The notes beneath the pieces were generated by a model that saw only the letters and a list, made by a program, of their open reading frames with translations, did not search any database and was not told the origin of the DNA. DNA of 59,981 nt, taken from positions 1 to 59,981 of IMG/VR virus record IMGVR_UViG_3300032293_001960. The stretch is one strand, 5' to 3'. The DNA is from a virus (lineage: Duplodnaviria; Caudoviricetes). Shown here one piece after another: positions 1 to 59,981 of this stretch. Made by a program: the position numbers and the translations under genes. The stretch's first letter is position 1, and the number at the start of each line of letters is the position of its first letter.

Positions 1-156
1 AGCATTCCAGCATTTCCTGGATCAGTTGCAGCAGTTACGAACATGTCCAACATGTTCGCCAACTGCAGCTCCCTGCAAAGCATTCCAGCATTTCCTGGAT
101 CAGTTGCAGCAGTTACGAACATGGCCAGCATGTTCGCCAACTGCAGCTCCCTGCAA
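1..156 (+). repeat. 78-bp tandem repeat (2 copies, 76/78 identical) encoding LRR units
   Basis: 1-78 vs 79-156 differ only at nt 46/124 and 50/128. Confidence 0.95.
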
Positions 157-435
157 AACATTCCGGCACTCAACATGAGTGGTATTTCCTCAGCCGCAAA
201 CGGTGCAACCCTGTTCGTCACTTGCTCCTCCCTCGCCCGTGCCCCAGTTACAGGAATGCGCTTCTCCTTCTCTGTGGCTAGTTGCAAGCTATCCGCCACC
301 GCGCTAAACGAAATCTTCACCGGCCTGCCAACAGTGACGGGGCAGACCATCACCGTGACGGGCAACTATGGCATCAGCCAGGCGGGTTATAACCCAACGA
401 TAGCCACTGCCAAGGGCTGGACGGTGACCGCATGA
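1..435 (+). CDS. C-terminal part of a BspA/DUF285-like leucine-rich-repeat tail fibre or receptor-binding protein (5' end outside window)
   Basis: 26-aa repeats SIPAFPGSVAAVTNMxxMFANCSSLQ; C-terminus LSATALNEIFTGLP...IATAKGWTVTA typical of phage LRR fibres. Confidence 0.7.
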   Translation, partial: SIPAFPGSVAAVTNMSNMFANCSSLQSIPAFPGSVAAVTNMASMFANCSSLQNIPALNMSGISSAANGATLFVTCSSLARAPVTGMRFSFSVASCKLSATALNEIFTGLPTVTGQTITVTGNYGISQAGYNPTIATAKGWTVTA

Positions 436-884
436 TGAACACAGCAGGCTTTTACAAACTAGATGATGCGCTGAGATATGCGCCTACCGCTGTCTACGGC
501 CCTGAGTATGTGTTACGCCTGGAGCAGAGAGAATCTTATACCTACCCCGTGAATGGTTGGTGGTATTTCAACACTGAAAGCGAAGCGGAACAGTTCTTCC
601 AGGTGAATGGAACCAGCACAGCCCGTTGGGTGGAATTTGGCAATGCAGTGGCAGCCATGGTGGAGGTGAACCAGTTCCTTGCTGTCGCCTTTCAGGCTGC
701 ACCTGCCCTTTATGGCACCTTGACCGTGGGCCTGGGCAAAGCAGCTGATGGGGATTCCAGGGTGTTCCTGGCGGCCTGGAGCCAGGCCAAGGCGCTGGGG
801 CTGGTGCCAGTTGAGCTGATTGCTCCGCTGCAGGCACTGGCCACGGCCCATGGGCTACCGGTTGAGTTTGTGGAGGGGTTGTGA
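432..884 (+). CDS. hypothetical tail-fibre-associated protein
   Basis: ATGA overlap with the fibre gene; YTYPVNGWWYF motif. Confidence 0.6.
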   Translation: MMNTAGFYKLDDALRYAPTAVYGPEYVLRLEQRESYTYPVNGWWYFNTESEAEQFFQVNGTSTARWVEFGNAVAAMVEVNQFLAVAFQAAPALYGTLTVGLGKAADGDSRVFLAAWSQAKALGLVPVELIAPLQALATAHGLPVEFVEGL

Positions 885-1409
885 CGGGCGTGGGGCTTCC
901 TGCAAGACAGATACATACACATTGCCCATTGTGATTAACGGCAGTATTCGTTCTCGCAGATCTTGATTGTGCATGCGAATACAACCAAGCGTTGCATAAA
1001 GTGTCTGCTTAGGCATCCAAGCCCCAGGCCACCCACAGGCACTACCACCACCGTGGATCATGATCCCATCTCTATATGGTCTGCTATCCGGCCCTTCCTG
1101 TCCCTCTAGGCCTTCGAGATCAAATGAATACCAGCCATACGCGCATCTATTGGCTGTTTGATAGTTAGTAGAAGAGCTGTGTTCATAGTCTCTATAAATA
1201 CCTCTTTTATTGATTTTATACAGCCCTGGTGGTGTATCCGAGCCTGTGTGCTTCCACTCAGCTTCCTTACCCTGACCCCTGCACAGACAGGGTACACACC
1301 ACAGTTTCACACCTATGTGCGTGTAAGCAGTAATCGTCTCATTTATATCATTAGCGATCAAATGGTGATCACCGGCTTTTAGAGGCGGCCTGATCTTCGG
1401 TCCTACCAT
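855..1409 (-). CDS. L,D-transpeptidase (YkuD) family protein
   Basis: IMIHGGG...TLGCIRMHN His/Cys catalytic motif; DTPPGLY motif; probable start MVGPK at 1409. Confidence 0.8.
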   Translation of the reverse strand: MVGPKIRPPLKAGDHHLIANDINETITAYTHIGVKLWCVPCLCRGQGKEAEWKHTGSDTPPGLYKINKRGIYRDYEHSSSTNYQTANRCAYGWYSFDLEGLEGQEGPDSRPYRDGIMIHGGGSACGWPGAWMPKQTLYATLGCIRMHNQDLRERILPLITMGNVYVSVLQEAPRPSQPLHKLNR

Positions 1410-1489
1410 GCCCGAAGGCCACACAGGAGACGCGATAGTCACTGAAAACAACCCGTATAGGCCATTGTAACGACTTATTCATGAACCAG

Positions 1490-1515
1490 TGACGTACTCC
1501 CCCGCCTGAAGGCGG
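1490..1515 (-). mobile_element. orphan IS200/IS605 right-end hairpin remnant
   Basis: 25/26 identical to the right end at 5519-5544; hairpin CCGCC-TGAA-GGCGG; no transposase adjacent. Confidence 0.75.
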
Positions 1516-1600
1516 TCACCCGCAGAAGCGCTCTACTTAAACGACCCCACCAAGCCAGTTTTAAGCCAACCCCCGAAGACCGCCCCTCAAGATCCCAGTT

Positions 1601-1644
1601 CAGGACGTAGCTCAGCTCGCTAGCGCACCACTTGAAGGTAGTGG
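1601..1644 (+). other. degenerate 5' half of a tRNA-Pro-like sequence; candidate attP core
   Basis: CAGGACG-TA-GCTCAGCTCGCTAGCGC-A-CCACT-TGAAGGT-AGTGG: D-arm and anticodon stem present, no T-arm; directly upstream of the integrase. Confidence 0.55.
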
Positions 1645-1781
1645 ATACTCCTTAATAATACACTAGACCCTAAGCCCTGACTGCCACTCAGAACGCAGTC
1701 GGGGCTTCTGCTTTGCAAGAAAATAGGCTTGACTGTTTAAGCCTGCGTAGGTCTGTCTAAGCCCACCTACACCCCGATTTT

Positions 1782-2831
1782 ATGCCAGATTTAAGCCAAG
1801 CCCCCGAGCTCGTAGGGGCCAATGCCCGCCTGAAAGCCTCCAAGCTGAAATGCTCCATTCAGCAACGCGGTAGTTCCTACGTACTGATCGCCACCCTGCC
1901 CCTGCGCGACGCTCCAGGACGCAAGCAACAGCGCATCAACCTGGGACCGCTCACAGTTATAGAGGCCGAACGCCTGGCCCTTGAACTCGGACATCAACTC
2001 CGCACAGGTACCTTCTGCTGGGAGGCCTGGGACCGTCCCCAGGGAGCGGCCACCATCACCACCGACGATTTCCACGCCGCTGCCGTAACGCTCCACGCCA
2101 GCAAGTACAGCCGCTCCCCCGAGCGCGGCGCTGTGGCCTGGGCCAAAAAGTGGGCCCCAGCTCTCCGCAAGCTGCCCCCAGGCCCTGTCACCGAAGCAAT
2201 TCTCCTGCGCACTGTGCGGCGGCTCCCAGAGGGCTCTGCAGGCCGCCGCGATCAGGGAAATGTGCTGGCCCAGGTGGCTCGTTCCCTGGGGATTCCTGAC
2301 GCCGCCCTGTTGGCGACCTGCCGAGGCTACGGGGCGGCCTCTCTGCGTCCTCGGGACATTCCCTCCGACCCCGAGATCGAGGCTGCCTGGAGCTGCCTGC
2401 GCCTGCCGCACTGGCGATGGACCTGGGGCATGTGCGCCGCCTACGGCCTGAGGCCCCACGAGTGCGCAGAGCTCACCTGGCTGGATGACGATTGGATTGA
2501 AATCGCGGATGCCACGAAGACAGGCAGCCGCCGTGTTACTCCCTGTCCAAGTGTTTGGGTGGATGCCTGGGGCCTGAGGGAGCTCCAGCGGCCTCCCCAA
2601 TCCCCGCAAACCTTAAGTAATGCTATCACTACTGCTCTCACCCGAGACCGCATCAGCATCAAGCCGTACGCCCTCAGGCACGCCTACGCCCTAAGGTTGC
2701 TGAGCAGGGGCGTTACTGCAGATCTGGCGGCCCGCCTGATGGGCCACAGCCTGGCAGTGCATCAGCAGACTTACCAACGATGGATCGAGGCTGACCGGAT
2801 TCAGAAAGCGATGGGCAACGTTCGGCTTTAG
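1782..2831 (+). CDS. int: tyrosine recombinase / phage integrase
   Basis: YGLRPHE, KTG, YALRHAYA and MGHS...TY catalytic motifs. Confidence 0.92.
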   Translation: MPDLSQAPELVGANARLKASKLKCSIQQRGSSYVLIATLPLRDAPGRKQQRINLGPLTVIEAERLALELGHQLRTGTFCWEAWDRPQGAATITTDDFHAAAVTLHASKYSRSPERGAVAWAKKWAPALRKLPPGPVTEAILLRTVRRLPEGSAGRRDQGNVLAQVARSLGIPDAALLATCRGYGAASLRPRDIPSDPEIEAAWSCLRLPHWRWTWGMCAAYGLRPHECAELTWLDDDWIEIADATKTGSRRVTPCPSVWVDAWGLRELQRPPQSPQTLSNAITTALTRDRISIKPYALRHAYALRLLSRGVTADLAARLMGHSLAVHQQTYQRWIEADRIQKAMGNVRL

Positions 2832-2909
2832 GTCTCTGCGCATTCCTAGCCGATCCAGGTTACACTTCAACCTGTCCAGGCCTGTTTAGGCCCTTACACA
2901 CCTAGCACC

Positions 2910-3212
2910 ATGCCTTTGAACCTGCGGCCCGACGCGGACGAGCGGACAGAAATCCTCTATCGCCTGACGCGCATCGAAGCCATCCTTGACAACCTCAGCC
3001 GCTCACAGGTGGAGTGGATCAATTCTGAGGAGTATTGCCGCTTGATCGGCATAGCACCCAAGCAGTTGACGTACTACATGTCAAAGGGCGTCCCCGGGGG
3101 CGATGCTGTGCGTAACATCGGAACGATTGCACGGCCCCGCTACCGCTTCCACCGCGTGACTGCCATTAACCAGTTTCTGAATAGGTCTGCTGCGCTTAGA
3201 TCCGCGCAGTGA
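2910..3212 (+). CDS. putative excisionase-like HTH DNA-binding protein
   Basis: small basic protein next to the integrase; WINSEEYCRLIGIAPKQLTYY HTH-like segment, RYRFH wing. Confidence 0.5.
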   Translation: MPLNLRPDADERTEILYRLTRIEAILDNLSRSQVEWINSEEYCRLIGIAPKQLTYYMSKGVPGGDAVRNIGTIARPRYRFHRVTAINQFLNRSAALRSAQ

Positions 3213-3816
3213 TCACCCGCTCCGGCTGGTGTTGGTATTTACCCGAGCGGTCTTCGTAGGTGACATCACAGGGATCCCCCTCGAAGAACAGCAGCTGGCA
3301 GATTCCCTCATTGGCATAGATACGGCAGTCAGCCCCTGAGGAGTTGCTGAACTCCAGAGTGAGATTCCCCTCCCAGCCGGCCTCGGCGGGAGTTGCATTT
3401 AAAATGATACCTAGACGGGCGTAAGTGCTCTTTCCCAGGCAGATGACCGTGACATTGCTCGGGACCTTGAGCTTCTCCCGGGCGACTCCGAGCCCATAGG
3501 AGTGGGCCGGGAGAATGAAATAGGTCCCGTCGTTGTCTGAGTTCAGGGCGGCGGGCTCCAGGTTGGCAGGGTTGAACCGCTTGGGGTCCATCACCGTGCC
3601 GGGCACATGGCGGAAGATCAGGAACTCCTTGGGCGAGAGGCGCAGGTCGTAGCCGTAGGAGCTGCAGCCGTATGACAGGGCCGGGACAGTGTCGATCAGA
3701 GTGGGAGAAACAAAGTAGGAACACCTGCGCTCAATGCGGCGTACCAGCTCCGGAGTGAACGGTTCGATCATCCCAGCAGAGGCTTGCTGCTTGATCCAGC
3801 GGTCGTTTTTCAGCAT
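3196..3816 (-). CDS. dcd: dCTP deaminase
   Basis: SYGCSSYGYDLRL, GKSTYAR, TPAEAGWEG, YANEGICQ motifs; start MLKNDRW at 3816. Confidence 0.93.
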   Translation of the reverse strand: MLKNDRWIKQQASAGMIEPFTPELVRRIERRCSYFVSPTLIDTVPALSYGCSSYGYDLRLSPKEFLIFRHVPGTVMDPKRFNPANLEPAALNSDNDGTYFILPAHSYGLGVAREKLKVPSNVTVICLGKSTYARLGIILNATPAEAGWEGNLTLEFSNSSGADCRIYANEGICQLLFFEGDPCDVTYEDRSGKYQHQPERVITARI

Positions 3817-3853
3817 GGAGGGGAATGGGCACGGCCCCGTGTGTGGGCGTCGG

Positions 3854-4210
3854 TCAAGACTTGCAGGCGATGGCGAGGGATCCACAGTCACAATATTCGG
3901 GGCCGTACTGACAGGGGCCACCAGCACATTCCGCAATGGTTACGGGAGAGTAGAGAAAGGGTCTAGTTACCATCTTTGGAGTCAACTGATGATCAGAGGT
4001 GAACATCATGGCGTCACAGGTAATATTTTTATCTAAAAATTCCCAGGGAGGGGTTTTATCAACATCAAATATCATTAGGCCGGGTATATCTGCAATTAGC
4101 TCTGCATAAGAGCATACTGTTTTGACCTGGCTAATTACGTCTTCCTTTTGGAGATTGGTATAGCTCCATTGGTGCTCATCATAAAGATAGAGATGATAAC
4201 AAGTTCCCAT
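3854..4210 (-). CDS. hypothetical protein
   Basis: 118-aa ORF, codirectional with neighbours, Cys-rich C-terminus. Confidence 0.5.
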   Translation of the reverse strand: MGTCYHLYLYDEHQWSYTNLQKEDVISQVKTVCSYAELIADIPGLMIFDVDKTPPWEFLDKNITCDAMMFTSDHQLTPKMVTRPFLYSPVTIAECAGGPCQYGPEYCDCGSLAIACKS

Positions 4211-4288
4211 GGCTTAAGTGGTGTGAGGTGAACTGGCAGACAGGGCGTCACTGATCGTTTGCCAGTGTTCGTCAGAAAGTGTGATCGT

Positions 4289-4564
4289 GCGGGTCATGGA
4301 TTCATCTCCAATGGGGTTGGCACCGGCAGGGCTTGTAGTCAGTCATTTAGCTCCAAGGCAGAATATTTGGGCTGGACGGTTGTCATACAACTTTTGGCAG
4401 GCTTGCCACTTTTGCGGCAACCACCACCAAGCGACTGCAAACATAATCAGAAGGGTTGCTACTGTGGCAATCGCAATGAACTTGTCGTCGTCAGTCATTG
4501 CCACCCTGCGGCTCGGGCTTGGCCAGTTCGGCGCGGGTCATGGATTCATCTCCAATGGGGTTGG
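4289..4564. repeat. 32-bp perfect direct repeat (4289-4320, 4533-4564) at gene junctions
   Basis: minus strand reads CCAACCCCATTGGAGATGAATCCATGACCCGC: GGAG plus start/stop overlap. Confidence 0.9.
4343..4498 (-). CDS. small membrane protein (51 aa, below ORF-track cutoff)
   Basis: manual translation MTDDDKFIAIATVATLLIMFAVAWWWLPQKWQACQKLYDNRPAQIFCLGAK; one hydrophobic helix. Confidence 0.55.
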   Translation of the reverse strand: MTDDDKFIAIATVATLLIMFAVAWWWLPQKWQACQKLYDNRPAQIFCLGAK

Positions 4565-5092
4565 AAGGGGTAGGGCATTATGGGGGAGCGAGTGAGTCCA
4601 GCATGACCACGCCTCTGGCCTATCAAAAACCCAACAGGGGTCTGTGTCGTCCGCGTCAAAACCCCAGCACCAACCGGCTTCATCGCACCATCCCTCACGC
4701 TCCCATGGCCGCTCAGCGACGGGCACCGGCTCGATGACGGGGCGGGCGTAGCGGGCGAGCATGTCTGCAGCGCGGCCAAAGTAGATCCCATCACCCCGAT
4801 CCCTCAGGCTTGCGCCTTCCTGAGTCAGGAAGTGTTCCCGAGTGCGCAGGCACTGGATCAGCTCGTCCACCTCTCCCACCTCCAGCTCAGGCTGGGCCAG
4901 GGCGGCGGCAGGCAGCCAGGTCCTCGTCCCATCCGTCAGCCCCACCCCCTGCGGCTCGGGCTGGGCCAGGGCGGCGCGGACGCGATTCACCAGCGCATCA
5001 TCGTGCTGCTCATTGGCGACTTTGTAGTCGTGTAGCTCGTTCACCAGCTCAGCGCACAGCGCACGAAACGAGATCGAAGTGGGTTGGCTCAT
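4538..5092 (-). CDS. hypothetical modular phage protein (RALCAEL / AALAQPE family)
   Basis: internal AALAQPE repeat; C-terminal WCD..GWCW...THSLPHNALPLP segment. Confidence 0.65.
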   Translation of the reverse strand: MSQPTSISFRALCAELVNELHDYKVANEQHDDALVNRVRAALAQPEPQGVGLTDGTRTWLPAAALAQPELEVGEVDELIQCLRTREHFLTQEGASLRDRGDGIYFGRAADMLARYARPVIEPVPVAERPWEREGWCDEAGWCWGFDADDTDPCWVFDRPEAWSCWTHSLPHNALPLPTPLEMNP

Positions 5093-5391
5093 GATTCAGG
5101 TGGTCGCGGATTTGCAGGAATGGTTCTTGCCAGCTCAAGCAGATCCTCCCTAGAGAAGCAGCCGTCTAGCTCTATGTCGCCGTCACAGTATTCATAGATG
5201 TAATTTTCCCTGTGTTTGCGCATGTCGTTACATTCCTGCACGGTGAGTGCCTCCGGCTCAGGCTTGGCCAGTTCGGCGCGGGTGCGGGTGATCAGATCGG
5301 CATCTGCTGTGTCTTCAGGTGGACCACCACCAAGCTGCCATTCAGCCAAGGCATTAACCAGCTCAGCACACCGCTCTCTCCAATCAGTCAT
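5089..5391 (-). CDS. hypothetical protein, paralogous N-terminus to 4538..5092
   Basis: RERCAELVNAL...RAELAKPEPE; ATGA overlap. Confidence 0.65.
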   Translation of the reverse strand: MTDWRERCAELVNALAEWQLGGGPPEDTADADLITRTRAELAKPEPEALTVQECNDMRKHRENYIYEYCDGDIELDGCFSREDLLELARTIPANPRPPES

Positions 5392-5517
5392 TTTTCAGAC
5401 CGTTGATAGTAATAGTGTTAGACATGATAACTTGGTTGGTAAAGGAACTAAAGGTTGGTAAGGTTTCTAGCCGGAGCCTGCTGAGCACTTGCATCCTAAA
5501 CAGGACAGCTATGCGTT

Positions 5518-6838
5518 TTGACGTACTCCCCGGCCTGAAGGCGGGAGATTCTCGGATCTTCAGGAGCCCTCATGGTGCTTCCCCTCCCCGAGCTTCTCTA
5601 GCGCCCAGCCCGGACGCTGAATGGATTCCACGCTTGAGCACCACCTGAGCGGCGGCTACATCCCGATCGGCGGTGTAGCCGCACTCCGGGCAGTCGTGGA
5701 CACGAACACTGAGATCCTTCGGCACTGCCGCCCCGCACTCGGGGCATTGCTGGCTGGTGCCCCTGGCATCCACCTTCTTCACGCAGACGCCACGCTTCAG
5801 CCCGACCCATTGCAGGATCGAGATGAACTGGCTCCAGCCTGCATCGAGCACCTGCTTCGACAGGTTGCCGCGTGCCATCCCTGCGATGTTCAGCGCCTCA
5901 ACCACGATGGTGTCGGCGGTGTCGCAGAGCCGGTGGGCTTCCTTGAAGTGGAAGTCCTTGCGGACATTGCTCAGGCGTTCGTGTTGCCTGGCGAGACGGT
6001 GCATGGCGATGCGCCAGCGGCTGCTCCCCTTGCGCTTCTTCGATGCCGAACGGTTCAGCTCTTTCAGCCTGTGTTGTCCGGTCTCGAAGAAACGGGGATT
6101 GGCCACCAACTCACCGGCACTGGTCGCCAGGAAGCTTTTGATGCCGACATCGACGCCGATCGCATTGCCGTGCGGCTGCGGTTCGGGGATGTCGATGTCC
6201 TGCTCAAGCGAGAGCATGGCGTAGAAGCCAGACGCTCGCTTGACGATCCGCACCTGCTTGACGATGGCGCCATCAGGCAGCGGACGAGACTGGCGTAGCT
6301 TCACCCAGCCGATCTTCGGCAGGCTGATGCGGCCAGCAGATAACACCTGCTTGTTCAACTGTGGGAACAGGAAAGACCTGATCCGTTTCTTGAACCTTGG
6401 GAAGCCCAGTCCTCGCTCCCATGTCGCCACAAAGGATGCCTCCAGGTTGCGGAGGACTTGCTGGAGAACATGGGTGTGAGGTTCCTTCAGCCATGGCCGT
6501 GATGGCTTGGCGGCTGCCAATGCAGCGCACTGCTTGGCGAAGGTGGGCTTGGGTGCATCCGGCGGAATGATGTACTCCTGCCGGATCGAGCAGGCGTTGA
6601 CGGGTGATTTCTTCGCACGAGCGAAGTCCCGTCGCTCAGCCAGGGCGTAGTTCCAGACGCCTTTGCAGATATCCAGCCAGCGGTCGAAAGTCTCGACCTG
6701 GGCGGGCGTCGGCAGCAGCTTGAACTCGTAGGTCTGGTTAAGCATGACTAAATGCTAGCCGTTTTCTTCAGGCTGTGCTGGACAAGGCTTTGAGGGAAAG
6801 CCGCCCTGAAGGGCGGGGCTTGAGACCCAGTTCCAAGG
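5518..6838 (-). mobile_element. IS1341-type (tnpB-only) IS200/IS605 element
   Basis: left end CCTTGGAACTGGG with hairpin GCCGCCC-TGAA-GGGCGG after 5' flank TGAC; right-end hairpin ending in TCAA. Confidence 0.85.
5570..6745 (-). CDS. tnpB: RNA-guided endonuclease TnpB
   Basis: HTH N-terminus; RuvC GVDVG / VVEAL / DRDVAAA; CPECG..CPECG zinc ribbon. Confidence 0.95.
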   Translation of the reverse strand: MLNQTYEFKLLPTPAQVETFDRWLDICKGVWNYALAERRDFARAKKSPVNACSIRQEYIIPPDAPKPTFAKQCAALAAAKPSRPWLKEPHTHVLQQVLRNLEASFVATWERGLGFPRFKKRIRSFLFPQLNKQVLSAGRISLPKIGWVKLRQSRPLPDGAIVKQVRIVKRASGFYAMLSLEQDIDIPEPQPHGNAIGVDVGIKSFLATSAGELVANPRFFETGQHRLKELNRSASKKRKGSSRWRIAMHRLARQHERLSNVRKDFHFKEAHRLCDTADTIVVEALNIAGMARGNLSKQVLDAGWSQFISILQWVGLKRGVCVKKVDARGTSQQCPECGAAVPKDLSVRVHDCPECGYTADRDVAAAQVVLKRGIHSASGLGAREARGGEAP

Positions 6839-6851
6839 GTCAGTGAGGCGC

Positions 6852-7211
6852 TTACGCCGCGTCGTCTTCCGGGCTTGCACTCGGCGGCTCTTCCCCTGCT
6901 TGTGTTGTCACTTCAGTCACCACAGACTCCAGGAATGCGTCTACCCGTTCTCGCAACAGCGCTAAAGGGTCATGCATGTCCCGCACCACTGGAGCAGTGT
7001 CCCCTTCACCCTGCTCCATTGCGAAATGACTTACTAGACGACGGAAGCGCATTGCATCCGCTTCATCACTTTTATCAGGTTGTAGTGCAGGCCTTCGCGC
7101 TTCTCGATAACGCATTGCGCACTCAGCTGAAACGTGACTAGCTAACCAGTCGTAGCTCTGCTCAAACTCGTCATCGGCCCCTGCTTGTCTGTGCTGCGCT
7201 TTGGTTGTCAT
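6852..7211 (-). CDS. hypothetical protein
   Basis: 119-aa ORF in the leftward operon. Confidence 0.6.
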   Translation of the reverse strand: MTTKAQHRQAGADDEFEQSYDWLASHVSAECAMRYREARRPALQPDKSDEADAMRFRRLVSHFAMEQGEGDTAPVVRDMHDPLALLRERVDAFLESVVTEVTTQAGEEPPSASPEDDAA

Positions 7212-7398
7212 TTTTCTGTGCTGATGGTTGATTTTGTTTCAAACGGGCTGAAGCACGAGCTTGTTTTTTGCCTATGTTCCAATCGTGAAAAAACTGGGCA
7301 TCATCAACAAGCCGAACTAACAACCCGTTTGGCAGCTTCTGCGCTATTACATACAAACGACGCAATAGCGCAGTTCTATGCTGCTCGGCTGGGCTCAC
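7171..7398 (-). CDS. hypothetical protein
   Basis: 75-aa ORF overlapping the AbrB stop. Confidence 0.55.
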   Translation of the reverse strand: MSPAEQHRTALLRRLYVIAQKLPNGLLVRLVDDAQFFHDWNIGKKQARASARLKQNQPSAQKNDNQSAAQTSRGR

Positions 7399-7802
7399 GC
7401 AGCAACGAGTTCCCGTTCAGGCACGGCCTGTTGTGCATCGAGTGCACCCAGCTCAGCGTCTTCGTCCAGATAATTAAGCCGAACTTCACCGCTACTCACC
7501 GTAATTGCTAGCCTGTCACCAGGCTCGAAGCCAGCAACCTGCCCGTATGTGCGGCCAATTAGCATGATGCCGTTACGATGCACTTTAGTTGCATAGCTAG
7601 CACTCTTACCGCGATCATGCTTGTGCTCAGCCCCAACTTTTAGCCCCTTTGCAGCCAAAACTGCTGTAATAAACGCCTTTTTAAGCACTTGTGGCTTTCC
7701 GGCTGGCGTGGTGCGGACATACCCAGCTGCACGAGCTAGGTCTATTTCGGACACACCAGGGTTGGCTTCAATAAATGAAACCAGTTCGTCGCCTCTGAGC
7801 AT
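7395..7802 (-). CDS. cyanobacterial-type AbrB-like transcriptional regulator
   Basis: ARAAGYV...AFITAVLAAKG...YATKVHRNGIMLIGRTY...FEPGD matches the cyAbrB pattern; start MLRGDEL at 7802. Confidence 0.8.
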   Translation of the reverse strand: MLRGDELVSFIEANPGVSEIDLARAAGYVRTTPAGKPQVLKKAFITAVLAAKGLKVGAEHKHDRGKSASYATKVHRNGIMLIGRTYGQVAGFEPGDRLAITVSSGEVRLNYLDEDAELGALDAQQAVPERELVAA

Positions 7803-7869
7803 GGTTATAGGTGGAAGGCTTCTCCACCCTACACCAAGCCGGTTAGCACTGCAACCAAACCGGAACAGG

Positions 7870-9807
7870 TCACTTAGCATCCGCCCACGTCAGCCCGTAG
7901 GACACCTCAGCCACGATAGGCACCTTGCTGCAAACCGACTCCCCAGCTCGTTCCATGCAGTCTTTTAAACGCTGCGCCCACTGCTCTTTTACATCCTCTT
8001 GAACTTCTAGCACTATTTCATCGTGGATCATTGCTATCAGTTTAGCTTCTCCCGGTAACTTTACTATTTCTCTCCAGATACTACTGATCGCCTTTTTCGC
8101 AATATCTCCAGCAGTCCCCTGAACCTGTGTGTTTATCCGCGTAGTGTACTTATCATCAAACCCTTTAAGAATCCGCCTCCTCCCCGAGAGCGTTAACACT
8201 GACGCAGTTGTCTTAGAGCCTTCGCGTTGCTGCCACTCGTACAACTGTGGATAAGCTGTTCTAAAACCATCGACAATCTCTTTCGCCTCAGAATCAGACA
8301 TTTCAATCCCATATTCAGCCATCGCCTGTTTCCTTAATGTTGCTGGACCAGCTCCATACAGCAGTCCAAAGTTTGCAATTTTAGCGCTTGTCCGTTGTGC
8401 CTTAGTGATCTTATCGCTTTCCACTCCAGTAATGAGCGTTGCGGTCTCGGTGTGCAAATCCCGGCCTGCTCTGTAGGCATCCAGCATGCGCTGCTCCCCC
8501 GAGAGCTCAGCAGCAACTCGAAGTTCCACCTGAGAAAAGTCCGCAACAACTAGCACACAGCCTTTTGATGCAATGAACTTACTCCTAAATTCTGGACTAC
8601 GATCTACCTGTTGTAGATTCGGCCCCGCGCAACTGAGCCGCCCGGTCTTTGTGCCTGTTTGCCTATAACCAGCATGGATAGCACCATCAGGCCCCGTAGC
8701 TTTAATTAGCTTTTGAATATTGGTAACTTGATTAGCCGCAGATTTCCAAGTAAGGTACTGATCTACAAGTTCGTATTTTGAGCGAATAAATGACAACAAG
8801 TTCTGATCTAAACTAGTCTTGCCCTCGGCATTGGGCGGTAAAATAATACCCGCCTTGGTAAATGCATCAGCCATTTGCTGAGTCGAAGAGGGGTTGAAAC
8901 CCGCGTATAGCTTGGTTCCTAAGCGCAGCGAGCCTGACTCTCTGGCTCTTGTGTTGACACTGCCGTCTGCATTCCTGGGAAGCCAAACATCAGGTTGATT
9001 GGGATGTTTCTGCTTAATATGCTGATCTAAATTCTCTAGAAACGCTTGTTCCAGACCAGTGGCTTTCAACTCCAAAGCAGTTTCCAGTTTCACAGCGCTT
9101 TTTGAATCAAATAGAAACCCGCGATACTGCATCAAGGCTATCGGCCGTAATACTTGCATTTCTAGCTTAAAGATTTCGTATAAGGTACAGTCTTCTTTAA
9201 CCCGAGCCTCCAACAATGCAGTCTCAAGAACAGGCATCAGATGGGGTAAACAAATTGCATCACGCGCAGCATATTGCAGCATTTCTTCAGTGATAGAGCC
9301 GCTCCAATCTGCTTTTTGCAATTCCTTAGGTAAGTCATATTTTAAATACCGCCTAACAATTGAACCTAAATCATTCTTCACTCCAGGGGAGCCATTATTG
9401 ATAATGCCGCTTGCAATCATTGTATCAAATATCATGCCCTTCAATGTAACACTTGACCGTAGTAAAAAGTTCAAATCAAAAGCCGCATTTTGTAAGACCT
9501 TAAATGTCCTGGACTCTAATAACCCTTTAAGAGGACTGAGATAGTCCCAGTCGATCGCACCATATTGATCACGAAAGCCGTGTACATCAACAATCAACGC
9601 CATCTCCTCTGATGCTACCTGAATCAAACGCACGGTATTAACCATGGGATCAAGCCCTGTAGTTTCTGTATCCACCCCTAACATAGGGGCCTGATCTAAT
9701 ACAGAAACGGCATTTGTAAGTTTGTGATGGTCCTGAGGACCTTTCACATACACATAATCAGCTTGATCTAGTACCTGTTGGCGATACAGAGCTTTGTCAG
9801 AAGGCAT
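7870..9807 (-). CDS. polA: DNA polymerase family A with 3'-5' exonuclease
   Basis: GVDTETTG exo I; TGRLS; motif A DFSQVELR; motif B KIANFGLLYG; motif C IHDE. Confidence 0.96.
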   Translation of the reverse strand: MPSDKALYRQQVLDQADYVYVKGPQDHHKLTNAVSVLDQAPMLGVDTETTGLDPMVNTVRLIQVASEEMALIVDVHGFRDQYGAIDWDYLSPLKGLLESRTFKVLQNAAFDLNFLLRSSVTLKGMIFDTMIASGIINNGSPGVKNDLGSIVRRYLKYDLPKELQKADWSGSITEEMLQYAARDAICLPHLMPVLETALLEARVKEDCTLYEIFKLEMQVLRPIALMQYRGFLFDSKSAVKLETALELKATGLEQAFLENLDQHIKQKHPNQPDVWLPRNADGSVNTRARESGSLRLGTKLYAGFNPSSTQQMADAFTKAGIILPPNAEGKTSLDQNLLSFIRSKYELVDQYLTWKSAANQVTNIQKLIKATGPDGAIHAGYRQTGTKTGRLSCAGPNLQQVDRSPEFRSKFIASKGCVLVVADFSQVELRVAAELSGEQRMLDAYRAGRDLHTETATLITGVESDKITKAQRTSAKIANFGLLYGAGPATLRKQAMAEYGIEMSDSEAKEIVDGFRTAYPQLYEWQQREGSKTTASVLTLSGRRRILKGFDDKYTTRINTQVQGTAGDIAKKAISSIWREIVKLPGEAKLIAMIHDEIVLEVQEDVKEQWAQRLKDCMERAGESVCSKVPIVAEVSYGLTWADAK

Positions 9808-9912
9808 TTTGATAAAAACAAGTTAAAATTAAAGTGGAGCCAAAGCGAGCTCCAGCCCGCAGGGAAATAGTTCCCAAGGTTCGCCCCTTAGGAACTAGGG
9901 CTGTTTGTGCGT

Positions 9913-12573
9913 TCAGTCCTCCCAAAGGTCATCGTCCGCATCAAAGATCGGCTCGTACGCGCGCGCGCGTGATATCTGTGTGGGGATGTCCTTTGCTCCT
10001 TCCTCCCTGGGATCGCCCTCGGGGACTGGAAAAAAGGAAAGGACATCAGAACCGGAATCGGTTGCTTGTCCCTTGCTTTTCGGAACTGGTGATTCTTCCA
10101 AAAAGGAAAGGACATCCTCTTCAGGGATGCTGGCGATGTCCTTTCCTTTTTCCTGTTCTTGCAACCGTTCTCGGGGGGCAAGGAGCAAAGGACACTCATA
10201 CATGGACAACGCACGCGCGCGCGAGGGGGGAACCGTATAGGAAGGCACCGGTTTATCGCTCCCGGGGACGATCCGCTTCTTACCCTCCACCAGCACCCCA
10301 GAGGCCACCCAGCGATCCAGCCAGCGCCTTACGGTCTTGATCGAGGGTGTCTTCCTCGCCTGGCCGGTCATCTCCTCTCCCAGGCGCTCCCAGACATCTT
10401 TGGCGGTCAACCTGTCCGGGCCCTCCCCTGACTCCCGAGCACGCTGCACCGCGTCTCTGACGATCCGCAGGGCCATGGTGTGTGGCTCCGGATCTCCCTG
10501 CCCGTTGTCCTCCCTCCTCTCGGTCGGCGTCCAGTCCCACACGGAGTACGCGAAATCAGCGTCCCGCTCCACCACCAGCAGGTCCCCTTCCCGGCCCAGG
10601 CGGCTTTTCTTGATCTGGATCAGCCTGCAGCTAGAGGGCACCAGGCGCCGCTCACGGAGCCTTTCACGTTCATCGTCTGTGGGCTTGCGCAGATGCCACT
10701 GTTCGTCCACTGCAGCCGTGAGATAGCGGGTGCCCCGCGCTTCGCCCGCCGCGTTGTCGTGATGAATCCAGATGATGCTGGTGGCTGGAAATCCATCAGG
10801 AGCTCCGTTCTGTTCGCTGTAGTAGTAAAAAGGCGATGCAAAGGCTTTATCTTTTTCTTCAACCTGCATCTTTGTACTGCAGGAGCCAATGCTGTCTACA
10901 ACCACAAGAGCGGGTCTGTGCTCTTTAATCCATTCACCAAATTCATGTGTATGGTTTAGCTGAAAACCACGCTTGACAATGAACCACTCGGAATCCTTGT
11001 CGAGATCAATACCGTTATCTTCGCAATCCTGTAGTAACTTCGCAGGGCTCTGATCATTTTGGATCCAAAGCACGGGACCCTGTTTCACAGGAAGATCAAT
11101 TCCACGAATCCTCATCGGGCTGCCACGACCTATGGCAGTTGCCAGGCCCATACAGGCTGAAGTCTTCCCGAGGCCGCCAGCAGCGTGCACCATGACTTGT
11201 GTAGGCTTTTGAAGAAGATTAGGAATGACATAATCCATCTTTTCAATATGCCGCCACCAACCAATCTTTACATTTAAGGCTCTTGTAGATTCGTAATACC
11301 TATACTCGTCCATTGCAGCTAGGCACTGTTGACCAGTAAGGCGACGACCTGTTTCTGCTGCTAAGCCGGCCATGCGTCCGATTCGCAAAGCGGGGTTGAG
11401 TTCTTCATCATGAATGCGTATCAAGGCCTCGTGAAACTCCCTTTCGTTCATAACGACGCGGGGAGTATCTACAGATTTTACGACTTGTAATTTAGCATCT
11501 TCAGGGTAGGAGTACCCAATAGCAGACGCTAATTCCGCAACAATAGTCTCTAACTCAGCCCCCCGAGGACGTGGGGCGTGTTTCTTGCCTGACCTTACTT
11601 TATGCATAAAGTCCAATACATCACCATGCACACCACATGCTTTGCAGTCCCAGCATCCAGTATCTGTCGAGTATTGGAAGGATGTACCGCTCTTACCACC
11701 GTGCCAAGGGCAGCCTGACACCATTTGTGGCTTTGCTCCAGAGCGCAGCTTCCAACCGTATTCCGTAAATGTGTGGTCGTTAAAGACCAGTTCTTCTAGT
11801 CGTGGGAGGAGCTTCGCCTGAACTTCAGGGCGAAAAAACCAACCTCTGATTTGTTTCTCTGGGATTAAGGTATCAAGGCCGACATCAGACGCTAGCTCTT
11901 CTAATTCATCAGCACTGAGGAACTGAACAGGTTTTCGATAGGGTCTGACAGCATCTAGTAGCCACCCCGGGGCCGTGGCTGGCATCCCATCATTGTAGCT
12001 AAGCCATTTGTAGATCATCCCATCTGGGTGTCTGGAGCCTGGAAGCACGCTTTGGCAGGCGTTAAAGCGGATGACTAATTCTTGATAGTCACCTTCAGTT
12101 TGTATCTCAGGGACAGTGTCTATCCATTCGTTTTCATCAGAATCGGGATTAAAGCTGTAGTATAGTTTCTTAATAGATTTCATTTCATAGACTAACTGAG
12201 AAGGCATACGATAGACAATCTGTCTTCTTTCAAGTCTTCCAGATGTCCAGCTCATAGTTTTTTCTTGTCCATACGGTTCGTATTCATGTTTTGCTGCTTG
12301 TTTGTATTTGGCATCCGCATCAGGCCCGTCAATATCGACAGCGATCAGACCATCAGAGAGGGAACCAGTAACAACACCAATACCGTTGTACGCTGATTTA
12401 GTCTTATACAGTTGGATTGTCTGTTCTTTCGTGAAAGGCTGCGTCGTCCAGTCTTTGACGTAAGTATCTTTACCTGCTACGGGTATGAAGGCCCAACCAC
12501 TTGGGAAGACGTTGCCTTCGAGTTGACGAATTGCTTTTGCATTTAGAAGTGCCGGCCTGCCTGAAGAGGACAT
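9913..12573 (-). CDS. bifunctional primase-polymerase / Zn finger / AAA-type helicase
   Basis: N-terminal Prim-Pol (IAVDID, SVLPGSRHP); CPWH...CKAC Zn finger; Walker A AAGGLGKT; VVVDS; IHH; C-terminal wHTH-like region. Confidence 0.85.
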   Translation of the reverse strand: MSSSGRPALLNAKAIRQLEGNVFPSGWAFIPVAGKDTYVKDWTTQPFTKEQTIQLYKTKSAYNGIGVVTGSLSDGLIAVDIDGPDADAKYKQAAKHEYEPYGQEKTMSWTSGRLERRQIVYRMPSQLVYEMKSIKKLYYSFNPDSDENEWIDTVPEIQTEGDYQELVIRFNACQSVLPGSRHPDGMIYKWLSYNDGMPATAPGWLLDAVRPYRKPVQFLSADELEELASDVGLDTLIPEKQIRGWFFRPEVQAKLLPRLEELVFNDHTFTEYGWKLRSGAKPQMVSGCPWHGGKSGTSFQYSTDTGCWDCKACGVHGDVLDFMHKVRSGKKHAPRPRGAELETIVAELASAIGYSYPEDAKLQVVKSVDTPRVVMNEREFHEALIRIHDEELNPALRIGRMAGLAAETGRRLTGQQCLAAMDEYRYYESTRALNVKIGWWRHIEKMDYVIPNLLQKPTQVMVHAAGGLGKTSACMGLATAIGRGSPMRIRGIDLPVKQGPVLWIQNDQSPAKLLQDCEDNGIDLDKDSEWFIVKRGFQLNHTHEFGEWIKEHRPALVVVDSIGSCSTKMQVEEKDKAFASPFYYYSEQNGAPDGFPATSIIWIHHDNAAGEARGTRYLTAAVDEQWHLRKPTDDERERLRERRLVPSSCRLIQIKKSRLGREGDLLVVERDADFAYSVWDWTPTERREDNGQGDPEPHTMALRIVRDAVQRARESGEGPDRLTAKDVWERLGEEMTGQARKTPSIKTVRRWLDRWVASGVLVEGKKRIVPGSDKPVPSYTVPPSRARALSMYECPLLLAPRERLQEQEKGKDIASIPEEDVLSFLEESPVPKSKGQATDSGSDVLSFFPVPEGDPREEGAKDIPTQISRARAYEPIFDADDDLWED
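9958..10223. repeat. ~265-bp imperfect palindrome with AAAGGACATC-type repeats; candidate replication origin
   Basis: four nested inverted pairs all centred at ~10091. Confidence 0.75.
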
Positions 12574-12661
12574 GGTTTCGATTTTTGTTCAGAATTGATG
12601 AGGTCATCATACCACCTACTTAGAAAACAGTGCAATATTCACACAAAAATGCGAATTTTGG

Positions 12662-13465
12662 GTGGTTAGCAGTCTTTTCGGTTGCTTTCCAGCACTAAGC
12701 GGTGCTTTAATCTGTTTAGGGGACATCCCATTGGTTATTATCGTTGTTATGTCGCGTCGTATTCCCAAACACTCTTCCGAAGAATCTGCTCAGTACGGTC
12801 AAGGTGTGCGTAATTTTTCGGTGCTCTTCACCCGATGGATGGACACTAACGAGTGGTCTCATCCTGTGATGACCGTTCTAGCCAAGGGAGCGTTAAACGG
12901 TACTGCATGGCTTCACAGCAGTCAAATTAGTGGCTTAAGACATGGTGAGCTCTACAGTCCAGGCCCCCGCACGTTTGTTGCTATTGAGCGCTTAAACTAT
13001 TATGTTTTCAGATACATAACAGAGAAAAAGTTAATTCCAGGCACCACAAGTAGCAGTAACTATTCCAAGGCTTTCGCTATTGTTGAAGATAATAGCCCCC
13101 CTCCTTTGGGCTGGTGGGTAGAAGTGTTTTGCGGCGTTCGCACCCCGAAAGATATTGATCTGAAAATGAATTTCTTCTCAGACACTCAAGCCAGAGAGCT
13201 ATCTTTGTCGTGGGCATCTTTAATTCGCGGACTTATGATTGCAGCTAAGATTGATATTATTACGGATTTAGAAACTACAATAAGAGAGTATTATCCAGCT
13301 AATGACCATGCTCGTGTTGCAAAAATACTTGAAGTGATTAGAAACAAATCTACCTGGGAACCCATGGAGCTGACTGTAGAGTTGCCCGCAATCGCGGCTT
13401 TTACGGCAGCTCTAGGCGGCCCCGAGAGCGAGAAGCTACTTTTATCAACCTTGCAAAACCGCTAA
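12662..13465 (+). CDS. hypothetical protein, possible repressor-like DNA-binding protein (true start perhaps MSRRIP)
   Basis: divergent from replication genes; HTH-like LHSSQISGLRHG. Confidence 0.5.
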   Translation: MVSSLFGCFPALSGALICLGDIPLVIIVVMSRRIPKHSSEESAQYGQGVRNFSVLFTRWMDTNEWSHPVMTVLAKGALNGTAWLHSSQISGLRHGELYSPGPRTFVAIERLNYYVFRYITEKKLIPGTTSSSNYSKAFAIVEDNSPPPLGWWVEVFCGVRTPKDIDLKMNFFSDTQARELSLSWASLIRGLMIAAKIDIITDLETTIREYYPANDHARVAKILEVIRNKSTWEPMELTVELPAIAAFTAALGGPESEKLLLSTLQNR

Positions 13466-13503
13466 TAAGCTGTAATATAAACCAGTTTTAGGCTACTACT
13501 TCC

Positions 13504-13782
13504 GTGCCCCTCACAGCTTGTTTGTACTTACCTATCACAGGTTTTGCTAACTTATCCGCTTGTTATGAAATTGATTGTTACGACGACGGCACGGATTTAA
13601 CTTACCGTGTTGTGTGTTTTGACAAAGGAGCTGTTTTATCGCTTATTGACCAAACAAAGAAATGGTTGGAAGACCCACTAGTGCATGAACAGGCGTTGCT
13701 TCCTTGCTATTTCATATCAGGAATGGCACGCCCTCATATGCCCAATATTTATACAGATAATCTCCTTGCGTGCGTAAAGTGA
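13504..13782 (+). CDS. hypothetical protein
   Basis: 92-aa ORF. Confidence 0.4.
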   Translation: MPLTACLYLPITGFANLSACYEIDCYDDGTDLTYRVVCFDKGAVLSLIDQTKKWLEDPLVHEQALLPCYFISGMARPHMPNIYTDNLLACVK

Positions 13783-13792
13783 CCAGGACTGG

Positions 13793-13821
13793 TTGACAAA
13801 CCCACCAGAACCGGCTACTCT
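13793..13821 (+). promoter_or_regulatory. sigma70-type promoter
   Basis: TTGACA-17 nt-TACTCT upstream of the SSB-like gene. Confidence 0.65.
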
Positions 13822-13878
13822 TTGTTCAGGTTGATCCTTGATCGCCCTAAACCCACCTACTTTCTTTGCAACTTTCCC

Positions 13879-14424
13879 ATGGCACTTGCATTTCTCGACG
13901 AAGAGGTTATTGAAGGCCTATCAAAAGAGCTTCAATCTGGACGATACTTAAACCTCAGCAAAATCAACGGCGAAAAGAAAGTCCGCTTTTTTGGTCAGGG
14001 CTTGACCGGTTGGGAAGCCTGGACAGACGACAAAACGCCTATTCGCTGGGAGACCAAACCAAGTGAGTACCCCGCAAACATCAAAAGAGGTGATGATAAC
14101 TCTGTAGATCTCAAGCGTTTTGTTGCTGGTATTGTTTACGACTATGAAGATGATCAGTTCAAAATCATGAATATTAACAAACCTTCTGTACTCACAGAGT
14201 TTTTTAAATACTGCAAGACCCCCGAGTACGGCGATCCTCAAGGATACGACATCAAGTTTGGGAAAACAGGCAGCGGCATGGATACTAAGTACACCACCCT
14301 GGCTCTGCCACCTAAATCGGTTCCTGACCTTCTTATTGCTCGATTTAAGGAGGAATGCAGCGGCTGGTGTTTGGCCGCAATCTTTGACGGCGATGACCCC
14401 TTTGGTGGAACCAGCGCGGCCTAA
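13879..14424 (+). CDS. putative ssDNA-binding protein (phage gp32-like)
   Basis: YGDPQGYDIKFGKTGSGMDTKY motif, acidic C-terminal DGDDPF; replication context. Confidence 0.6.
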   Translation: MALAFLDEEVIEGLSKELQSGRYLNLSKINGEKKVRFFGQGLTGWEAWTDDKTPIRWETKPSEYPANIKRGDDNSVDLKRFVAGIVYDYEDDQFKIMNINKPSVLTEFFKYCKTPEYGDPQGYDIKFGKTGSGMDTKYTTLALPPKSVPDLLIARFKEECSGWCLAAIFDGDDPFGGTSAA

Positions 14425-14446
14425 TTTGTCAGCCTGATCTTCACAC

Positions 14447-14476
14447 GGGCTGGCTTACCGGTCAGCCCTTTATTTT
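14447..14476 (+). terminator. intrinsic terminator
   Basis: GGGCTGGC-TTACCG-GTCAGCCC followed by TTTATTTT. Confidence 0.6.
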
Positions 14477-14485
14477 AAAACAGCT

Positions 14486-14770
14486 ATGCACAGCACACCA
14501 CTAATTCGCATTTACACTCGAAACATCGAGCATTTAGCTTTCAAACGCGGTTGGGATTCTACGCGCCTAGCTGATGAATTAGGCATTTCGCCTAATACGT
14601 TTCGTCGTCTTTTCCGCTCTGGGGTAAGTCGTTACATCTGCACAGACTTGTTTCAGACTGCCTTAACCATTTTTGATTGTACGCCAAACGATTTGCTTTT
14701 ACCACAAGATGGCATCGAGTACATTGTTGACCAACCGGATCACCGCGTTACCGCGCTGGGAGATTCCTAG
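14486..14770 (+). CDS. XRE/Cro-family HTH protein
   Basis: LADELGISPNTFRRL...IFDCTPNDLL. Confidence 0.75.
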   Translation: MHSTPLIRIYTRNIEHLAFKRGWDSTRLADELGISPNTFRRLFRSGVSRYICTDLFQTALTIFDCTPNDLLLPQDGIEYIVDQPDHRVTALGDS

Positions 14771-15407
14771 TCACACAGCCCCTAATGGCGAGCGCACTTA
14801 TGAAACCCCCCTTGGGATTGGTAGTAGCGTTACGACTATTTTAAGCGGATCTCGTGACAACACCGAGATCGAACTTTGGCGCGAGTCTGTCGGTATTGAA
14901 AAAGCCGATGCTATTCGTGATTTTGCCGCCGCGAGAGGCACTACACATCATGCTTTAATCGAGCGATTTCTTACAGACCAAACTGAACCCGAGTTTGATT
15001 ATGTACAAACTCCATATTGGTGTTCAACTCGTGCATTTCTAGGAACGATTCAACGCAGTTTAGTTCTTGAAGGCGCTATATGGCATCCTGAAGGTTTTGC
15101 TGGATCGTTTGATTGGCTCGGTTATTTAGAAGACGATGAGTTGCAGCCTACGTTATGTGATTGGAAAACAGCTGATACCCCTCGTAATCCAAGAAAGATG
15201 TATGAGTACAGCTTACAAGCTGCTGCTTATGTTGCCGGTGCGAACTATGTATACAACGGCCTGGGCTTAGACATCCAACGAGCCAAGATAGTGGTCGCAC
15301 TACCCGACCAGTCTCCACAGATTGAAACCTTAGATAAGTCGTCGTTAGACCAGCTATTCCAACACTTTCTTGCTCGTTTACAACGTTACACCTTCTCCAA
15401 AAAATGA
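14673..15407 (+). CDS. PD-(D/E)XK exonuclease (Cas4/lambda-exo-like); start uncertain
   Basis: SVTTILS, RGTTHH, FAGSFD, DWKT, YSLQAAAY motifs. Confidence 0.8.
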   Translation: MIVRQTICFYHKMASSTLLTNRITALPRWEIPSHTAPNGERTYETPLGIGSSVTTILSGSRDNTEIELWRESVGIEKADAIRDFAAARGTTHHALIERFLTDQTEPEFDYVQTPYWCSTRAFLGTIQRSLVLEGAIWHPEGFAGSFDWLGYLEDDELQPTLCDWKTADTPRNPRKMYEYSLQAAAYVAGANYVYNGLGLDIQRAKIVVALPDQSPQIETLDKSSLDQLFQHFLARLQRYTFSKK

Positions 15408-15640
15408 TTCATCTTCACTGGTCTATTTTAATTATTCTTCTTTACTGCTTTTTCGTAGTGGGCTACTTCTTTGCTTTGCCTACCCTGCGAGTACGCAAGC
15501 GGGTGAGGAGTGTCGGAAAGCCGAGGGTCCAGCCATCAATTAGCAGCGGCATTCAATTTAATTCCCGCCGTAGCTCCCGCCCGCTCCGTCGAGTTGAGTC
15601 GAGGCGTGTAGTTTCGGCACAAGCGGTCAAAGAACAGTGA
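15404..15640 (+). CDS. small membrane protein
   Basis: N-terminal hydrophobic helix, basic tail; ATGA overlap. Confidence 0.5.
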   Translation: MIHLHWSILIILLYCFFVVGYFFALPTLRVRKRVRSVGKPRVQPSISSGIQFNSRRSSRPLRRVESRRVVSAQAVKEQ

Positions 15641-15685
15641 AGCAATGCCCCTCCCTCATCAACTGCGCACCAACCTGTAGGTTTT

Positions 15686-15964
15686 ATGACTGACCTAAAC
15701 ATAACATTAGCTGAACGTGGCAGTCGTTATGGCGACTTTATGGGTCACTCAATGGTCACACAAGACTTAAAGGGCATTATTCTCAGCCACCTTGAACAGC
15801 GTAGTAAGTCGCTTGCGCCTGATCAGCAAGAAGCCCTTGACATGATCTTCCACAAAATCGGAAGGATCATCAATGGCGACCCTGACTACGCTGATTCGTG
15901 GGTTGATATAGCGGGCTACGCGCAGCTGGTGGCCAATAGGCTGAACAGGGAGGGTGTGCAATAA
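15686..15964 (+). CDS. DUF6378-like phage protein
   Basis: LAERGSRYGDF...HKIGRIINGDPDYADSWVDIAGYA. Confidence 0.8.
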   Translation: MTDLNITLAERGSRYGDFMGHSMVTQDLKGIILSHLEQRSKSLAPDQQEALDMIFHKIGRIINGDPDYADSWVDIAGYAQLVANRLNREGVQ

Positions 15965-16207
15965 ATGGCCCCTACCCCTATTTTGTTATGCTTACTGTTG
16001 CTGACAGGCTGTGCATATCCGCATCATCATCAGCGTACTGCACAGCCGCTGAAATCAGCATCTATTTCACCCTCCACACCAACTAATGATCCGATGATCA
16101 CTGTCGTTCCTATCGACGTCCCTGCCCCTCTGGGGCTCCTAGGTGTTACTGCAATGTTTACCACAGCCCGTAGGTTGCGGAAGCGCATTAGGGAGGGAAG
16201 TGACTAA
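15965..16207 (+). CDS. small lipoprotein with a PEP-CTERM-like C-terminal sorting signal
   Basis: lipobox LLLTGC; C-terminal VPAPLGLLGVTAMFTTARRLRKRI. Confidence 0.6.
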   Translation: MAPTPILLCLLLLTGCAYPHHHQRTAQPLKSASISPSTPTNDPMITVVPIDVPAPLGLLGVTAMFTTARRLRKRIREGSD

Positions 16208-16332
16208 CCCCCAAAGCAGTAGAATTATGGCCATAGCCGTATCACTACTCCTTACGGCGGCTCTGTATTTTCTTCTAACTACCTTCTCAACAAAGAGAAG
16301 GTGATTTCACCCTTATTCTTTTTTCAGAACCC

Positions 16333-16662
16333 ATGTACTTTTCAAACAACACCTTTGACATTGTCAGGGCCTGGTTTCAGGATTCATCCGTCATCCAGCT
16401 AAAAGCTGATCCAGAATTGTTGGCAGTAGCCCTGGAGGCATTTGCAATGCATGTCCAGGTTGCCCCAGAAACTGCTAACGAACCCCCTACTAACAAGTTT
16501 CTTAGGCACGGGCAGATTGCGATGCGCGATACGGCACGGCAGATCGCGGCTGAAATCCGTCGTCAACCCGCATCTCCATTTGCTAGCGGCATGTCACTAG
16601 ATCCAGGGGATTTATCTACTTTAGATTCTTTTCAGGAAGCGGAGGCGGTGAGCCAGAACTAA
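16333..16662 (+). CDS. hypothetical protein
   Basis: 109-aa ORF. Confidence 0.55.
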   Translation: MYFSNNTFDIVRAWFQDSSVIQLKADPELLAVALEAFAMHVQVAPETANEPPTNKFLRHGQIAMRDTARQIAAEIRRQPASPFASGMSLDPGDLSTLDSFQEAEAVSQN

Positions 16663-16813
16663 TTACCATCGCAGCCGAGCTGTAGGGCGTTCAGTGAACA
16701 ACTATCAGGTAACACTGGTGTTTGCTGTCGCCCTTTTGGCTTCAGAACTAATGCTCACTTCAGTGGCCGCATAGCCCCGTCAACCTGCGTCCGGAGCCTG
16801 CTCCGTTGATTTT

Positions 16814-17572
16814 ATGTCTCACACCCCCGTAAAAGCCGGGACCTGGATCTGCGATCACGGCGACATCCGTGTCTCGCCTGACGGTCAGCCCAGCGTCTTC
16901 GACATGATCCGCGTGCTGGGCGGGCAGAAGAAGCCCACAATGGTGTGGCTGCGTCTGAAGGAGTCCCATCCTGAGGTTGCCACAAAATGTGGTTACCTCC
17001 AGTTTCCCGGTTCGGGCCAGCGCGAGACGCCAGTTGCCAAGACCAAGGAGGATGCCTACTACATCCTTGGATTGTTGCCTGGAGCAGTCGGCAAACAATA
17101 TAGAGAAGAAGCGGCTAAGTTATTTGTAACTTTCCTAGATGCACCAGAAAAAGCTATTTACTTAGCGGCAGATAGGTTATCCCAAGATGAACTGAAGCGC
17201 GTCGAAGCTAGGCTAAGAGGTAAACGCACACGTAAATTTTTCACCGATGTGCTTCAGCAGCACGGCGTGCAGCAGCACGGCTTTGGACAATGCACAAACG
17301 CTGTCTACATCCCGCTTTTCGGGCGAACCGCGGACATGTTAAAAACAGAGATAGCGCAAGAACGTAATATCCAACGTGCAAAAGTCAATCCACGAGACTA
17401 CTTTGATATTGAAGAATTAACGTATGTAGAAACCGCCGAGCGCGTTGCAGCTGGTCAGTTGCGTCGAAAAAATGTGTACGGAAATTATTCAGTAGTACGC
17501 GAGGTAAGAAATTCTACTGAATATACGAAAAAACTACTTAACGGCGAGATCGATATTCCGACAGTACATTAA
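16814..17572 (+). CDS. antirepressor-like (KilA/BRO-like) DNA-binding protein
   Basis: SVFDMIRVLGG...FPGSGQRETPVA N-domain; C-terminal RKFFTDVL...TNAVY domain. Confidence 0.6.
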   Translation: MSHTPVKAGTWICDHGDIRVSPDGQPSVFDMIRVLGGQKKPTMVWLRLKESHPEVATKCGYLQFPGSGQRETPVAKTKEDAYYILGLLPGAVGKQYREEAAKLFVTFLDAPEKAIYLAADRLSQDELKRVEARLRGKRTRKFFTDVLQQHGVQQHGFGQCTNAVYIPLFGRTADMLKTEIAQERNIQRAKVNPRDYFDIEELTYVETAERVAAGQLRRKNVYGNYSVVREVRNSTEYTKKLLNGEIDIPTVH

Positions 17573-17844
17573 AGTATTCTTGTGGCTTCTGCCTTTGCGG
17601 TCCAGGGCACCAGCACCAGAGAACCTCCCTCCGGATCCAACACCCAGGAAAGCTCTACTGCAACCCTGACTCCACCGAGTTGCGATCTTGTATGAACACC
17701 CCCTCGAATCTCCGCCTGCTCCCAGCGCATTCGTCCCCCCGAGTACGAATCTCCATGCAGCAGGACATCCCAGCCGGGTGGCATAGCGCGTAAGTATCTT
17801 GTATCCGTACAATCGCCTAACCGCAAACGGTTGCCAAGGCGCTT

Positions 17845-18720
17845 ATGACCAAATCCGAAGTACGTGAGTACCTAAACGAGGTAGGGCGGTGGCCAGTGCT
17901 TAGCCAGGAAGCACAGTTGCAACATTGCTACAGGATTAAAGCATGGGTAACGCATGCAGATGGAAAAGATCGATGTCCGAAGCGCATAAAGCGGGCAGGG
18001 GAGAGAGCGATGAAAGTGATGGTACTGACCAATCTACGTTTAGTCATCTCAGTAGCAACCAAATACCAGTATCGAGGTTTAGACTTACTAGATTTAATTC
18101 AAGAAGGCAATATAGGTTTAATCCGAGGTTTAGAGCTTTACGACCCCACCCGTGGATACGCTGTCAGCACTTATGTTTACTGGTGGGTACGACAGTCTAT
18201 TGTTCGTGCTATACATCTGAGCGGTAGAACCATTAAGCTACCAATCAACGTGCAAGAAGTAGTTATCAACGCACAGACGAAAGCAGCGGAATTTACCAGT
18301 ATGCAAGGCCGTGCTCCTACATTAGAGGAATTAAGCGGTCTTATAAACGAGACACCAGAGCGCTTAAGTTTTTGTTTGCAGATGTCAGACACTACACAGT
18401 GCTGTACATACGATATTCAATGCGCGGCTGACGGCAGCCACATGTTAGAGTTCATCCCTTCAGAAGACACTACAGAATACGAAATCGAGTATCCTGAAGA
18501 GTTCAGCGATCGGGTCACTCCCGAAGCTGTTGCTCATGCATTTTCGTGTTTAAATGAAAGAGAGCGCCAGATAATAGAAAAAAGCTATTACAATGATGAG
18601 GTGCTTGCGGAGGTTGCTGCAGATTTCAAAATATCCCGTTCCCGAATCGGGCAGATCCGCAGAGCAGCTCTGATCAAGATGCGTACCGAGATCGAGCGAT
18701 ACCAGATGACCCCACCGTAG
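17845..18720 (+). CDS. phage-encoded RpoD-like sigma-70 factor
   Basis: YLNEVGRWPVL region 1.2; NLRLVISVA; DLIQEGNIGL; STYVYWWVRQ; region 4 SRSRIGQI. Confidence 0.92.
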   Translation: MTKSEVREYLNEVGRWPVLSQEAQLQHCYRIKAWVTHADGKDRCPKRIKRAGERAMKVMVLTNLRLVISVATKYQYRGLDLLDLIQEGNIGLIRGLELYDPTRGYAVSTYVYWWVRQSIVRAIHLSGRTIKLPINVQEVVINAQTKAAEFTSMQGRAPTLEELSGLINETPERLSFCLQMSDTTQCCTYDIQCAADGSHMLEFIPSEDTTEYEIEYPEEFSDRVTPEAVAHAFSCLNERERQIIEKSYYNDEVLAEVAADFKISRSRIGQIRRAALIKMRTEIERYQMTPP

Positions 18721-18740
18721 CTTGACAAGTTATAAATTAT

Positions 18741-19157
18741 ATGCCAGTCTACAGCATCTATACCTGCTCTATGCCCCGCTCTGCCCTTGTTCCCCTGCCG
18801 GACCTCATCCATACGTTTGAAGAAATTTACAAACGCGATGGCTACGTGCGCTGGGCCGAAGTGGCTTCCATCCACGGCATTTCCCGCCAAGCTGTCCATG
18901 CTCGCATCCAGGATGCCCAACACCAAGGTTTTCTTCCCCCCGAGGACGTAGCACGTTGGCGGTCTATGAGTTCTCGTGCAGCCCTTTCTCGTCGTCGTCG
19001 TGACATACAAGAGTTGCATCGCCGGTTTCGGTTAGACATTCAATTGACATCTGAAAACTACGCCTGGCTCGACGCCGAGTGCGTGAGCGGCAATTGCACA
19101 CGTACGGATGTAGTTAATGGTTTGATCAACAAAGCGAGGACAGCTGAGCACTCTTGA
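18741..19157 (+). CDS. HTH DNA-binding protein
   Basis: WAEVASIHGISRQAVHARI HTH; possible C-terminal ribbon-helix-helix. Confidence 0.6.
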   Translation: MPVYSIYTCSMPRSALVPLPDLIHTFEEIYKRDGYVRWAEVASIHGISRQAVHARIQDAQHQGFLPPEDVARWRSMSSRAALSRRRRDIQELHRRFRLDIQLTSENYAWLDAECVSGNCTRTDVVNGLINKARTAEHS

Positions 19158-19275
19158 CCCACTCAACCACAGAAGCTGTAGAAGCAGCCGGGGAGCTGAG
19201 TTGCTGAGCTACTGAGGGTGCTGCTGCAGCCAACCTATTCCCGAACCAGTCACATAGCAATCGGCAACTGGTCTG

Positions 19276-20637
19276 ATGTTCAACGCTGATTTCTACCCTA
19301 CTCCGCCCGAGGTGGCGGCGACCATGTTGGACCCGTTGGACCTTCGCGGTCGCACCGTGCTGGAGCCTTCTGCCGGCAGCGGCAACCTGGTGCGCGAGTG
19401 CCTGGCCCGTGATGCTGCTGAGGTGCTCTGGTGCGAGCCGGAACCTCAGCTGCGAGCGATCCTGCACAGCCTGCCCGGCGGTTACTACCTGGGCCACGAT
19501 TTTCTGCAGGTTCAGGCTCACCAGGTCAGTCATGCGGATCTGATCGTGATGAACCCGCCGTTCAGCACCGATGAGTCCCACATCCTGCATGCGTGGAATG
19601 TGGCCCCACCAGGCTGCGAAATCGTGGCGCTCTGCAACTGGAACACCATCTCCGGCCAGTACCGTGGCCTACAGGTTCAGCTGGCGCAGCTGATCGAAGG
19701 TTACGGCAGTAGTGAAGCCCTAGGCGAGTGCTTTGCTGACTCTGAGCGCCCCACTCGTGTCTCAGTCGGCATGGTCCGCCTCACCAAGCCAGGGCAACGT
19801 GCAAGCGGCGCTGATGAGTTCGACGGTTTCTTCCTCGGACCTGATGACATCGAAGCCCAGCAGGGTGAGGGGCTGATTCCTTACCGTCGCAGCCGCGACA
19901 TTGTGAACCGCTATGTGGAGGCGTGCCGGATTTTCGATGAACAAGTGGCGGCCGGCGTGCGGTTGCGCAGCGTGCTAGATGGCTTCTTCGGCAAGGATCT
20001 AGGCCTGCAGGTCACGATCGAAGGCCAGGCGGTCACGCGCAACCGGTTCAGGAAGGATCTGCAGAAGCGGGCCTGGCAGCACGTCTTCGATGAGTTCCTG
20101 CCACAGCAGATGGCCACCAGCCAGCTAGCAAAGGACATCAACCGGTTCGTGGAGGATCAGAGCAAGATCCCGTTCACCGAGCGCAACATCTACCGGATGC
20201 TCCAGATCGTCGCCGGCACCCAAGAGCAGCGGATTGATCGTGCAGTGGAGGAAGCGATCGACAGCCTCACCCGCTACACGAAGGAAAACCGCTATGGCGT
20301 GGAGGGCTGGGCGACGAACTCGGGCTACATGCTGAATCAGCGGTTCATCCGTGGATTCCTTGCGGAACTGGCCTGGAGCAACCCCGGCAAAGTGCGTCTC
20401 AAGACCTACGGCAGTCAGTGGGATGAGATCCAGGATCTGATCAAAGCGCTGTGTTTCATCACCGGCCGCGCCATCGAGGAAGTGCGCACGCCTGAGCGGA
20501 TCAATGAGAACAGCTACGAGTCCGGCATGTGGCACGACTGGGGGTTCTTCCTGTTCCGCCCCTACAAGAAGGGCACAGTGCATTTTGAGCCTTGGCACTG
20601 GGATTCAACCCTCCCCCTTCAGGGGGACTTTCCTTGA
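19276..20637 (+). CDS. DNA methyltransferase / DUF4942 protein, 3' end interrupted by IS
   Basis: FYPTP, LEPSAGSG, MNPPF motifs; DUF4942-like YKKGTVHFE then reads into the IS left end. Confidence 0.8.
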   Translation: MFNADFYPTPPEVAATMLDPLDLRGRTVLEPSAGSGNLVRECLARDAAEVLWCEPEPQLRAILHSLPGGYYLGHDFLQVQAHQVSHADLIVMNPPFSTDESHILHAWNVAPPGCEIVALCNWNTISGQYRGLQVQLAQLIEGYGSSEALGECFADSERPTRVSVGMVRLTKPGQRASGADEFDGFFLGPDDIEAQQGEGLIPYRRSRDIVNRYVEACRIFDEQVAAGVRLRSVLDGFFGKDLGLQVTIEGQAVTRNRFRKDLQKRAWQHVFDEFLPQQMATSQLAKDINRFVEDQSKIPFTERNIYRMLQIVAGTQEQRIDRAVEEAIDSLTRYTKENRYGVEGWATNSGYMLNQRFIRGFLAELAWSNPGKVRLKTYGSQWDEIQDLIKALCFITGRAIEEVRTPERINENSYESGMWHDWGFFLFRPYKKGTVHFEPWHWDSTLPLQGDFP

Positions 20638-21020
20638 TTCTCGATGTACTGGCGGATCACGGTGATCGGAGCCCCCCCGCAAGAACCGGCGAAGTAGCTT
20701 GGACTCCATAGGTGTTCTGCGTGGGGGCGCAGCGGGAACTCCTTGCGAAGCATCCGGCTGGATACGCCCTTCATGGCGTTCACGATCCCGGCCACCGATT
20801 GCTTGGGCGGGTACTCGACCAAGAGGTGAACGTGATCGGGCTCACCGTTCAACTCCAGCAACACGCAGTCCAGCTTCTGGGCAACACCCTGGCAGACCTC
20901 CCGCATCCGGTCCAGCTCCGCATCACCTAAGACCTTGCGCCGGTATTTGATCGTGAAGACCAAGTGGACCACAAGCCGAGAAACGCTGTGCCGGCCTCGC
21001 CGAAGCTTGTCTAGTTGCAT
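20619..21020 (-). CDS. tnpA: IS200/IS605 Y1 HUH transposase TnpA
   Basis: HLVFTIKYRR, DHVHLL, WSPSYF, YIENQ. Confidence 0.95.
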   Translation of the reverse strand: MQLDKLRRGRHSVSRLVVHLVFTIKYRRKVLGDAELDRMREVCQGVAQKLDCVLLELNGEPDHVHLLVEYPPKQSVAGIVNAMKGVSSRMLRKEFPLRPHAEHLWSPSYFAGSCGGAPITVIRQYIENQGKSP

Positions 21021-21048
21021 GGCAAACCCAAGTTGGTATGCTGTTGGG

Positions 21049-22332
21049 ATGAAGGCACGTTACCGCTTCCGCCTGTATCCGCATCCGCACCAGCGCATCG
21101 CGTTGGCGCAGCTGTTCGGCTGCACCCGGCGGGTGTGGAACGATGCCCTGGCTCACTGCCAAGGGCTGCGGGCAGCGGGCAAGAAAACACCTTCTGGCTA
21201 CGCCCTGCGTAACTGGATGTCCGCCGCCAAAGCAGGTGTCCCTTGGCTCGCAGCGGCACCCTCAACGCCGCTGTGCGAATCGGTGCTGGACTTGGCGGTT
21301 GCCTACAAGAACTTCTGGGCCAGCTGCACTGGTAAGCGCAAGGGGCCGAAGGTGCGGGCGCCTCGCTTCAAGTCGAAGCGAGACAGCCGCCAGGCCGCTC
21401 GGTTCACGAAGGTGGCCTTTCGCTGCCATGAACGCACCCTGCAGCTCCAGAAAATCGGCAAGGTGCCCATCGAGTGGAGCCGGGATCTACCGGCGGAGCC
21501 CAGCTCTTGCACGGTGATCCGTGATGCCTCGGGCCGCTACTTCGCCTCCTTTGTAGTGGAAGTGGCTGGCGCCAACTCCTGCGCCATTCGCCCCCAGGAA
21601 GGGCGAGCCATCGGCATTGACTTGGGCTTGGCATCCCTCGCCATCACCTCTGACGGCGAAAAGGTGCCCCTGCCAAAGCACTTCGATGCGGCGCGGAAGC
21701 GGCTGCGTCACCTGCAGCGGCAGGCGGCGAGGAAACGCCGTTGTGTCTCCAAGGGCACGAAGGCATCGAATCGCCTCAAGGCCGTGGATCGCAAGATCGC
21801 CAGGCTTCACGCCAGAGTTGCAGACCAGAGAACCAATGGGCTGCACCAACTGACGAGCCGCCTGGTGCGCGATCACGACTTCATCGCCATCGAGGATCTC
21901 AATGTGTCCGCGATGCTGAAGGCGCCGAAGCCGGTGCTGGATGAAGCGATGGCTCGCTGGCTGCCCAATGGCCGCGCCTCAAAGCGTAGCCTGGCCCGTG
22001 GCATCTCCGATGCTGGCTGGGCCACCTTCCGCACCATGCTGGAGCAGAAGGCCGACCGTGCCGGTAAACGGGTGGTGGCGGTGAACCCCGCCTACACCAG
22101 CCAGCGGTGCAACCACTGCGGCCACACCGAAGCCGCCAACCGCCCGAAGCAGGACACCTTCCGGTGCCAGAGCTGCGGGCACACCGAATATGCCGACATC
22201 AACGCGGCACGAAACATCTTGGAGGCCGGACTGGCCTTGTCTGGACGTGGAGCCTTGCGTAATTCCGAGCCTCGCTTGGTTGCTGGCTGCGAAGCGTCAA
22301 CCCACCTGAAGGTGATGGCTCATGCAGCCTGA
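21049..22332 (+). CDS. tnpB: RNA-guided endonuclease TnpB
   Basis: MKARYRFRLYP start; RuvC GIDLG / IEDL / ADINAA; zinc ribbon. Confidence 0.95.
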   Translation: MKARYRFRLYPHPHQRIALAQLFGCTRRVWNDALAHCQGLRAAGKKTPSGYALRNWMSAAKAGVPWLAAAPSTPLCESVLDLAVAYKNFWASCTGKRKGPKVRAPRFKSKRDSRQAARFTKVAFRCHERTLQLQKIGKVPIEWSRDLPAEPSSCTVIRDASGRYFASFVVEVAGANSCAIRPQEGRAIGIDLGLASLAITSDGEKVPLPKHFDAARKRLRHLQRQAARKRRCVSKGTKASNRLKAVDRKIARLHARVADQRTNGLHQLTSRLVRDHDFIAIEDLNVSAMLKAPKPVLDEAMARWLPNGRASKRSLARGISDAGWATFRTMLEQKADRAGKRVVAVNPAYTSQRCNHCGHTEAANRPKQDTFRCQSCGHTEYADINAARNILEAGLALSGRGALRNSEPRLVAGCEASTHLKVMAHAA

Positions 22333-22487
22333 TCTGAGAAGGAATCTCCGGCCTTCAGGCCGGGGAGGAAGTCAACAACCCAGCAAGGGAGCCAGCCTAT
22401 GTAGTTTCAGCCTTTCCAGAGCGCGGCCCTGTGTTGCGTTGGCTGACCGATTCCTGAACCGAACTCATTTTTCACCCCATTCTGATC

Positions 22488-22691
22488 ATGTCTTCTTACA
22501 CCCACACTTTTGACGTACGCCTTCAACTGGAGTCTTCTTTTGAAAGGTTCGACAGTGCCTTGATTGATTTTATTAAAAAGTATTCAGACCGAGAAATTAT
22601 AGACAGGTTGTTTGAGAGCGAGGATGTGTCTTCTTGTTTGAGATATGCAGTGCACGCCGAGACGTTCGAGGAATCAGACCCAGATTTTTGA
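22488..22691 (+). CDS. hypothetical acidic protein
   Basis: 67-aa ORF. Confidence 0.5.
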   Translation: MSSYTHTFDVRLQLESSFERFDSALIDFIKKYSDREIIDRLFESEDVSSCLRYAVHAETFEESDPDF

Positions 22692-22922
22692 CAGCTGCTT
22701 TTTCAACTCCTGCTTTACTGATTTCTAAACCAGTCATGCCCCAACCTTCTCACGTTTGCGGTTTCCTGCTGGCCCTGGCCTTTACCGGCTGGGCCGTGCA
22801 TCAGGCCCGCATCACATCGCCTACGATTCCCAGCCAAGAGCATCGAGCTGTGACCGCTATCATTGCGCCTCCAGTTCACCAGTAATTGCATCTTTTCCCA
22901 CACTCATCTATTACAAACCGCA

Positions 22923-23270
22923 ATGACCGCAACCGTTTCCCGCGTCCGCATGTACAAACCTACTGGCGACATCGGCCGACGCTTACAAGAGGCCTACCAA
23001 CTGCAGGCCGACATCGCCGCTCTCGAAGATAAGCTAAAAGTGCATCGTGACTTTATACTCAAGCACATGGAAGAGCAGGAACTTGACAAGATACAGCTCA
23101 ACGACATTACTGTCTACAGGAGAATCCGCCACAAGTGGAGCTACTCTATTGCTACACGCAATGAGATGTTGAAACTACAAACAACCCAGGAATACGAACA
23201 GGCCGAGGGCATCGCCACCGATAACCCGCGTGTCTACATTGCTCTTACCCATAAGGAGGCTCAGAAGTGA
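22923..23270 (+). CDS. hypothetical coiled-coil phage protein
   Basis: start MTATVSR; helical N-terminal region. Confidence 0.55.
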   Translation: MTATVSRVRMYKPTGDIGRRLQEAYQLQADIAALEDKLKVHRDFILKHMEEQELDKIQLNDITVYRRIRHKWSYSIATRNEMLKLQTTQEYEQAEGIATDNPRVYIALTHKEAQK

Positions 23271-23309
23271 TGACTGAGGCATTCCCTCGTTCCTAACCCC
23301 CTCCCCACT

Positions 23310-23948
23310 ATGTGCCTTTCTATCATCGTTGACTCCCCTGATCGCCTACTCGCCGAGGGCGAGGCCTATGGCTTTCAATGGGTCGTCACGCACAACACAA
23401 TGGGCTCCCGATGCGGTTACATCCGACTCCCTGAGAACCACCCCTGGCACGGATGCGATTACAACAACATCAAGGCCTCAGTCCATGGCGGGCTGACCTT
23501 CTCCGAGCCAGACGAGAGCTGCGATGCCCCCGGCCCCGATTCGGACTGGTGGATCGGCTTCGACTGCGCCCACGCCGGTGATGCACCGGATCCCGCATTG
23601 CTTGGAGGTTACCTACGCCGGCTCCCCCGACCTCTGTACGGCGAAATACGCACCCAAGAATATGTAGAGGAGCAATGCAGACAGCTATGCAAGCAGGCTT
23701 GCACCGCTTCGGTAGCCAACAATCTTGATAAGTACTACCAAGCTATCGCCGGAACCGCAAAACAATTCAGTGACGCTTTTACGTCGATGCTTCAACTCTT
23801 TGTACCCACCTCACCTTCCAACACCGGACAACCCTGGTGGCCCCTGGACGTGACCGACACCAGCGGTTCTTTCGGCCGCTTCGTCTGGGTCAACTCCGAT
23901 GAGGACGGCTGGGGCCACTGCTACTGGGAGGATGACGACAATGCGTAA
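23310..23948 (+). CDS. conserved phage hypothetical protein
   Basis: CGYIRLPENHPWHG, VHGGLTF, WWIGFDCAH motifs. Confidence 0.65.
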   Translation: MCLSIIVDSPDRLLAEGEAYGFQWVVTHNTMGSRCGYIRLPENHPWHGCDYNNIKASVHGGLTFSEPDESCDAPGPDSDWWIGFDCAHAGDAPDPALLGGYLRRLPRPLYGEIRTQEYVEEQCRQLCKQACTASVANNLDKYYQAIAGTAKQFSDAFTSMLQLFVPTSPSNTGQPWWPLDVTDTSGSFGRFVWVNSDEDGWGHCYWEDDDNA

Positions 23949-24224
23949 ATGTGTCACCAACGCCACCTCACTGCAGCCATAGCTATGTTCTACGTTCAAG
24001 CAACACTGCAAGAGCCCCATGGTGCGATGAACTTAAAAGAGATTCGCACACGCTTCCCCTGCGAAGCGTACGTTACTTGGGATAGCAGGCATGTACCTGT
24101 CTTTCTTGGCATTGACAATCCACCAAAGCCCGTGCCGATGGGAGAAGCCGAACGGCTGCTATCCCAGTGTGAAAAGGTTCACGGGTGGATGTATGACCAT
24201 AATTTGCGGATTGTGCCCGCCTAG
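23949..24224 (+). CDS. hypothetical protein
   Basis: abutting ORF; start uncertain. Confidence 0.45.
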   Translation: MCHQRHLTAAIAMFYVQATLQEPHGAMNLKEIRTRFPCEAYVTWDSRHVPVFLGIDNPPKPVPMGEAERLLSQCEKVHGWMYDHNLRIVPA

Positions 24225-24278
24225 CCCACGGCCCGCCGGGAGCCTGTCTCGGCAATCCATTCCACTGCACTTCACGCC

Positions 24279-24545
24279 ATGAGCAAATCCCAAATCCCAG
24301 AAGACTTAAGAAGGTCTTTTAATCATGAGAACAAGAATAAGCCATCCGGCGAGCCTCCCTTAAAGCTCAAGACATCAGAAACCCCTCCCTGTGCAAACGC
24401 ATGGGAAGTTTCCAAATTGATTGCTTCACTAGAGGCCCGCCTGGAAGCGTTAGAAGCCCGCTGGCGAGCCTTGGCGGCACCATCCAATCGGAGCTCTCTG
24501 GGGCTCCGCAAGCCACTGGTCCCGTTCCCAAAAGACAAGCCGTGA
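24279..24545 (+). CDS. hypothetical protein
   Basis: 88 aa with a short coiled coil. Confidence 0.5.
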   Translation: MSKSQIPEDLRRSFNHENKNKPSGEPPLKLKTSETPPCANAWEVSKLIASLEARLEALEARWRALAAPSNRSSLGLRKPLVPFPKDKP

Positions 24546-24649
24546 GCCACCCCTACGAAATCCACCTTCAGGCTCCCTCCGGCCAGCGCAACACAGGTTA
24601 GCCAGCCAACCACCCCGAGCTAGATTAAAGGTAGCTTCTAGCTTTCTCC

Positions 24650-24799
24650 ATGACTGTTACTCCTGAACAGGTGATCCAGATTTTGGGATCAGCTCTGCTG
24701 ATTTCAGAACTCCTGGCGCAGATTCCCTGGATTAAGGCCAATAGTATTTTTCAGCTTATCACGGGAGTGCTGCGGAGTCTGCTTAAAAAAAAGAACTAG
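24650..24799 (+). CDS. holin-like small membrane protein (49 aa, missed by ORF track)
   Basis: MTVTPEQVIQILGSALLISELLAQIPWIKANSIFQLITGVLRSLLKKKN; hydrophobic with basic tail; upstream of lysozyme. Confidence 0.65.
   Translation: MTVTPEQVIQILGSALLISELLAQIPWIKANSIFQLITGVLRSLLKKKN
24787..24793 (+). other. predicted -1 ribosomal frameshift site A-AAA-AAG
   Basis: in-frame heptamer before the holin stop; -1 frame is open, with no start codon, into the lysozyme ORF; GGAG at 24774-24777. Confidence 0.65.
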
Positions 24800-25071
24800 A
24801 CCCAAAGCTCCTCGACCTACTAAATCGCTATGGCGTAGTAGGTAAGGCAGCCAAGCTGTATCTACAGCGTTATGTCAAGCGTATAAACGTATGGCTCAAA
24901 ACCTATTTTATACCCGCAACAGTCACCGAAGCTGAAGAGCAGTACTTCAAAGAAGCACCGGTACCTCCTCCACCTGACCCGATTCTTATTGAGCATCCAA
25001 TTGACCCAACAACTCAGACTGGCGCCAGTGCTGCATTAGGCGGGTCCTTATCCATCCACGCCCCTTGGTCT

Positions 25072-25542
25072 ATGCAACCCGCGATTGATTTGATCACCGA
25101 GTTCGAGGGCTTTTCCTCCAAGGCCTACCCCGACCCCTTGTCTGGTGGCGAGCCCTGGACGATCGGCTACGGCTCCACCTATGTCAATGGCAAAAAGGTC
25201 CGCCGTGGGGATGTCATCACCAAGGAGCAGGCCATGGCGGAGGTGAGACGCGAGCTTGCCAAGATAGAGGCGAGGCTATCAAAACGCATCCCGTATTGGG
25301 CTGAGATGACATCCGGCCAGCGTGGTGCGCTGCTGTCGTTCGCCTGGAATCTCGGCGCGAATTTCTACGGCAGCGAGGGTTTTTACAGCCTCACCCGAGC
25401 GCTGCAAACCAAGGCCTGGAGCACTGTGCCTGCTCTTCTGGAGCGTTACCGCAATCCAGGCAGCGCAGTGGAGGTCGGCCTACGGAGGCGGCGCATTGCA
25501 GAGGGCCGCTTGTGGCAGCGTCCAGCAACCAGGGTTGGATAG
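25072..25542 (+). CDS. endolysin, GH24 phage lysozyme
   Basis: LITEFEG...AYPDP...WTIGYGST; ALLSFAWNLG; GLRRRRIAE. Confidence 0.9.
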   Translation: MQPAIDLITEFEGFSSKAYPDPLSGGEPWTIGYGSTYVNGKKVRRGDVITKEQAMAEVRRELAKIEARLSKRIPYWAEMTSGQRGALLSFAWNLGANFYGSEGFYSLTRALQTKAWSTVPALLERYRNPGSAVEVGLRRRRIAEGRLWQRPATRVG

Positions 25543-25572
25543 GTTGACAAGTCAACCCAGCCCCGTTACCTT
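25542..25572 (+). promoter_or_regulatory. sigma70-type promoter with an operator-like inverted repeat over the -35
   Basis: TTGACA-17 nt-TACCTT; GGTTGAC-AA-GTCAACC. Confidence 0.65.
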
Positions 25573-25642
25573 GTAGGAGTCCCCCACCCCTGGGGTGCGC
25601 CTGGGTCACCAACGCACAGTCCTCTCATCTACTACCACCTTC

Positions 25643-26743
25643 ATGCATACAACCTTTCTTCGTCCCGGTAGCTACAACACCGTGACGCAGGCCGCCATCG
25701 CCCCTGGCAATGACGTAATGGTTTACGGCCGCTACCGCGAACGCGGCTACCACGTCGAGCCCCTCACCTCCCGCGCTGGTGGTGTCATCACCCCCGAAAA
25801 CGCTTCCGCTTCTGAAGCCTTTGCCCTGGCGGGCCTGAACTGGACGGCGGAGAAGTCCCCGGTGCTATACAGCCCTGACGGCTGGAAGGTTGCTATCTCC
25901 CCCGACCACTGCTCCATTGTCCGTTCCGATACGGGCGGTCTACTCGGTATCCACGGCGCCGGCCACACACCGCTCCAGCACAGCGCCATTATCACTGTCC
26001 TCGATTATATCCGCGAGGACATCCAGATCGAATCGGTGCTGAACATTCGCGAAGGCCGCAAGGTCTTGGTTTCTGCTGCCCTCAAGCTGCAGGACGAGGT
26101 GGTCCCCGGCGACCGCATCCGCCGCTACATCCACATTTTCAACTCCCACGACGGCTCCAGCGCCTTCGGCGTGATGTTCTCTGACAGGCGCCTCCGCTGC
26201 GCCAATGAGATCAACTTCATCACCGGCCGCGCCTTCCACAACGCCGTCGCTGAGGGCACCGGCCCCCGAGCCCGCCACACCGTCAACGTCGAGCAGTTCG
26301 CCCGTTCCCTGCCGGATCTGATCAACCTCCAGCAGAAAAGCTTCCACCAGCGAATTTGGGCAATGCAGGACATGGCTGCCACACCCTGCACCATCGAGGT
26401 GGCCCGCCGCATCTTGGAGCAGACCTATGCCGATCGGCTCGCTACTCCCGTGAAGGAGCGCAACGGCGATACCCGTGCCCGCCATCTCGGCGACATCCGC
26501 GACTTCGACACGATCATGAGCCACTACCAGGGGGAGACCGGCTACGGCATCAACGACGACGCCCGTCCGATCGGCGGCACGGTCTACGGCCTGTACAACG
26601 CCATCACCCAGTTCCACACGCACGATGCTGGCCGCAGAACCGACGCCACCGAGCACGCCCGCGCCCGCCTGGAGTCCCTTTGGGGCGGTCCCAGCGCCAC
26701 CCGCGTAGAGAAGGCCTACCAGGCCTGCCTCGCCGCCTGCTGA
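25643..26743 (+). CDS. DUF932 (phage/plasmid TIGR03299-like) protein
   Basis: AGLNWT, NSHDGSSA, RLRCANE, RARHT, YGLYNAITQF, LWGG motifs. Confidence 0.8.
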   Translation: MHTTFLRPGSYNTVTQAAIAPGNDVMVYGRYRERGYHVEPLTSRAGGVITPENASASEAFALAGLNWTAEKSPVLYSPDGWKVAISPDHCSIVRSDTGGLLGIHGAGHTPLQHSAIITVLDYIREDIQIESVLNIREGRKVLVSAALKLQDEVVPGDRIRRYIHIFNSHDGSSAFGVMFSDRRLRCANEINFITGRAFHNAVAEGTGPRARHTVNVEQFARSLPDLINLQQKSFHQRIWAMQDMAATPCTIEVARRILEQTYADRLATPVKERNGDTRARHLGDIRDFDTIMSHYQGETGYGINDDARPIGGTVYGLYNAITQFHTHDAGRRTDATEHARARLESLWGGPSATRVEKAYQACLAAC

Positions 26744-26805
26744 TCACCACATCCCAGGGGTGCGCCTGGGTCCATAACGCACTTCCCTTTTACATCCCAC
26801 ATCCC

Positions 26806-27279
26806 ATGACATCGTCTTTACACGAAAAAGACTCAATTACTGGCTTCACAATCGACCCAAAAGGTCCAGAGCAAACCTACGCGGAATGGAAGGCAGCTAG
26901 GCAAGGCACAACCCCATCCTGTACACCCGAAGTCTGCACTCCCACCGAGGGCGAAACCCTCCTGCAGGAGGCCCTGGCGGAGATGACCTCCACCGTCCGC
27001 GACGAGGCCAAGGCTGTCATCCAGGAGCGCATCCGTGAGATTCAACACCTCGAAGTCCTGCTTGCCAAGGCTAAAGCTGATCTACAGGCATTCACGCAGC
27101 GCCCCGCCGCTGAGATCGCCATGGGCGTCAGTTCCAAGGCCAAAGGCCGAAGCGTTACAGGGCATCGTCCCCGACGGTCAGTGAGCCGAGATGTTTTCCA
27201 CTTCTCAACCCAGCAAGATGGGTGGGTCGATGAGCTGCTCAAGCTGGCCTATCGCCGCATGGATGCCCGCGCTTCATAA
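26806..27279 (+). CDS. hypothetical coiled-coil protein with a mosaic C-terminal tail
   Basis: start MTSSLHE; 3' end copies pieces of the terminase gene and ORF 30967. Confidence 0.55.
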   Translation: MTSSLHEKDSITGFTIDPKGPEQTYAEWKAARQGTTPSCTPEVCTPTEGETLLQEALAEMTSTVRDEAKAVIQERIREIQHLEVLLAKAKADLQAFTQRPAAEIAMGVSSKAKGRSVTGHRPRRSVSRDVFHFSTQQDGWVDELLKLAYRRMDARAS

Positions 27280-27309
27280 AGAAAAGGCCCCGGGAACCAC
27301 CCCGAGGCC
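27278..27309 (-). terminator. intrinsic terminator (U-tract on minus strand, possibly bidirectional)
   Basis: GGCCTCGGG-loop-CCCGGGGCC-TTTTCTTT on the minus strand. Confidence 0.55.
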
Positions 27310-27798
27310 GCTCATCTACTACACACAGCCGTTTTCGACCATGCTGCCTGATTATTTCACACTACCGCCGCCCCGCGCCAAACTGCCTTTACCGGGTCCC
27401 CGCACCACCGGATCCTTTTCCCTTTTTACTTCCACGACACATGGACATGGCCATGGCAGGTTTTGCTGTCTACGTGCTCCTCCAGATGGAGACAGGCGTA
27501 CCTCTGTACTCCACAACTGCTCTCCCTGAGGAGATTACAGCAGCCAACGCATCTTTAGAGGCCTACGGCAATAGCTGCCGTTTTGTTCCTAAGAGCAGTC
27601 TGTCGCATTCATCTACTACCTAATGTCTCCTCCTTCTTCAGACAACGGCTGGGCAGCCTTCGCCCACTTCTGCAATGAACTTGCTCCGGTGATGGGCCCC
27701 CTGCTCTCAACCGTCGCCGAGACCGCTCATGCCATCGACCGTGCCCAGCGCGGCGTTACCACCACCCAGTCCCTTCCCCAGTCCCGTACCCGGAGTTT

Positions 27799-28044
27799 AT
27801 GACCGATGCCGAATTTCTCGAACACGTTCGCAGCATCTGCCCCACCAAGGCCTGCTACAGCACCTCCGCCGAAGCCAAAGCGATGATGCGTAGGCGTCAG
27901 TTCTCCGGCAGGCCCTACGCCTGCCCCTGGTGCGACTTTTGGCACATCACGACTCTTGACCGAGTCCGCAGTAAAGCGTTCTCTCGTCGCCTTAAAAGTA
28001 TCCGCTCTTTGGAGTTTGAAGATTCATGCGCTATTCCGTCTTGA
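27799..28044 (+). CDS. small Zn-ribbon protein
   Basis: CPTKACY...YACPWCDFWHIT. Confidence 0.6.
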   Translation: MTDAEFLEHVRSICPTKACYSTSAEAKAMMRRRQFSGRPYACPWCDFWHITTLDRVRSKAFSRRLKSIRSLEFEDSCAIPS

Positions 28045-28208
28045 TCTTTTGCCTATCGTTGTTGACTGGTTGTGCTTCTAGTTATCGCTCATTTCCGCAA
28101 ACCGAAGCACGACAGTTTTACTATTCTATTGCAGAGTCTCATTCGTGCACAGACCCTGTAATGCCTAGTCTAGTATCAGTTCCACCATTTAGTTATTATG
28201 CGAAATAG
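28026..28208 (+). CDS. small lipoprotein
   Basis: signal peptide with lipobox LLTGC. Confidence 0.45.
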   Translation: MRYSVLIFCLSLLTGCASSYRSFPQTEARQFYYSIAESHSCTDPVMPSLVSVPPFSYYAK

Positions 28209-28455
28209 CAACAGCAGCTTGATAAGCACTCTTATCAGTATAAGAAACCCATGGCGTTTCAGTCCTGGTGACACGGCTTATGTTCGTGGTTGGTCTCAGG
28301 ACTATCCAGTAACGATCGAGGCCCCAGCAGAGTTCGGCGAAGGCTTACGCCGCGTCACGGTCCCGCACTACCACTGCCGTGACCACCTGGGCGGCACCTG
28401 GCTGCTGAGCCAGCTGCATCTGTCCAGATCACCAATTTCGGAGCGCAAGCGATGA
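28198..28455 (+). CDS. hypothetical protein
   Basis: PWRFSPGDTAYV...PHYHCRD...W..SQLHLS; ATGA overlap with the next gene. Confidence 0.55.
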   Translation: MRNSNSSLISTLISIRNPWRFSPGDTAYVRGWSQDYPVTIEAPAEFGEGLRRVTVPHYHCRDHLGGTWLLSQLHLSRSPISERKR

Positions 28456-29168
28456 CAGCTAACCGGCCACTGCGCGGCGGCTCGTGGATCCACCTCCCGC
28501 ACGACTGCCGCGCCGCCTTCCGGCTCAGCGGCTACCCGGACAGCACCGGCTCCAACCTCGGCCTGCGTCCCTGCTGTATCCTTCCCCTCCCCCATTCATC
28601 TCTCAATCCCTCAGAAACCATGACGACCTCCAATCACACTATTTCCGCCTCTGCTCTCAACCTGCCCATGGTGTCCATCGCCCCAGGGCGCTTCATGATG
28701 GGATCCAATTCACCGTCGGCTTTCTCTGATGAGAAGCCGGTCCATGAGGTGATTATCGACAAGGGCTTCGAGATGGCGGAGACTCCGACCACCCAAGCCC
28801 AGTGGCGATGGGTCGCCGAGAACCTGCCCAAGGTCGAGCGCGATCTCGATCCTGATCCTTCGCGCTTCAAGGGCGACAGCCGCCCGGTCGAGCGCATCTC
28901 CTGGTATGACGCCATGGAATTCTGTGCCCGCCTCAGCCGGGCTACAGGCAAGACATACACCCTTCCCACCGAGGAACAGTGGGAGTACGCCTGCCGCGCA
29001 GGCACCACCACTGAATTCGCTTTCGGGGACACCCTCGATGAGTCCCAGGCACGCTTCAACGCAGACTCCACCTGCGATGTCAAGCAGTACAAAGCCAACG
29101 CCTGGGGCCTCTACGACATGCACGGGCAGGTCTTCGAGTGGTGCCTTAACGAGTACCAACCCTACTGA
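28452..29168 (+). CDS. FGE-sulfatase / C-type-lectin-fold scaffold lacking its C-terminal variable region, with an N-terminal VR-like module (second start at 28620)
   Basis: FMMGS, EKPVHEV, TPTTQAQW, PVERISW, LPTEEQWEYACRAG, NAWGLYDMHGQVFEWC then stop; RGGSW..CRAAFR..NLGLR at the N-terminus. Confidence 0.88.
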   Translation: MTANRPLRGGSWIHLPHDCRAAFRLSGYPDSTGSNLGLRPCCILPLPHSSLNPSETMTTSNHTISASALNLPMVSIAPGRFMMGSNSPSAFSDEKPVHEVIIDKGFEMAETPTTQAQWRWVAENLPKVERDLDPDPSRFKGDSRPVERISWYDAMEFCARLSRATGKTYTLPTEEQWEYACRAGTTTEFAFGDTLDESQARFNADSTCDVKQYKANAWGLYDMHGQVFEWCLNEYQPY

Positions 29169-29178
29169 TTCCCCTCCT

Positions 29179-29463
29179 ATGCACTCTGATCTGCGGGGCG
29201 GCTCCTGGGACAGCAACCCCGGGGACTGCCGCTCGGCCTTCCGCGACCTCAACCAGCCCGTCTATGCCAACGGCAACGTCGGCTTCCGTGTGGTGTGCCT
29301 CCCCGGGGAGGTAGCACCACCCCGGATGCTGCTGCGCGGCGGCTCTTGGGTCAACGACCCCAGGCTCTGTCGCTCGGCCTGGGGCGGCCACGCCCTGCCC
29401 GGCAATGCCAGCCTCAACTCCGGGTTTCGTGTGGTGTGCCTCCCCGGGGAGGTGACACCATGA
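29179..29463 (+). CDS. mini-gene with two tandem CLec variable-region modules
   Basis: MHSD-LRGGSW..CRSA..GFRVVCLP twice. Confidence 0.7.
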   Translation: MHSDLRGGSWDSNPGDCRSAFRDLNQPVYANGNVGFRVVCLPGEVAPPRMLLRGGSWVNDPRLCRSAWGGHALPGNASLNSGFRVVCLPGEVTP

Positions 29464-29750
29464 CAACTCGTGACACCCTTCGGCTGTTTCGCGTGCGCGG
29501 CGGCTCCTGGGACGGCTACCCCAGGTACTGCCGCTCGGCCTACAGCAACCACGCCCGGCCCGGCGATGCCAACGACGACGTCGGGTTTCGTGTGGTGTGC
29601 CTCCCCGGGGAGGTAGCACCACCCCGGATGCTGCTGCGCGGCGGCTCCTGGGACATTGGTAACTACCGGTTCTGCCGCTCGGCCTTCCGCTACCACTTCC
29701 AGCCCGACGTTGCCAACGACTTCATCGGGTTTCGTGTGGTGTGCCTCCCT
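29191..29750 (+). repeat. array of four DGR variable-region-like repeats (29191, 29332, 29493, 29634)
   Basis: 141-bp spacing within pairs; invariant framework, variation at codon positions 1-2. Confidence 0.92.
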
Positions 29751-29804
29751 GCCCCCGAGATCGTAGCCGCTGCTGCCCTCCGCGCCCTGGAGGACCATGG
29801 CTGA
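29460..29804 (+). CDS. mini-gene with two tandem CLec variable-region modules
   Basis: ATGA-coupled start after GGAGGT; MTTRDTLRLFR-VRGGSW..GFRVVCLP twice. Confidence 0.75.
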   Translation: MTTRDTLRLFRVRGGSWDGYPRYCRSAYSNHARPGDANDDVGFRVVCLPGEVAPPRMLLRGGSWDIGNYRFCRSAFRYHFQPDVANDFIGFRVVCLPAPEIVAAAALRALEDHG

Positions 29805-29960
29805 CCCAGCTTCACTAGAGCAACTGAGCAGGGCCGCTGAATCAGCAGCGGAGAGATATGTCGTAACTGACGCAAGTTCGTATCAGTTGCTGAACATTAT
29901 CAGCTGTCTTGAGTCCGCGGCTGCCATATTACGGAGGAAAGCATTCAGGAGACAGTTATT

Positions 29961-30185
29961 ATGACTGAACAACAGCAGCATCCCAGCAGCCCGCCTCAAG
30001 AGCTGCGAGACAAATGGAGAGAAGCGCAAACGGCAGAAGAACTCATATCGCAAATAGAGAATGAGGCTCTTCGAGTGCTTGACTCGAAGATGCCTGTTAC
30101 TCGTCCTCCTTGGATTATGACAAAAGACCTTTACGACAAAGCCGCTGCTGCCTTCCGCGCCCTGGAGGCCCTTCCCGATGACTGA
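29961..30185 (+). CDS. hypothetical protein
   Basis: QHPSSPPQEL...RALEALPDD; AGGAG RBS. Confidence 0.6.
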   Translation: MTEQQQHPSSPPQELRDKWREAQTAEELISQIENEALRVLDSKMPVTRPPWIMTKDLYDKAAAAFRALEALPDD

Positions 30186-30227
30186 CCTACTCACCCGACT
30201 GCTGGCCCTTGCTGGGGAGGTGACACC

Positions 30228-30491
30228 GTGGTGATTTGGAAGTTTGAGTTGAAAATTACGGACATGCAGGAAGTGACGATGCCAGAGGGCGCAGAGTTGC
30301 TAAGCGTGGCGAACCAGAACGGCAACCTATGCCTTTGGGCGATGGTCGATCCGTCGAAGGAAAAGCGACATCGTTACATCGAGATCATTGGGACAGGCAA
30401 CCCGATGCCAACAGACATGGGTATTGACCGGAAGTTTATCGGCACAGCGGTTATGAATCCGTTTGTGTGGCATGTGTTTGAGCGTCGGTAA
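30228..30491 (+). CDS. conserved phage hypothetical protein
   Basis: IWKFEL..MPEGAELLSV..LWAMVDP..GTGNP..FVWHVFE; strong SD. Confidence 0.7.
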   Translation: MVIWKFELKITDMQEVTMPEGAELLSVANQNGNLCLWAMVDPSKEKRHRYIEIIGTGNPMPTDMGIDRKFIGTAVMNPFVWHVFERR

Positions 30492-30517
30492 TCGTCCGAC
30501 GAACGGGGGTTTAACCA

Positions 30518-30835
30518 GTGAACTGGACTCATTTTTCGAAGTTATCTTTTACCAAAGAGGTCCACAATGTTGTCACAGCCTTGGACCTCACCATTCCTCC
30601 CGATGGACGGCCTCACGTCTTCCTACACAACACCGGAGACGGGCAGTTCTTCTCTGTGAAGCGGGAGGGTCCCGACAGATGGCTGATCACTACGACGCGT
30701 GGGGTGGATGTTGGCCTCAGTAGCCAGCTTGCCACTGAAGAGGTCAAGAAACAGGCCACCACTTGGTTCTTGTCCAAGGGTACACCTTCTGGCGATGCTT
30801 TACGGTACTGGCTCAATTTATGGGAGGAACCTTAA
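30518..30835 (+). CDS. hypothetical protein
   Basis: 105-aa ORF. Confidence 0.5.
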   Translation: MNWTHFSKLSFTKEVHNVVTALDLTIPPDGRPHVFLHNTGDGQFFSVKREGPDRWLITTTRGVDVGLSSQLATEEVKKQATTWFLSKGTPSGDALRYWLNLWEEP

Positions 30836-30966
30836 TTGCAGAATGTGGAGGAGCACAATCGCCGTCTTTTTTGTCAAGCTTGTCAGCAGCTAACCCATTT
30901 ACGAACAGTGCATAGACGCACCCGACACCTGAATGCTATGCTAGGAGGGAGCTCACGCCCCGCCAC

Positions 30967-31425
30967 ATGCTCACGGCTATTCGTGACTTCACACGGTCAG
31001 TGAGCCGAGATGTGGAGCGTTTCTTGCAGGCCCTCCGCACGATTGAGCGTCTGCCCGCACTCCTGGCAGAAAACCACAACACTCTTTTACACCAAATGTC
31101 CGCTCTCAGTCAGATCCTGTCCGGGATCGAATTTTTGATCACCGAAAATGCGGCCCTCAAGGCAGCGCTTGGTGAATCCGGCCTGACCAATGAGGCTCTC
31201 CAGGCTGAGCTTGCTGCTGCTGGTGAGCGTTACAAGTCTCTGGTTGCCGAGGAAGTCGCCGAGGACGAAATGGAAGCCCGCATCCTTAGCCGCCTATCCG
31301 AAGTGCTGCCCCAGCCTCCTGCAGAGGAGCCCGCTGCTGAGGAGCCTGTTGCCGAGGAGCCTGTTGCTCCTGCCGTCGAGCCTGCTGCTGAGGAGCCCGC
31401 CGCCGAGGAAGAGGAGCCTGCCTGA
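30967..31425 (+). CDS. coiled-coil protein with acidic EEPA-repeat tail
   Basis: 15-bp-type GAGGAGCC repeats near the 3' end; possible second start MSALSQ. Confidence 0.65.
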   Translation: MLTAIRDFTRSVSRDVERFLQALRTIERLPALLAENHNTLLHQMSALSQILSGIEFLITENAALKAALGESGLTNEALQAELAAAGERYKSLVAEEVAEDEMEARILSRLSEVLPQPPAEEPAAEEPVAEEPVAPAVEPAAEEPAAEEEEPA

Positions 31426-31447
31426 GCCGCTGCTCATTGACTGCACT

Positions 31448-31469
31448 GGGGGCTAAACGCCCCCTTTTT
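31448..31469 (+). terminator. intrinsic terminator
   Basis: GGGGGC-TAAAC-GCCCCC-TTTTT. Confidence 0.75.
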
Positions 31470-31492
31470 GCTATCTACTTGCACTCAGCTCC

Positions 31493-31672
31493 ATGCCAGA
31501 CCCCGATCCAATGCGGTTAACTCTTTCTCAATCCTTTGAACTAGAAAGAATGTGCCGCACGATAGATGAAACCAACGATATAGCCACCCTACGCCAACTC
31601 TGCAAAGAGACCCTCCGAGCCTGGCAAATGCAGAAAGCCGCCACAGCGTGGGTCATGCGCCAAGGGTTATAG
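31493..31672 (+). CDS. NblA-like phycobilisome degradation adaptor (59 aa, missed by ORF track)
   Basis: LTLSQSFELERMCRTIDET...LRQLCKETLRAWQMQK; LxLxQxF start and helix-loop-helix size. Confidence 0.55.
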   Translation: MPDPDPMRLTLSQSFELERMCRTIDETNDIATLRQLCKETLRAWQMQKAATAWVMRQGL

Positions 31673-31707
31673 TTGTTTAATATACGACGCAGCTAGCACC
31701 TATACCC

Positions 31708-32160
31708 ATGCCCGGACGTAATCCCAACCCTATTGACGGCTTACGGGAGCAGGAACGGATGGCTGTAGCACTCCTGGCCCAGGGCAAAACGAACCGCGCC
31801 ACCGCTACCGAGCTCGGCATATCAGAGCGTGCACTGTACAACTGGCGTCAAAAACCTGTGGTTCAACGTGCTATCTTCCTCAGGCAGCAGCAAATAATTT
31901 CAGACAACGAAAGCCAAACTATAGAACTTCTGCCCGAGGCGATTAGCACTCTTAAAGCCATCATGCAGGACTCCCGTGCTCGTCCCTCCGATCGCATTGC
32001 TGCTTCTCGTGCCCTGATCAACGGTGCAGGTCGCTATCAAGAGACCCAAATGCTAAACCGCAAGTTGGCCAACCTTGAAGCGATGGTGGACCCCCTGACC
32101 GCAGAACTTCTCCCCGAGGACGAGGATAATCTCCCTTCATTCGAGCCTACCGATGAATGA
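31708..32160 (+). CDS. terminase small subunit (HTH)
   Basis: N-terminal HTH TATELGISERALYNW; overlaps the large subunit start. Confidence 0.7.
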   Translation: MPGRNPNPIDGLREQERMAVALLAQGKTNRATATELGISERALYNWRQKPVVQRAIFLRQQQIISDNESQTIELLPEAISTLKAIMQDSRARPSDRIAASRALINGAGRYQETQMLNRKLANLEAMVDPLTAELLPEDEDNLPSFEPTDE

Positions 32161-33665
32161 CCACATCAACGCTGACGCAACTCGTCCGCCGCGCTGACAA
32201 GCTGCAGGCTGCAATCGAACGCCGCAAGGCCCAGGCCACCTCCTCCCCCGAGGCCGCTGTCAGCACTCTGCCTACCATTGACCAGTGGCCCGAGTTTGCT
32301 CGCCTGACCTGGATCACCACGAGCGGCACTGTCGCCCCATTCGACCCGTACGACTTCCAGATTGATCTAGTACGGCAGATCTATTCCCATCAGAATGTTA
32401 TTGTAAATAAATCACGCCAAGTTGGCGTTAGTGAAACTGTTGTCAACGCCCTGAGCTGCCGTGCCGCCACTGAACCGGGGTATGTTGCTGTCGTATTTTC
32501 CAAAACTCAGGGCGATTCATCGCAGTTAGCACGCCGCGCTAAGCGGATGCTTAATAGCATTTCAGGTCACGCATTTCGTTATGCTACAGACAGCGCGACG
32601 CTAATCAGCGTCGTGGGCTTCGGCACTATCTACTTTCTACCCGGCAGCTCCCGTGCTGCTCGCGGTATCCCCTCTTGCTCAGACCTATGGATTGACGAGG
32701 CCGACTTTGTTGATGGTGCCGAGGAGATCTACCGCGCCGCCAGCCCCACGTTGTCCATGTTGGGAGAGAAAGGCCGTGTGATTGTCACCAGCACACCGGA
32801 CACGGCTTCGGGCTGGTACGGCTCCCTGTGGCACGCTGGTATTTTCCCTGATTGGTATTCCTACGTCGAGCGTGCTCGTGATACCCCTGCCCAGGGCCCT
32901 GCTGTTATTGCAGAGCTGAACAACCGCCTGGCGCAACTCCCGGACAAGTGGCTCCGCGTTGCGATTCATTATTCCCAGCATTCGGTCTACAACCAAGATC
33001 CCAATTGGGCGAAGAAAACCCGTGAGGACCGCCGTATCACCCAATCTGCCTGGGCCACCGAGTACGAACTAGCCTTTGGTTCCACAAACAGCCAGGTCTA
33101 CCCCTATGAACTGATCAACCGTGGCGCCCGAGGCTCCTGGCGCGAATGCGGCTCCGTTAATCGTACATACGTACTAGCTATAGATCCAAACGCGGGCGGC
33201 GATGATTACTTCGTAGGCTTGGTACTTGACATCACCAGCAAGCCGTACGAAGTTGTCAGCCTATACCGTGAAAACGGTCGTAGCACTGAGTACAGTCTAC
33301 GCAAGATTAAAGAGCTGATAGAAGACTACATCCCGCATCGTATCATCGTGGAAAAGCAGGCCATGGGTGCAGTGATCGCCGAAGCGTTACAGGGCATCGT
33401 CCCCGAGTACGCGATCGAGCTGTTCTCCACTTCTCAGCCCAGCAAGATCACAGCCACGGATCGCATCCTGTTCCTGCTGGAACACGATGACCTGATCTTC
33501 CCCGAGGGCGTAATCGTCGATGAGCTTCGCGCTTTCCAGCAGAAAGATCACGGAGTCCGTGCCGCTGGATCTGGTTTCCATGATGATACTGTCATGGCGT
33601 TAGCCTTTGCGTGTAGTTTGATTCCAGAAACTCCGAATACTGCAGCGTTCTTTGCGAATATCTAA
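32157..33665 (+). CDS. terL: terminase large subunit
   Basis: KSRQVGVS Walker A; IDEADF Walker B; TSTP; LAIDP and HDDTVMALA nuclease motifs. Confidence 0.92.
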   Translation: MTTSTLTQLVRRADKLQAAIERRKAQATSSPEAAVSTLPTIDQWPEFARLTWITTSGTVAPFDPYDFQIDLVRQIYSHQNVIVNKSRQVGVSETVVNALSCRAATEPGYVAVVFSKTQGDSSQLARRAKRMLNSISGHAFRYATDSATLISVVGFGTIYFLPGSSRAARGIPSCSDLWIDEADFVDGAEEIYRAASPTLSMLGEKGRVIVTSTPDTASGWYGSLWHAGIFPDWYSYVERARDTPAQGPAVIAELNNRLAQLPDKWLRVAIHYSQHSVYNQDPNWAKKTREDRRITQSAWATEYELAFGSTNSQVYPYELINRGARGSWRECGSVNRTYVLAIDPNAGGDDYFVGLVLDITSKPYEVVSLYRENGRSTEYSLRKIKELIEDYIPHRIIVEKQAMGAVIAEALQGIVPEYAIELFSTSQPSKITATDRILFLLEHDDLIFPEGVIVDELRAFQQKDHGVRAAGSGFHDDTVMALAFACSLIPETPNTAAFFANI

Positions 33666-33769
33666 GTGCCCAGTGTAAGTTCCTCTGTACGCATTGCGAG
33701 TTCCTCTGCGCCTAGTGTAAGTTCGCGAAATTACACTCCAGTGATAAACTATGTGCATATCCTCCTAGT

Positions 33770-34528
33770 TTGATGAAGTCCTTCGAGCTAGTTTCCCGTT
33801 CTTGGAACGGCACGCCGATCCACCGGCGCATCACCGATGGCTATGCCAATGCCACGGCCATGTGCAAGGCGAACAAGAAGAGGTGGTCTGACTACCGGGA
33901 ATCGGACCGCTGCCAGCTCTACCTGGACGCTCTGTCCCAAACAACGGAAATTCCGGTGTTTGATCTGATCCAGTCCCGCCAGGGGCACGGTGGTGGTACC
34001 TGGGTCCATCCCCAGGTCGCGGTCGACCTGGCCCGCTGGATCAGCGCACCGTTCGCGGTGTGGATGGACCGCTGGTTTTTGGAGAATATCCAACAAGCGT
34101 CAAAAGCACCTGTAGAGACAGTATCTCCTAGGCTTCGCGAAGTTGAGATGATTACTCTTATAGAGAGTAGCCTTAACTTGTTTGATCGTCTCGGCGGAAT
34201 GGATCAACGTGATGAAATTCTGTTTAAAGATGTTGTTCGTAATAACTTATTAGCAGCCACGTCCGGTTCACTCCCTCAGATTGACCCCGAGCTCGCATTA
34301 AGTGATGCCTGGCTCGAAGTATTTAAACAACCGCTGAATCCTGCCAACTTTAATAAGATCGGTAAGCTAGTTGCCAGAAATTACAGAAAAGAATTTAATG
34401 AAGATCCTCCCCTTCGTGAGCAGTTTGTGAATGGCAGACCCTGTCAGGTAAAGAGCTATCGTCGTTCCTGGTTGCTTAGAACTTTAGAGCAACTAGATCC
34501 TGTCTCTATACTGAAGCCAAGTGTCTGA
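33770..34528 (+). CDS. KilA-N domain DNA-binding protein
   Basis: DGYANATAMCKA..GTWVHPQVAVDLARWIS. Confidence 0.85.
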   Translation: MMKSFELVSRSWNGTPIHRRITDGYANATAMCKANKKRWSDYRESDRCQLYLDALSQTTEIPVFDLIQSRQGHGGGTWVHPQVAVDLARWISAPFAVWMDRWFLENIQQASKAPVETVSPRLREVEMITLIESSLNLFDRLGGMDQRDEILFKDVVRNNLLAATSGSLPQIDPELALSDAWLEVFKQPLNPANFNKIGKLVARNYRKEFNEDPPLREQFVNGRPCQVKSYRRSWLLRTLEQLDPVSILKPSV

Positions 34529-36341
34529 CTCATCTGATTTATTCCGGAATAACGACGCTGTAAGTCGTACAGATGGCGCGTTGGTGAACGTGCTAACCGG
34601 CATGGGGACTGCCTCTACCGATCGCAGCGTCGCTACAAAAGTTGCGAATGCTTCACTGCTTTCTCAGACAGAGTTAGAAATACTGTATTTAAACGGTATC
34701 CCTCGCCGCTATGTAGATAATATTGCAGACGCAGTTCTGCGTCATCCCGCTACTATAAAACTAGGTGGGGACGACATACCCAATGCCAATGATCTCATTG
34801 CTGACTTTGAAGAGTATATAAAGAACCTCCAATTTCGCCGCGCTTACGCTGAAGTTGTCAAGCTCCAAAGGCTATACGGTGGTGCTGTCCTGGTCCTGCT
34901 GATTGACGATGGCCTTCCGCCTGATGAACCCGTTGACCCAGCACGTATCCGCGCTGTTCGAGGCCTAGTCCCGCTGTCTCGCCATGAGGTGATCCCCGAG
35001 GACTTCACGATTATTGACTACAGCAAGCCTCAGTTCTACCGCATATCCACTTCGCAGCGCCTGTCGCCCGACCAGACCAGCCGTTATGCCGATATACGCA
35101 TACACGCATCAAGAGTAGCTCGCTTTGACGGGCTGTATCTCCCCTGGAATCTCCGAGTGCGCAACACCGGCTGGGGCCAATCTGTTCTGCAACTAATTTG
35201 GGACGCCTTTAAGCGCTACGAAAGCGGCATGATGGGCTTGGAAACAATGCTTTCAGACGCAGATCTATTTGTACATAGTATTCCGGGGCTCTTTAATCGT
35301 ATTGCCGCTGGCAATGAATCAGACATCCGCAAGCGCCTAGAAGCCAATATCTTATCACGCAGCATGTACAAAGGTATGGTCATTGACAAAGAAGAGACAG
35401 TTACATATCTCAACCGTGCTCTCAACAATATCTCTTCAGCTACAGACCCCTTCATCAAAGACCTACAGGCCGCTACTGGTTGGCCTTCTGCCATCCTCAT
35501 GGGTGAGTCCCCCGGGGGCTTGGGCAAAGAGGGCCGCTTTGAGGAGCGTCTTTGGGCCTCCCTGGTGGAGAACTGGCAGGAGATCTATTGCCTACCTCCT
35601 GTTGAGCAGATTTTCACCTACATCCTGGCCAGCCAAGAGGGCCCCACCCGAGGACGCCCCCCGCGTAATTGGTCTGTTTCGTTCCCTTCAGCGTTCACCG
35701 AGACTAATAAAGAGAAAGCTGACATTCGCTCTGCTCAAGCACAAATAGACCATGCCTATATCAATATGGGTGTGTTGAACGCCATCGAAGTACGCGAAGC
35801 TCGCTTCGGCGGTACAGACTTCAACACCGAAACCACGCTCAATCCTGCTGTAACCGAGCAGTTGATCGCTGCTGCGGACGCCTCGTTCGAGAGTCAGATG
35901 ATGGGGTATCAGAACCAGCAGCTCACCACCCAGCAGCTCCCGGGTGGGGAGGAGCAGCCCCCTCCCCCCGCCCCCGAGGACGAAGCCAAGACCGACGTTT
36001 TCGACCATTACGCGGCCCACGGCATGCGGATCCGGGTCACCCACAGGATGGACGACCTATGTGCGGGCTATTTGGTGGGGCCTGATGGCCAGCGCACTGA
36101 TTCCAGCCAGGCGGCCCCCCTGGTTGTATTCGGCCCTAACCGCGCCCGGGCCTACAAGCTGTATCGAGCCCGCTTCGATCGTGACGGGGAGCTGATCGAC
36201 GGTCCCTATGCCACTGGTTTCGCGTCTCTTCGTGCTGCCAAGCTTGGAATTTCCCGATTATTCCGGCAAAATGTGGCAGGGCTCTCCGCTATACCCGAGA
36301 GCGAAATCGAGTCGCTTCGTGCTGGATGGGAGGTCTACTAA
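34521..36341 (+). CDS. portal protein (DUF1073 family)
   Basis: RLYGGA, IHASRV, GWGQSVL, LMGESPGGL motifs; position after terL. Confidence 0.85.
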   Translation: MSDSSDLFRNNDAVSRTDGALVNVLTGMGTASTDRSVATKVANASLLSQTELEILYLNGIPRRYVDNIADAVLRHPATIKLGGDDIPNANDLIADFEEYIKNLQFRRAYAEVVKLQRLYGGAVLVLLIDDGLPPDEPVDPARIRAVRGLVPLSRHEVIPEDFTIIDYSKPQFYRISTSQRLSPDQTSRYADIRIHASRVARFDGLYLPWNLRVRNTGWGQSVLQLIWDAFKRYESGMMGLETMLSDADLFVHSIPGLFNRIAAGNESDIRKRLEANILSRSMYKGMVIDKEETVTYLNRALNNISSATDPFIKDLQAATGWPSAILMGESPGGLGKEGRFEERLWASLVENWQEIYCLPPVEQIFTYILASQEGPTRGRPPRNWSVSFPSAFTETNKEKADIRSAQAQIDHAYINMGVLNAIEVREARFGGTDFNTETTLNPAVTEQLIAAADASFESQMMGYQNQQLTTQQLPGGEEQPPPPAPEDEAKTDVFDHYAAHGMRIRVTHRMDDLCAGYLVGPDGQRTDSSQAAPLVVFGPNRARAYKLYRARFDRDGELIDGPYATGFASLRAAKLGISRLFRQNVAGLSAIPESEIESLRAGWEVY

Positions 36342-36349
36342 CCTAAGTC

Positions 36350-37222
36350 TTGGATCTACTTGAGCGCTACAACAACCTGCTACGCAATGCTGAGGATGAT
36401 ACAGTTGTATTATTAAATAAGGTTTTGGAGAGTTCGTTCAATCGTCTGCTTCGCCGAGCACGGGAGTACATACGACGCGGCATGCAAGATCCTAGCCAAC
36501 GGAATGTACTGCTATTGCAATTATTCCGTGAGCTGATTCCTGCTGTGCGGCCGGACATGCAGGACCAGTATGACGAGTTATTCCGGAATTTAGTTGCGGA
36601 GGCATCCAAGCTTGGGATCGTGGCAGCTGATGCGCTCACGGGTGAGCTACTACCAACTCATCCACGAGTGGATATTACAATTCCGATTGAGGCAACGATG
36701 GCTGCTGCGGCGCAGGCCAAGGGGTATTTAAGGCGTCATGGGGATGAGTTTGCTCGAACTGCTGCGGAGATTGTGGCGCAGGGGGTTGCAGAGGGTCGTC
36801 CGACGGATGCGATGGTGCGTGATATGCGTGATCGTTTGGGGATTACAAGAGGGAGAGCGGAGACAATTGTACGAACCGAAAGCCTGCGGGCGTATTCGGA
36901 GGCAAGTAATGCATATTATGCTACAATAGGAATTGATCTAGTGATGTATTACGCGACAAGTGATGATCGGACTTGTCCCGTATGTCGAGACAGGGCAGGT
37001 CGTATTTATCGACGTACAGAGTTAAAGTTACCGTTACATCCACGGTGCCGGTGTGCTGTAGCGCCGTATGACCCTGAGATAGCGAGGATTGATCCTGCCT
37101 ATGCTGGGATGGCTGCACGTCATCGCAAGGAAGTCGCAAAGCATACTGGTGTTCCGTTAAGCGATGATTTAACAAAAGCAGTGTTTGAGTCGATGGCGCC
37201 TACTCCTGTTACAGATGTGTGA
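36350..37222 (+). CDS. minor head protein (Mu gpF-like)
   Basis: RAETIVRTE, DDRTCPVC, PLHPRCRC. Confidence 0.85.
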   Translation: MDLLERYNNLLRNAEDDTVVLLNKVLESSFNRLLRRAREYIRRGMQDPSQRNVLLLQLFRELIPAVRPDMQDQYDELFRNLVAEASKLGIVAADALTGELLPTHPRVDITIPIEATMAAAAQAKGYLRRHGDEFARTAAEIVAQGVAEGRPTDAMVRDMRDRLGITRGRAETIVRTESLRAYSEASNAYYATIGIDLVMYYATSDDRTCPVCRDRAGRIYRRTELKLPLHPRCRCAVAPYDPEIARIDPAYAGMAARHRKEVAKHTGVPLSDDLTKAVFESMAPTPVTDV

Positions 37223-37323
37223 CGGTTTGTGAACAGACTGCTTGTGGCCATGCCAACCACAACGGTAGGCGCTACAGTATGAAGACAGCAGGGGAGGCCC
37301 TGCACCACCACAACTTTTACATC

Positions 37324-37797
37324 ATGGCTACTCTCACCGCCAACCCAACGAGTACAACCAACGGTCAAGTCTCTAAGCCTAAGCCTTTGCCTAAGCTCTC
37401 AGACATTCAGACGATAGTGCCAGTTTACAAGCAAACATGGTTGCGTGTGACTGAGCGGTATGATCTTTACGACGAAGGCTGCAATAATATCGTTGCCAAA
37501 GAATGGCATTCTATGGTGCTTGATGTGCTGGCTTTTGGTTTCGTATCGACACCTTACTATCTATCGGAACACGCTTATTTTACGATGAATCCAGATAGTC
37601 CAGAGAGTCCCTATTGGCTTTTTAAGCCTGGAGATCTACAGGATGTAGTAGTTGAGGTTTTTGTCGGCGAAAAGCCTGACACATCAAAACCCATAAAGAG
37701 CTTTTGTGAAGGGTATACATATGTCTGTGAAGAGGGGGCTCCAGTTGAAACAGTTGACTATTCCCTTTATTGGATAACAAGTGATCATTCCCTATAA
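37324..37797 (+). CDS. hypothetical protein (start uncertain)
   Basis: AT-richer ORF inside the head cluster. Confidence 0.5.
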   Translation: MATLTANPTSTTNGQVSKPKPLPKLSDIQTIVPVYKQTWLRVTERYDLYDEGCNNIVAKEWHSMVLDVLAFGFVSTPYYLSEHAYFTMNPDSPESPYWLFKPGDLQDVVVEVFVGEKPDTSKPIKSFCEGYTYVCEEGAPVETVDYSLYWITSDHSL

Positions 37798-37896
37798 TTC
37801 TCGTGATAAACCTAAACAATGAGTCTCTCGATTGGTGCCGTCCTTGGCACCAGCACCAGTGGGTTGCTGAACAGCATCGCACTTGGAACTAGATCA

Positions 37897-38061
37897 ATGA
37901 GCCGCCCCTACGAAATCCACCTGCTGGCTCCCTCCGGCCAGCGCCGCACCCTGCACCTCCAGGCCCAGTCCCCATCTCATGCCCAGCTGTCAGCAATCGA
38001 GCTGGCAGGCCTCGGCCCCAAGGCCACGGTGATCCGCTGCCATCGCCTGGGGGACTGGTGA
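37897..38061 (+). CDS. small hypothetical protein
   Basis: MSRPYEIHL...RCHRLGDW; 5' end duplicated at 24542. Confidence 0.5.
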   Translation: MSRPYEIHLLAPSGQRRTLHLQAQSPSHAQLSAIELAGLGPKATVIRCHRLGDW

Positions 38062-38279
38062 GCGACCCCACCAACGCCGAGCGCTCCCGCCGCTGGCGTG
38101 CCAGGAAAGCCGGCAAGATGCCACCAGCAGAGCGGTTGATCTGCTCAGCCTGTGGAGCAGGTCGTAGCGGGCGCTACGGGGAGATCTGCCGTCGCTGCTG
38201 GGAGAGGGTCACGCCAGAGGGAAGGGCAGCAAAGGCTGAGCGGGTGGCAAAGACAAGGAAGAAGCGTGACGGATTGTGA
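38058..38279 (+). CDS. small Zn-finger protein, last codons supplied by the IS end
   Basis: TNAERSRRWRAR, CSACG...CRRC. Confidence 0.6.
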   Translation: MSDPTNAERSRRWRARKAGKMPPAERLICSACGAGRSGRYGEICRRCWERVTPEGRAAKAERVAKTRKKRDGL

Positions 38280-38298
38280 ACAGGCCTCGCTGTGCCCT

Positions 38299-38718
38299 TT
38301 AGGGCGGGGAGGAATGGCCTTCAGGACGATCCTGCTCAGCGATGTAGCGCCTGAGCGTTTCGATGGTGGCGCCGCCAGCACTTGAAGCGAAGTAGCTCGG
38401 ACTCCAAAGGTGCTCGCCGTGCGGACGCAAAGGGAACTCCTTGCGCAGCATCCGGCTCGACACTCCCTTGAGGGCGTTGACCAGGGCCGACACCGAGAGC
38501 GTTGGCGGGTACTCGACCAGCAGATGCACATGGTCGGCTTCGCCGTTGAACTCCAGCAACTGAAAGCCCATCTTTTCGGCGACACCGAGGCAGACCGCCT
38601 CCATTCGCTCAAGGTGCTCAGCCGTCAGCACGGCTCGCCTGTACTTGACGACAAAGACCAAATGGACGACCAGCCTGGAAACGCTGTGCCTGCCTCGCCT
38701 AAGCGGTTGCTGTGCCAT
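38299..38718 (-). CDS. tnpA: IS200/IS605 transposase TnpA
   Basis: HLVFVVKYRR, DHVHLL, WSPSYF, YIAEQ. Confidence 0.95.
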   Translation of the reverse strand: MAQQPLRRGRHSVSRLVVHLVFVVKYRRAVLTAEHLERMEAVCLGVAEKMGFQLLEFNGEADHVHLLVEYPPTLSVSALVNALKGVSSRMLRKEFPLRPHGEHLWSPSYFASSAGGATIETLRRYIAEQDRPEGHSSPP

Positions 38719-38747
38719 TGCACCCCAAGTCTGGTATGGTGATTGGT

Positions 38748-39950
38748 ATGCAACTACGGTACCGCTACCGCTGCTACCCCAGCCCCGCCCAACAGCAGGC
38801 CCTGTCCCGCTCGTTTGGTTGTGCTCGGGTTGTTTGGAATGACGCCCTGGCCCTGAGCAACAAGCTCTATGCCGAGGGGGAAAAGTATCCGGGCGGTTCG
38901 GCGCTGATGGCACTGGTCATCACCAAAGCCAAGCGGACGCCGGAGCGGCAGTGGCTGACCGAAGCATCCCATTCGATGCTTCAGCAGTCAGTGCGTGACC
39001 TGGACCGTGCCTTTCGCAACTGGTGGGGTTCACTCACCGGCAAGCACAAAGGCAAGGCCAGAGCACCGCGTTTCAAGAAGCGGAGCAACGACCAGAGCAT
39101 CCGTATCTGCGGCAAGCAGTTCCGCGTCACCGAGGGCGGCGTCCGCTTCCCCAAGGTGGGTGATCTGCCTCTGGTTTGGTCACGACCGCTGCCAGCGGTG
39201 CCTTCCTCCTGTACCATCATCAAGGATGCGGCTGGTCGGTACTTCGCCAGCTTTGTTGTGGAAGTGGATCGGCCCCAACTGGAGCCCAACGGCAACACCG
39301 TGGGAATCGACCTGGGCCTGACGACCTTCGCCACGCTCAGCACTGGCGAGAAAGTGGATGCGCCTAAGCCCCTGCGTTCCGCCTCCAAGCGGCTACGCAA
39401 GCTGCAACGCAACCTCAGCCGCAAGACCAAAGGCAGCAACCGCCGCAACCGGGCGCGGGTGCAAGTGGCACGGCTTCATGCCCGCATCGCTGACACCCGT
39501 AAAGATTTCCTCGACAAGCTCAGCACTCGCATCATCCGTGAGAACCAAACGGTGGTGCTTGAGGATCTGAAAGTCTCGGGGATGATCCGCAACCGCAAGC
39601 TGGCCCGTTCCATTGCGGATGCAGGCTGGCGTCAGTTCCGCCTGCTGCTGGAATCCAAGGCCCTGATGTATGGCCGCACGGTCAACATCATCAGCACCTG
39701 GGAGCCAACTTCTCAGCGGTGCTCAGCCTGCGGAGAACTAGGCGGCAAGAAGCCGCTCAACATCAGGGCGTGGACCTGTCTGCACTGCGGTGCCGAACAT
39801 GACAGGGACATCAACGCCGCCAATAACATCGCCGCCGCCGGACAGGTGGAGGCACAAAACGGACGTGGAGCCAGGCGTAAGACGGGCTTGCCCGCTGCAG
39901 GCTGTGAAGCGTCAACCCAACAGAGGAGCAAGCAGTTATGCCTGCTCTGA
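38748..39950 (+). CDS. tnpB: RNA-guided endonuclease TnpB
   Basis: RuvC GIDLG / LEDL / DRDINAA; zinc ribbon. Confidence 0.95.
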   Translation: MQLRYRYRCYPSPAQQQALSRSFGCARVVWNDALALSNKLYAEGEKYPGGSALMALVITKAKRTPERQWLTEASHSMLQQSVRDLDRAFRNWWGSLTGKHKGKARAPRFKKRSNDQSIRICGKQFRVTEGGVRFPKVGDLPLVWSRPLPAVPSSCTIIKDAAGRYFASFVVEVDRPQLEPNGNTVGIDLGLTTFATLSTGEKVDAPKPLRSASKRLRKLQRNLSRKTKGSNRRNRARVQVARLHARIADTRKDFLDKLSTRIIRENQTVVLEDLKVSGMIRNRKLARSIADAGWRQFRLLLESKALMYGRTVNIISTWEPTSQRCSACGELGGKKPLNIRAWTCLHCGAEHDRDINAANNIAAAGQVEAQNGRGARRKTGLPAAGCEASTQQRSKQLCLL

Positions 39951-40067
39951 CTGGAAATCTCCGGCCTTCAGGCCGGGGAGGATGTCAAGTCCCAGTTGGA
40001 CTGACCAACGCAGCTAACCAGATCCCCCGAGCACGTTACCTTAGGGCTATATCCCATTGTTGTTGCC

Positions 40068-40289
40068 ATGGCGTTGACCAAAAAGAACTTGATGCCATCC
40101 CCGCAGGAGGAAGAGTGTGAGGACGGCGGGATGTACAAGCCGATGATGCGCGATGGAAGCAGCCAAAAGCCACAACTGATGGCAAGCACGATGCAAGCTA
40201 ATCCTTTGAGCTACAAGCCCAAGCGGAAGAAGAAGCCCACGGCAGATGGCATCTGGGCTAAAGGCTTCGCTTCACGTCCTAGCAAGTAG
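40068..40289 (+). CDS. hypothetical protein
   Basis: 73 aa; DGIWAKGF C-terminus. Confidence 0.45.
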   Translation: MALTKKNLMPSPQEEECEDGGMYKPMMRDGSSQKPQLMASTMQANPLSYKPKRKKKPTADGIWAKGFASRPSK

Positions 40290-40505
40290 TTTCCGCACCT
40301 TGTAGCGGCTCAGACCTAGATGGCCTGCGATTCGCTGCTGACTCCAGCCTGCAATACGAAGGCGATGAACCCTAGATGTTGGGGTTTCACTGAGCCACGC
40401 CAGGAACAACAGGGGGAACACAAGCAGCATGAAAGCCCAGAAGAGGGCGCAAGAAATGGTCGTCATGGTGAAAAGCTGTGAGAGATCACCGGGGGCGAGC
40501 AACAA
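40272..40505 (-). CDS. membrane-anchored HTH protein
   Basis: hydrophobic N-terminus; GWSQQRIAGHLGLSRYKVRK. Confidence 0.6.
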   Translation of the reverse strand: MLLAPGDLSQLFTMTTISCALFWAFMLLVFPLLFLAWLSETPTSRVHRLRIAGWSQQRIAGHLGLSRYKVRKLLART

Positions 40506-40542
40506 GCCACGCGCTTCCGGTATCTCTGTAGCTTAGCACCTT

Positions 40543-40758
40543 TTACACGTCATCGACGACATCGCGAGCCTTTACGCCATATAAGTCACACAATTCAAGT
40601 AGCTTCAGCACAGATATTTCCACTTCCCCCGTTTCTAGGCGACTATATGCCGCTTGACTGATGCTCATGTGTTCCGCTACGTCACTTTGTGTCATTCCAG
40701 CGTGTATCCGTAGCGCTTTAATCCGCCTACAAATCGTCAACTGCCTGTAGATAGCCAT
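40543..40758 (-). CDS. XRE-family HTH regulator
   Basis: GMTQSDVAEHMSISQAAYSRLETG. Confidence 0.85.
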   Translation of the reverse strand: MAIYRQLTICRRIKALRIHAGMTQSDVAEHMSISQAAYSRLETGEVEISVLKLLELCDLYGVKARDVVDDV

Positions 40759-40819
40759 TACTCCTATCCGCTTTTCGATTAAGCCTACTCATTACACCCA
40801 AAACGAGTAATCTGAGGCC

Positions 40820-42073
40820 ATGGAAACATCTGTTTCTCGCTACGACTTCGCTCCTATAACAAAGAGCGAGACCACTCCAGAGGGCTACCTCCGGGTGTGG
40901 GGTCGTACAGCCCGTGTCGGCACTCAGTTGTACCGACGCGCAGACGGCAGCCAGGTTCGAGAGTACCGACCCCCTGAAGAGGTTGGTAACCCTGAATCAC
41001 TCAGTACGTTCGGAATGACCCCCGTAACGTATGGCCATCCCCCCGCTCTTCTTGATTCTACAAATACAAAGCTGTATCAAACTGGCTACTCCGGTAGCAA
41101 AGTCCATTACAGCGATGGCTTCGTAGAAGTCTGCCTCACTATTACAGATGCAGACTCCATCGAGAAGATTGAAAGAGGTGATGCTACCGAACTATCCGCT
41201 GGATACAAAGTCGATTACGACCCCACCCCTGGTGTAACTCCCAATGGTGAGGCCTACGACGGTATTCAGCGAAACATTCGTGTCAACCACATCGCTGTCG
41301 TCCCCAGAGGACGAGCGGGCCCTGAAGTCCGTCTGCTCCTGGACCGTATGGATGCTGCCGATGCAGTCGCCATCGATCCTGATTCCCCCCTCGATCTCTC
41401 ATCCCAGTTCCCTACAAAACCATCTCCTCGTATGGCCACTGTCAAACTCGACGGCCTGGAGATCGAACTGCCCAGTGATGCAGCAACCGCTGTCCAGTCC
41501 TATGTACGGGATCTGGAGCGCCGCGTTGATGCCGCAAAGGCCACCGAAAACGAGTTGCGTACTGCACTTGATTCGGCCAAGTCCGATCTCGAAGCCTTGT
41601 CCCAAGAAAAAGCTACCGCCGAAGGGCGTGCTGATGCTCTTAAAGAGCGAGTTGGCGAGCTGGAATCCGCCACCGCCCGTCTCGACACAGCGCAGATCGA
41701 CCAACTGGTTCAGAAGCGCCTGACCACCCTCAAGCACCTTGCTCCAGCCTTCGCTGACGATTTCCATTTCGATGGGATCGACGACGCAGAGCTCTACAGC
41801 CAGGCCTTTACCAACCTCACCGGTAACAAACCCCCCGAGGACGCAAACCTTAGTTACATCCAAGGCGCTGTGGACGGCATCCTCGCCCATCGCGACTCGG
41901 AAGATCCCGAGGACACCGAAGAGGACGAATCCCCTGAAGAGGACCGCGCCGATAGCTCTGTTGTTCTTCAGCAGGCTCTCAGAGGTGTTGGTAACTCCTC
42001 TCGCAATCCAATTGCGCAATACCATGCCGACCAACAGAACGCATGGAAAAAACCGCTCACTGCCACTAAGTAA
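40820..42073 (+). CDS. DUF2213 head maturation protease/scaffold
   Basis: TPEGYL, ELSAGY, NHIAVVPRGRAG; coiled-coil C-terminus. Confidence 0.88.
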   Translation: METSVSRYDFAPITKSETTPEGYLRVWGRTARVGTQLYRRADGSQVREYRPPEEVGNPESLSTFGMTPVTYGHPPALLDSTNTKLYQTGYSGSKVHYSDGFVEVCLTITDADSIEKIERGDATELSAGYKVDYDPTPGVTPNGEAYDGIQRNIRVNHIAVVPRGRAGPEVRLLLDRMDAADAVAIDPDSPLDLSSQFPTKPSPRMATVKLDGLEIELPSDAATAVQSYVRDLERRVDAAKATENELRTALDSAKSDLEALSQEKATAEGRADALKERVGELESATARLDTAQIDQLVQKRLTTLKHLAPAFADDFHFDGIDDAELYSQAFTNLTGNKPPEDANLSYIQGAVDGILAHRDSEDPEDTEEDESPEEDRADSSVVLQQALRGVGNSSRNPIAQYHADQQNAWKKPLTATK

Positions 42074-42697
42074 ATGGCTGTTACCTTCACCGCTACCACT
42101 GTAGCCAATCCCATCGGAGTTCAGGGGAATTATCCCCTGACTCAGGATGCAGCTCATGAGGGCATGATTGCTGATCAGCAAGCCTATGTCTCCCGTAGCT
42201 ACATCAACCAGTCCGGCGCGGCACTGCCGTTTGGGGCACTGCTGAGGATCGACAACACCCCGACAACCAATGTTGCATTGGCAGTCGAGATTGCTTCGGC
42301 AGCTACCAACATCGTTGGTCTTGCCGTGAGCTCCATGACCATGGAAGGTGTTGGAGGCTCCCAGTCCTACATCCCCAATCCCACTCCTATCTTTTCGGAC
42401 GGCCGCCTTGGTTATCCCGATAAGGAGGCCGTGAATGTCCTTTCCAAGGGCGTCACCTGGGTCTACGTCACCGAGGCCGTGGCCCTCGGAGATGACGTGC
42501 GCTTCTGGAACGCTGCCAACACTACCGGTGGTGGCGCTGTCGCAGGTGCGTTCCTCGGTCGTTTCGCCAAAACGGCCGTGGCCAATAAGACCACGCGCAT
42601 CACGGGTGCCCGCTGGCTCTCTGAAACCACGGCAGCCGGTCTTGTTCTCCTCGAACTGGACATCCCCGCCTCCACTTTTACCGCTGACGTGCCATGA
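42074..42697 (+). CDS. capsid decoration/cement protein
   Basis: between scaffold and capsid; VNVLSKGVTWV, GARW motifs. Confidence 0.7.
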   Translation: MAVTFTATTVANPIGVQGNYPLTQDAAHEGMIADQQAYVSRSYINQSGAALPFGALLRIDNTPTTNVALAVEIASAATNIVGLAVSSMTMEGVGGSQSYIPNPTPIFSDGRLGYPDKEAVNVLSKGVTWVYVTEAVALGDDVRFWNAANTTGGGAVAGAFLGRFAKTAVANKTTRITGARWLSETTAAGLVLLELDIPASTFTADVP

Positions 42698-43608
42698 CCA
42701 GAGACATCCGTAACGATGCTGATGTCGGCATCTTTCTTGCTCGCGAGCTGGAGCAAATCCTTACTCGCACTTTCGAGCAACAGTACGCTGACATTAAGTA
42801 TTCCACTGTTGTACCTATTTCCACTGAAGTAGGTCCCGGCGCTGATTCCTACACCTATCGGGTGTTCGACAAGATCGGCAGTATGAAGATGATCGCTGAC
42901 AAAGCGCAGGATCTTCCCCGCTCCGATGTGCTCCGCAAGGAAGTCACCCACCCGGTGCGCTCCTTCGGCGCCTCGTTCGCCTACACCGTTCAGGAAACCC
43001 GGGCCGCCTCCATGGTCCCCGGCATGAACCTGGAGCAGCGTCGGGCCAATGCCGTCAGGCGGGCCTACGAGGAGACCATGCAGTCCCTTGCCTACTTCGG
43101 GGAAACCGGAAGCGGCATGAAGGGCTTCCTCAATAACGATCAGATCGACAAGCTTGTTCCTAACAAGTGGTTCGATACTGCATCCACAGACGAGATGCTG
43201 CAACTGCTGAATGAAGGCCCCACTCGCCTTGTTCAAAACAGCAACATGAAGGAAAGCCCCAACACCATGTTGGTGCCCTACGACGTGTACCGCATCATCT
43301 CCACCACCCCGAGATCGCCCAACAGCGACACCACGGTTCTGGAGTTCTTCCTCCGCACCAATCCGATCATCCGTGCTATTGAGCCTATCAATGAGCTCGA
43401 AGCCTCGAAATCCGGTGGCCGCCTGTCCAAGGACCGCATCGTTATCTATGACCGGAGCCCGGACAAGCTCCAGTTCCATATCACTCAACCCCTGGAGTTC
43501 TTCCCTCCGGAACGCCGTGGTCTGGAATTTTCCGTTGCTGCACACGCACGCTGCGGAGGCCTCGCTTGGTACTACCCCAAGAGCGGCCTTGTCATGGAGA
43601 AGGCGTAG
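42694..43608 (+). CDS. major capsid protein (DUF2184 family)
   Basis: FLARELEQI, AYFGE..GMKGFLN, ARCGG..YYP; position. Confidence 0.85.
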   Translation: MTRDIRNDADVGIFLARELEQILTRTFEQQYADIKYSTVVPISTEVGPGADSYTYRVFDKIGSMKMIADKAQDLPRSDVLRKEVTHPVRSFGASFAYTVQETRAASMVPGMNLEQRRANAVRRAYEETMQSLAYFGETGSGMKGFLNNDQIDKLVPNKWFDTASTDEMLQLLNEGPTRLVQNSNMKESPNTMLVPYDVYRIISTTPRSPNSDTTVLEFFLRTNPIIRAIEPINELEASKSGGRLSKDRIVIYDRSPDKLQFHITQPLEFFPPERRGLEFSVAAHARCGGLAWYYPKSGLVMEKA

Positions 43609-43655
43609 CCTTTTTTGACCTATTCTGAACAGGTTGCTAGTACAACCAATTCATC

Positions 43656-44072
43656 ATGATCCTCGTTTATCGCCCCGAACTACTCAATCCCCCGATGGAC
43701 AAAGAAGCCTTTTGGGGCTTTTCGTTCTTGCAGGAGAAGGGCCTACCTGATTACTTCCGCCTTTCAGCGGGAGTGAATCGCGAGGTCGAGGAGTCAATTT
43801 GGGACAAGATCAAAACCTACGAAGAGGTTAAAACAGCTCTTCAACTCGGTGCTCTTCGCATCGAAGCAGAAGAGTCCTCTGCTGTAGAAGAAACTGTCAA
43901 GGGTGAAGTACACGAATCCATCGTTGCTTTCCCTCTTGAAACCGCCTTGCGGTTGATTGATGACAGCTTTGATCTTGAGCAGCTTTCCAAATGGGAAGCA
44001 AAGGATCAGCGAATCAAGGTCAAGAACGCGATTGCGCATCGCATCAAAGCCATTACTGCTGGTAATGGCTAA
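43656..44072 (+). CDS. hypothetical head-associated protein
   Basis: directly after the capsid gene. Confidence 0.6.
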   Translation: MILVYRPELLNPPMDKEAFWGFSFLQEKGLPDYFRLSAGVNREVEESIWDKIKTYEEVKTALQLGALRIEAEESSAVEETVKGEVHESIVAFPLETALRLIDDSFDLEQLSKWEAKDQRIKVKNAIAHRIKAITAGNG

Positions 44073-44380
44073 TGGCGATACCTTCTACTGATTTTTTCCT
44101 AACCCGGTTCCCCGAGTTCGGAGAGCAGTCAGAAGACATCGTGGCAGGAGCTATTGCAGAAGCAGGGCGTGCTGCTTCTCCTGTCGTGTGGGGTTCTCTC
44201 CACACAGACGGCGTCAGCTACCTTGCCGCCCATCTCCTGGCTACCCGCATCGCCCAGATCGGTCTGCAGATCGATGCTCGCTCCGGTTCCCCCACAGGCA
44301 ACCTGATCGAATCGACTCTTTACGGCCAAGAGTACAAACGACTTCTTGATTCACTCGCTATTTGTGGTTTCAGTCTCTAA
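44072..44380 (+). CDS. head-tail adaptor (DUF4054-like)
   Basis: FLTRFPEF, YLAAHLL, STLYGQEY. Confidence 0.8.
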   Translation: MAIPSTDFFLTRFPEFGEQSEDIVAGAIAEAGRAASPVVWGSLHTDGVSYLAAHLLATRIAQIGLQIDARSGSPTGNLIESTLYGQEYKRLLDSLAICGFSL

Positions 44381-44382
44381 TC

Positions 44383-44784
44383 ATGCCTATCGCTGCTGCG
44401 ATTATTGCTGATTACGCCCCTTGGGGTAATGCTGAATTAGCGTTTGAAGTGCCTGCAGATAGGCTAGGCACAGAAGATCCTACTACAGGAAACTTCACTC
44501 AAGATCTCGTAACTGTCGAATACCTCGCTGCTCTCAAGCTCCAGGTCCCCTCCTGGTCCGCTCAGAGTGGCGTAGACAGCACGGTCTATTCGTGCTCGGG
44601 GCGCTTGTTGCACCCCACCAAGCTCGATCCACGCATTACAAACGGCTCCCAAGCCTTTGCCACAATCAACGGCTACCGAGGCCGTTTCGAGCTTGTATTC
44701 GACCTCGCGATGGATGCCTACCACCGCGAAACCCTTCGTCAATCGATTGAAGGAACCTTCCGTGTCGTCGGAGGCCCAGCGTAA
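44383..44784 (+). CDS. putative head closure protein
   Basis: position in the neck module; start MPIAA. Confidence 0.5.
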   Translation: MPIAAAIIADYAPWGNAELAFEVPADRLGTEDPTTGNFTQDLVTVEYLAALKLQVPSWSAQSGVDSTVYSCSGRLLHPTKLDPRITNGSQAFATINGYRGRFELVFDLAMDAYHRETLRQSIEGTFRVVGGPA

Positions 44785-45158
44785 TGCCACGGCCACAACG
44801 CGACATCAACCGGGCTGTTCAAGCTGCTAAGGCCAAAGCAATGCGGCAATTAGCGGTATATCTCGAAGCTAGTTTCACTGATGAAATTTCAGCAGTGAAG
44901 TGGGGTTGGCCTAACCCGCCAACTACAAGAGACATCGTGGACAAAAACCGTCTGCGCAGCAGCTTGACCCGTGAGATTAATGAAGATGACTCCGTGACTT
45001 TTACCTGGGCCACCGATTACGCCTCCCACGTCCATGAGGGGTATGTCGCCATCGATGGTAACCGCTACCCAGCTAGGCCCTGGACACGGGAGCCACTCAA
45101 GGAGGTCCCGACAAAGTTCGGTGAATTCCTCCGCGCTGCCCTGGAGCGCTCGTCATGA
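44784..45158 (+). CDS. neck protein (HK97 gp10-like)
   Basis: RDIVDKNRLRSS, YASHVHEG, PARPW. Confidence 0.7.
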   Translation: MPRPQRDINRAVQAAKAKAMRQLAVYLEASFTDEISAVKWGWPNPPTTRDIVDKNRLRSSLTREINEDDSVTFTWATDYASHVHEGYVAIDGNRYPARPWTREPLKEVPTKFGEFLRAALERSS

Positions 45159-45628
45159 CGATCTCCACCGCCTGCCCCAGCCCACGGGACCTACGCCGCA
45201 CTCTTGAGCGCTACATCCTCGACATCTACGAGGCTGACGGCTCCACCCTCAAGTCCGAGCTGCATTGGCCAGGTGTTTACACCCTGCCCAACAAAACTCG
45301 AATCCCTGCGGTCTATGTCATCGGTTCTTCCACGGTGCCATCGAGCTGGAATATCACCGGCATCGAATGCATCGTTGAGGAAGTCCCCGAGGCCGTATCC
45401 CCCGGTTCCATGAGCGGCATCCTGACTTTCGAGTCATGGAAAGTGCGCTTTACGAACTACGGCAACAGAGAGGGTACGCAAATGCCTCTTTCCATGAGGG
45501 ACATCGTCCGTCGTTTAGTGCGGACTTTCCCTCGAGCCTCAATTGTTCCCATGCCTCGCACCGAGGCGACATTCGAGGCTGTTACGGCTCGTATCACTGA
45601 GCCATCTATCCATCCCCCCATCCCCTAG
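45155..45628 (+). CDS. putative tail completion/terminator protein
   Basis: position before the tail tube gene. Confidence 0.5.
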   Translation: MTISTACPSPRDLRRTLERYILDIYEADGSTLKSELHWPGVYTLPNKTRIPAVYVIGSSTVPSSWNITGIECIVEEVPEAVSPGSMSGILTFESWKVRFTNYGNREGTQMPLSMRDIVRRLVRTFPRASIVPMPRTEATFEAVTARITEPSIHPPIP

Positions 45629-45638
45629 GAGAACTCCC

Positions 45639-46247
45639 ATGGCCGATTATGCAATCGGACTTGCATTCCACAAAGCTCACCGCACGCTCGTTCGTGCTGT
45701 GGGTCTCAAAGCCCCTTGTCGGTATTTCGCTTCACGAAATAGCACCACCGGTCTAATCACCTTGCCCACATTGGACGCTGGTGATGCTTATATCACCATC
45801 CAAGGTGTGTCACAAACCTCGTTTCAGATCAACGACACCAATCAAGATTTTCGTCTGCTTGGTGACGACGGCTGGGGCGACAGCGTGATCACTGGATCTA
45901 GCGTACAGGCTAGTGTCACGACCTACTTCATGAAAGACACCACCACTCCTGAGGGCGGTGGTTGCCCAACGTTCGTAGGCGACTACGAGGAAGGCTTCGA
46001 GCTGTTTCAGCGTGCCCGCTACGACAAGGATTACGAAGTGTACTTCGAGTTCCTGAAAGAGATGGGCCGTGCTTCTGGCTCCTCTGGTAACTACATCTAT
46101 GACTTCACCGGCTTCAATGCCGTTGTCAGTAACTACCAGGAGCAGATGTCCGCTGAAGGTCTCACCGAGATCTCCCTGGATCTCATGTCCCGAGGCCGTC
46201 CGGTGTTCGGCATGTACAGCAACACCACGGCACTGAGCTTTGCCTGA
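45639..46247 (+). CDS. major tail tube protein
   Basis: AGGAG RBS; LLGDDGWGDSVITG; followed by terminator and chaperones. Confidence 0.75.
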   Translation: MADYAIGLAFHKAHRTLVRAVGLKAPCRYFASRNSTTGLITLPTLDAGDAYITIQGVSQTSFQINDTNQDFRLLGDDGWGDSVITGSSVQASVTTYFMKDTTTPEGGGCPTFVGDYEEGFELFQRARYDKDYEVYFEFLKEMGRASGSSGNYIYDFTGFNAVVSNYQEQMSAEGLTEISLDLMSRGRPVFGMYSNTTALSFA

Positions 46248-46269
46248 CCGTAGCTCGGTCACACTCACT

Positions 46270-46292
46270 GGCCCCGTTTTCGGGGCCTTTTT
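46270..46292 (+). terminator. intrinsic terminator
   Basis: GGCCCCG-TTTT-CGGGGCC-TTTTT. Confidence 0.85.
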
Positions 46293-46299
46293 CATCTGA

Positions 46300-46533
46300 A
46301 TGCAGTTTTCTTTCCTATCCGACCCAGAACGCACAGTTTTCGCGGTGAATTGTCGAGTTGAGGGCTCCACGCTCCACTGCGGTGCCCTCTACCTCGAACC
46401 CCTCATCCGTCAGCAGTCTATACGCTTAGCGGATGAACGCGCTACATTGTCATTGAATCTTCTACCAGAACTGCTCAACCAGTCCATCCCATTTCGGGCC
46501 TGGGATGTTGAGCTTCCTATAAGCCATGAGTAA
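46300..46533 (+). CDS. hypothetical protein
   Basis: 77-aa ORF in the tail operon. Confidence 0.5.
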   Translation: MQFSFLSDPERTVFAVNCRVEGSTLHCGALYLEPLIRQQSIRLADERATLSLNLLPELLNQSIPFRAWDVELPISHE

Positions 46534-47071
46534 GTACGGCAGCCTTCTTTTCCCGAGCCCTACCGAGTTTCATGAGATCGGGCCATTTCGTTTTCCTATC
46601 CATAAAGAGCTTCGCACGGGTGAGATCATCGGTTTCGAAAAAATTGATAGGCAGCAAAGTAAGGTCACACTTGCACAGATGAAGCTCGTGCGTCGTATCT
46701 CTAGAGATAAGAAGGTTACACCTACGGAAGCACAAGACATGCTTTCTAAGATGTCAGACGATGAAAACTCAAACCTACTATTTGACTATGTTGATGAATT
46801 TAGTGAGGTTCAAAATGCGGGTATATCCATCACACAGACACAAATCAGCTACGTCACCGTACTGATGCAATACAGAGGGCAAGTCAAAATGCCCAAGGTC
46901 AAGGACTGGATTCAGACCCGAGACTGGACACAAGAGGACACTGAGGATCTGCCTTCTGAGATCCGCGCAAACATTTACCAATTCATTCTTTGGGAACGTG
47001 ACGGCTGGCCTGTAGCCGAACCCGAGGGAAAGCAGGAGGAGCCAGAGCTGGAACCAGCGCTCGTGAGCTGA
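46526..47071 (+). CDS. tail assembly chaperone (gpG-like)
   Basis: between tube and tape measure; contains G-GGA-AAG at 47026-47032. Confidence 0.75.
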   Translation: MSKYGSLLFPSPTEFHEIGPFRFPIHKELRTGEIIGFEKIDRQQSKVTLAQMKLVRRISRDKKVTPTEAQDMLSKMSDDENSNLLFDYVDEFSEVQNAGISITQTQISYVTVLMQYRGQVKMPKVKDWIQTRDWTQEDTEDLPSEIRANIYQFILWERDGWPVAEPEGKQEEPELEPALVS

Positions 47072-47520
47072 GCATCGACGGGATCATTGACCGCTGCGAA
47101 ACGCATCTGCGACTCCCCGAGACCGACTGGGATTCGATCTACTTCCGCATTCGCTGCTCCCCTCTTGGGCCTGATTTCCCTGCCGACCGTTTCCTGAGGA
47201 CTCCAGTACGCGTCATCCGCTGGGTCCTCCGTGAGCTGGACAATCAGGAGTTCGGACGCGCCAACCTAGAAGCGCTGCCAGTAGCTCGCCTGACCACGAC
47301 CCTAATCGGGATCGCTCACGGCTTCTCCGGATCCAAACGGGCCGCCCCCAAGTTGGATGTCAAGGATTTTCTGCCGTTCCCCGATTGGAACCCCGAGGGC
47401 GCAACCCGTATCGGGCCCAGCGACGAAACCGTTGTCCAGTTGAAGAATCTATTACTCAAGCGTCAGATTCCCATGCATGTGTTTACTTCTCTGATTACCC
47501 CAATCAGCCAATCCACGTAA
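47026..47520 (+). CDS. tail assembly chaperone gpT-like extension reached by -1 frameshift
   Basis: -1 frame open from the slippery site to TAA at 47518-47520, without an early start codon. Confidence 0.75.
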   Translation, partial: GKAGGARAGTSARELSIDGIIDRCETHLRLPETDWDSIYFRIRCSPLGPDFPADRFLRTPVRVIRWVLRELDNQEFGRANLEALPVARLTTTLIGIAHGFSGSKRAAPKLDVKDFLPFPDWNPEGATRIGPSDETVVQLKNLLLKRQIPMHVFTSLITPISQST

Positions 47521-47548
47521 CATACGGATAACGTATAGGGCTTAAGGT

Positions 47549-50500
47549 GTGTCTGAGTATCAAATAAAAGTCACAGCGGACACCAAAGCCGCTTTAGATG
47601 AATTAAGAAAACTGTCTAAACAGATAGAAGATATAAACAAGCCAAAGATACAGCCTATTGTAGACTCTAATAGTTTAGCTTCTTTAACCAGAGGTTTACA
47701 AACTGAGCTACGGCGCTTAAAAGAGCAGCAAGTCACCGTTGACATCAATAGCACTTCGTTCAAACAGTTAGGCGCACAAATTCAAGATACTCAAAATAGG
47801 CTTAGGGGTCTTGAGCAAAAGAAGCTGCTTATTAACGCAGACCCCTCTAGCATCGTTGCGTTAAAAGCTAAACTCGGAGACTTACAGCAACAACTTGAGA
47901 GAGTTAGTACAAAATCTGAAGCGTTTAAGCAACTTACTGGTGAGATCAAAAAAACTGAAGCTGCCTTAAGCGGAGTAGGTAACGCGGGCGGAGGAGGCGC
48001 AATGCGTCTTGTGGAGAACTTTGCAAAAGTTGGTCTCGCCCTGTACGGTGTACAACAGGCTGTGCGTCTCACGGGCGCTGCTTTCAAAGGTTTTTTTGAT
48101 GAAACAATAGGAAGGGAAGTAAAGTTCAGAGAAACAATACTTAAAACCCAGACCACTCTGGCTTCTACCAACAAAGTCTTTCGAAATGGTTCAGAAATTA
48201 CAGATCCCTATCAAAAGATTGTAGCTCTTACAGGACAAGTTGAGGAGCGTGTCGATAGCATCCGTAAGCGCTCTATTGAACTCGCGGGGGTCACGTCTAA
48301 CGATGTAGTTGAAGTTTTTGGAATTGTTTCCTCTCAAATCGGGATGATTGGTGGGGGCTTAAAAGACGCGGAAGATTTAGCAATTAGCTTCTCCGCTGCT
48401 TTAGGAACCTTTGGTCTCCCACTACATCAGGCTCGCCAAGAAATTGGCTCCATCATGCGGGGAGATATAACACAGGATTCTTACCTCGCAAAGGCCCTTG
48501 GAATTACTCCAAAAGATATAGAAAAAGCCAAAACACAAGCCGGTGGTGTCGTAGCTTTCATTCAAAAGAAACTAGAGGCTGCTGTCGCTGGCCAAAACAT
48601 CTCCGCGCAGAGCTTCTCTGGCGTGATAAGCAATCTTAAGGATTTACAAGAACTCTTTGGACAAGAATTTGGTAAAGGTTTACTCGACCCCATGCTGGGC
48701 GGTCTACGAACTGTTTTCAACTATCTCAATAGTATTCGAGATACCTTATTTGCAATAGGTAGAGAAGCGGGAGAGGGTATTGGTAAACTCTTCGGCAATA
48801 ATTTATCAGCGATCGTCGGAGGATCAGATCTATTCCAAGGCATGGGCGCCAGTGCCGCCGAGGGCGCTAAGCAGTTTGTAACCGTTATTCAACAGGCTTT
48901 TGCCTCATTACAGGCTGATGCTAATGAGTTTATAGCACCAGTTCGCAACATCCTAGAAGAGCTTGTTAAAAGTGCTGGTGTGCTACTCAGCGCATTCTTA
49001 GAACTAGGCAAGGCCCTGGCCTCTATCGGTGTTGAATCTCTAAAATCGCTTGCTTCTCTTTTTTCAAACCTCAGTGAAGTTGTAACAGTTATTGCTACAG
49101 GCCTTGCTGGTTTGCTGAAAGTTTTGACAGCACTTGTGCAGCTTCCACCTGTGATGGTGCTTGCTCAGTTAGCTGCTCAAGTAGCAATACTAAACAGGCT
49201 GGGGATCACCCAGATGTTCGTTAATGCTATTGGACCCATCAGAAATATGAGTACGGCTGTGGTGGGCCTTAGTCAAAATCTGATTAGAAGTGGAGTCAGC
49301 ATGAAGACTTTCACAAGTGCAGCTGCAGGCATGGGTGCTGCAGTATCTGCAGCAGTTGTATCCATGGGGCGAGCGGTTGCCAGTTTTATGAAAGCTAATG
49401 CGTACATGTTAATAATTCAAGTTACTCTAGCCGTTGTTTTAGATCTTTTCGGGCGTTTCCAACGTCAGCAGGAGGAACTTGCACGCACCCAGAAAGCAGA
49501 AGCGGCATTGCAAGAGCTGAACACGAAGTTTCGTGATGTAGGTGATAGCGCCACCGAGGCCGAAAAAGCGCAGAAGGCCTACCTCGAATCTTTAGTTGGC
49601 AATGAGTTCGACACTCTTACCAATAAGTTAAATGAATTGGACGAAAAACTTCGGCGACAAGCTGGGCCCAATATCTTCGAACAATTAGGCAATAGTGTAA
49701 AATGGTTTGCTGGAGAGCTAAGTAAGTTAGTACGTCAATTTGGCCCATTACTTTCCATTCTTACAGGTGCTGCATTAGGTGGAGGGATGGCTGGAATTAT
49801 TTCTAGTGTTAACTCAAAAACAGGTGGTAAAGCTCAGGATAACAAGATCTTTGGTTTTGATACCCGCAATATCACCGATCCCATGGGTCGTCACAGTAAA
49901 ACTGGGTGGTATCAGCAAGACATACTGCGTCAGCGACAGGAAACGGCTGCCCAAAGAGAAAAATTTAAGCTCAATGATAAAGCTGGCGGCACTGGTTCAG
50001 ATGACATCCGCCTTCAGGCTGAAGAAAACCGCGCCAATATCGAACGACAGAAGCAGCTTGAAAGTGATCTAGCTGAGCGTCGTCGCACCTTCGAGGAAGA
50101 GCTAGCAAATTTCCGCAAGTCCCAGGAGGACGCCGTCTTTGAGCGGCGACAGTCCCTAGCCCAGAAGGAAATCGACATCTTCCGTGCTGCTGGTGAGCTT
50201 CGAATCGCTCAGATGGAGCAGGCCAACGCGAAGATGATCGAAGGCGAGCAGGGTGCTTCCCGGGCGGCTATGGAAGCGCTCAACACCTACATCACCGAGC
50301 GCGAAAAGGGGGAACTGAACATCGAAGCGCAAAAGCAAGAGATAGCACAAGAAATGATAAAGATGGAAAAAACTCTGGCCGACTACAGGCTGGAGCAAGA
50401 GAAGCGAATTGCGGAGATACGTCGAAAGGCGGATGAGTACACCATGCTGGCAATTAAGGGTCAGCAAGAGATAGGTGCTGGTATGAGTGGAAGCGCTACC

Positions 50501-53500
50501 CCTGGTGGCGCAACCGGCCTTTCTGGTGGTAAAGCCTTCGATACCGGCCTCCGCACGGGCCCCGCGCACCTCATAGGAGGAAGTTCGGAGTATCACCAAG
50601 ATATGGCATTTGGTGCTGGCGTACCCCTTAAAGAGCAGGTTGCTCTTGTACGTCAAATGGCACAAGAATACGATAAAATAGGGAAAGCGATGGTGTTAAG
50701 TAATAATGCTGTCCACGGAAGAGTATTCCCTGTAAATGGTTCCGAGAGTGAACAAACTAAATGGGTAACAGATGCTCGTGCTGCTCATCGTTCTCGTAAC
50801 GGGGGAACCGGAAGAGATGCAATCGACTTTTACACACCTTCCAAACAAGTAGCTCTCGAAAGAGGCGGTAAAGCTGCATTAGCGCACAGTTCAGCCGTAG
50901 AAAGCACGCCCATGCTTGCTCCTGTAATACCAGGAGCGCAGAGAGAGTATTTCAGTGGTGGTCGCAATGGAGCTGGTATGCGACTTACACGCGATGGCCA
51001 GCAGCTCTTCACGCTCATCCATGGGAGAACTGACCGAGCTTTACCGCAAAACGGAGCCATCCCTGTAGCCTCTGCCCCTACAGCTTCTCGTCCTTCTAGC
51101 AGCGGTATCACCCCCGAGCTACGAGCCGCGCTCGACACCATCCGAATGGCTGAAGGCACTTGGCTTGGTGGATCTGATAAGGGCTACCAGACCATGTTTG
51201 GTGGCGGCACCTTCTCCAGTTACGCCCGCCATCCAGATAAGGTCATCCGCTCTGGAGGTTACGCCAGCGCCGCAGCCGGTGCCTATCAATTCATGCCCAA
51301 CACCTGGGCTTCCCTTGGTCAAAAAGACTTCAGCCCAGAAAGTCAAGACAAGGCCGCAATCGAACTATTAAAAAAACGGGGTGTCTACGATGCACTCGCT
51401 GCAGGTAAGTTCACACCTGAAGTGTCAGCAAAGATGGCCCCCGAATGGGCATCATTCCCAACAAAGGCTGGGGTTAGTTTTTACGGTCAGCCCGTTAAGA
51501 AGTTCTCAGAACTACAAAAGTTCTATCAACAGCGACTGGGAGAAAACCAAAAGACTCAACCATTCCGCACACTCCCCGAGTACGGCTCTACTCTCGATAA
51601 CCCGCAGCACACGCAGAAAATCGGAGATCTTGAGCGGCAACTCATGGCAAGTGACCAGAAGCTGGCAACGCTCCGCACCTCTTTAACTGAGCTCAGCAAC
51701 AGCAAAAACTTTGATGCTATTGGCAAAGCATTTGAAGATGCCCTTCCTGGCAAGGAAGATTTTGAAGCAATGGAAACGCAGTTGTATGGCACGATGCAAA
51801 CCATTGCCCAACTTGGAGAGACTGCAGGCGAAGCCTTTGATCCTGAAGCAGCGAAGTTAATAGTCGAACATACTTCTAATCAAATGGTATTGGAGCGTGA
51901 GCTTGGACAGACAAAAGCGCATATCGCACAACTAACTAACCTGTCAGATGCAGAGCGACTGAAGATAAATGAAATGCTAAATCAAACCGCAGAGAAGTAT
52001 AACCAGAATCAAACCCGCACCTTAGAACTCAAAAAGCAGCAACTTGCAGCAGAACGAGGTCTGGCCTATATCCAAGAGGCCCAGCAGCGAACTCGTGAAA
52101 TGAATGAACAGACAGAGATCATACGTAATACTTCTCAAATGAAATTTAGCGGGATGCGGCAAGAGGATATAGATTACGAACTAGACGTCGCAGCTATTCG
52201 ACGCAACTACGATAAACAATTCAAACAGCTACTTACGGCCAATCCTGTAGCCAACAAAATCAGTGAAACTTTCATAGCACCTGTGGCCGAGCCGGTCGAT
52301 GCTGGAATGTTTACCACACCCTTGCCTAAACCAGTGGCGCCGCCCGCCCCCGCAGTGCCTGTAGCCACGCCTGCTAACAACATCGTTCCAACAAGCGGTA
52401 AGCCCCCTACCACTGCCACCACACCCGCTCCCCCAAGCACGACTCCGATCTCCGCACTCGTGGCCGGCGCTAAAACTTCCCTCTTGGATACACAAGCTGC
52501 GGCGTTAGCACTTTCTGCTACAGCTACTAACACCCTTGCTCCTGCACTCTCTGATGTCTTCACTTCTATTGCTGCAAGTGAACTTCAGCTTCCTGAGGGA
52601 TTCAAAGCAATATCCGCAGGTTTTCTTGAATCTACAAACTCCTTTATTGATGCATCTGGTGGATTAAGCGCCAAACTTATCGACGATACGAACAAACAAA
52701 TAGAGGCACGAGGTCGGCTGCGTGATGCTATCAATGAATCCAACGACCCGATCCGCAACCAGATCGGTCAGTGGCGCCGCGAGCTAGCCGATACTGAAGG
52801 CATGGTGGCGAGCCTTGGAGGCACCATCCAATCGGAGCTCTCTGGGGCCATGAGCACCTCCTTGATCGGCCTGGTCAATGGCACGAATACAGCCAAGGAA
52901 GCGTTCAGCTCAATGCTGCAAAGCATCGGTAAAACAATGGTGGACACCGCCACTCAGATGCTGTCCAAGTCACTGGTGAGTGGCCTGATGGGTGGTGGCG
53001 CTGCTGGTGGTGGCATCCTGGGCAGCATCTTCGGTCTCAGTGGAGGCGGTGGTGGCGGTCTGGGGGGCCTCTTGGGAGGCCTCTTCGGCGCCCGCGCTGC
53101 TGGTGGTCACGCTGATGCCAATCGCCCCCTCCTGATCGGCGAGCGTGGCCCCGAGATCTTCGTACCCGATACCGGGGGCCAGATCGTTCCAAATCACCGC
53201 GCCCAGGCCTACGCAGCGATGTCGCGCTCTATGGACGACTCGGCTTTCCCTAAGACACAAAAGGGCGGCACGAATTTACGACAGCAAGAAGATCCCTTTG
53301 CAGCTAATAAAGAAGTGCTCGGCTCAATTGCTGCTGCGTCCCAGAAGCGCAGCACTGAGAAATCTATTGCCAGCATTGGCGGCACCTCCGAGATCAAATA
53401 CTCCCGCGTCAACTCCGGTGACCTACCCTTCATCACCGAGGACGACGCCCTGCGGATCGCTAAACAAGCTGAAATGAATGGAGCTAAGATGGGTCAACAG

Positions 53501-53557
53501 CGCACCCTTGCGGCCCTGCGCAACAACCCGAGCACGAGGAGAGGCATAGGTATCTAA
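47549..53557 (+). CDS. tape measure protein with internal lambda-R-like muramidase domain
   Basis: 2002 aa, helical; LDTIRMAEGT..AAGAYQF..APEWASFP at ~51110-51540; C-terminal IGERGPEIFVP. Confidence 0.9.
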   Translation: MSEYQIKVTADTKAALDELRKLSKQIEDINKPKIQPIVDSNSLASLTRGLQTELRRLKEQQVTVDINSTSFKQLGAQIQDTQNRLRGLEQKKLLINADPSSIVALKAKLGDLQQQLERVSTKSEAFKQLTGEIKKTEAALSGVGNAGGGGAMRLVENFAKVGLALYGVQQAVRLTGAAFKGFFDETIGREVKFRETILKTQTTLASTNKVFRNGSEITDPYQKIVALTGQVEERVDSIRKRSIELAGVTSNDVVEVFGIVSSQIGMIGGGLKDAEDLAISFSAALGTFGLPLHQARQEIGSIMRGDITQDSYLAKALGITPKDIEKAKTQAGGVVAFIQKKLEAAVAGQNISAQSFSGVISNLKDLQELFGQEFGKGLLDPMLGGLRTVFNYLNSIRDTLFAIGREAGEGIGKLFGNNLSAIVGGSDLFQGMGASAAEGAKQFVTVIQQAFASLQADANEFIAPVRNILEELVKSAGVLLSAFLELGKALASIGVESLKSLASLFSNLSEVVTVIATGLAGLLKVLTALVQLPPVMVLAQLAAQVAILNRLGITQMFVNAIGPIRNMSTAVVGLSQNLIRSGVSMKTFTSAAAGMGAAVSAAVVSMGRAVASFMKANAYMLIIQVTLAVVLDLFGRFQRQQEELARTQKAEAALQELNTKFRDVGDSATEAEKAQKAYLESLVGNEFDTLTNKLNELDEKLRRQAGPNIFEQLGNSVKWFAGELSKLVRQFGPLLSILTGAALGGGMAGIISSVNSKTGGKAQDNKIFGFDTRNITDPMGRHSKTGWYQQDILRQRQETAAQREKFKLNDKAGGTGSDDIRLQAEENRANIERQKQLESDLAERRRTFEEELANFRKSQEDAVFERRQSLAQKEIDIFRAAGELRIAQMEQANAKMIEGEQGASRAAMEALNTYITEREKGELNIEAQKQEIAQEMIKMEKTLADYRLEQEKRIAEIRRKADEYTMLAIKGQQEIGAGMSGSATPGGATGLSGGKAFDTGLRTGPAHLIGGSSEYHQDMAFGAGVPLKEQVALVRQMAQEYDKIGKAMVLSNNAVHGRVFPVNGSESEQTKWVTDARAAHRSRNGGTGRDAIDFYTPSKQVALERGGKAALAHSSAVESTPMLAPVIPGAQREYFSGGRNGAGMRLTRDGQQLFTLIHGRTDRALPQNGAIPVASAPTASRPSSSGITPELRAALDTIRMAEGTWLGGSDKGYQTMFGGGTFSSYARHPDKVIRSGGYASAAAGAYQFMPNTWASLGQKDFSPESQDKAAIELLKKRGVYDALAAGKFTPEVSAKMAPEWASFPTKAGVSFYGQPVKKFSELQKFYQQRLGENQKTQPFRTLPEYGSTLDNPQHTQKIGDLERQLMASDQKLATLRTSLTELSNSKNFDAIGKAFEDALPGKEDFEAMETQLYGTMQTIAQLGETAGEAFDPEAAKLIVEHTSNQMVLERELGQTKAHIAQLTNLSDAERLKINEMLNQTAEKYNQNQTRTLELKKQQLAAERGLAYIQEAQQRTREMNEQTEIIRNTSQMKFSGMRQEDIDYELDVAAIRRNYDKQFKQLLTANPVANKISETFIAPVAEPVDAGMFTTPLPKPVAPPAPAVPVATPANNIVPTSGKPPTTATTPAPPSTTPISALVAGAKTSLLDTQAAALALSATATNTLAPALSDVFTSIAASELQLPEGFKAISAGFLESTNSFIDASGGLSAKLIDDTNKQIEARGRLRDAINESNDPIRNQIGQWRRELADTEGMVASLGGTIQSELSGAMSTSLIGLVNGTNTAKEAFSSMLQSIGKTMVDTATQMLSKSLVSGLMGGGAAGGGILGSIFGLSGGGGGGLGGLLGGLFGARAAGGHADANRPLLIGERGPEIFVPDTGGQIVPNHRAQAYAAMSRSMDDSAFPKTQKGGTNLRQQEDPFAANKEVLGSIAAASQKRSTEKSIASIGGTSEIKYSRVNSGDLPFITEDDALRIAKQAEMNGAKMGQQRTLAALRNNPSTRRGIGI

Positions 53558-54027
53558 TGCAAATAGCGATTGGTACTTACATTAACTTCCGACTGTTCAC
53601 AGGTGCGAATACAGGATACGCCTTTCAAAACTTTCACGCAGGAGCAACGCGTAGCTATGGCGGCGTCAGCTACATCTACGCAGGTTTTGGTTTTAGTGGC
53701 ACCAGTGTAGACCTACAAGGCAGTGCAATTGAGGCCCAGCTGGTTTTTGCTGTTAGCTCCCTGCTGATGACCTTTATCCAGCAGGCCGCAGACGAGCGTT
53801 GGATCCTCCGAGTGCGTACTGTTTGGCTGGACCCCGATACATTGGTGGAGACGAGCACCTATATGGAAGAGGTCTATCAAGTACACGCATTCCAGCATAA
53901 TGGTAGTCGGCTTAGCTTAAAGCTCGGTAGTCCTTTAGATGCTGTAGCGAGCCATGTTCCCAAGCGAACGCTACGTCAAGGGCTTGTAGGAGCTCTACCT
54001 TCTTCAGGGCAGATTAACTTCTCATGA
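53557..54027 (+). CDS. minor tail protein
   Basis: YAFQNF, LGSPLDAV..VPKR..LVGALP; after the TMP. Confidence 0.65.
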   Translation: MQIAIGTYINFRLFTGANTGYAFQNFHAGATRSYGGVSYIYAGFGFSGTSVDLQGSAIEAQLVFAVSSLLMTFIQQAADERWILRVRTVWLDPDTLVETSTYMEEVYQVHAFQHNGSRLSLKLGSPLDAVASHVPKRTLRQGLVGALPSSGQINFS

Positions 54028-57000
54028 CATTAACGCCATATAAAGGTCCAATAATTCTACTTCCTGAAGACAGGGAGCTAATTAGCACTTTAGGTATTAC
54101 AGAGGAAGAGTATCGCTTTTTTGTCCGCGAGGCGATGAAGCGCTCTCGTGTGGAGCCCGGAAAGCCCCAAGCTTTGCTGCTCATCCCATTTGTTGCGAAT
54201 TTAGTTATTGGCTTAGCACTGAGTTATGTCAGTAGTCTGCTCACACCTAAAGCTAGTAGTGGCAAGGGCCCCAATATCCGGCAGACGCAGAAGCAAGGGC
54301 AAAACATTGTAAACCAAACAGAATATGCACCAAAGGTCGGTTTCGACTCTCTGCAGAATGTAGTTGAGCTCGGATCAACAATTCCTGTTATCTATGCAAG
54401 GCGCGAGGTTATTAATGGTTTTACCTACGGTGGTGTGCGTGTCAATACAAACCTTATTTGGTCGCAGATGCAGTCCTATGGAGGTAACCAACTCCTTCGG
54501 GCTATTTTCTTAGTTGGTGAAGGCTTTATAGGTGCTTTAGATCCTAAGCAATTCGCCTTCGGTGATAACACAATCAATGGTTACGACTTCGGATTAGCAA
54601 ATGAGAATAACAGTAAAGTCACTTTCTACCAGAAGACGAACGGCGGGCGGATCCAGAGTGGTGACCGTATAGCGGGGCGTGCGGCAAATAAAGACCCTGG
54701 AAACGCACAAAACCAAGGAGCGCCTGATGTCTTCCATATTAGGAGCCTAAACAATAAATGGCGACCTGATTTCTGTTATTCTTACAAGCCTGCAACTCAA
54801 ACACAATTCGGTGTTTATTCCCCAATTGGTGTTGGTTTAGGCTACAGAGTAAACCCCTCAATGCGGCCTACTGTAGTCGTACGAACAGAGCCTGCTGGTA
54901 AAAAGAAAGATAAAGTCAGAGTTAAATGTGATAATGATGGCGCAGCTCTAGCGCAACGCGAAAAGTATAACTATAAATTCAGATCACAAAGCGGCATTAT
55001 TAGGATCAATGGTGTAAACTTCATGCCATCACAAAATGATGATGGCGAGCGCACTGAAAATCGTTTTCTTAATGTCAATGATACTGTTACTTACATATTA
55101 AGGAGAGATACCGATGCATCCAAAAGGTTTAGAGGATCACAAGCTGGTGATGATCATTTTGAAACAAGCAATGATGTTGCGCAAGCTGTTGCTGGTCGGC
55201 AAAAGAATTGGGATGATTCCTGCTCCATTGGTGATCTATACAAATTAGGAACAGCGCAACTTATTTGCGAGTCCCGCAGTCCTGCAAATGAAATCTTTGC
55301 TTCTAAAATCGAGCAAGATCCGCCAAGTGGTGGACGTGACATGGAGGTTACGTTCCGTGTTGTACAAAGCGGCACAGCGGAATTAACTGACCCTTCTGGA
55401 GTCGGCACAGGTACCGGCAGATCTCATCTGCTCAAGCTAGCTGTATGTAGTTTTAGCCTATCAAGAGCCACGCAGGTCCTCGAATTAGGATTCAAGAGCA
55501 CACTAGGTATTCGTATAAGTGGTCTTTGTAATTTTAGAGATTGTATCAGTCAAGGGGAGATCAACGAGAGAGCCTGCGAAAAAGCTGAGGACGAGGAGTT
55601 TGGAAGCGGCGAAAGCTTAAAACTCAGCTCTTTCACCTCGGGAACCTTTTCAGGATCTGAGCGGCGCTACTCCTTCTTCCGTATTGGTTACCGTGTCGCA
55701 GGCAGTATTACCTACACTTTTTTATCTCCGTGTTTTGGCTTCGCTGGCATAACTCAACAAAACCAGTTTAATTATATCCGACTTCAAATGCCTAAATTTG
55801 AAGTATGGGAGTTCCTATTAGTACCCCTTTCTGGTTGGGAAATAAGGTCCGGTTCCGCCTCCGGTAGGCTACTAATACTGGATTCTAAAATAACAAGCTC
55901 TTTAACTGTATGGGCTAATCAAGTAGGTGCAACATTTAACGGCAGGGAGATAGCCCGCAACAGGGGCGCTTTTCAGATGGCGTGTACAAGAGACAAAAAC
56001 TTAGGTATCACTCGACAAGACAGCAAGGACTACGCAGACGATTGGGGAAGATTAGCTGAAACATTTGTCTTCGATGAAATCCAATCATCCGCACGCTCCC
56101 CCGAGCACGAACTGGCATACATCAACATCATCACCCCCAATACAACGACTCCCCAGTACAATAACTTAGCCTTAATAGGCATGAACATTCGGAGTAGTAC
56201 CGAATTTTCACAGCTTAAGCAACTATCTGTTTATGTTACTTCCGGTCTAGGTAACCACCATACCTTCCCAAAAGTTCTTCAGGATCTTTTTTATAGCCAG
56301 CGTTATGGCGTTGCATCGACCTTAAGTTCTCAACAATGGAACGACTCTCTCCTTAATGCAGCTTCAACTTGGACCCAAGAACGTCGCTACTTTTGGGACG
56401 GCGCACTCCCCGAGCCCGTTAACATCCGACAATGGGCAAGTACAACTGCTCCATACTTCTTACTAGACTTTATTATAAGAAATGGTAAGTTTGCACTGCA
56501 ACCTGCTGTCTATTTTGATCAACCCGAGCCCATCACTAACCTATATACAAGTGGCAACATCTTAGAAGACACATTTGAATTTGCCTATAGTGATACTGAG
56601 CAGCGCATACCTAAACGTGTTTCTGTTAAGTGGAGGCACGAAAGACCGTCAAATACAAATAATTCAGCCGGTATTTTCCCGTTAATCCGGGAAATTAACG
56701 TCCGCGAGGTCGGTACTCCAGCAGACGCCCCATTAGAAACTGTCGATTTAACAGATTTTTGTACAAATCAAGATCATGCTATTGATGTGGCCAAATATAT
56801 ATGCCGAACTTCAAGGCTTATTACGCACTCGGTGTCCTTCAAGACTGTACCCAGTCAAGCTGGGTTGGAAATTGGGCGCTGTTTCAAACTAGGCCTCGAA
56901 ACAGTAAACTACTCCCAGCCGAATAATGGTGTAATTGCCGGGGACGGTACAATTACAAGTATTGATCCTATAGCCAATGGCGATTATGACGTACTGCTAT

Positions 57001-59981
57001 GGGATGGTGCATCAACGACAATTACCGAGACCGTTCTAAATGTACAAAACGGGAAAGCTACTAACTACACTAGCGCAGTCTTTTGTCTTAAAGAGTTCCA
57101 TTCCGATACGGTAGCGTACAAAGTCCAATCCCTCGCATTCGACGATGAAGGCAATCTCCAGGTAGAAGCAACTGTATTCCCTCTTAAAGAAAACGGATAC
57201 AGTTTGATCACAGATGGATGGGATGTTTCCAGTAACTGGATCATTGAAGGGGAGATCGCTGGAGGAGAAACGGATGAACCAGAAGAAGCATATTTCACGG
57301 GTATTAACTTAGTCGGTCCCCTCTCTCTAACCAAGAATGTAGGTGACGATTTTACCGCCCTAATCAGCGGCACTGACGACACTTATACCTATCAATGGGC
57401 CGCAACCAATAAGCCACCAGGAATGAATGTCACACTTTCCGCTCCTACATCCGCAACCACTAGAGTTACGGCTTCAGCAGAAGGTGAATTTGATCTTGAA
57501 GTCTTTGTTACGAACTCGGTGGGTTTTTCTTTAGGTGTAGGCCAAACTATTGAAGTCGCAGGGCCTAAGGTCCTCCTAGATCTCATAGGCACAGTCGAGG
57601 TTAAAGGATCTGCAACAACTGCTACGGATGTACCAACAACATACATAGTGGAGTACACGGGGCAGTCTGCGCCAAAAATTGCAACCGCTCTCATTGCTCA
57701 GGGTTCATATCAGATAGTTACCGCAGGCACAACAAACTTCACTGCTATTGGTGCGGCTAACAACAACGTCGGCACTGTCTTTACTGCTACAGGTCCAGGA
57801 ACCGGTACTGGAACTGCGCATGATCTGAGCGATGCCTTCATCTCGTGGTCTTGGACCTCGACCACACCGGGTGCTGAAGCCAATATCGAAAGATCAGGTG
57901 TTCCACGTACAAACATTACATTCCGTGCGGGCGGCACGTACCTTGTTAAATGCATAATCAGTTCCCCTACAGCATCCGATAGTCCTAAAACAGGCACATT
58001 GTCTGTCACTGTCGGGGCACCTTCCATCAGCGTTGAGGCAACCGACTCCAATGCCGCTGAAACCGGCCCATCAGAAGCCGCAGATGGAGGAGCGTTCACA
58101 CTCACTCGCACAGGTGCTACAACCGATCCTCTAACTGTAATTGTATCGCTGACGGGCACAGCAATTAACGGACTTGACTACACACATTCTCTAGTCTCTA
58201 ATGCGCCTTCTACTGGATATAAGGTTGATTTTGCTGCAGGCTCAGCAGTAAGCATAATCCCTATCACGGTCTTAACTGACACGATCAGCGAAAACCCCGA
58301 GACCGTTACACTAGAAATCCTTGACGAACTCGGCTATTCCTTAGGTTTACCTTTTAGTGCCACTATAACAATACAAGAAAAAGTGGGCTCTAATCAGATA
58401 TACGCCGGCCCTCCTACGGTATCTAATCCTACCCGCCCTACATTCAGATTTTTAACTGCAGATGATCTTCCTAATATCGGCACTCCTGGTACATACACCA
58501 AGGTTACAACAGATGTTAAAGGTCGGGTTACTGCAGGTAGTAATCCTACAACACTAGCGGATTACGGAATTGGAGATACTTACACAAAAGACGAAGTTGA
58601 CTCCCTTGTTCAAGGCTTAAAACCCAAAGAGATTGTCCGAGCTGCGACCACAACAAATATTACATTATCAGGGTTGCAGACTGTTGATGGGGTTTCATTA
58701 GCAGCCGGAGACCGTGTTTTAGTTAAAGACCAGACGAATAAAACACAGAATGGTATTTATATTGCTGCAACAGGTGCGTGGACCCGCTCCACAGATTTTG
58801 ATGTTTTCGAAGAAGTTCCAAATGCTTATGTCTCTGTGCGTTCAGGCACTGTTAATGCTAGCGACAGTTTTGTTTGTACAAGTGGTAGTTCATTATTTGG
58901 GCAAAGCGAAATTGGTACTACAGATATAAACTTCATCACATTCTCCGTAGCCCTTGAAATCGCTGCTGGAGTTGGTCTTACCAAAACCGGAAGTACTCTC
59001 GCGCTCGCAGACACCGCAGTAACACCTGGGACTTATGGCAGTGCTTCACAGGTATCTACATTTACTGTTGACGCACAAGGGAGGCTAACAGCTGCAGGAA
59101 CCGCAGCCCTCGGTATCGGCACAACTGCCAATTTGCCAATTATCACTGGAGCTGGTGGTGTCTTAACAGCTGGTGCATTTGGGACAGGCCCTAATGATTT
59201 TGTGCGTGGTAACGACAGCAGATTAAATGCACTAGGCACAGTCACAAGCGTAGGACTAGCCTTACCCACGATATTTACCGTAACAAATAGTCCAGTCACT
59301 TCCAGCGGAAACCTAACTGCGACACTGAACACACAAGCGCCTAATCAGATATTTGCTGGACCCGCTACTGGAACAGCTTCAGCAACGCCAACGTTCAGAG
59401 TAATGGCTGCTGCGGACCTGCCGGACTCGGGGGCTACGCCTGGTACATACGGGACTGCTTCGCAAGTTGCAACAGTCACTATTGATTCAAAAGGGCGTAT
59501 TACTTCTATTGTCAATACCACTATTGCTATACCAGATTCTGCGGTTTTGGGTCTCGGCACAGCAGCCAAGAAGAATGTACCTGTCACTGGTAATGCAACT
59601 CCTACTGAAGTTCTTCTAGGTTCTGATAGTAGATTAAGCGATCCTAGAACCCCTGCTTACACCAATCAAAACGCAAATCATGTTTTAGCAGGTCCCCTTA
59701 CGGGTGCAGCGACACTTCCAACATTCAGACTATTGGGCGCCGCTGATATTCCATCTCACAACCAGCCATGGTCCACAATAACCAGCACACCGACAAATAT
59801 AGCTGGATACGGTATTACAGACGCTGTAAGCAATACAGACAGCAGACTGAGTGATGCTCGTACACCATTAGCCCACACGCACGGCAACATCAGTAACGGC
59901 GGTGCAATCGGTACGACTGCCAACCTACCAATAATCACCACCACAAGTGGTGTACTAACTACAGGTGCGTTTGGCAATACA
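54024..59981 (+). CDS. large tail-tip (gpJ-like) protein fused to Calx-beta-like and fibre repeat domains; runs off the window
   Basis: ATG at 54024 (MTLTPYKG..LLPEDREL); same frame readable at 58020 and beyond; the ORF track lists no + strand ORF here, consistent with no stop (at least 1986 codons). Confidence 0.8.
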   Translation, partial: MTLTPYKGPIILLPEDRELISTLGITEEEYRFFVREAMKRSRVEPGKPQALLLIPFVANLVIGLALSYVSSLLTPKASSGKGPNIRQTQKQGQNIVNQTEYAPKVGFDSLQNVVELGSTIPVIYARREVINGFTYGGVRVNTNLIWSQMQSYGGNQLLRAIFLVGEGFIGALDPKQFAFGDNTINGYDFGLANENNSKVTFYQKTNGGRIQSGDRIAGRAANKDPGNAQNQGAPDVFHIRSLNNKWRPDFCYSYKPATQTQFGVYSPIGVGLGYRVNPSMRPTVVVRTEPAGKKKDKVRVKCDNDGAALAQREKYNYKFRSQSGIIRINGVNFMPSQNDDGERTENRFLNVNDTVTYILRRDTDASKRFRGSQAGDDHFETSNDVAQAVAGRQKNWDDSCSIGDLYKLGTAQLICESRSPANEIFASKIEQDPPSGGRDMEVTFRVVQSGTAELTDPSGVGTGTGRSHLLKLAVCSFSLSRATQVLELGFKSTLGIRISGLCNFRDCISQGEINERACEKAEDEEFGSGESLKLSSFTSGTFSGSERRYSFFRIGYRVAGSITYTFLSPCFGFAGITQQNQFNYIRLQMPKFEVWEFLLVPLSGWEIRSGSASGRLLILDSKITSSLTVWANQVGATFNGREIARNRGAFQMACTRDKNLGITRQDSKDYADDWGRLAETFVFDEIQSSARSPEHELAYINIITPNTTTPQYNNLALIGMNIRSSTEFSQLKQLSVYVTSGLGNHHTFPKVLQDLFYSQRYGVASTLSSQQWNDSLLNAASTWTQERRYFWDGALPEPVNIRQWASTTAPYFLLDFIIRNGKFALQPAVYFDQPEPITNLYTSGNILEDTFEFAYSDTEQRIPKRVSVKWRHERPSNTNNSAGIFPLIREINVREVGTPADAPLETVDLTDFCTNQDHAIDVAKYICRTSRLITHSVSFKTVPSQAGLEIGRCFKLGLETVNYSQPNNGVIAGDGTITSIDPIANGDYDVLLWDGASTTITETVLNVQNGKATNYTSAVFCLKEFHSDTVAYKVQSLAFDDEGNLQVEATVFPLKENGYSLITDGWDVSSNWIIEGEIAGGETDEPEEAYFTGINLVGPLSLTKNVGDDFTALISGTDDTYTYQWAATNKPPGMNVTLSAPTSATTRVTASAEGEFDLEVFVTNSVGFSLGVGQTIEVAGPKVLLDLIGTVEVKGSATTATDVPTTYIVEYTGQSAPKIATALIAQGSYQIVTAGTTNFTAIGAANNNVGTVFTATGPGTGTGTAHDLSDAFISWSWTSTTPGAEANIERSGVPRTNITFRAGGTYLVKCIISSPTASDSPKTGTLSVTVGAPSISVEATDSNAAETGPSEAADGGAFTLTRTGATTDPLTVIVSLTGTAINGLDYTHSLVSNAPSTGYKVDFAAGSAVSIIPITVLTDTISENPETVTLEILDELGYSLGLPFSATITIQEKVGSNQIYAGPPTVSNPTRPTFRFLTADDLPNIGTPGTYTKVTTDVKGRVTAGSNPTTLADYGIGDTYTKDEVDSLVQGLKPKEIVRAATTTNITLSGLQTVDGVSLAAGDRVLVKDQTNKTQNGIYIAATGAWTRSTDFDVFEEVPNAYVSVRSGTVNASDSFVCTSGSSLFGQSEIGTTDINFITFSVALEIAAGVGLTKTGSTLALADTAVTPGTYGSASQVSTFTVDAQGRLTAAGTAALGIGTTANLPIITGAGGVLTAGAFGTGPNDFVRGNDSRLNALGTVTSVGLALPTIFTVTNSPVTSSGNLTATLNTQAPNQIFAGPATGTASATPTFRVMAAADLPDSGATPGTYGTASQVATVTIDSKGRITSIVNTTIAIPDSAVLGLGTAAKKNVPVTGNATPTEVLLGSDSRLSDPRTPAYTNQNANHVLAGPLTGAATLPTFRLLGAADIPSHNQPWSTITSTPTNIAGYGITDAVSNTDSRLSDARTPLAHTHGNISNGGAIGTTANLPIITTTSGVLTTGAFGNT

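Follow-up and report, generated by a model that had tools for sequence, protein, structure and literature searches.

DGRs have been described as self-contained cassettes whose targets lie on the same genome as the reverse transcriptase (RT) and the template repeat (TR). In the canonical CLec/FGE systems, among them BPP-1 Mtd, Treponema TvpA and the cyanobacterial DGRs, differences between the variable region (VR) and the TR fall on adenines of the TR, for the most part within codons of the AAC type. Silent-cassette antigenic variation (pilE/pilS, vlsE) likewise places several variable cassettes next to a single constant part that is expressed.

Targets situated far from the RT and TR, at the 3′ terminus of CLec genes and matched to the template by non-adenine identity, are described within single cellular genomes in the portions of two studies considered here (Vallota-Eastman 2020, PMC7517822; Dore 2024, PMC10907252), the latter of which attributes cyanobacterial DGR RTs almost exclusively to multicellular forms. 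In BPP-1, DGR parts supplied on a donor plasmid home into the phage VR, and the target is defined by an IMH and a GC-rich hairpin 3′ of the VR (Guo 2011, PMC3240598). As far as the portions of these three papers extend, trans action is described either inside a single genome or in an assay engineered with a donor and a recipient, and in no other setting. Neither RT-less phage VR arrays nor a split CLec target was described in the literature searched, at the level of its main texts; supplementary tables could list such loci.

The locus considered here lies in a 59,981-nt viral record (the whole stretch of DNA that was analysed, hereafter the window), which belongs to a virus of freshwater picocyanobacteria. 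Like the canonical systems it combines differences at TR adenines with an FGE-type CLec fold (TvpA, 2y3c), and the matching host loci possess RT, bAvd, TR and targets. Unlike them, the phage record has no RT, Avd, TR or host-type IMH flank, and its five modules are tandem or permuted, in separate coupled ORFs, at positions atypical for a DGR VR, none of them terminating a complete target ORF. The remote targets of the two cellular studies (in the portions considered; PMC7517822, PMC10907252) resemble those of the window in their distance from RT and TR and in the matching by non-adenine identity, but here a virus carries the targets while the TR and RT belong to the host lineage, and agreement at non-adenine sites is imperfect. 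In contrast to pilE/pilS and vlsE, the variation shows the adenine signature of a reverse transcriptase, and the cassettes come with start codons of their own. On balance, we lean towards the view that the locus represents remote DGR targets on an integrase-bearing cyanophage that are serviced in trans by a host DGR.

Organization of the locus

The locus is surrounded by non-structural genes, as originally predicted; these are small and lie upstream of the terminase. The phage record also encodes an integrase (phrog_1, E 5.5e-15). A DNA profile of the ∼117-nt module detects exactly five copies on the two strands of the window, four of them with E-values of 1e-27 to 1e-30 (c2–c5) and one at only 1.6e-4 (c1). 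All coding features are on the plus strand. A small upstream ORF of 85 aa, without an assigned family (28198..28455), has a stop codon overlapping the start of ORF1 in an ATGA motif. ORF1 (28452..29168; 238 aa) consists of c1, a linker and a VR-less FGE/CLec scaffold that terminates in EWCLNEYQPY, ahead of the variable segment as had been noted (PF03781, E 1.4e-40, profile positions 5-194 of 255). The c1 module (28470..28568; RGGSWIHLPHDCRAAFR..LGLRPCC, of the form RGGSW..CRAAFR..LGLRPCC) is a fifth, more diverged VR-type copy at the N-terminus. By eye, the linker between c1 and the scaffold (28569..28619) retains a remnant (..TCTCTCAATCCCTC..) of the conserved non-coding 3′ flank of 12 host VRs, with TCA at the position of the host stop codon. 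The scaffold proper comprises 182 codons from MTTSNH.. (28620..29165) and is followed by a TGA stop and a 10-nt spacer (29166..29178), the next ORF being in the +1 frame.

Two RGGSW..CRSA.R..GFRVV modules are encoded by each of the two downstream ORFs. ORF2 (29179..29463; 94 aa; profile positions 217-254) contains c2 (29188..29304), a 117-nt unit in register with the host TR and VRs, and c3 (29329..29445), the profile matches extending over 29190-29304 and 29330-29445, respectively. ORF3 (29460..29804; 114 aa) contains c4 (29490..29606; match 29494-29606), the copy nearest to the TR, and c5 (29631..29750; match 29632-29749), which carries a 3-nt insertion (ATT). The ORF3 ATG overlaps the ORF2 stop (ATGA) and is preceded at 7 nt by GGAGG, so that the two ATGA-coupled starts proposed earlier, at 28452 and 29460, are both present. 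A further ORF of 55 aa (29797..29964), whose GGAGG-preceded start overlaps the end of ORF3, belongs to the same coupled gene string. The original prediction of five free-standing cassettes holds for the number of modules and for c2–c5; c1, which is in frame with the scaffold, is therefore not free-standing.

Scores against PF03781 were 140 bits for ORF1, 39.7 for ORF2 and 41.4 for ORF3 (curated cut-off 23.3), with positions 5-194 of the 255-position family in the scaffold ORF and 214-254 in the cassette ORFs; scaffold and cassettes also match phrog_18508. The FGE/CLec domain is hence not whole in one polypeptide in the usual order, its last part being separately encoded.

The scaffold and its relationship to the cassettes

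To judge from sequence comparison, the truncated scaffold is functional and under purifying selection. Its dN/dS is 0.07-0.08 relative to the closest homologues, in three phage contigs (L001–L003; dS 0.38-0.43), which also have the scaffold stop and the MHSDL start of the following ORF. A sequencing error or recent pseudogene as the source of the split was ruled out, both signals having been kept at dS ∼0.4 and dN/dS 0.08. The phages concerned otherwise have little in common with the window; the L001 record was rejected as a whole-genome relative, the regions shared by tblastx being limited to the FGE module plus a few further pieces, and it is therefore uninformative on the content of the part absent from the window.

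Conservation of the split layout in related phages, as had been anticipated, is seen in L001–L003 but not generally, the more distant phage homologues being for the most part ordinary fused genes (43 of 79 places surveyed). An in-frame N-terminal cassette before a C-truncated scaffold was found in ten of the 79 (the window, L001–L003, L006, L019, L021, L059, L061 and L066), five of these lacking any downstream cassette, while L015 and L058 have a split scaffold with no N-terminal cassette in the upstream reading frame. Split or N-terminally permuted layouts recur, then, in other lineages.

The model of the scaffold is of high confidence and has an FGE/pFGE/PvdO/TvpA-like fold, with Foldseek matches to FGE, pFGE, PvdO and TvpA (2y3c) at E 1e-8 to 1e-7. 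A model of the scaffold with a cassette reached an ipSAE of 0.94 against 0.36 for the best of three controls, a value possibly due to likeness to solved FGE folds; the ipSAE mark applied was attained by 58 of 80 solved complexes and by 2 of 110 mismatched pairs. Agreement between runs extended to at least 97% of contacts, with a pLDDT of 91 for the partner.

Signals compatible with separate translation of the cassettes, namely a Shine-Dalgarno sequence with an overlapping or close start/stop junction, occur in three scaffold lineages: GGAGG with an ATG or GTG overlapping the preceding stop in the window, L001 and L058, and a GAGGG-preceded ATG 2 nt past the scaffold stop in L015. By eye, a fusion across the scaffold/cassette junction of the window (..CAA CCC TAC TGA..) would require a +1 shift and there is no classical slippery site, and the junction in L058 (GGGAGG-N7-GTGA) contains A-AAA-T. 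All 22 of the short metagenome proteins fetched consist of only 2-4 tandem modules.

A possible, if somewhat unlikely, explanation of this arrangement is that c1 and the scaffold already form a complete, circularly permuted CLec domain, for which c2–c5 would be a reservoir exchanging with c1 by homologous recombination and not partners binding in trans. The ten loci with in-frame N-terminal cassettes, particularly the five that have nothing downstream, are in keeping with this, as is the hypervariability of c1, which differs among the window, L001/L002 and L003 and does so between L001 and L003 despite their nearly identical scaffolds. One metagenome protein (P0005) joins the ORF1-type leader MTADRPL to a c3-like cassette, and AF2 placed the ..LGLRPC end of c1 at pLDDT ∼70-84. 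The RGGSW half of the N-terminal cassette, however, fell below pLDDT 50 in both ORF1 of the window and L019, L015 and L058 are split without any such cassette, and the cassettes possess their own Shine-Dalgarno sequences and start codons. AF2 is itself undecided on permutation, because few alignment rows cover the N-terminal cassette.

Adenine-specific variation and the host template

The counts that first suggested a DGR were reproduced: 25 nucleotides vary in the 24 codons from W to GFR of c2–c4, distributed 11/12/2 over codon positions 1/2/3, and for 20 of the 23 at positions 1 and 2 one or more of c2–c5 have an A. Among invariant cassette columns an A occurs in only 2 of 76. A template deduced by rule from c2–c5 agrees with natural TRs at 103 of 111 columns, and the search for such a template beside a DGR RT and bAvd succeeded in Cyanobium-type genomes, not in the phage. 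With the 3-nt insertion of c5 removed for register, c2–c5 align without gaps to the TRs of six loci (L086, L080, L083 and L091–L093). Relative to the L086 TR, 59 of 104 adenine sites are changed compared with 21 of 340 other sites (Fisher p 2e-27), the individual values for adenine and non-adenine sites being 13/26 and 5/85 in c2, 17/26 and 7/85 in c3, 14/26 and 3/85 in c4, and 15/26 and 6/85 in c5. No TR found differs from a cassette at adenines only, contrary to what had been predicted; the 3-7 non-adenine mismatches per cassette, of 85 sites, fall to ∼1-5 when two positions that vary among TRs are allowed, compared with 0-1 in host VRs. By their sequence, c2–c5 are copies of a DGR template repeat that were mutagenised at adenines, and their non-adenine match to it is imperfect.

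The L086 locus, of Cyanobium type, encodes an FGE target, bAvd (PF22296, E 2e-14), an RT (RVT_1, E 1e-18), the TR and a second FGE target, and its own VRs have 0 and 1 non-adenine mismatches to the TR. Matching TRs come from Cyanobium-type MAGs and lake-metagenome contigs, where they lie beside bAvd and RT; of 301 host-family genomes sampled, six contain the TR pattern, as do three metagenome contigs, each with an RT motif. Phage VRs of the GFRVVCLP and GFRVCCLP types each have a corresponding TR type in hosts. DGRs are found here in unicellular picocyanobacteria of Cyanobium type, in contrast to the almost exclusively multicellular forms in the portion of Dore (2024; PMC10907252) considered. 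Searches with phage structural proteins provide a weak prophage or host link: the portal protein had no match in five TR-bearing genomes, and the major capsid protein had one, 43% identical, in 401 sampled host-family genomes.

Diversification can be placed relative to duplication of the array. The unit of c2 and its linker differs from that of c4 and its linker at 14 of 26 adenine sites, 4 of 85 non-adenine sites and 0 of 41 linker sites (p 1e-9), and diversification therefore followed duplication, inside the phage-specific array. That the array with its linkers is phage-specific is indicated by the sequence matches: cassette DNA matches 19 of 301 host-family genomes, each over ∼50-120 nt, about one cassette, and never across a linker. 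The array DNA had no match in 50,697 phage records, the linker word GTGTGCCTCCCCGGGGAGGT had none in IMG/VR, and ORF3 as a query recovered only nine loci, all distant.

At the 3′ end of c2 is a 14-nt perfect palindrome, CCTCCCCGGGGAGG (29298..29311; no strand assigned), which forms the centre of an extended imperfect hairpin (∼29290-29320; loop of 4 nt), and the same element follows c3 (29439-29452) and c4 (29600-29613). It includes the GGAGG that serves as Shine-Dalgarno sequence. Fold z-scores after c2, c3 and c4 were -2.4, +0.3 and -1.1. A GC-rich hairpin with a 4-nt loop is predicted at the end of these cassettes, and a GC-rich hairpin also marks the BPP-1 target in the portion of Guo (2011; PMC3240598) considered; the loop in the window is CCGG and not the GRNA reported for phage DGR targets, the perfect core stem is short, and the BPP-1 assay was engineered with the phage's own DGR parts. 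Folded as DNA, host VR flanks gave no significant predicted hairpin. The 3′ flank common to all host targets (CAGGGCCCTTCCC.. and ∼90 conserved nt) is absent from the phage cassettes.

Assembled Logan contigs were compared at 85% likeness, from 16 listed runs, two of the four used being labelled lake-water metagenomes. The form of the array in the window was covered without differences. The array is split into short unitigs, of which those for c3 and c4 have lower depth figures than the flanks. Many further contigs fall on the cassettes, e.g., host VRs or other phages. Contigs do not carry within-population frequencies at adenine sites and the comparison was therefore counted neither for nor against diversification. 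Near-identical phage pairs were likewise discarded as proof of ongoing diversification, no clean pair being available (L018/L024 and others differ strongly outside the gene, and L018 is the same as L020).

The imperfect match raises the alternative, which we consider unlikely, that the cassettes are captured fossils, diversified earlier in a host target gene or by a DGR since lost from the phage, and that they are now inert, their ORFs being open merely because NNC-rich DNA rarely makes stops. The non-adenine substitutions and the indel, the missing host-type IMH flank and the strong decay of c1, which has 22 non-adenine mismatches to the TR, are all consistent with it. The c2 homologue of L001–L003 is disrupted, and their cassettes have lower profile scores than those of the window, which looks, from sequence, like decay. 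Furthermore, NNC codons shifted by one base read NCN, which is never a stop, and this accounts for the length over which L004 and L006 stay open in the wrong frame. Against this explanation stand the adenine-specific divergence after duplication with unchanged linkers, the Shine-Dalgarno sequences and overlapping or close junctions in three scaffold lineages, and the failure to find the array in the host genomes sampled. Silent third positions of the cassettes, moreover, differ from the TR at only 1-4 of 37, compared with ∼30% of synonymous sites between the scaffold and its nearest homologues.

Distribution of the DGR machinery

In accordance with the original prediction, no RT or TR was detected in the window: the RT family (PF00078), bAvd (PF22296) and the host DGR RT protein had no matches in the linear, 86% complete phage record, and nhmmer revealed no TR-like sixth copy of the module. 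Because the record is incomplete, an RT or TR might still lie in its absent part, but an ordinary phage DGR, with RT, Avd and TR in the ∼14% of the genome outside the record and the cassettes as its own remote targets, is very improbable. The last ORF of the record does run off its end, and a protein identical to that of ORF3 has been recorded on a contig of 65,973 nt. However, the TR pattern had no match in the 2.9 million contigs of IMG/VR, all TRs recovered came from MAG contigs of cellular origin or from short metagenome contigs, next to an RT, and none of the 34 virus records that hold related FGE loci (at least 90% complete in 14 cases) yielded RVT_1, although the same search detects the RT in four of five host genomes.

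An origin of the NNC pattern without any retroelement, from nothing more than tandem duplication, codon bias and positive selection, is hardly credible: the third positions of the scaffold are C-rich too (89/182), but the columns that vary are those in which a natural TR, found independently, has adenines (p 2e-27), 23 of the 25 in c2–c4 fall at codon positions 1 and 2, and the linkers are unchanged.

Proposed mode of diversification

Under the favoured reading of a virus whose targets are rewritten by a host DGR, a VR-less CLec/FGE scaffold gene is kept by selection amid five variable-repeat modules, of which c2–c5 were written by adenine-specific mutagenic retrohoming from a TR of the Cyanobium-type host type. 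The cassette and linker unit was first duplicated in the array of the phage, and diversification of its copies at the adenine positions of the TR came afterwards. In a DGR-positive host, where phage DNA could most readily be present as a prophage, a complex of host RT, Avd and TR RNA could generate mutagenised cDNA, which may be exchanged into the phage cassettes through common 5′ (GCTGCTGCGCGGCGGC..) and 3′ (..GGGTTTCGTGTGGTGTGCCTCCCC) homology. The cassettes may then be translated from their own coupled starts, and it is conceivable from the structural models that the scaffold takes up its missing core strands and binding loop from just one of the modules at any moment, c1 acting in cis or c2–c5 in trans, giving several specificities. 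We infer trans action, present-day activity, expression and complementation; the 3-7 non-adenine mismatches per cassette and the lack of a host-type 3′ flank make present activity uncertain.

A more far-reaching version, which we regard as doubtful, has the temperate cyanophage parasitising the host DGR with an expandable array of modules, devoid of RT and TR and rewritten in trans, whose coupled separate peptides plug singly into a shared VR-less CLec scaffold to yield a natural split, combinatorial binding protein. If parasitism were correct, this protein might mimic or blunt the DGR-diversified sensors of the host. A target-only virus matched to a template of the host lineage would, if true, mean that hypermutation machinery is shared or exploited across the virus-host boundary, and VR-TR matching would offer a sequence-based host link for uncultured cyanophages. 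The split multi-cassette layout occurs in several phage lineages and in many short metagenome proteins and, if functional, would constitute a natural fragment-complementation binding protein. Relatives of the scaffold are also encoded by Microcystis phages, whose FGE proteins (PHROG 18508, annotated ‘kinase’) are, by sequence search, 45-47% identical to it in Ma-LMM01 and the MaMV phages (including MaMV-DC) and 39% identical in Mic1.

Anatomy of the cassette locus

The cassette locus sits upstream of the terminase gene, within a string of small same-strand ORFs. ORF1 (28452-29168; 238 aa), the start of which overlaps the stop of an 85-aa ORF as ATGA, opens with a diverged module, c1 (RGGSWIHLPHDCRAAFR..LGLRPCC), and reads straight through into an FGE-sulfatase scaffold that spans positions 5-194 of 255 in the Pfam profile and terminates at EWCLNEYQPY*, short of the RGGSW..GFRVV module with which ordinary relatives complete the domain. 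ORF2 (29179-29463), 10 nt past ORF1 and in the +1 frame, carries c2 and c3, and ORF3 (29460-29804), whose ATG overlaps the ORF2 stop and follows GGAGG by 7 nt, carries c4 and c5. A DNA profile of the module detects exactly five copies in the window, none besides c1-c5. The ORFs and this profile confirm the layout claimed in the original prediction, a scaffold ending before the variable module and five copies of the latter, and its site counts were reproduced: of 25 variable nucleotides, 23 fall in the first two codon positions, and an A occurs at 20 of these.

Each of c2-c4 is followed by a 14-nt palindrome, at the core of a GC-rich hairpin whose loop is 4 nt long. This hairpin contains GGAGG and could play a role in translational coupling, act as a target hairpin of the type found in diversity-generating retroelements (DGRs; PMC3240598), or both, although its loop differs from those of the DGR target hairpins described there in not being GRNA. 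ORF3 and a small ORF (29961-30185) share a 32-nt direct repeat (94%; 29765-29796 and 30140-30171) at their 3′ ends, which encodes AAAA(L/F)RALE and ends in GGAGG ahead of the next start.

Template and DGR in the host lineage

The data support writing of the cassettes by a DGR from a template outside the phage, in a host lineage that could be identified. Searches with RVT_1, bAvd and the host reverse transcriptase (RT) protein gave no match in the window record (86% complete), nor did RVT_1 in 34 virus records with related FGE loci (14 at least 90% complete). The identical RVT_1 search recovers the RT in four of five host genomes bearing a template repeat (TR), and the method is therefore able to see these enzymes; the missing 14% of the window phage remains a caveat on the absence. 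The exact TR pattern had no match in IMG/VR and three in metagenome contigs, each adjoining an RT motif.

Scanning one genome per prokaryote species for the conserved cassette 3′ end yielded 12 loci, ten of them in MAGs titled Cyanobium sp., Synechococcaceae or Cyanobacteriota; the other two (L082 and L087) are an identical contig end of Cyanobium type, bearing a variable repeat (VR), in Actinomycetota and Gemmatimonadetes MAGs, and are probably mis-binned. Most of the 12 are VRs terminating FGE genes, and three (L080, L086, L090) are adenine-rich copies with the translation RGGSWNNNPRNCRSANRNHNQPDNANN.IGFRVVCLPQH; a fourth such copy was found in L083. The host-type locus L086 is a textbook DGR, comprising an 844-aa FGE target, bAvd, an RT (RVT_1, E 1e-18), a TR and a 322-aa FGE target.

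Cassettes c2-c4 align base for base with host TRs and VRs over 117 nt. Relative to the L086 TR, c2-c5 are changed at 59 of 104 adenine sites and 21 of 340 other sites (p 2e-27), and the host's own VRs at 17/26 and 20/26 adenine sites and 0/86 and 1/86 non-adenine sites. A template inferred blind from four cassettes agrees with natural TRs at 103 of 111 columns. Two shared non-adenine mismatches (AAT vs AAC; ACC vs AAC) are states of other natural TRs (L083, L095, L100); with such states allowed, ∼1-5 non-adenine changes remain per cassette, and c5 also carries a 3-nt insertion. The template proposed in the original prediction is thus borne out to the extent that a near-matching natural TR lies beside an RT and bAvd, but none among the TRs found differs from the cassettes solely at adenines.

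Among the sampled host-family genomes, a TR-like pattern occurs in 6/301 and cassette-like DNA in 19/301. DGRs with RT, bAvd and FGE targets are present in unicellular Cyanobium-type picocyanobacteria at L086, L080, L083 and L094-L100 (host genomes G035, G036, G037, G092, G131, G159, G160 and G297); in PMC10907252, cyanobacterial DGR RTs are described as almost exclusively from multicellular species. A non-coding flank of at least ∼90 nt (CAGGGCCCTTCCCTYAAC..TAATCYCTYAATCCCTCAACACTGGCTGTT.., with GGCTGTT repeats) lies 3′ of each host VR in L079-L092 and is kept across Cyanobium-type MAGs; a remnant occurs in the window at 28575-28612. This flank may serve this DGR clade in target recognition. 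The TR flank is unlike it and strongly structured (fold z -2.4), and folding prediction gave no significant fold in the host VR flanks.

Place and time of diversification

Matches to cassette DNA in the 19 host-family genomes never exceed about one cassette length and never span the linker, and the linker word was found in no IMG/VR contig beyond the window record. Between the duplicate units c2+linker and c4+linker, differences are found at 14/26 TR-adenine sites, compared with 4/85 sites elsewhere in the cassette and 0/41 in the linker. Since divergence of the ordinary kind would have affected the linker too, the adenine-specific rewriting came after the duplication, in the array context, which only the phage has. 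Silent third positions differ from the TR at 1-4 of 37 in the cassettes, whereas ∼30% of synonymous sites differ between the scaffold and its closest homologues, from which we infer that the split layout predates the writing of the cassettes. Overall, the chances are about even for trans action of a host DGR on phage DNA, at present or in the recent past.

The split layout in other phages

The split layout is old and under selection, and it recurs. A window-type scaffold occurs at 93-94% identity in three phage contigs (L001-L003), with the same scaffold stop, subsequent MHSDL start and in-frame N-terminal cassette; scaffold dN/dS against the window is 0.07-0.08 at dS 0.38-0.43. Each has nine cassettes, and the c2 homologue is disrupted. 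The rest of these phages is largely unrelated to the window, and the module therefore moves horizontally.

In a survey of the window and 78 phage loci, some being the same phage from different samples, with cassettes called by a protein regular expression that may miss some, the scaffold ORF ends ahead of the cassettes in nine (window, L001-L003, L009, L015, L016, L035, L058), so that the predicted arrangement recurs, but 43 of the 79 have ordinary fused genes. A further 14 are fused only after at least one wrong-frame cassette, five have N-terminal in-frame cassettes only, and in eight no cassette was seen. L058, of a different scaffold lineage, has the junction of the window (GGGAGG, ∼7 nt, start overlapping stop), and in L015 an ATG preceded by GAGGG lies 2 nt past the scaffold stop; in neither does the upstream reading frame contain an N-terminal cassette. 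Read by eye, the L058 junction GGGAGG-CAAAATC-(A/G)TGA recurs behind both the scaffold and blocks of cassettes (584-601, 1014-1030, 1294-1310), and its A-AAA-T run with the upstream SD-like element could permit a -1 slip fusing scaffold with cassettes.

Long open wrong-frame readings cross the cassettes of phage loci L004 and L006, and need no selection because NNC read one base on is NCN, never a stop. A second phage group (L004, L005, L010, L012-L014, L018, L020, L022, L024, L029, L060, L073; ∼10570-10860 in most) has the order scaffold, one wrong-frame cassette, in-frame terminal cassette ending GFRVCCLPQD*. The wrong-frame cassette reads through as a Ser/Pro/Thr/Ala-rich linker, and the terminal cassette is similar to a further type of host TR (L098/L099, GFRVCCLPQ).

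Against 5.8 billion proteins, ORF3 gave 92 matches at E ≤ 1e-5 among 173 candidates, and all 22 proteins retrieved are short and built solely of 2-4 tandem modules. One joins the MHSDL start of ORF2 and the tail of ORF3 in a single two-cassette ORF and another has a c3-like cassette behind an ORF1-type leader; cassettes are therefore gained, lost and exchanged.

Possible completion of the protein

AF2 predicts a confident FGE-type scaffold for ORF1 (mean pLDDT 78.7), with the ..LGLRPC end of c1 at pLDDT ∼70-84 and residues 1-22, including RGGSW, below 50; Foldseek matches to the model are pFGE, PvdO, FGE and the DGR protein TvpA. Cassette peptides may complement the scaffold in trans. A model of scaffold residues 57-238 with a 45-residue c4 peptide, built on author-made alignments, reaches ipSAE 0.94 (best of three controls 0.36; 58/80 solved complexes and 2/110 mismatched pairs attain the ipSAE mark), with at least 97% contact agreement between runs and a partner pLDDT of 91. 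Since the chains are halves of a much-solved fold, this pass indicates compatibility, not binding. Circular permutation in cis competes with trans complementation; in the permuted form L019, the N-terminal cassette behaves in AF2 as in ORF1.

The phage record

The IMG/VR record is linear (59,981 nt; estimated completeness 86%) and has genes for DNA polymerase, primase, terminase, portal, protease and major capsid, the closest portal being that of Synechococcus phage S-CBS4 (40% identity). Given a tyrosine-integrase-like gene (1782-2831, + strand; phrog_1 E 5.5e-15; Pfam Phage_integrase 26.5 bits, cut-off 27.1), the phage may be temperate. Two very large + strand ORFs with no Pfam family above cut-off (47549-53557, 2002 aa; 54024-59981, ≥1986 aa, cut off by the record end) are presumably tail or fibre proteins. 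Three IS605-type OrfB/TnpB genes (phrog_506; 5570-6745, -; 20935-22332, +; 38712-39950, +), one of which was scanned against Pfam and has HTH_OrfB_IS605, OrfB_IS605 and Cas12f1-like TNB domains, are an unusually high number for a 60-kb phage. One of 401 sampled host-family genomes encodes a major capsid protein 43% identical to that of the window (L122; G149:C10:90887-91783), and may owe it to a related prophage or to a phage contig binned with the genome.

Follow-up and report, generated by a model that had tools for sequence, protein, structure and literature searches.

Proteins varied by DGRs are the textbook case of a fold that can accommodate very extensive variation at the C-terminus. 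In TvpA of Treponema denticola (PDB 2y3c) the variable module is C-terminal, with a reverse transcriptase (RT) and a TR nearby, and DGRs carry 3′ cis elements after the VR, namely a GC-rich IMH and a hairpin. Circular permutation of a protein is generally modelled as duplication followed by truncation. The canonical targets of genomes G006, G128 and G171 considered here likewise have the module at the C-terminus and RT and TR close by. A survey of cyanobacteria (PMC7517822), in the part available to us, reports VR matches near 3′ ends only. Three DGRs that diversify an N-terminus are given by Wu et al. 2018 (PMC5758913), the IMH then lying necessarily within the coding sequence; one of them is a ribosomal protein S3 domain, and the accessible part of that paper does not describe a permuted FGE/CLec fold.

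The window, by which we mean the whole stretch of 59,981 nucleotides analysed from a Caudoviricetes virus record (IMGVR_UViG_3300032293_001960), encodes a protein that shares its fold and its variable module with TvpA and the canonical targets and differs from them in the order of the two. The features of the locus are as follows.

28440-28443, plus strand: GGAG, a Shine-Dalgarno (SD)-like motif read from the sequence, 8 nt before ATG 28452
28452-29168, plus strand: 238-aa ORF consisting of cassette c1, linker and FGE/CLec scaffold, supported by the reading frame, profile match, AF2 and Foldseek
28470-28577, plus strand: cassette c1, 36 codons of the DGR-VR type with a CRAA...GLRPCC framework, the equivalent of the last strands of the FGE-sulfatase fold
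28578-28619, plus strand: Ser/Pro-rich linker, predicted to be disordered, hairpin-free
28620-29168, plus strand: scaffold ORF of 182 codons from an internal ATG, FGE-sulfatase profile positions 5-194, with a conserved stop and without a C-terminal VR
29179-29463, plus strand: 94-aa mini-ORF with cassettes c2 (29191-29298) and c3 (29332-29439), frame +1 with respect to the scaffold
29298-29311, no strand assigned: 14-nt palindrome CCTCCCCGGGGAGG at the 3′ end of c2, with repeats at 29439-29452 and 29600-29613
29460-29804, plus strand: 114-aa mini-ORF with cassettes c4 (29493-29600) and c5 (29634-29744)

The frame runs without a stop for 238 codons from ATG 28452 to the TGA at 29166-29168, with cassette, linker and scaffold in this order and a second in-frame ATG at 28620-28622, as the initial annotation had described. 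The residues of c1, positions 7-42 of the protein (LRGGSWIHLPHDCRAAFRLSGYPDSTGSNLGLRPCC), also stand as first written. Translation probably starts at 28452. The stop of the upstream ORF 28198-28455 overlaps this start codon (ATGA), which suggests translational coupling of the 238-aa ORF, and in the related loci L006-L008 a GGGAGGT motif is found at equal distance ahead of the cassette-scaffold ORF. No SD-like motif could be read in the sequence before the internal ATG 28620. For the linker DNA (28560-28630) a folding energy of -0.4 kcal/mol was calculated (z +1.34).

Against the Pfam profile FGE-sulfatase (PF03781) the ORF scores 140 bits (cut-off 23.3) over profile positions 5-194 of 255, and c1 by itself matches positions 214-252 of 255 with 21.2 bits (E 2.5e-4), slightly below the 23.3-bit cut-off. 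The canonical order, scaffold first and RGGSW module last, is reversed in this ORF, which stops after profile position 194. The N-terminal c1 is a homologue of the segment that canonically lies at the C-terminus, where this ORF has no such segment, as in a circular permutation.

AF2 modelled the 238-aa protein with a mean pLDDT of 82.4 and a pTM of 0.84. The c1 blocks have pLDDT values of 65, 65, 75 and 86, and their strands span residues 5-8, 24-27 and 41-43; residues 48-61 of the linker fall below 50. Foldseek aligned this model with pFGE (1y4j), PvdO (5hha), TvpA (2y3c) and FGE (1y1h) at a probability of 1.00 and TM values of 0.45-0.61. TvpA (TM 0.55) and the 238-aa protein have the fold in common, and TvpA-type DGR proteins share with c1 an RGGSW...CRxA...GxR variable module with NNC codons. 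In contrast to TvpA and the canonical targets, the phage module is N-terminal, a C-terminal copy is absent and neither RT nor TR was found in the phage.

When the scaffold (residues 57-238) and c1 (residues 1-47) were modelled as separate chains, the complex scored 0.94, compared with 0.02 for the best of three controls. Of 80 solved complexes 58 attain the docking mark, and of 110 mismatched pairs 2, counts that apply only roughly because an alignment of our own was used. At least 98% of the contacts agree between runs, the partner has a pLDDT of at least 89, and the scaffold reaches 91-92 with c1 compared with 64-68 with unrelated partners. In the modelled interface, residues 6-8 and 36-39 of c1 contact the scaffold at 227-231, and the scaffold also contributes residues 71, 73 and 75. 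Since solved FGE structures exist, the pass may reflect likeness to them; the model supports, rather than shows, binding of c1 to the scaffold, and docking may take place in cis.

Five complete relatives were compared (the window, L006, L007, L008 and L096), and the cut locus L097 was added for the frame. The scaffold-adjoining cassette is in phase in all five and in L097, with none of the stops between cassette and scaffold that the initial annotation had named as an objection. The linker stays in frame at 15, 12 and 10 codons (window, L006 and L096), and this holds across two cassette frameworks, the fused position being occupied by a GFRVVC-type cassette in L096 and by an RPCC-type cassette in the window. 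In 5/5 complete relatives the scaffold has 182 codons and an identical stop position, and its dN/dS ranges from 0.072 to 0.20 over 10 pairs (dS up to 0.88); the conserved stop and the low dN/dS rule out a pseudogene created by a recent nonsense mutation. The circular permutation envisaged at the outset thus gains support from the comparison across loci and from the docking model of c1. It is weakened by the L096 ORF as modelled by AF2: two N-terminal cassettes precede the scaffold, residues 1-39 and 51-105 have a pLDDT below 50 and neither cassette is confidently docked.

We propose, with a confidence slightly better than even, that ORF 28452-29168 encodes a circularly permuted DGR-type FGE/CLec fold within an operon of coupled cassette mini-ORFs in an RT-less phage. 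The variable strand module of ~40 residues (RGGSW...C-R-x-A...G-x-R), normally C-terminal, would be placed N-terminally as c1, and a flexible linker of ~26 residues would join it to a scaffold that ends exactly at the usual start of the module; c1 would then fold back and provide the missing strands of the scaffold. Duplication and truncation of tandem CLec target genes would be the most likely origin, with c1 derived from Cyanobiaceae DGR templates of the CRAA/RPCC family and the scaffold and c2-c5 nearer to the GFRVVCLP family. The 238-aa gene would be one member of a translationally coupled cassette mini-ORF operon, in an RT-less and probably temperate freshwater cyanophage.

Each form expected from duplication and truncation occurs among the homologues: copies in tandem and in frame, intermediates with partial truncation, and the complete permutation. 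Tandem scaffold-cassette units are present in L101, L105 and L351, and an N-terminal cassette occurs together with a C-terminal VR in proteins P0009-P0011. On a poorly resolved tree, the order of these events is conjectural.

Alternatively, the locus may encode a split lectin, in which a scaffold translated from ATG 28620 is completed in trans by one of several co-expressed cassette mini-proteins (c1, provided that it is cleaved off or translated by itself, c2-c3 or c4-c5) and a mixture of binding surfaces results. We regard this as unlikely, if a serious contender, and it may coexist with the cis form. The organization of the cassettes speaks for it: all 36 cassettes of the window, L006-L008, L009 and L096 are located in intact ATG-initiated ORFs, many of these ORFs have GGAGGT upstream, stop-start overlaps (ATGA) occur, and the scaffold of L401 is preceded by 15 cassette matches in mini-ORFs. 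L009, a sister of the window clade, has no N-terminal cassette and instead carries a separate two-cassette ORF after the scaffold stop, so that the cis fusion is not universal. Furthermore, the relatives examined (38-92% identity to the window protein) retain a Met where the scaffold begins, and the gene calls of P0006 and P0007 start from it; a cassette-free, empty scaffold is therefore also possible, although this Met may be no more than the start codon of the ancestral gene. The docking of c1 as a separate chain agrees with completion in trans as well, with the same reservation that the pass may be memory of FGE structures. However, an SD-like motif precedes every cassette ORF and none the internal ATG, and L096 and L399 have scaffold-fused cassettes only, which speaks against the split form.

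It is improbable that c1 is a relic, the leftover 3′ end (the VR) of an upstream tandem paralogue whose scaffold was deleted, with an incidental frame and no role. Tandem arrays such as those in L101, L102, L105 and L351 are indeed common in the family. In P0010, P0013 and P0016 the tail of the N-terminal cassette (CCLPQGRSILHRI...) is the one that ends a canonical neighbour, and the affinities of c1 and scaffold differ, the scaffold sharing 45-48% identity with the targets of G006 and 37.5% with that of G128. Yet c1 retains its own ATG and SD-like motif, none of its framework residues has been lost, and near relatives vary most in this part. The scaffold, which is short of ~60 profile positions, evolves under strong purifying selection. 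A census of 115 phage scaffold matches from 95 sources, 20 of which have a cassette no more than 200 nt upstream, supports the permuted fold and argues against a relic. Where the scaffold lacks an in-frame C-terminal cassette, an open, in-frame upstream cassette is seen in 8/8 cases, compared with 0/12 where it has one (out of frame in 9, interrupted by a stop in 3), a contrast that overstates independence because the 8 permuted loci are related and a quick tree allows a single origin. These loci form two sequence-diverged groups. Independent origins of the permuted form were considered and set aside: the quick tree needs two changes, but its starred branches permit one.

The variation of c1 has the character of a DGR target. 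Its variable-position codons end in C in 17/17 cases, as had been claimed, compared with a third-position C content of 0.49 in the scaffold (chance ~5e-6, a figure that has to be read with the positions having been picked after the relatives were seen). Compared as protein, P0001 differs from the 238-aa protein at 19 positions, of which the cassette (36 aa) accounts for 11 and the scaffold (182 aa) for 7; for P0002 the total is 26, with 13 and 10, respectively. Of the DNA differences in c1, the four listed lie without exception at position 1 or 2 of NNC codons. The NNC signature and the hypervariability of c1 are those expected of variation at adenine-templated sites. The motif CGCGGCGGCTCNTGG, with up to two mismatches, occurs five times in the window, each time at the cassette locus, whereas shuffled sequences contain it 0.8 times on average and reached five in 1 of 100 shuffles.

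All four groups of framework codons originally named as differing between c1 and c2-c5 do so: TCG TGG versus TCC/TCT TGG, CCG versus CCC, GCC GCC versus TCG GCC, and CTG CGT CCC TGC versus TTC/TTT CGT GTG GTG TGC. Unlike c2-c4, c1 has no 3′ hairpin in its flank, which is without a fold. The CRAA...G(L/V)RPCC framework of c1 is also present in canonical C-terminal VR/TR pairs of Cyanobiaceae DGRs (genomes G128 and G171), and the CRAA/GVRPCC targets G128:C17 and G171:C145 have it in common with c1, so that the second template family is real. Consistently, c1 agrees with the TR of the G128/G171 family at 71/84 non-A positions and with the GFRVVCLP-type TR of G006 at 66/94, and c2-c4 agree with the G006 TR at 79-84 of 94. 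Over 41 aa, c1 shares 56% identity with the VR at the C-terminus of the G128 target, where the VR terminates a 1131-aa DUF4062 + P-loop NTPase + FGE-sulfatase protein. This VR matches its TR at 84/84 non-A positions, as true VRs do, and the same TR, the nearest found to c1, differs from it at more than adenines alone; judged by this alignment, this TR itself is not the template of c1.

The initial annotation had held that two DGR templates fed the locus. A second template family stands, and the search for a second TR did yield same-framework TRs in G128 and G171; a TR equal to c1 at every non-A position was not found in the species-representative genomes searched or in viral contigs. The feeding by a DGR found no backing in the phage. 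An RVT_1 profile search detected no DGR RT in the window (estimated 86% complete) and none in 5 related records, and in a further 20 records none scored above the cut-off (two weak matches at E ~0.005); as a control, RTs were recovered in 3/3 cyanobacterial genomes. Nor was a cognate TR found in the window or in the four related records that were scanned, of which two are complete. With neither RT nor TR in the phage, the means by which c1 varies can only be inferred, and it may be a host DGR acting in trans. Searches with short strings gave little: the one match in viral contigs to the exact 18-mer of the c1 3′ framework (L319) is due to chance, as its translation shows no cassette; an 18-base CRAA pattern recurs in at least 119 stretches of viral contigs, most likely by chance in GC-rich DNA; and the exact 23-mer of the c3-c5 3′ framework has no match in viral contigs.

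Silent cassettes serve as donors in pilin and Vls antigenic variation. By analogy, c2-c5 and the longer arrays could donate to the N-terminal cassette through recombination or gene conversion, with no reverse transcription involved, a reading that we consider very improbable. It would accommodate the lack of an RT in the window and 25 related records, the arrays of 2 to 15 cassettes among relatives, the varying cassette number (29192 is followed directly by 29331 in the X2 contig, which is thus without c2) and the different cassette types at the fused position of L096 and the window. The cassettes look non-silent, however, each having a start codon and an RBS-like motif, and the framework of c1 differs from that of c2-c5, so that these cannot be its donors here. 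Moreover, the variation among the window, P0001 and P0002 is confined to NNC sites and leaves the framework intact, as expected of A-directed mutagenesis. That the locus arose by misjoining VR variants of a mixed population during assembly is next to inconceivable: the X1 assembly does fragment into short unitigs within c3-c5, but one Logan contig of X1, a run that may be the source sample, covers 28200-29316 with 0 differences, the cassette unitigs are of similar depth, the same cassette-scaffold layout recurs in five other records from other samples, and the inter-cassette junction sequences are unique to their positions.

If the permuted fold is correct, a selected N-terminal module would show that CLec scaffold and variable strands are separable, which would be of use for the engineering of binder libraries. 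Together with the chains of cassette mini-ORFs in RT-less phages, it raises the question of whether a host retroelement diversifies prophage genes or whether cassette diversity is pre-made. The host DGR targets with these two frameworks are TIR/DUF4062 + NTPase + CLec proteins, which look like defence sensors. As the same frameworks occur in these sensor-like host proteins, the phage cassette set could be a decoy or competitor for diversified sensors, and the TIR and NTPase domains tie the locus to the question of DGR-diversified immune sensors (PMC10907252). In its widest form, which we think rather improbable, RT-less cyanophages would have a combinatorial split lectin: a CLec scaffold without VR, translated partly from the internal start, would be completed in cis by the N-terminal cassette fused to it or in trans by any of 2-15 co-translated mini-proteins. 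Host DGRs would diversify the prophage cassettes in trans, and the set might act as a sensor decoy or competitor.

The term cyanophage rests on the frameworks, on lake-water runs and on homologues in Microcystis phages. The CLec/FGE-sulfatase proteins of the cultured Microcystis phages Ma-LMM01, MaMV-DC and their relatives are 45-47% identical to scaffold residues 66-236, and that of Mic1 is 39% identical. These homologues, annotated as hypothetical protein or kinase, match the scaffold only (57-72% of the query). At the DNA level, positions 28000-30300 have no match among GenBank phages, and the window terminase was not found in five Cyanobiaceae genomes with matching frameworks.

Downstream of the scaffold, both mini-ORFs match FGE-sulfatase, the 94-aa product with 39.7 bits in two stretches at profile positions 217-254 and the 114-aa product with 41.4 bits. 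The ATG of the latter is preceded by GGAGGTGACACC and overlaps the stop of the preceding ORF (ATGA). A programmed frameshift from the scaffold into c2 was rejected: it would have to be +1 in the window and -1 in L009, ~400 nt separate the scaffold stop from the next cassette in L006-L008, and L096 has no downstream cassette. Cassettes c2-c4 each terminate in a GC hairpin whose loop is 4 nt long; the palindrome CCTCCCCGGGGAGG forms such a GC-rich hairpin and holds the SD of the next start. The surrounding segment 29285-29345 folds with -16.9 kcal/mol (z -2.38), a value equalled by 3 of 200 shuffles.

The ATG at position 28452, which overlaps the stop codon of the previous ORF (ATGA), opens a frame of 238 codons that ends at TGA 29166-29168. 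As the initial annotation had observed, this frame runs with no intervening stop from c1, a cassette of the variable-region (VR) type of diversity-generating retroelements (DGRs), into an FGE/CLec-fold scaffold; the N-terminal position of the cassette is thus confirmed. The frame comprises:

28470-28577, plus strand: cassette c1, codons 7-42, with exactly the sequence first annotated
After c1, plus strand: Ser/Pro-rich stretch with a second in-frame ATG at 28620
Remainder of the frame, plus strand: scaffold, matching Pfam FGE-sulfatase positions 5-194 of 255 (140 bits)

By itself, c1 aligns with FGE-sulfatase positions 214-252 at 21.2 bits, just below the cut-off. Its framework codons are unlike those of cassettes c2-c5, and all 17 of its 17 variable-position codons end in C (background 0.49), both as annotated.

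With moderate confidence, we regard circular permutation as the best-supported explanation of ORF 28452-29168. A census of the plus strand of 95 sources, using our own HMMs with the window among the seeds, returned 115 scaffold matches, which are related to one another. The canonical arrangement, in which an open cassette follows the scaffold in frame and none precedes it, accounts for 83. Another 12 are canonical units of tandem arrays (8 of them from the single viral locus L351), with an upstream cassette that is out of frame in 9 and cut off by a stop in 3. Eight have an open in-frame cassette upstream and no in-frame one downstream (the window and loci L006-L008, L096, L399, L400 and L401 of related viral records). 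Six lack cassettes both upstream and downstream, in some cases at contig ends; four carry the in-frame downstream cassette behind a stop; and in two (L009, L403) the sole cassette lies downstream in another frame. An upstream cassette accompanies 20 of the scaffolds: it is open in frame in the 8/8 that lack a C-terminal cassette of their own and in 0/12 of those that possess one. A quick tree places the eight permuted rows in two groups, and on this tree they may share a single origin. In the general model, circular permutations arise by duplication and truncation. The c1-scaffold form would have followed this route, which intermediate forms fit: same-frame tandem units in L101 and L105, and homologous proteins P0009-P0011, in which an N-terminal cassette is combined with a C-terminal VR.

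A stop between cassette and scaffold in homologous loci, which the initial annotation had named as speaking against the fusion, is found neither in the five complete relatives (the window; L006, L007 and L008, 81-84% identity; L096, 78%) nor in L097, which is cut at a contig end. The cassette is in phase throughout, whether the linker has 15, 12 or 10 codons, and is of the RPCC type in the window and L006-L008 and of the GFRVVC type in L096, where zero cassettes follow the scaffold. Read from the internal ATG, the scaffold has 182 codons and an identical stop in 5/5 complete relatives; its dN/dS is 0.072-0.20 over 10 pairs (dS up to 0.88). These values and the conserved stop indicate that a fold without about 60 profile positions is under strong purifying selection.

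The AF2 model of the 238-residue protein (103-row alignment) has a mean pLDDT of 82.4 and a pTM of 0.84, and Foldseek groups it with FGE, pFGE, PvdO and TvpA. Successive ten-residue blocks of c1 reach pLDDT 65, 65, 75 and 86, with strands at 5-8, 24-27 and 41-43; linker residues 48-61 stay below 50. Modelled as two chains, scaffold 57-238 and c1 1-47 score 0.94, compared with 0.02 for the best of three controls; the score mark is reached by 58/80 solved complexes and 2/110 mismatched pairs, counts that apply only roughly here since our own alignment was used. Runs share at least 98% of contacts, with partner pLDDT of at least 89. Residues 6-8 and 36-39 of c1 contact scaffold 227-231, and residues 71, 73 and 75 of the first scaffold strand join the interface. 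Scaffold pLDDT is 91-92 with c1 versus 64-68 with unrelated proteins in its place. The model supports, rather than establishes, binding of c1 to the scaffold: FGE-type structures have already been solved, so the pass may stem from likeness to them. It indicates that c1 can act as the canonical last strands, which falls short of showing that it does so. Docking of the N-terminal peptide, as initially proposed, is supported for c1 by the two-chain model but not for the 283-residue L096 ORF, whose AF2 model, with two N-terminal cassettes, has residues 1-39 and 51-105 below pLDDT 50.

A serious rival, and the main one, is a split form in which the scaffold is completed in trans; it may coexist with the cis form. 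It draws on the methionine at 28620, which is kept in the relatives read (38-92% identity to the window protein) and from which P0006 and P0007 are called, and on L009, a sister of the window clade that has no N-terminal cassette and carries a separate two-cassette ORF 2 nt past the scaffold stop. However, ATG 28620 has no Shine-Dalgarno (SD)-like motif upstream in the sequence read, whereas ATG 28452 is preceded by GGAG at 8 nt and its L006-L008 counterparts by GGGAGGT. Originally, the methionine at 28620 probably served as the start codon of a free-standing CLec gene, and it may remain in use.

The initial annotation had also postulated a second template family and suggested a search for a template region (TR) with the c1 framework. 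Synechococcus sp. Tobar12-5m-g (genome G006) has a canonical DGR with a reverse transcriptase (RT) beside a TR reading RGGSW-NNN-P...GFRVVCLP; its VRs match this TR at 93/94 non-A positions, c2-c4 at 79-84/94 and c1 at only 66/94. Of 401 sampled genomes of the same family, 38 contain the c1-framework pattern. In two of them (G128 and G171) it forms site pairs spaced 1788 nt apart, each a canonical C-terminal VR and its TR with the CRAA...GVRPCC framework, the VRs identical to the TR at 84/84 non-A positions. At these positions c1 agrees at 71/84 and its L006 counterpart at 75/84; c1 and the VR share 56% identity over 41 residues. The second family is thus real and c1 belongs to it by sequence comparison, but none of the TRs found has c1 as its VR. 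Identity of the phage scaffold is higher with the G006 targets (45-48%) than with the G128 target (37.5%), and the c1-scaffold pair therefore looks chimeric. The large G128 target combines DUF4062, a P-loop NTPase (NACHT below cut-off) and FGE-sulfatase; one large G006 target combines TIR_2 and FGE-sulfatase. VR/TR pairs are present at L011 (Tobar12-5m-g), G128:C17 and G171:C145, and an RT was found in G006 only. These DGRs, with TIR or DUF4062-NTPase targets, contrast with a 2020 survey, which describes DGRs as absent from Synechococcus and cyanobacterial VR matches as near 3' ends only (Vallota-Eastman et al. 2020, PMC7517822). Contigs of X1, a run possibly from the source sample of the window, have loose ends at 28517 and 28523, where the c1 5' framework passes into AAC-rich letters resembling a CRAA-family TR or VR, so the same sample may contain organisms that carry such DGRs.

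RVT_1 searches, which detected RTs in 3/3 cyanobacterial genomes, gave no match in the window or in 5 related viral records (3 at least 90% complete), and none above cut-off in 20 further records (9 at least 90% complete; two weak at E ~0.005). All FGE/cassette matches in four related records (two complete) fall within one locus, and hence no remote TR is present in those four. c1 varies among close relatives: 11 of 19 differences from P0001 (92% identity) lie in the 36-residue cassette and 7 in the 182-residue scaffold, as do 13 and 10 of 26 differences from P0002 (89%), with all c1 differences at the usual variable sites. Among the differences listed for contigs of other lake runs, four in c1 affect codon position 1 or 2 of NNC codons, and two of these reproduce P0001 residues. 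This pattern fits adenine-directed mutagenesis; with no RT found in the phage, a host DGR may act on c1 in trans. Wu et al. 2018 (PMC5758913) document cellular DGRs acting on remote targets; they also report that the VR is N-terminal in 3 DGRs and that FGE-sulfatase domains occur three in tandem in one target. Doré et al. 2024 (PMC10907252) propose an antigen-sensing role for CLec domains that are diversified by DGRs and carried on NACHT proteins; the term "decoy" is absent from that paper. Our literature search, limited in corpus and terms, found no earlier description of a permuted CLec or of phage cassette arrays without an RT.

Four further cassettes lie 3' of the scaffold stop: c2 and c3 are +1 relative to the scaffold frame, which c4 and c5 share. 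In the window, L006-L008, L009 and L096, all 36 of 36 cassettes lie within intact ATG-initiated ORFs (1-4 per ORF), many preceded by GGAGGT, and ATGA stop-start overlaps also occur; a GC-rich hairpin at the end of c2-c4 includes the next SD, in contrast to the c1 flank, which gave no fold. By its sequence organization, the array reads as an operon, not debris. Cassette number also differs among relatives. In L401 (87.8-kb record, terminal repeats), 15 cassette matches lie 5' of the scaffold, the last fused to it; they form a chain of short ORFs in AT-richer DNA (L401:3297-6147), and their mutual divergence is far beyond what A-site changes alone would yield. A contig of a close relative from X2, another lake run, joins 29192 to 29331, from the scaffold-region end straight onto c3 without c2. 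The L351 record (121 kb, terminal repeats, CheckV 100%) has nine tandem canonical scaffold-plus-cassette units and no RVT_1 match. In some canonical homologues (P0010, P0013, P0014 and P0016; locus L403:5555-5662), the spacer between scaffold and in-frame VR is an out-of-frame cassette copy that translates as '...SCAAAPG...'.

The window is an entire IMG/VR record, linear and 59,981 bases long (CheckV completeness estimate 86%), and parts of the cassette locus occur in runs labelled as metagenomes of lake water or freshwater. It encodes a family A DNA polymerase, a primase-helicase, a sigma-70 factor and a DUF932 protein; an integrase-family match is weak (26.5 bits, just below the cut-off of 27.1). 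An HTH protein lies immediately 5' of long ORFs at 32157 and 34521, a putative terminase and portal by position and size. Further features of the record are:

5570-6745, minus strand: TnpB / IS605 OrfB-like gene, OrfB_IS605 and Cas12f1-like TNB domains
20935-22332, plus strand: second TnpB / IS605 OrfB-like gene, same domains
29797-29964 and 29961-30185: two small ORFs bracketed by a 32-nt direct repeat

The repeat copies (29765-29796 and 30140-30171) are 94% identical. Past 29793, an X1 contig reads like the sequence right after the second copy, which suggests a population variant without both small ORFs.
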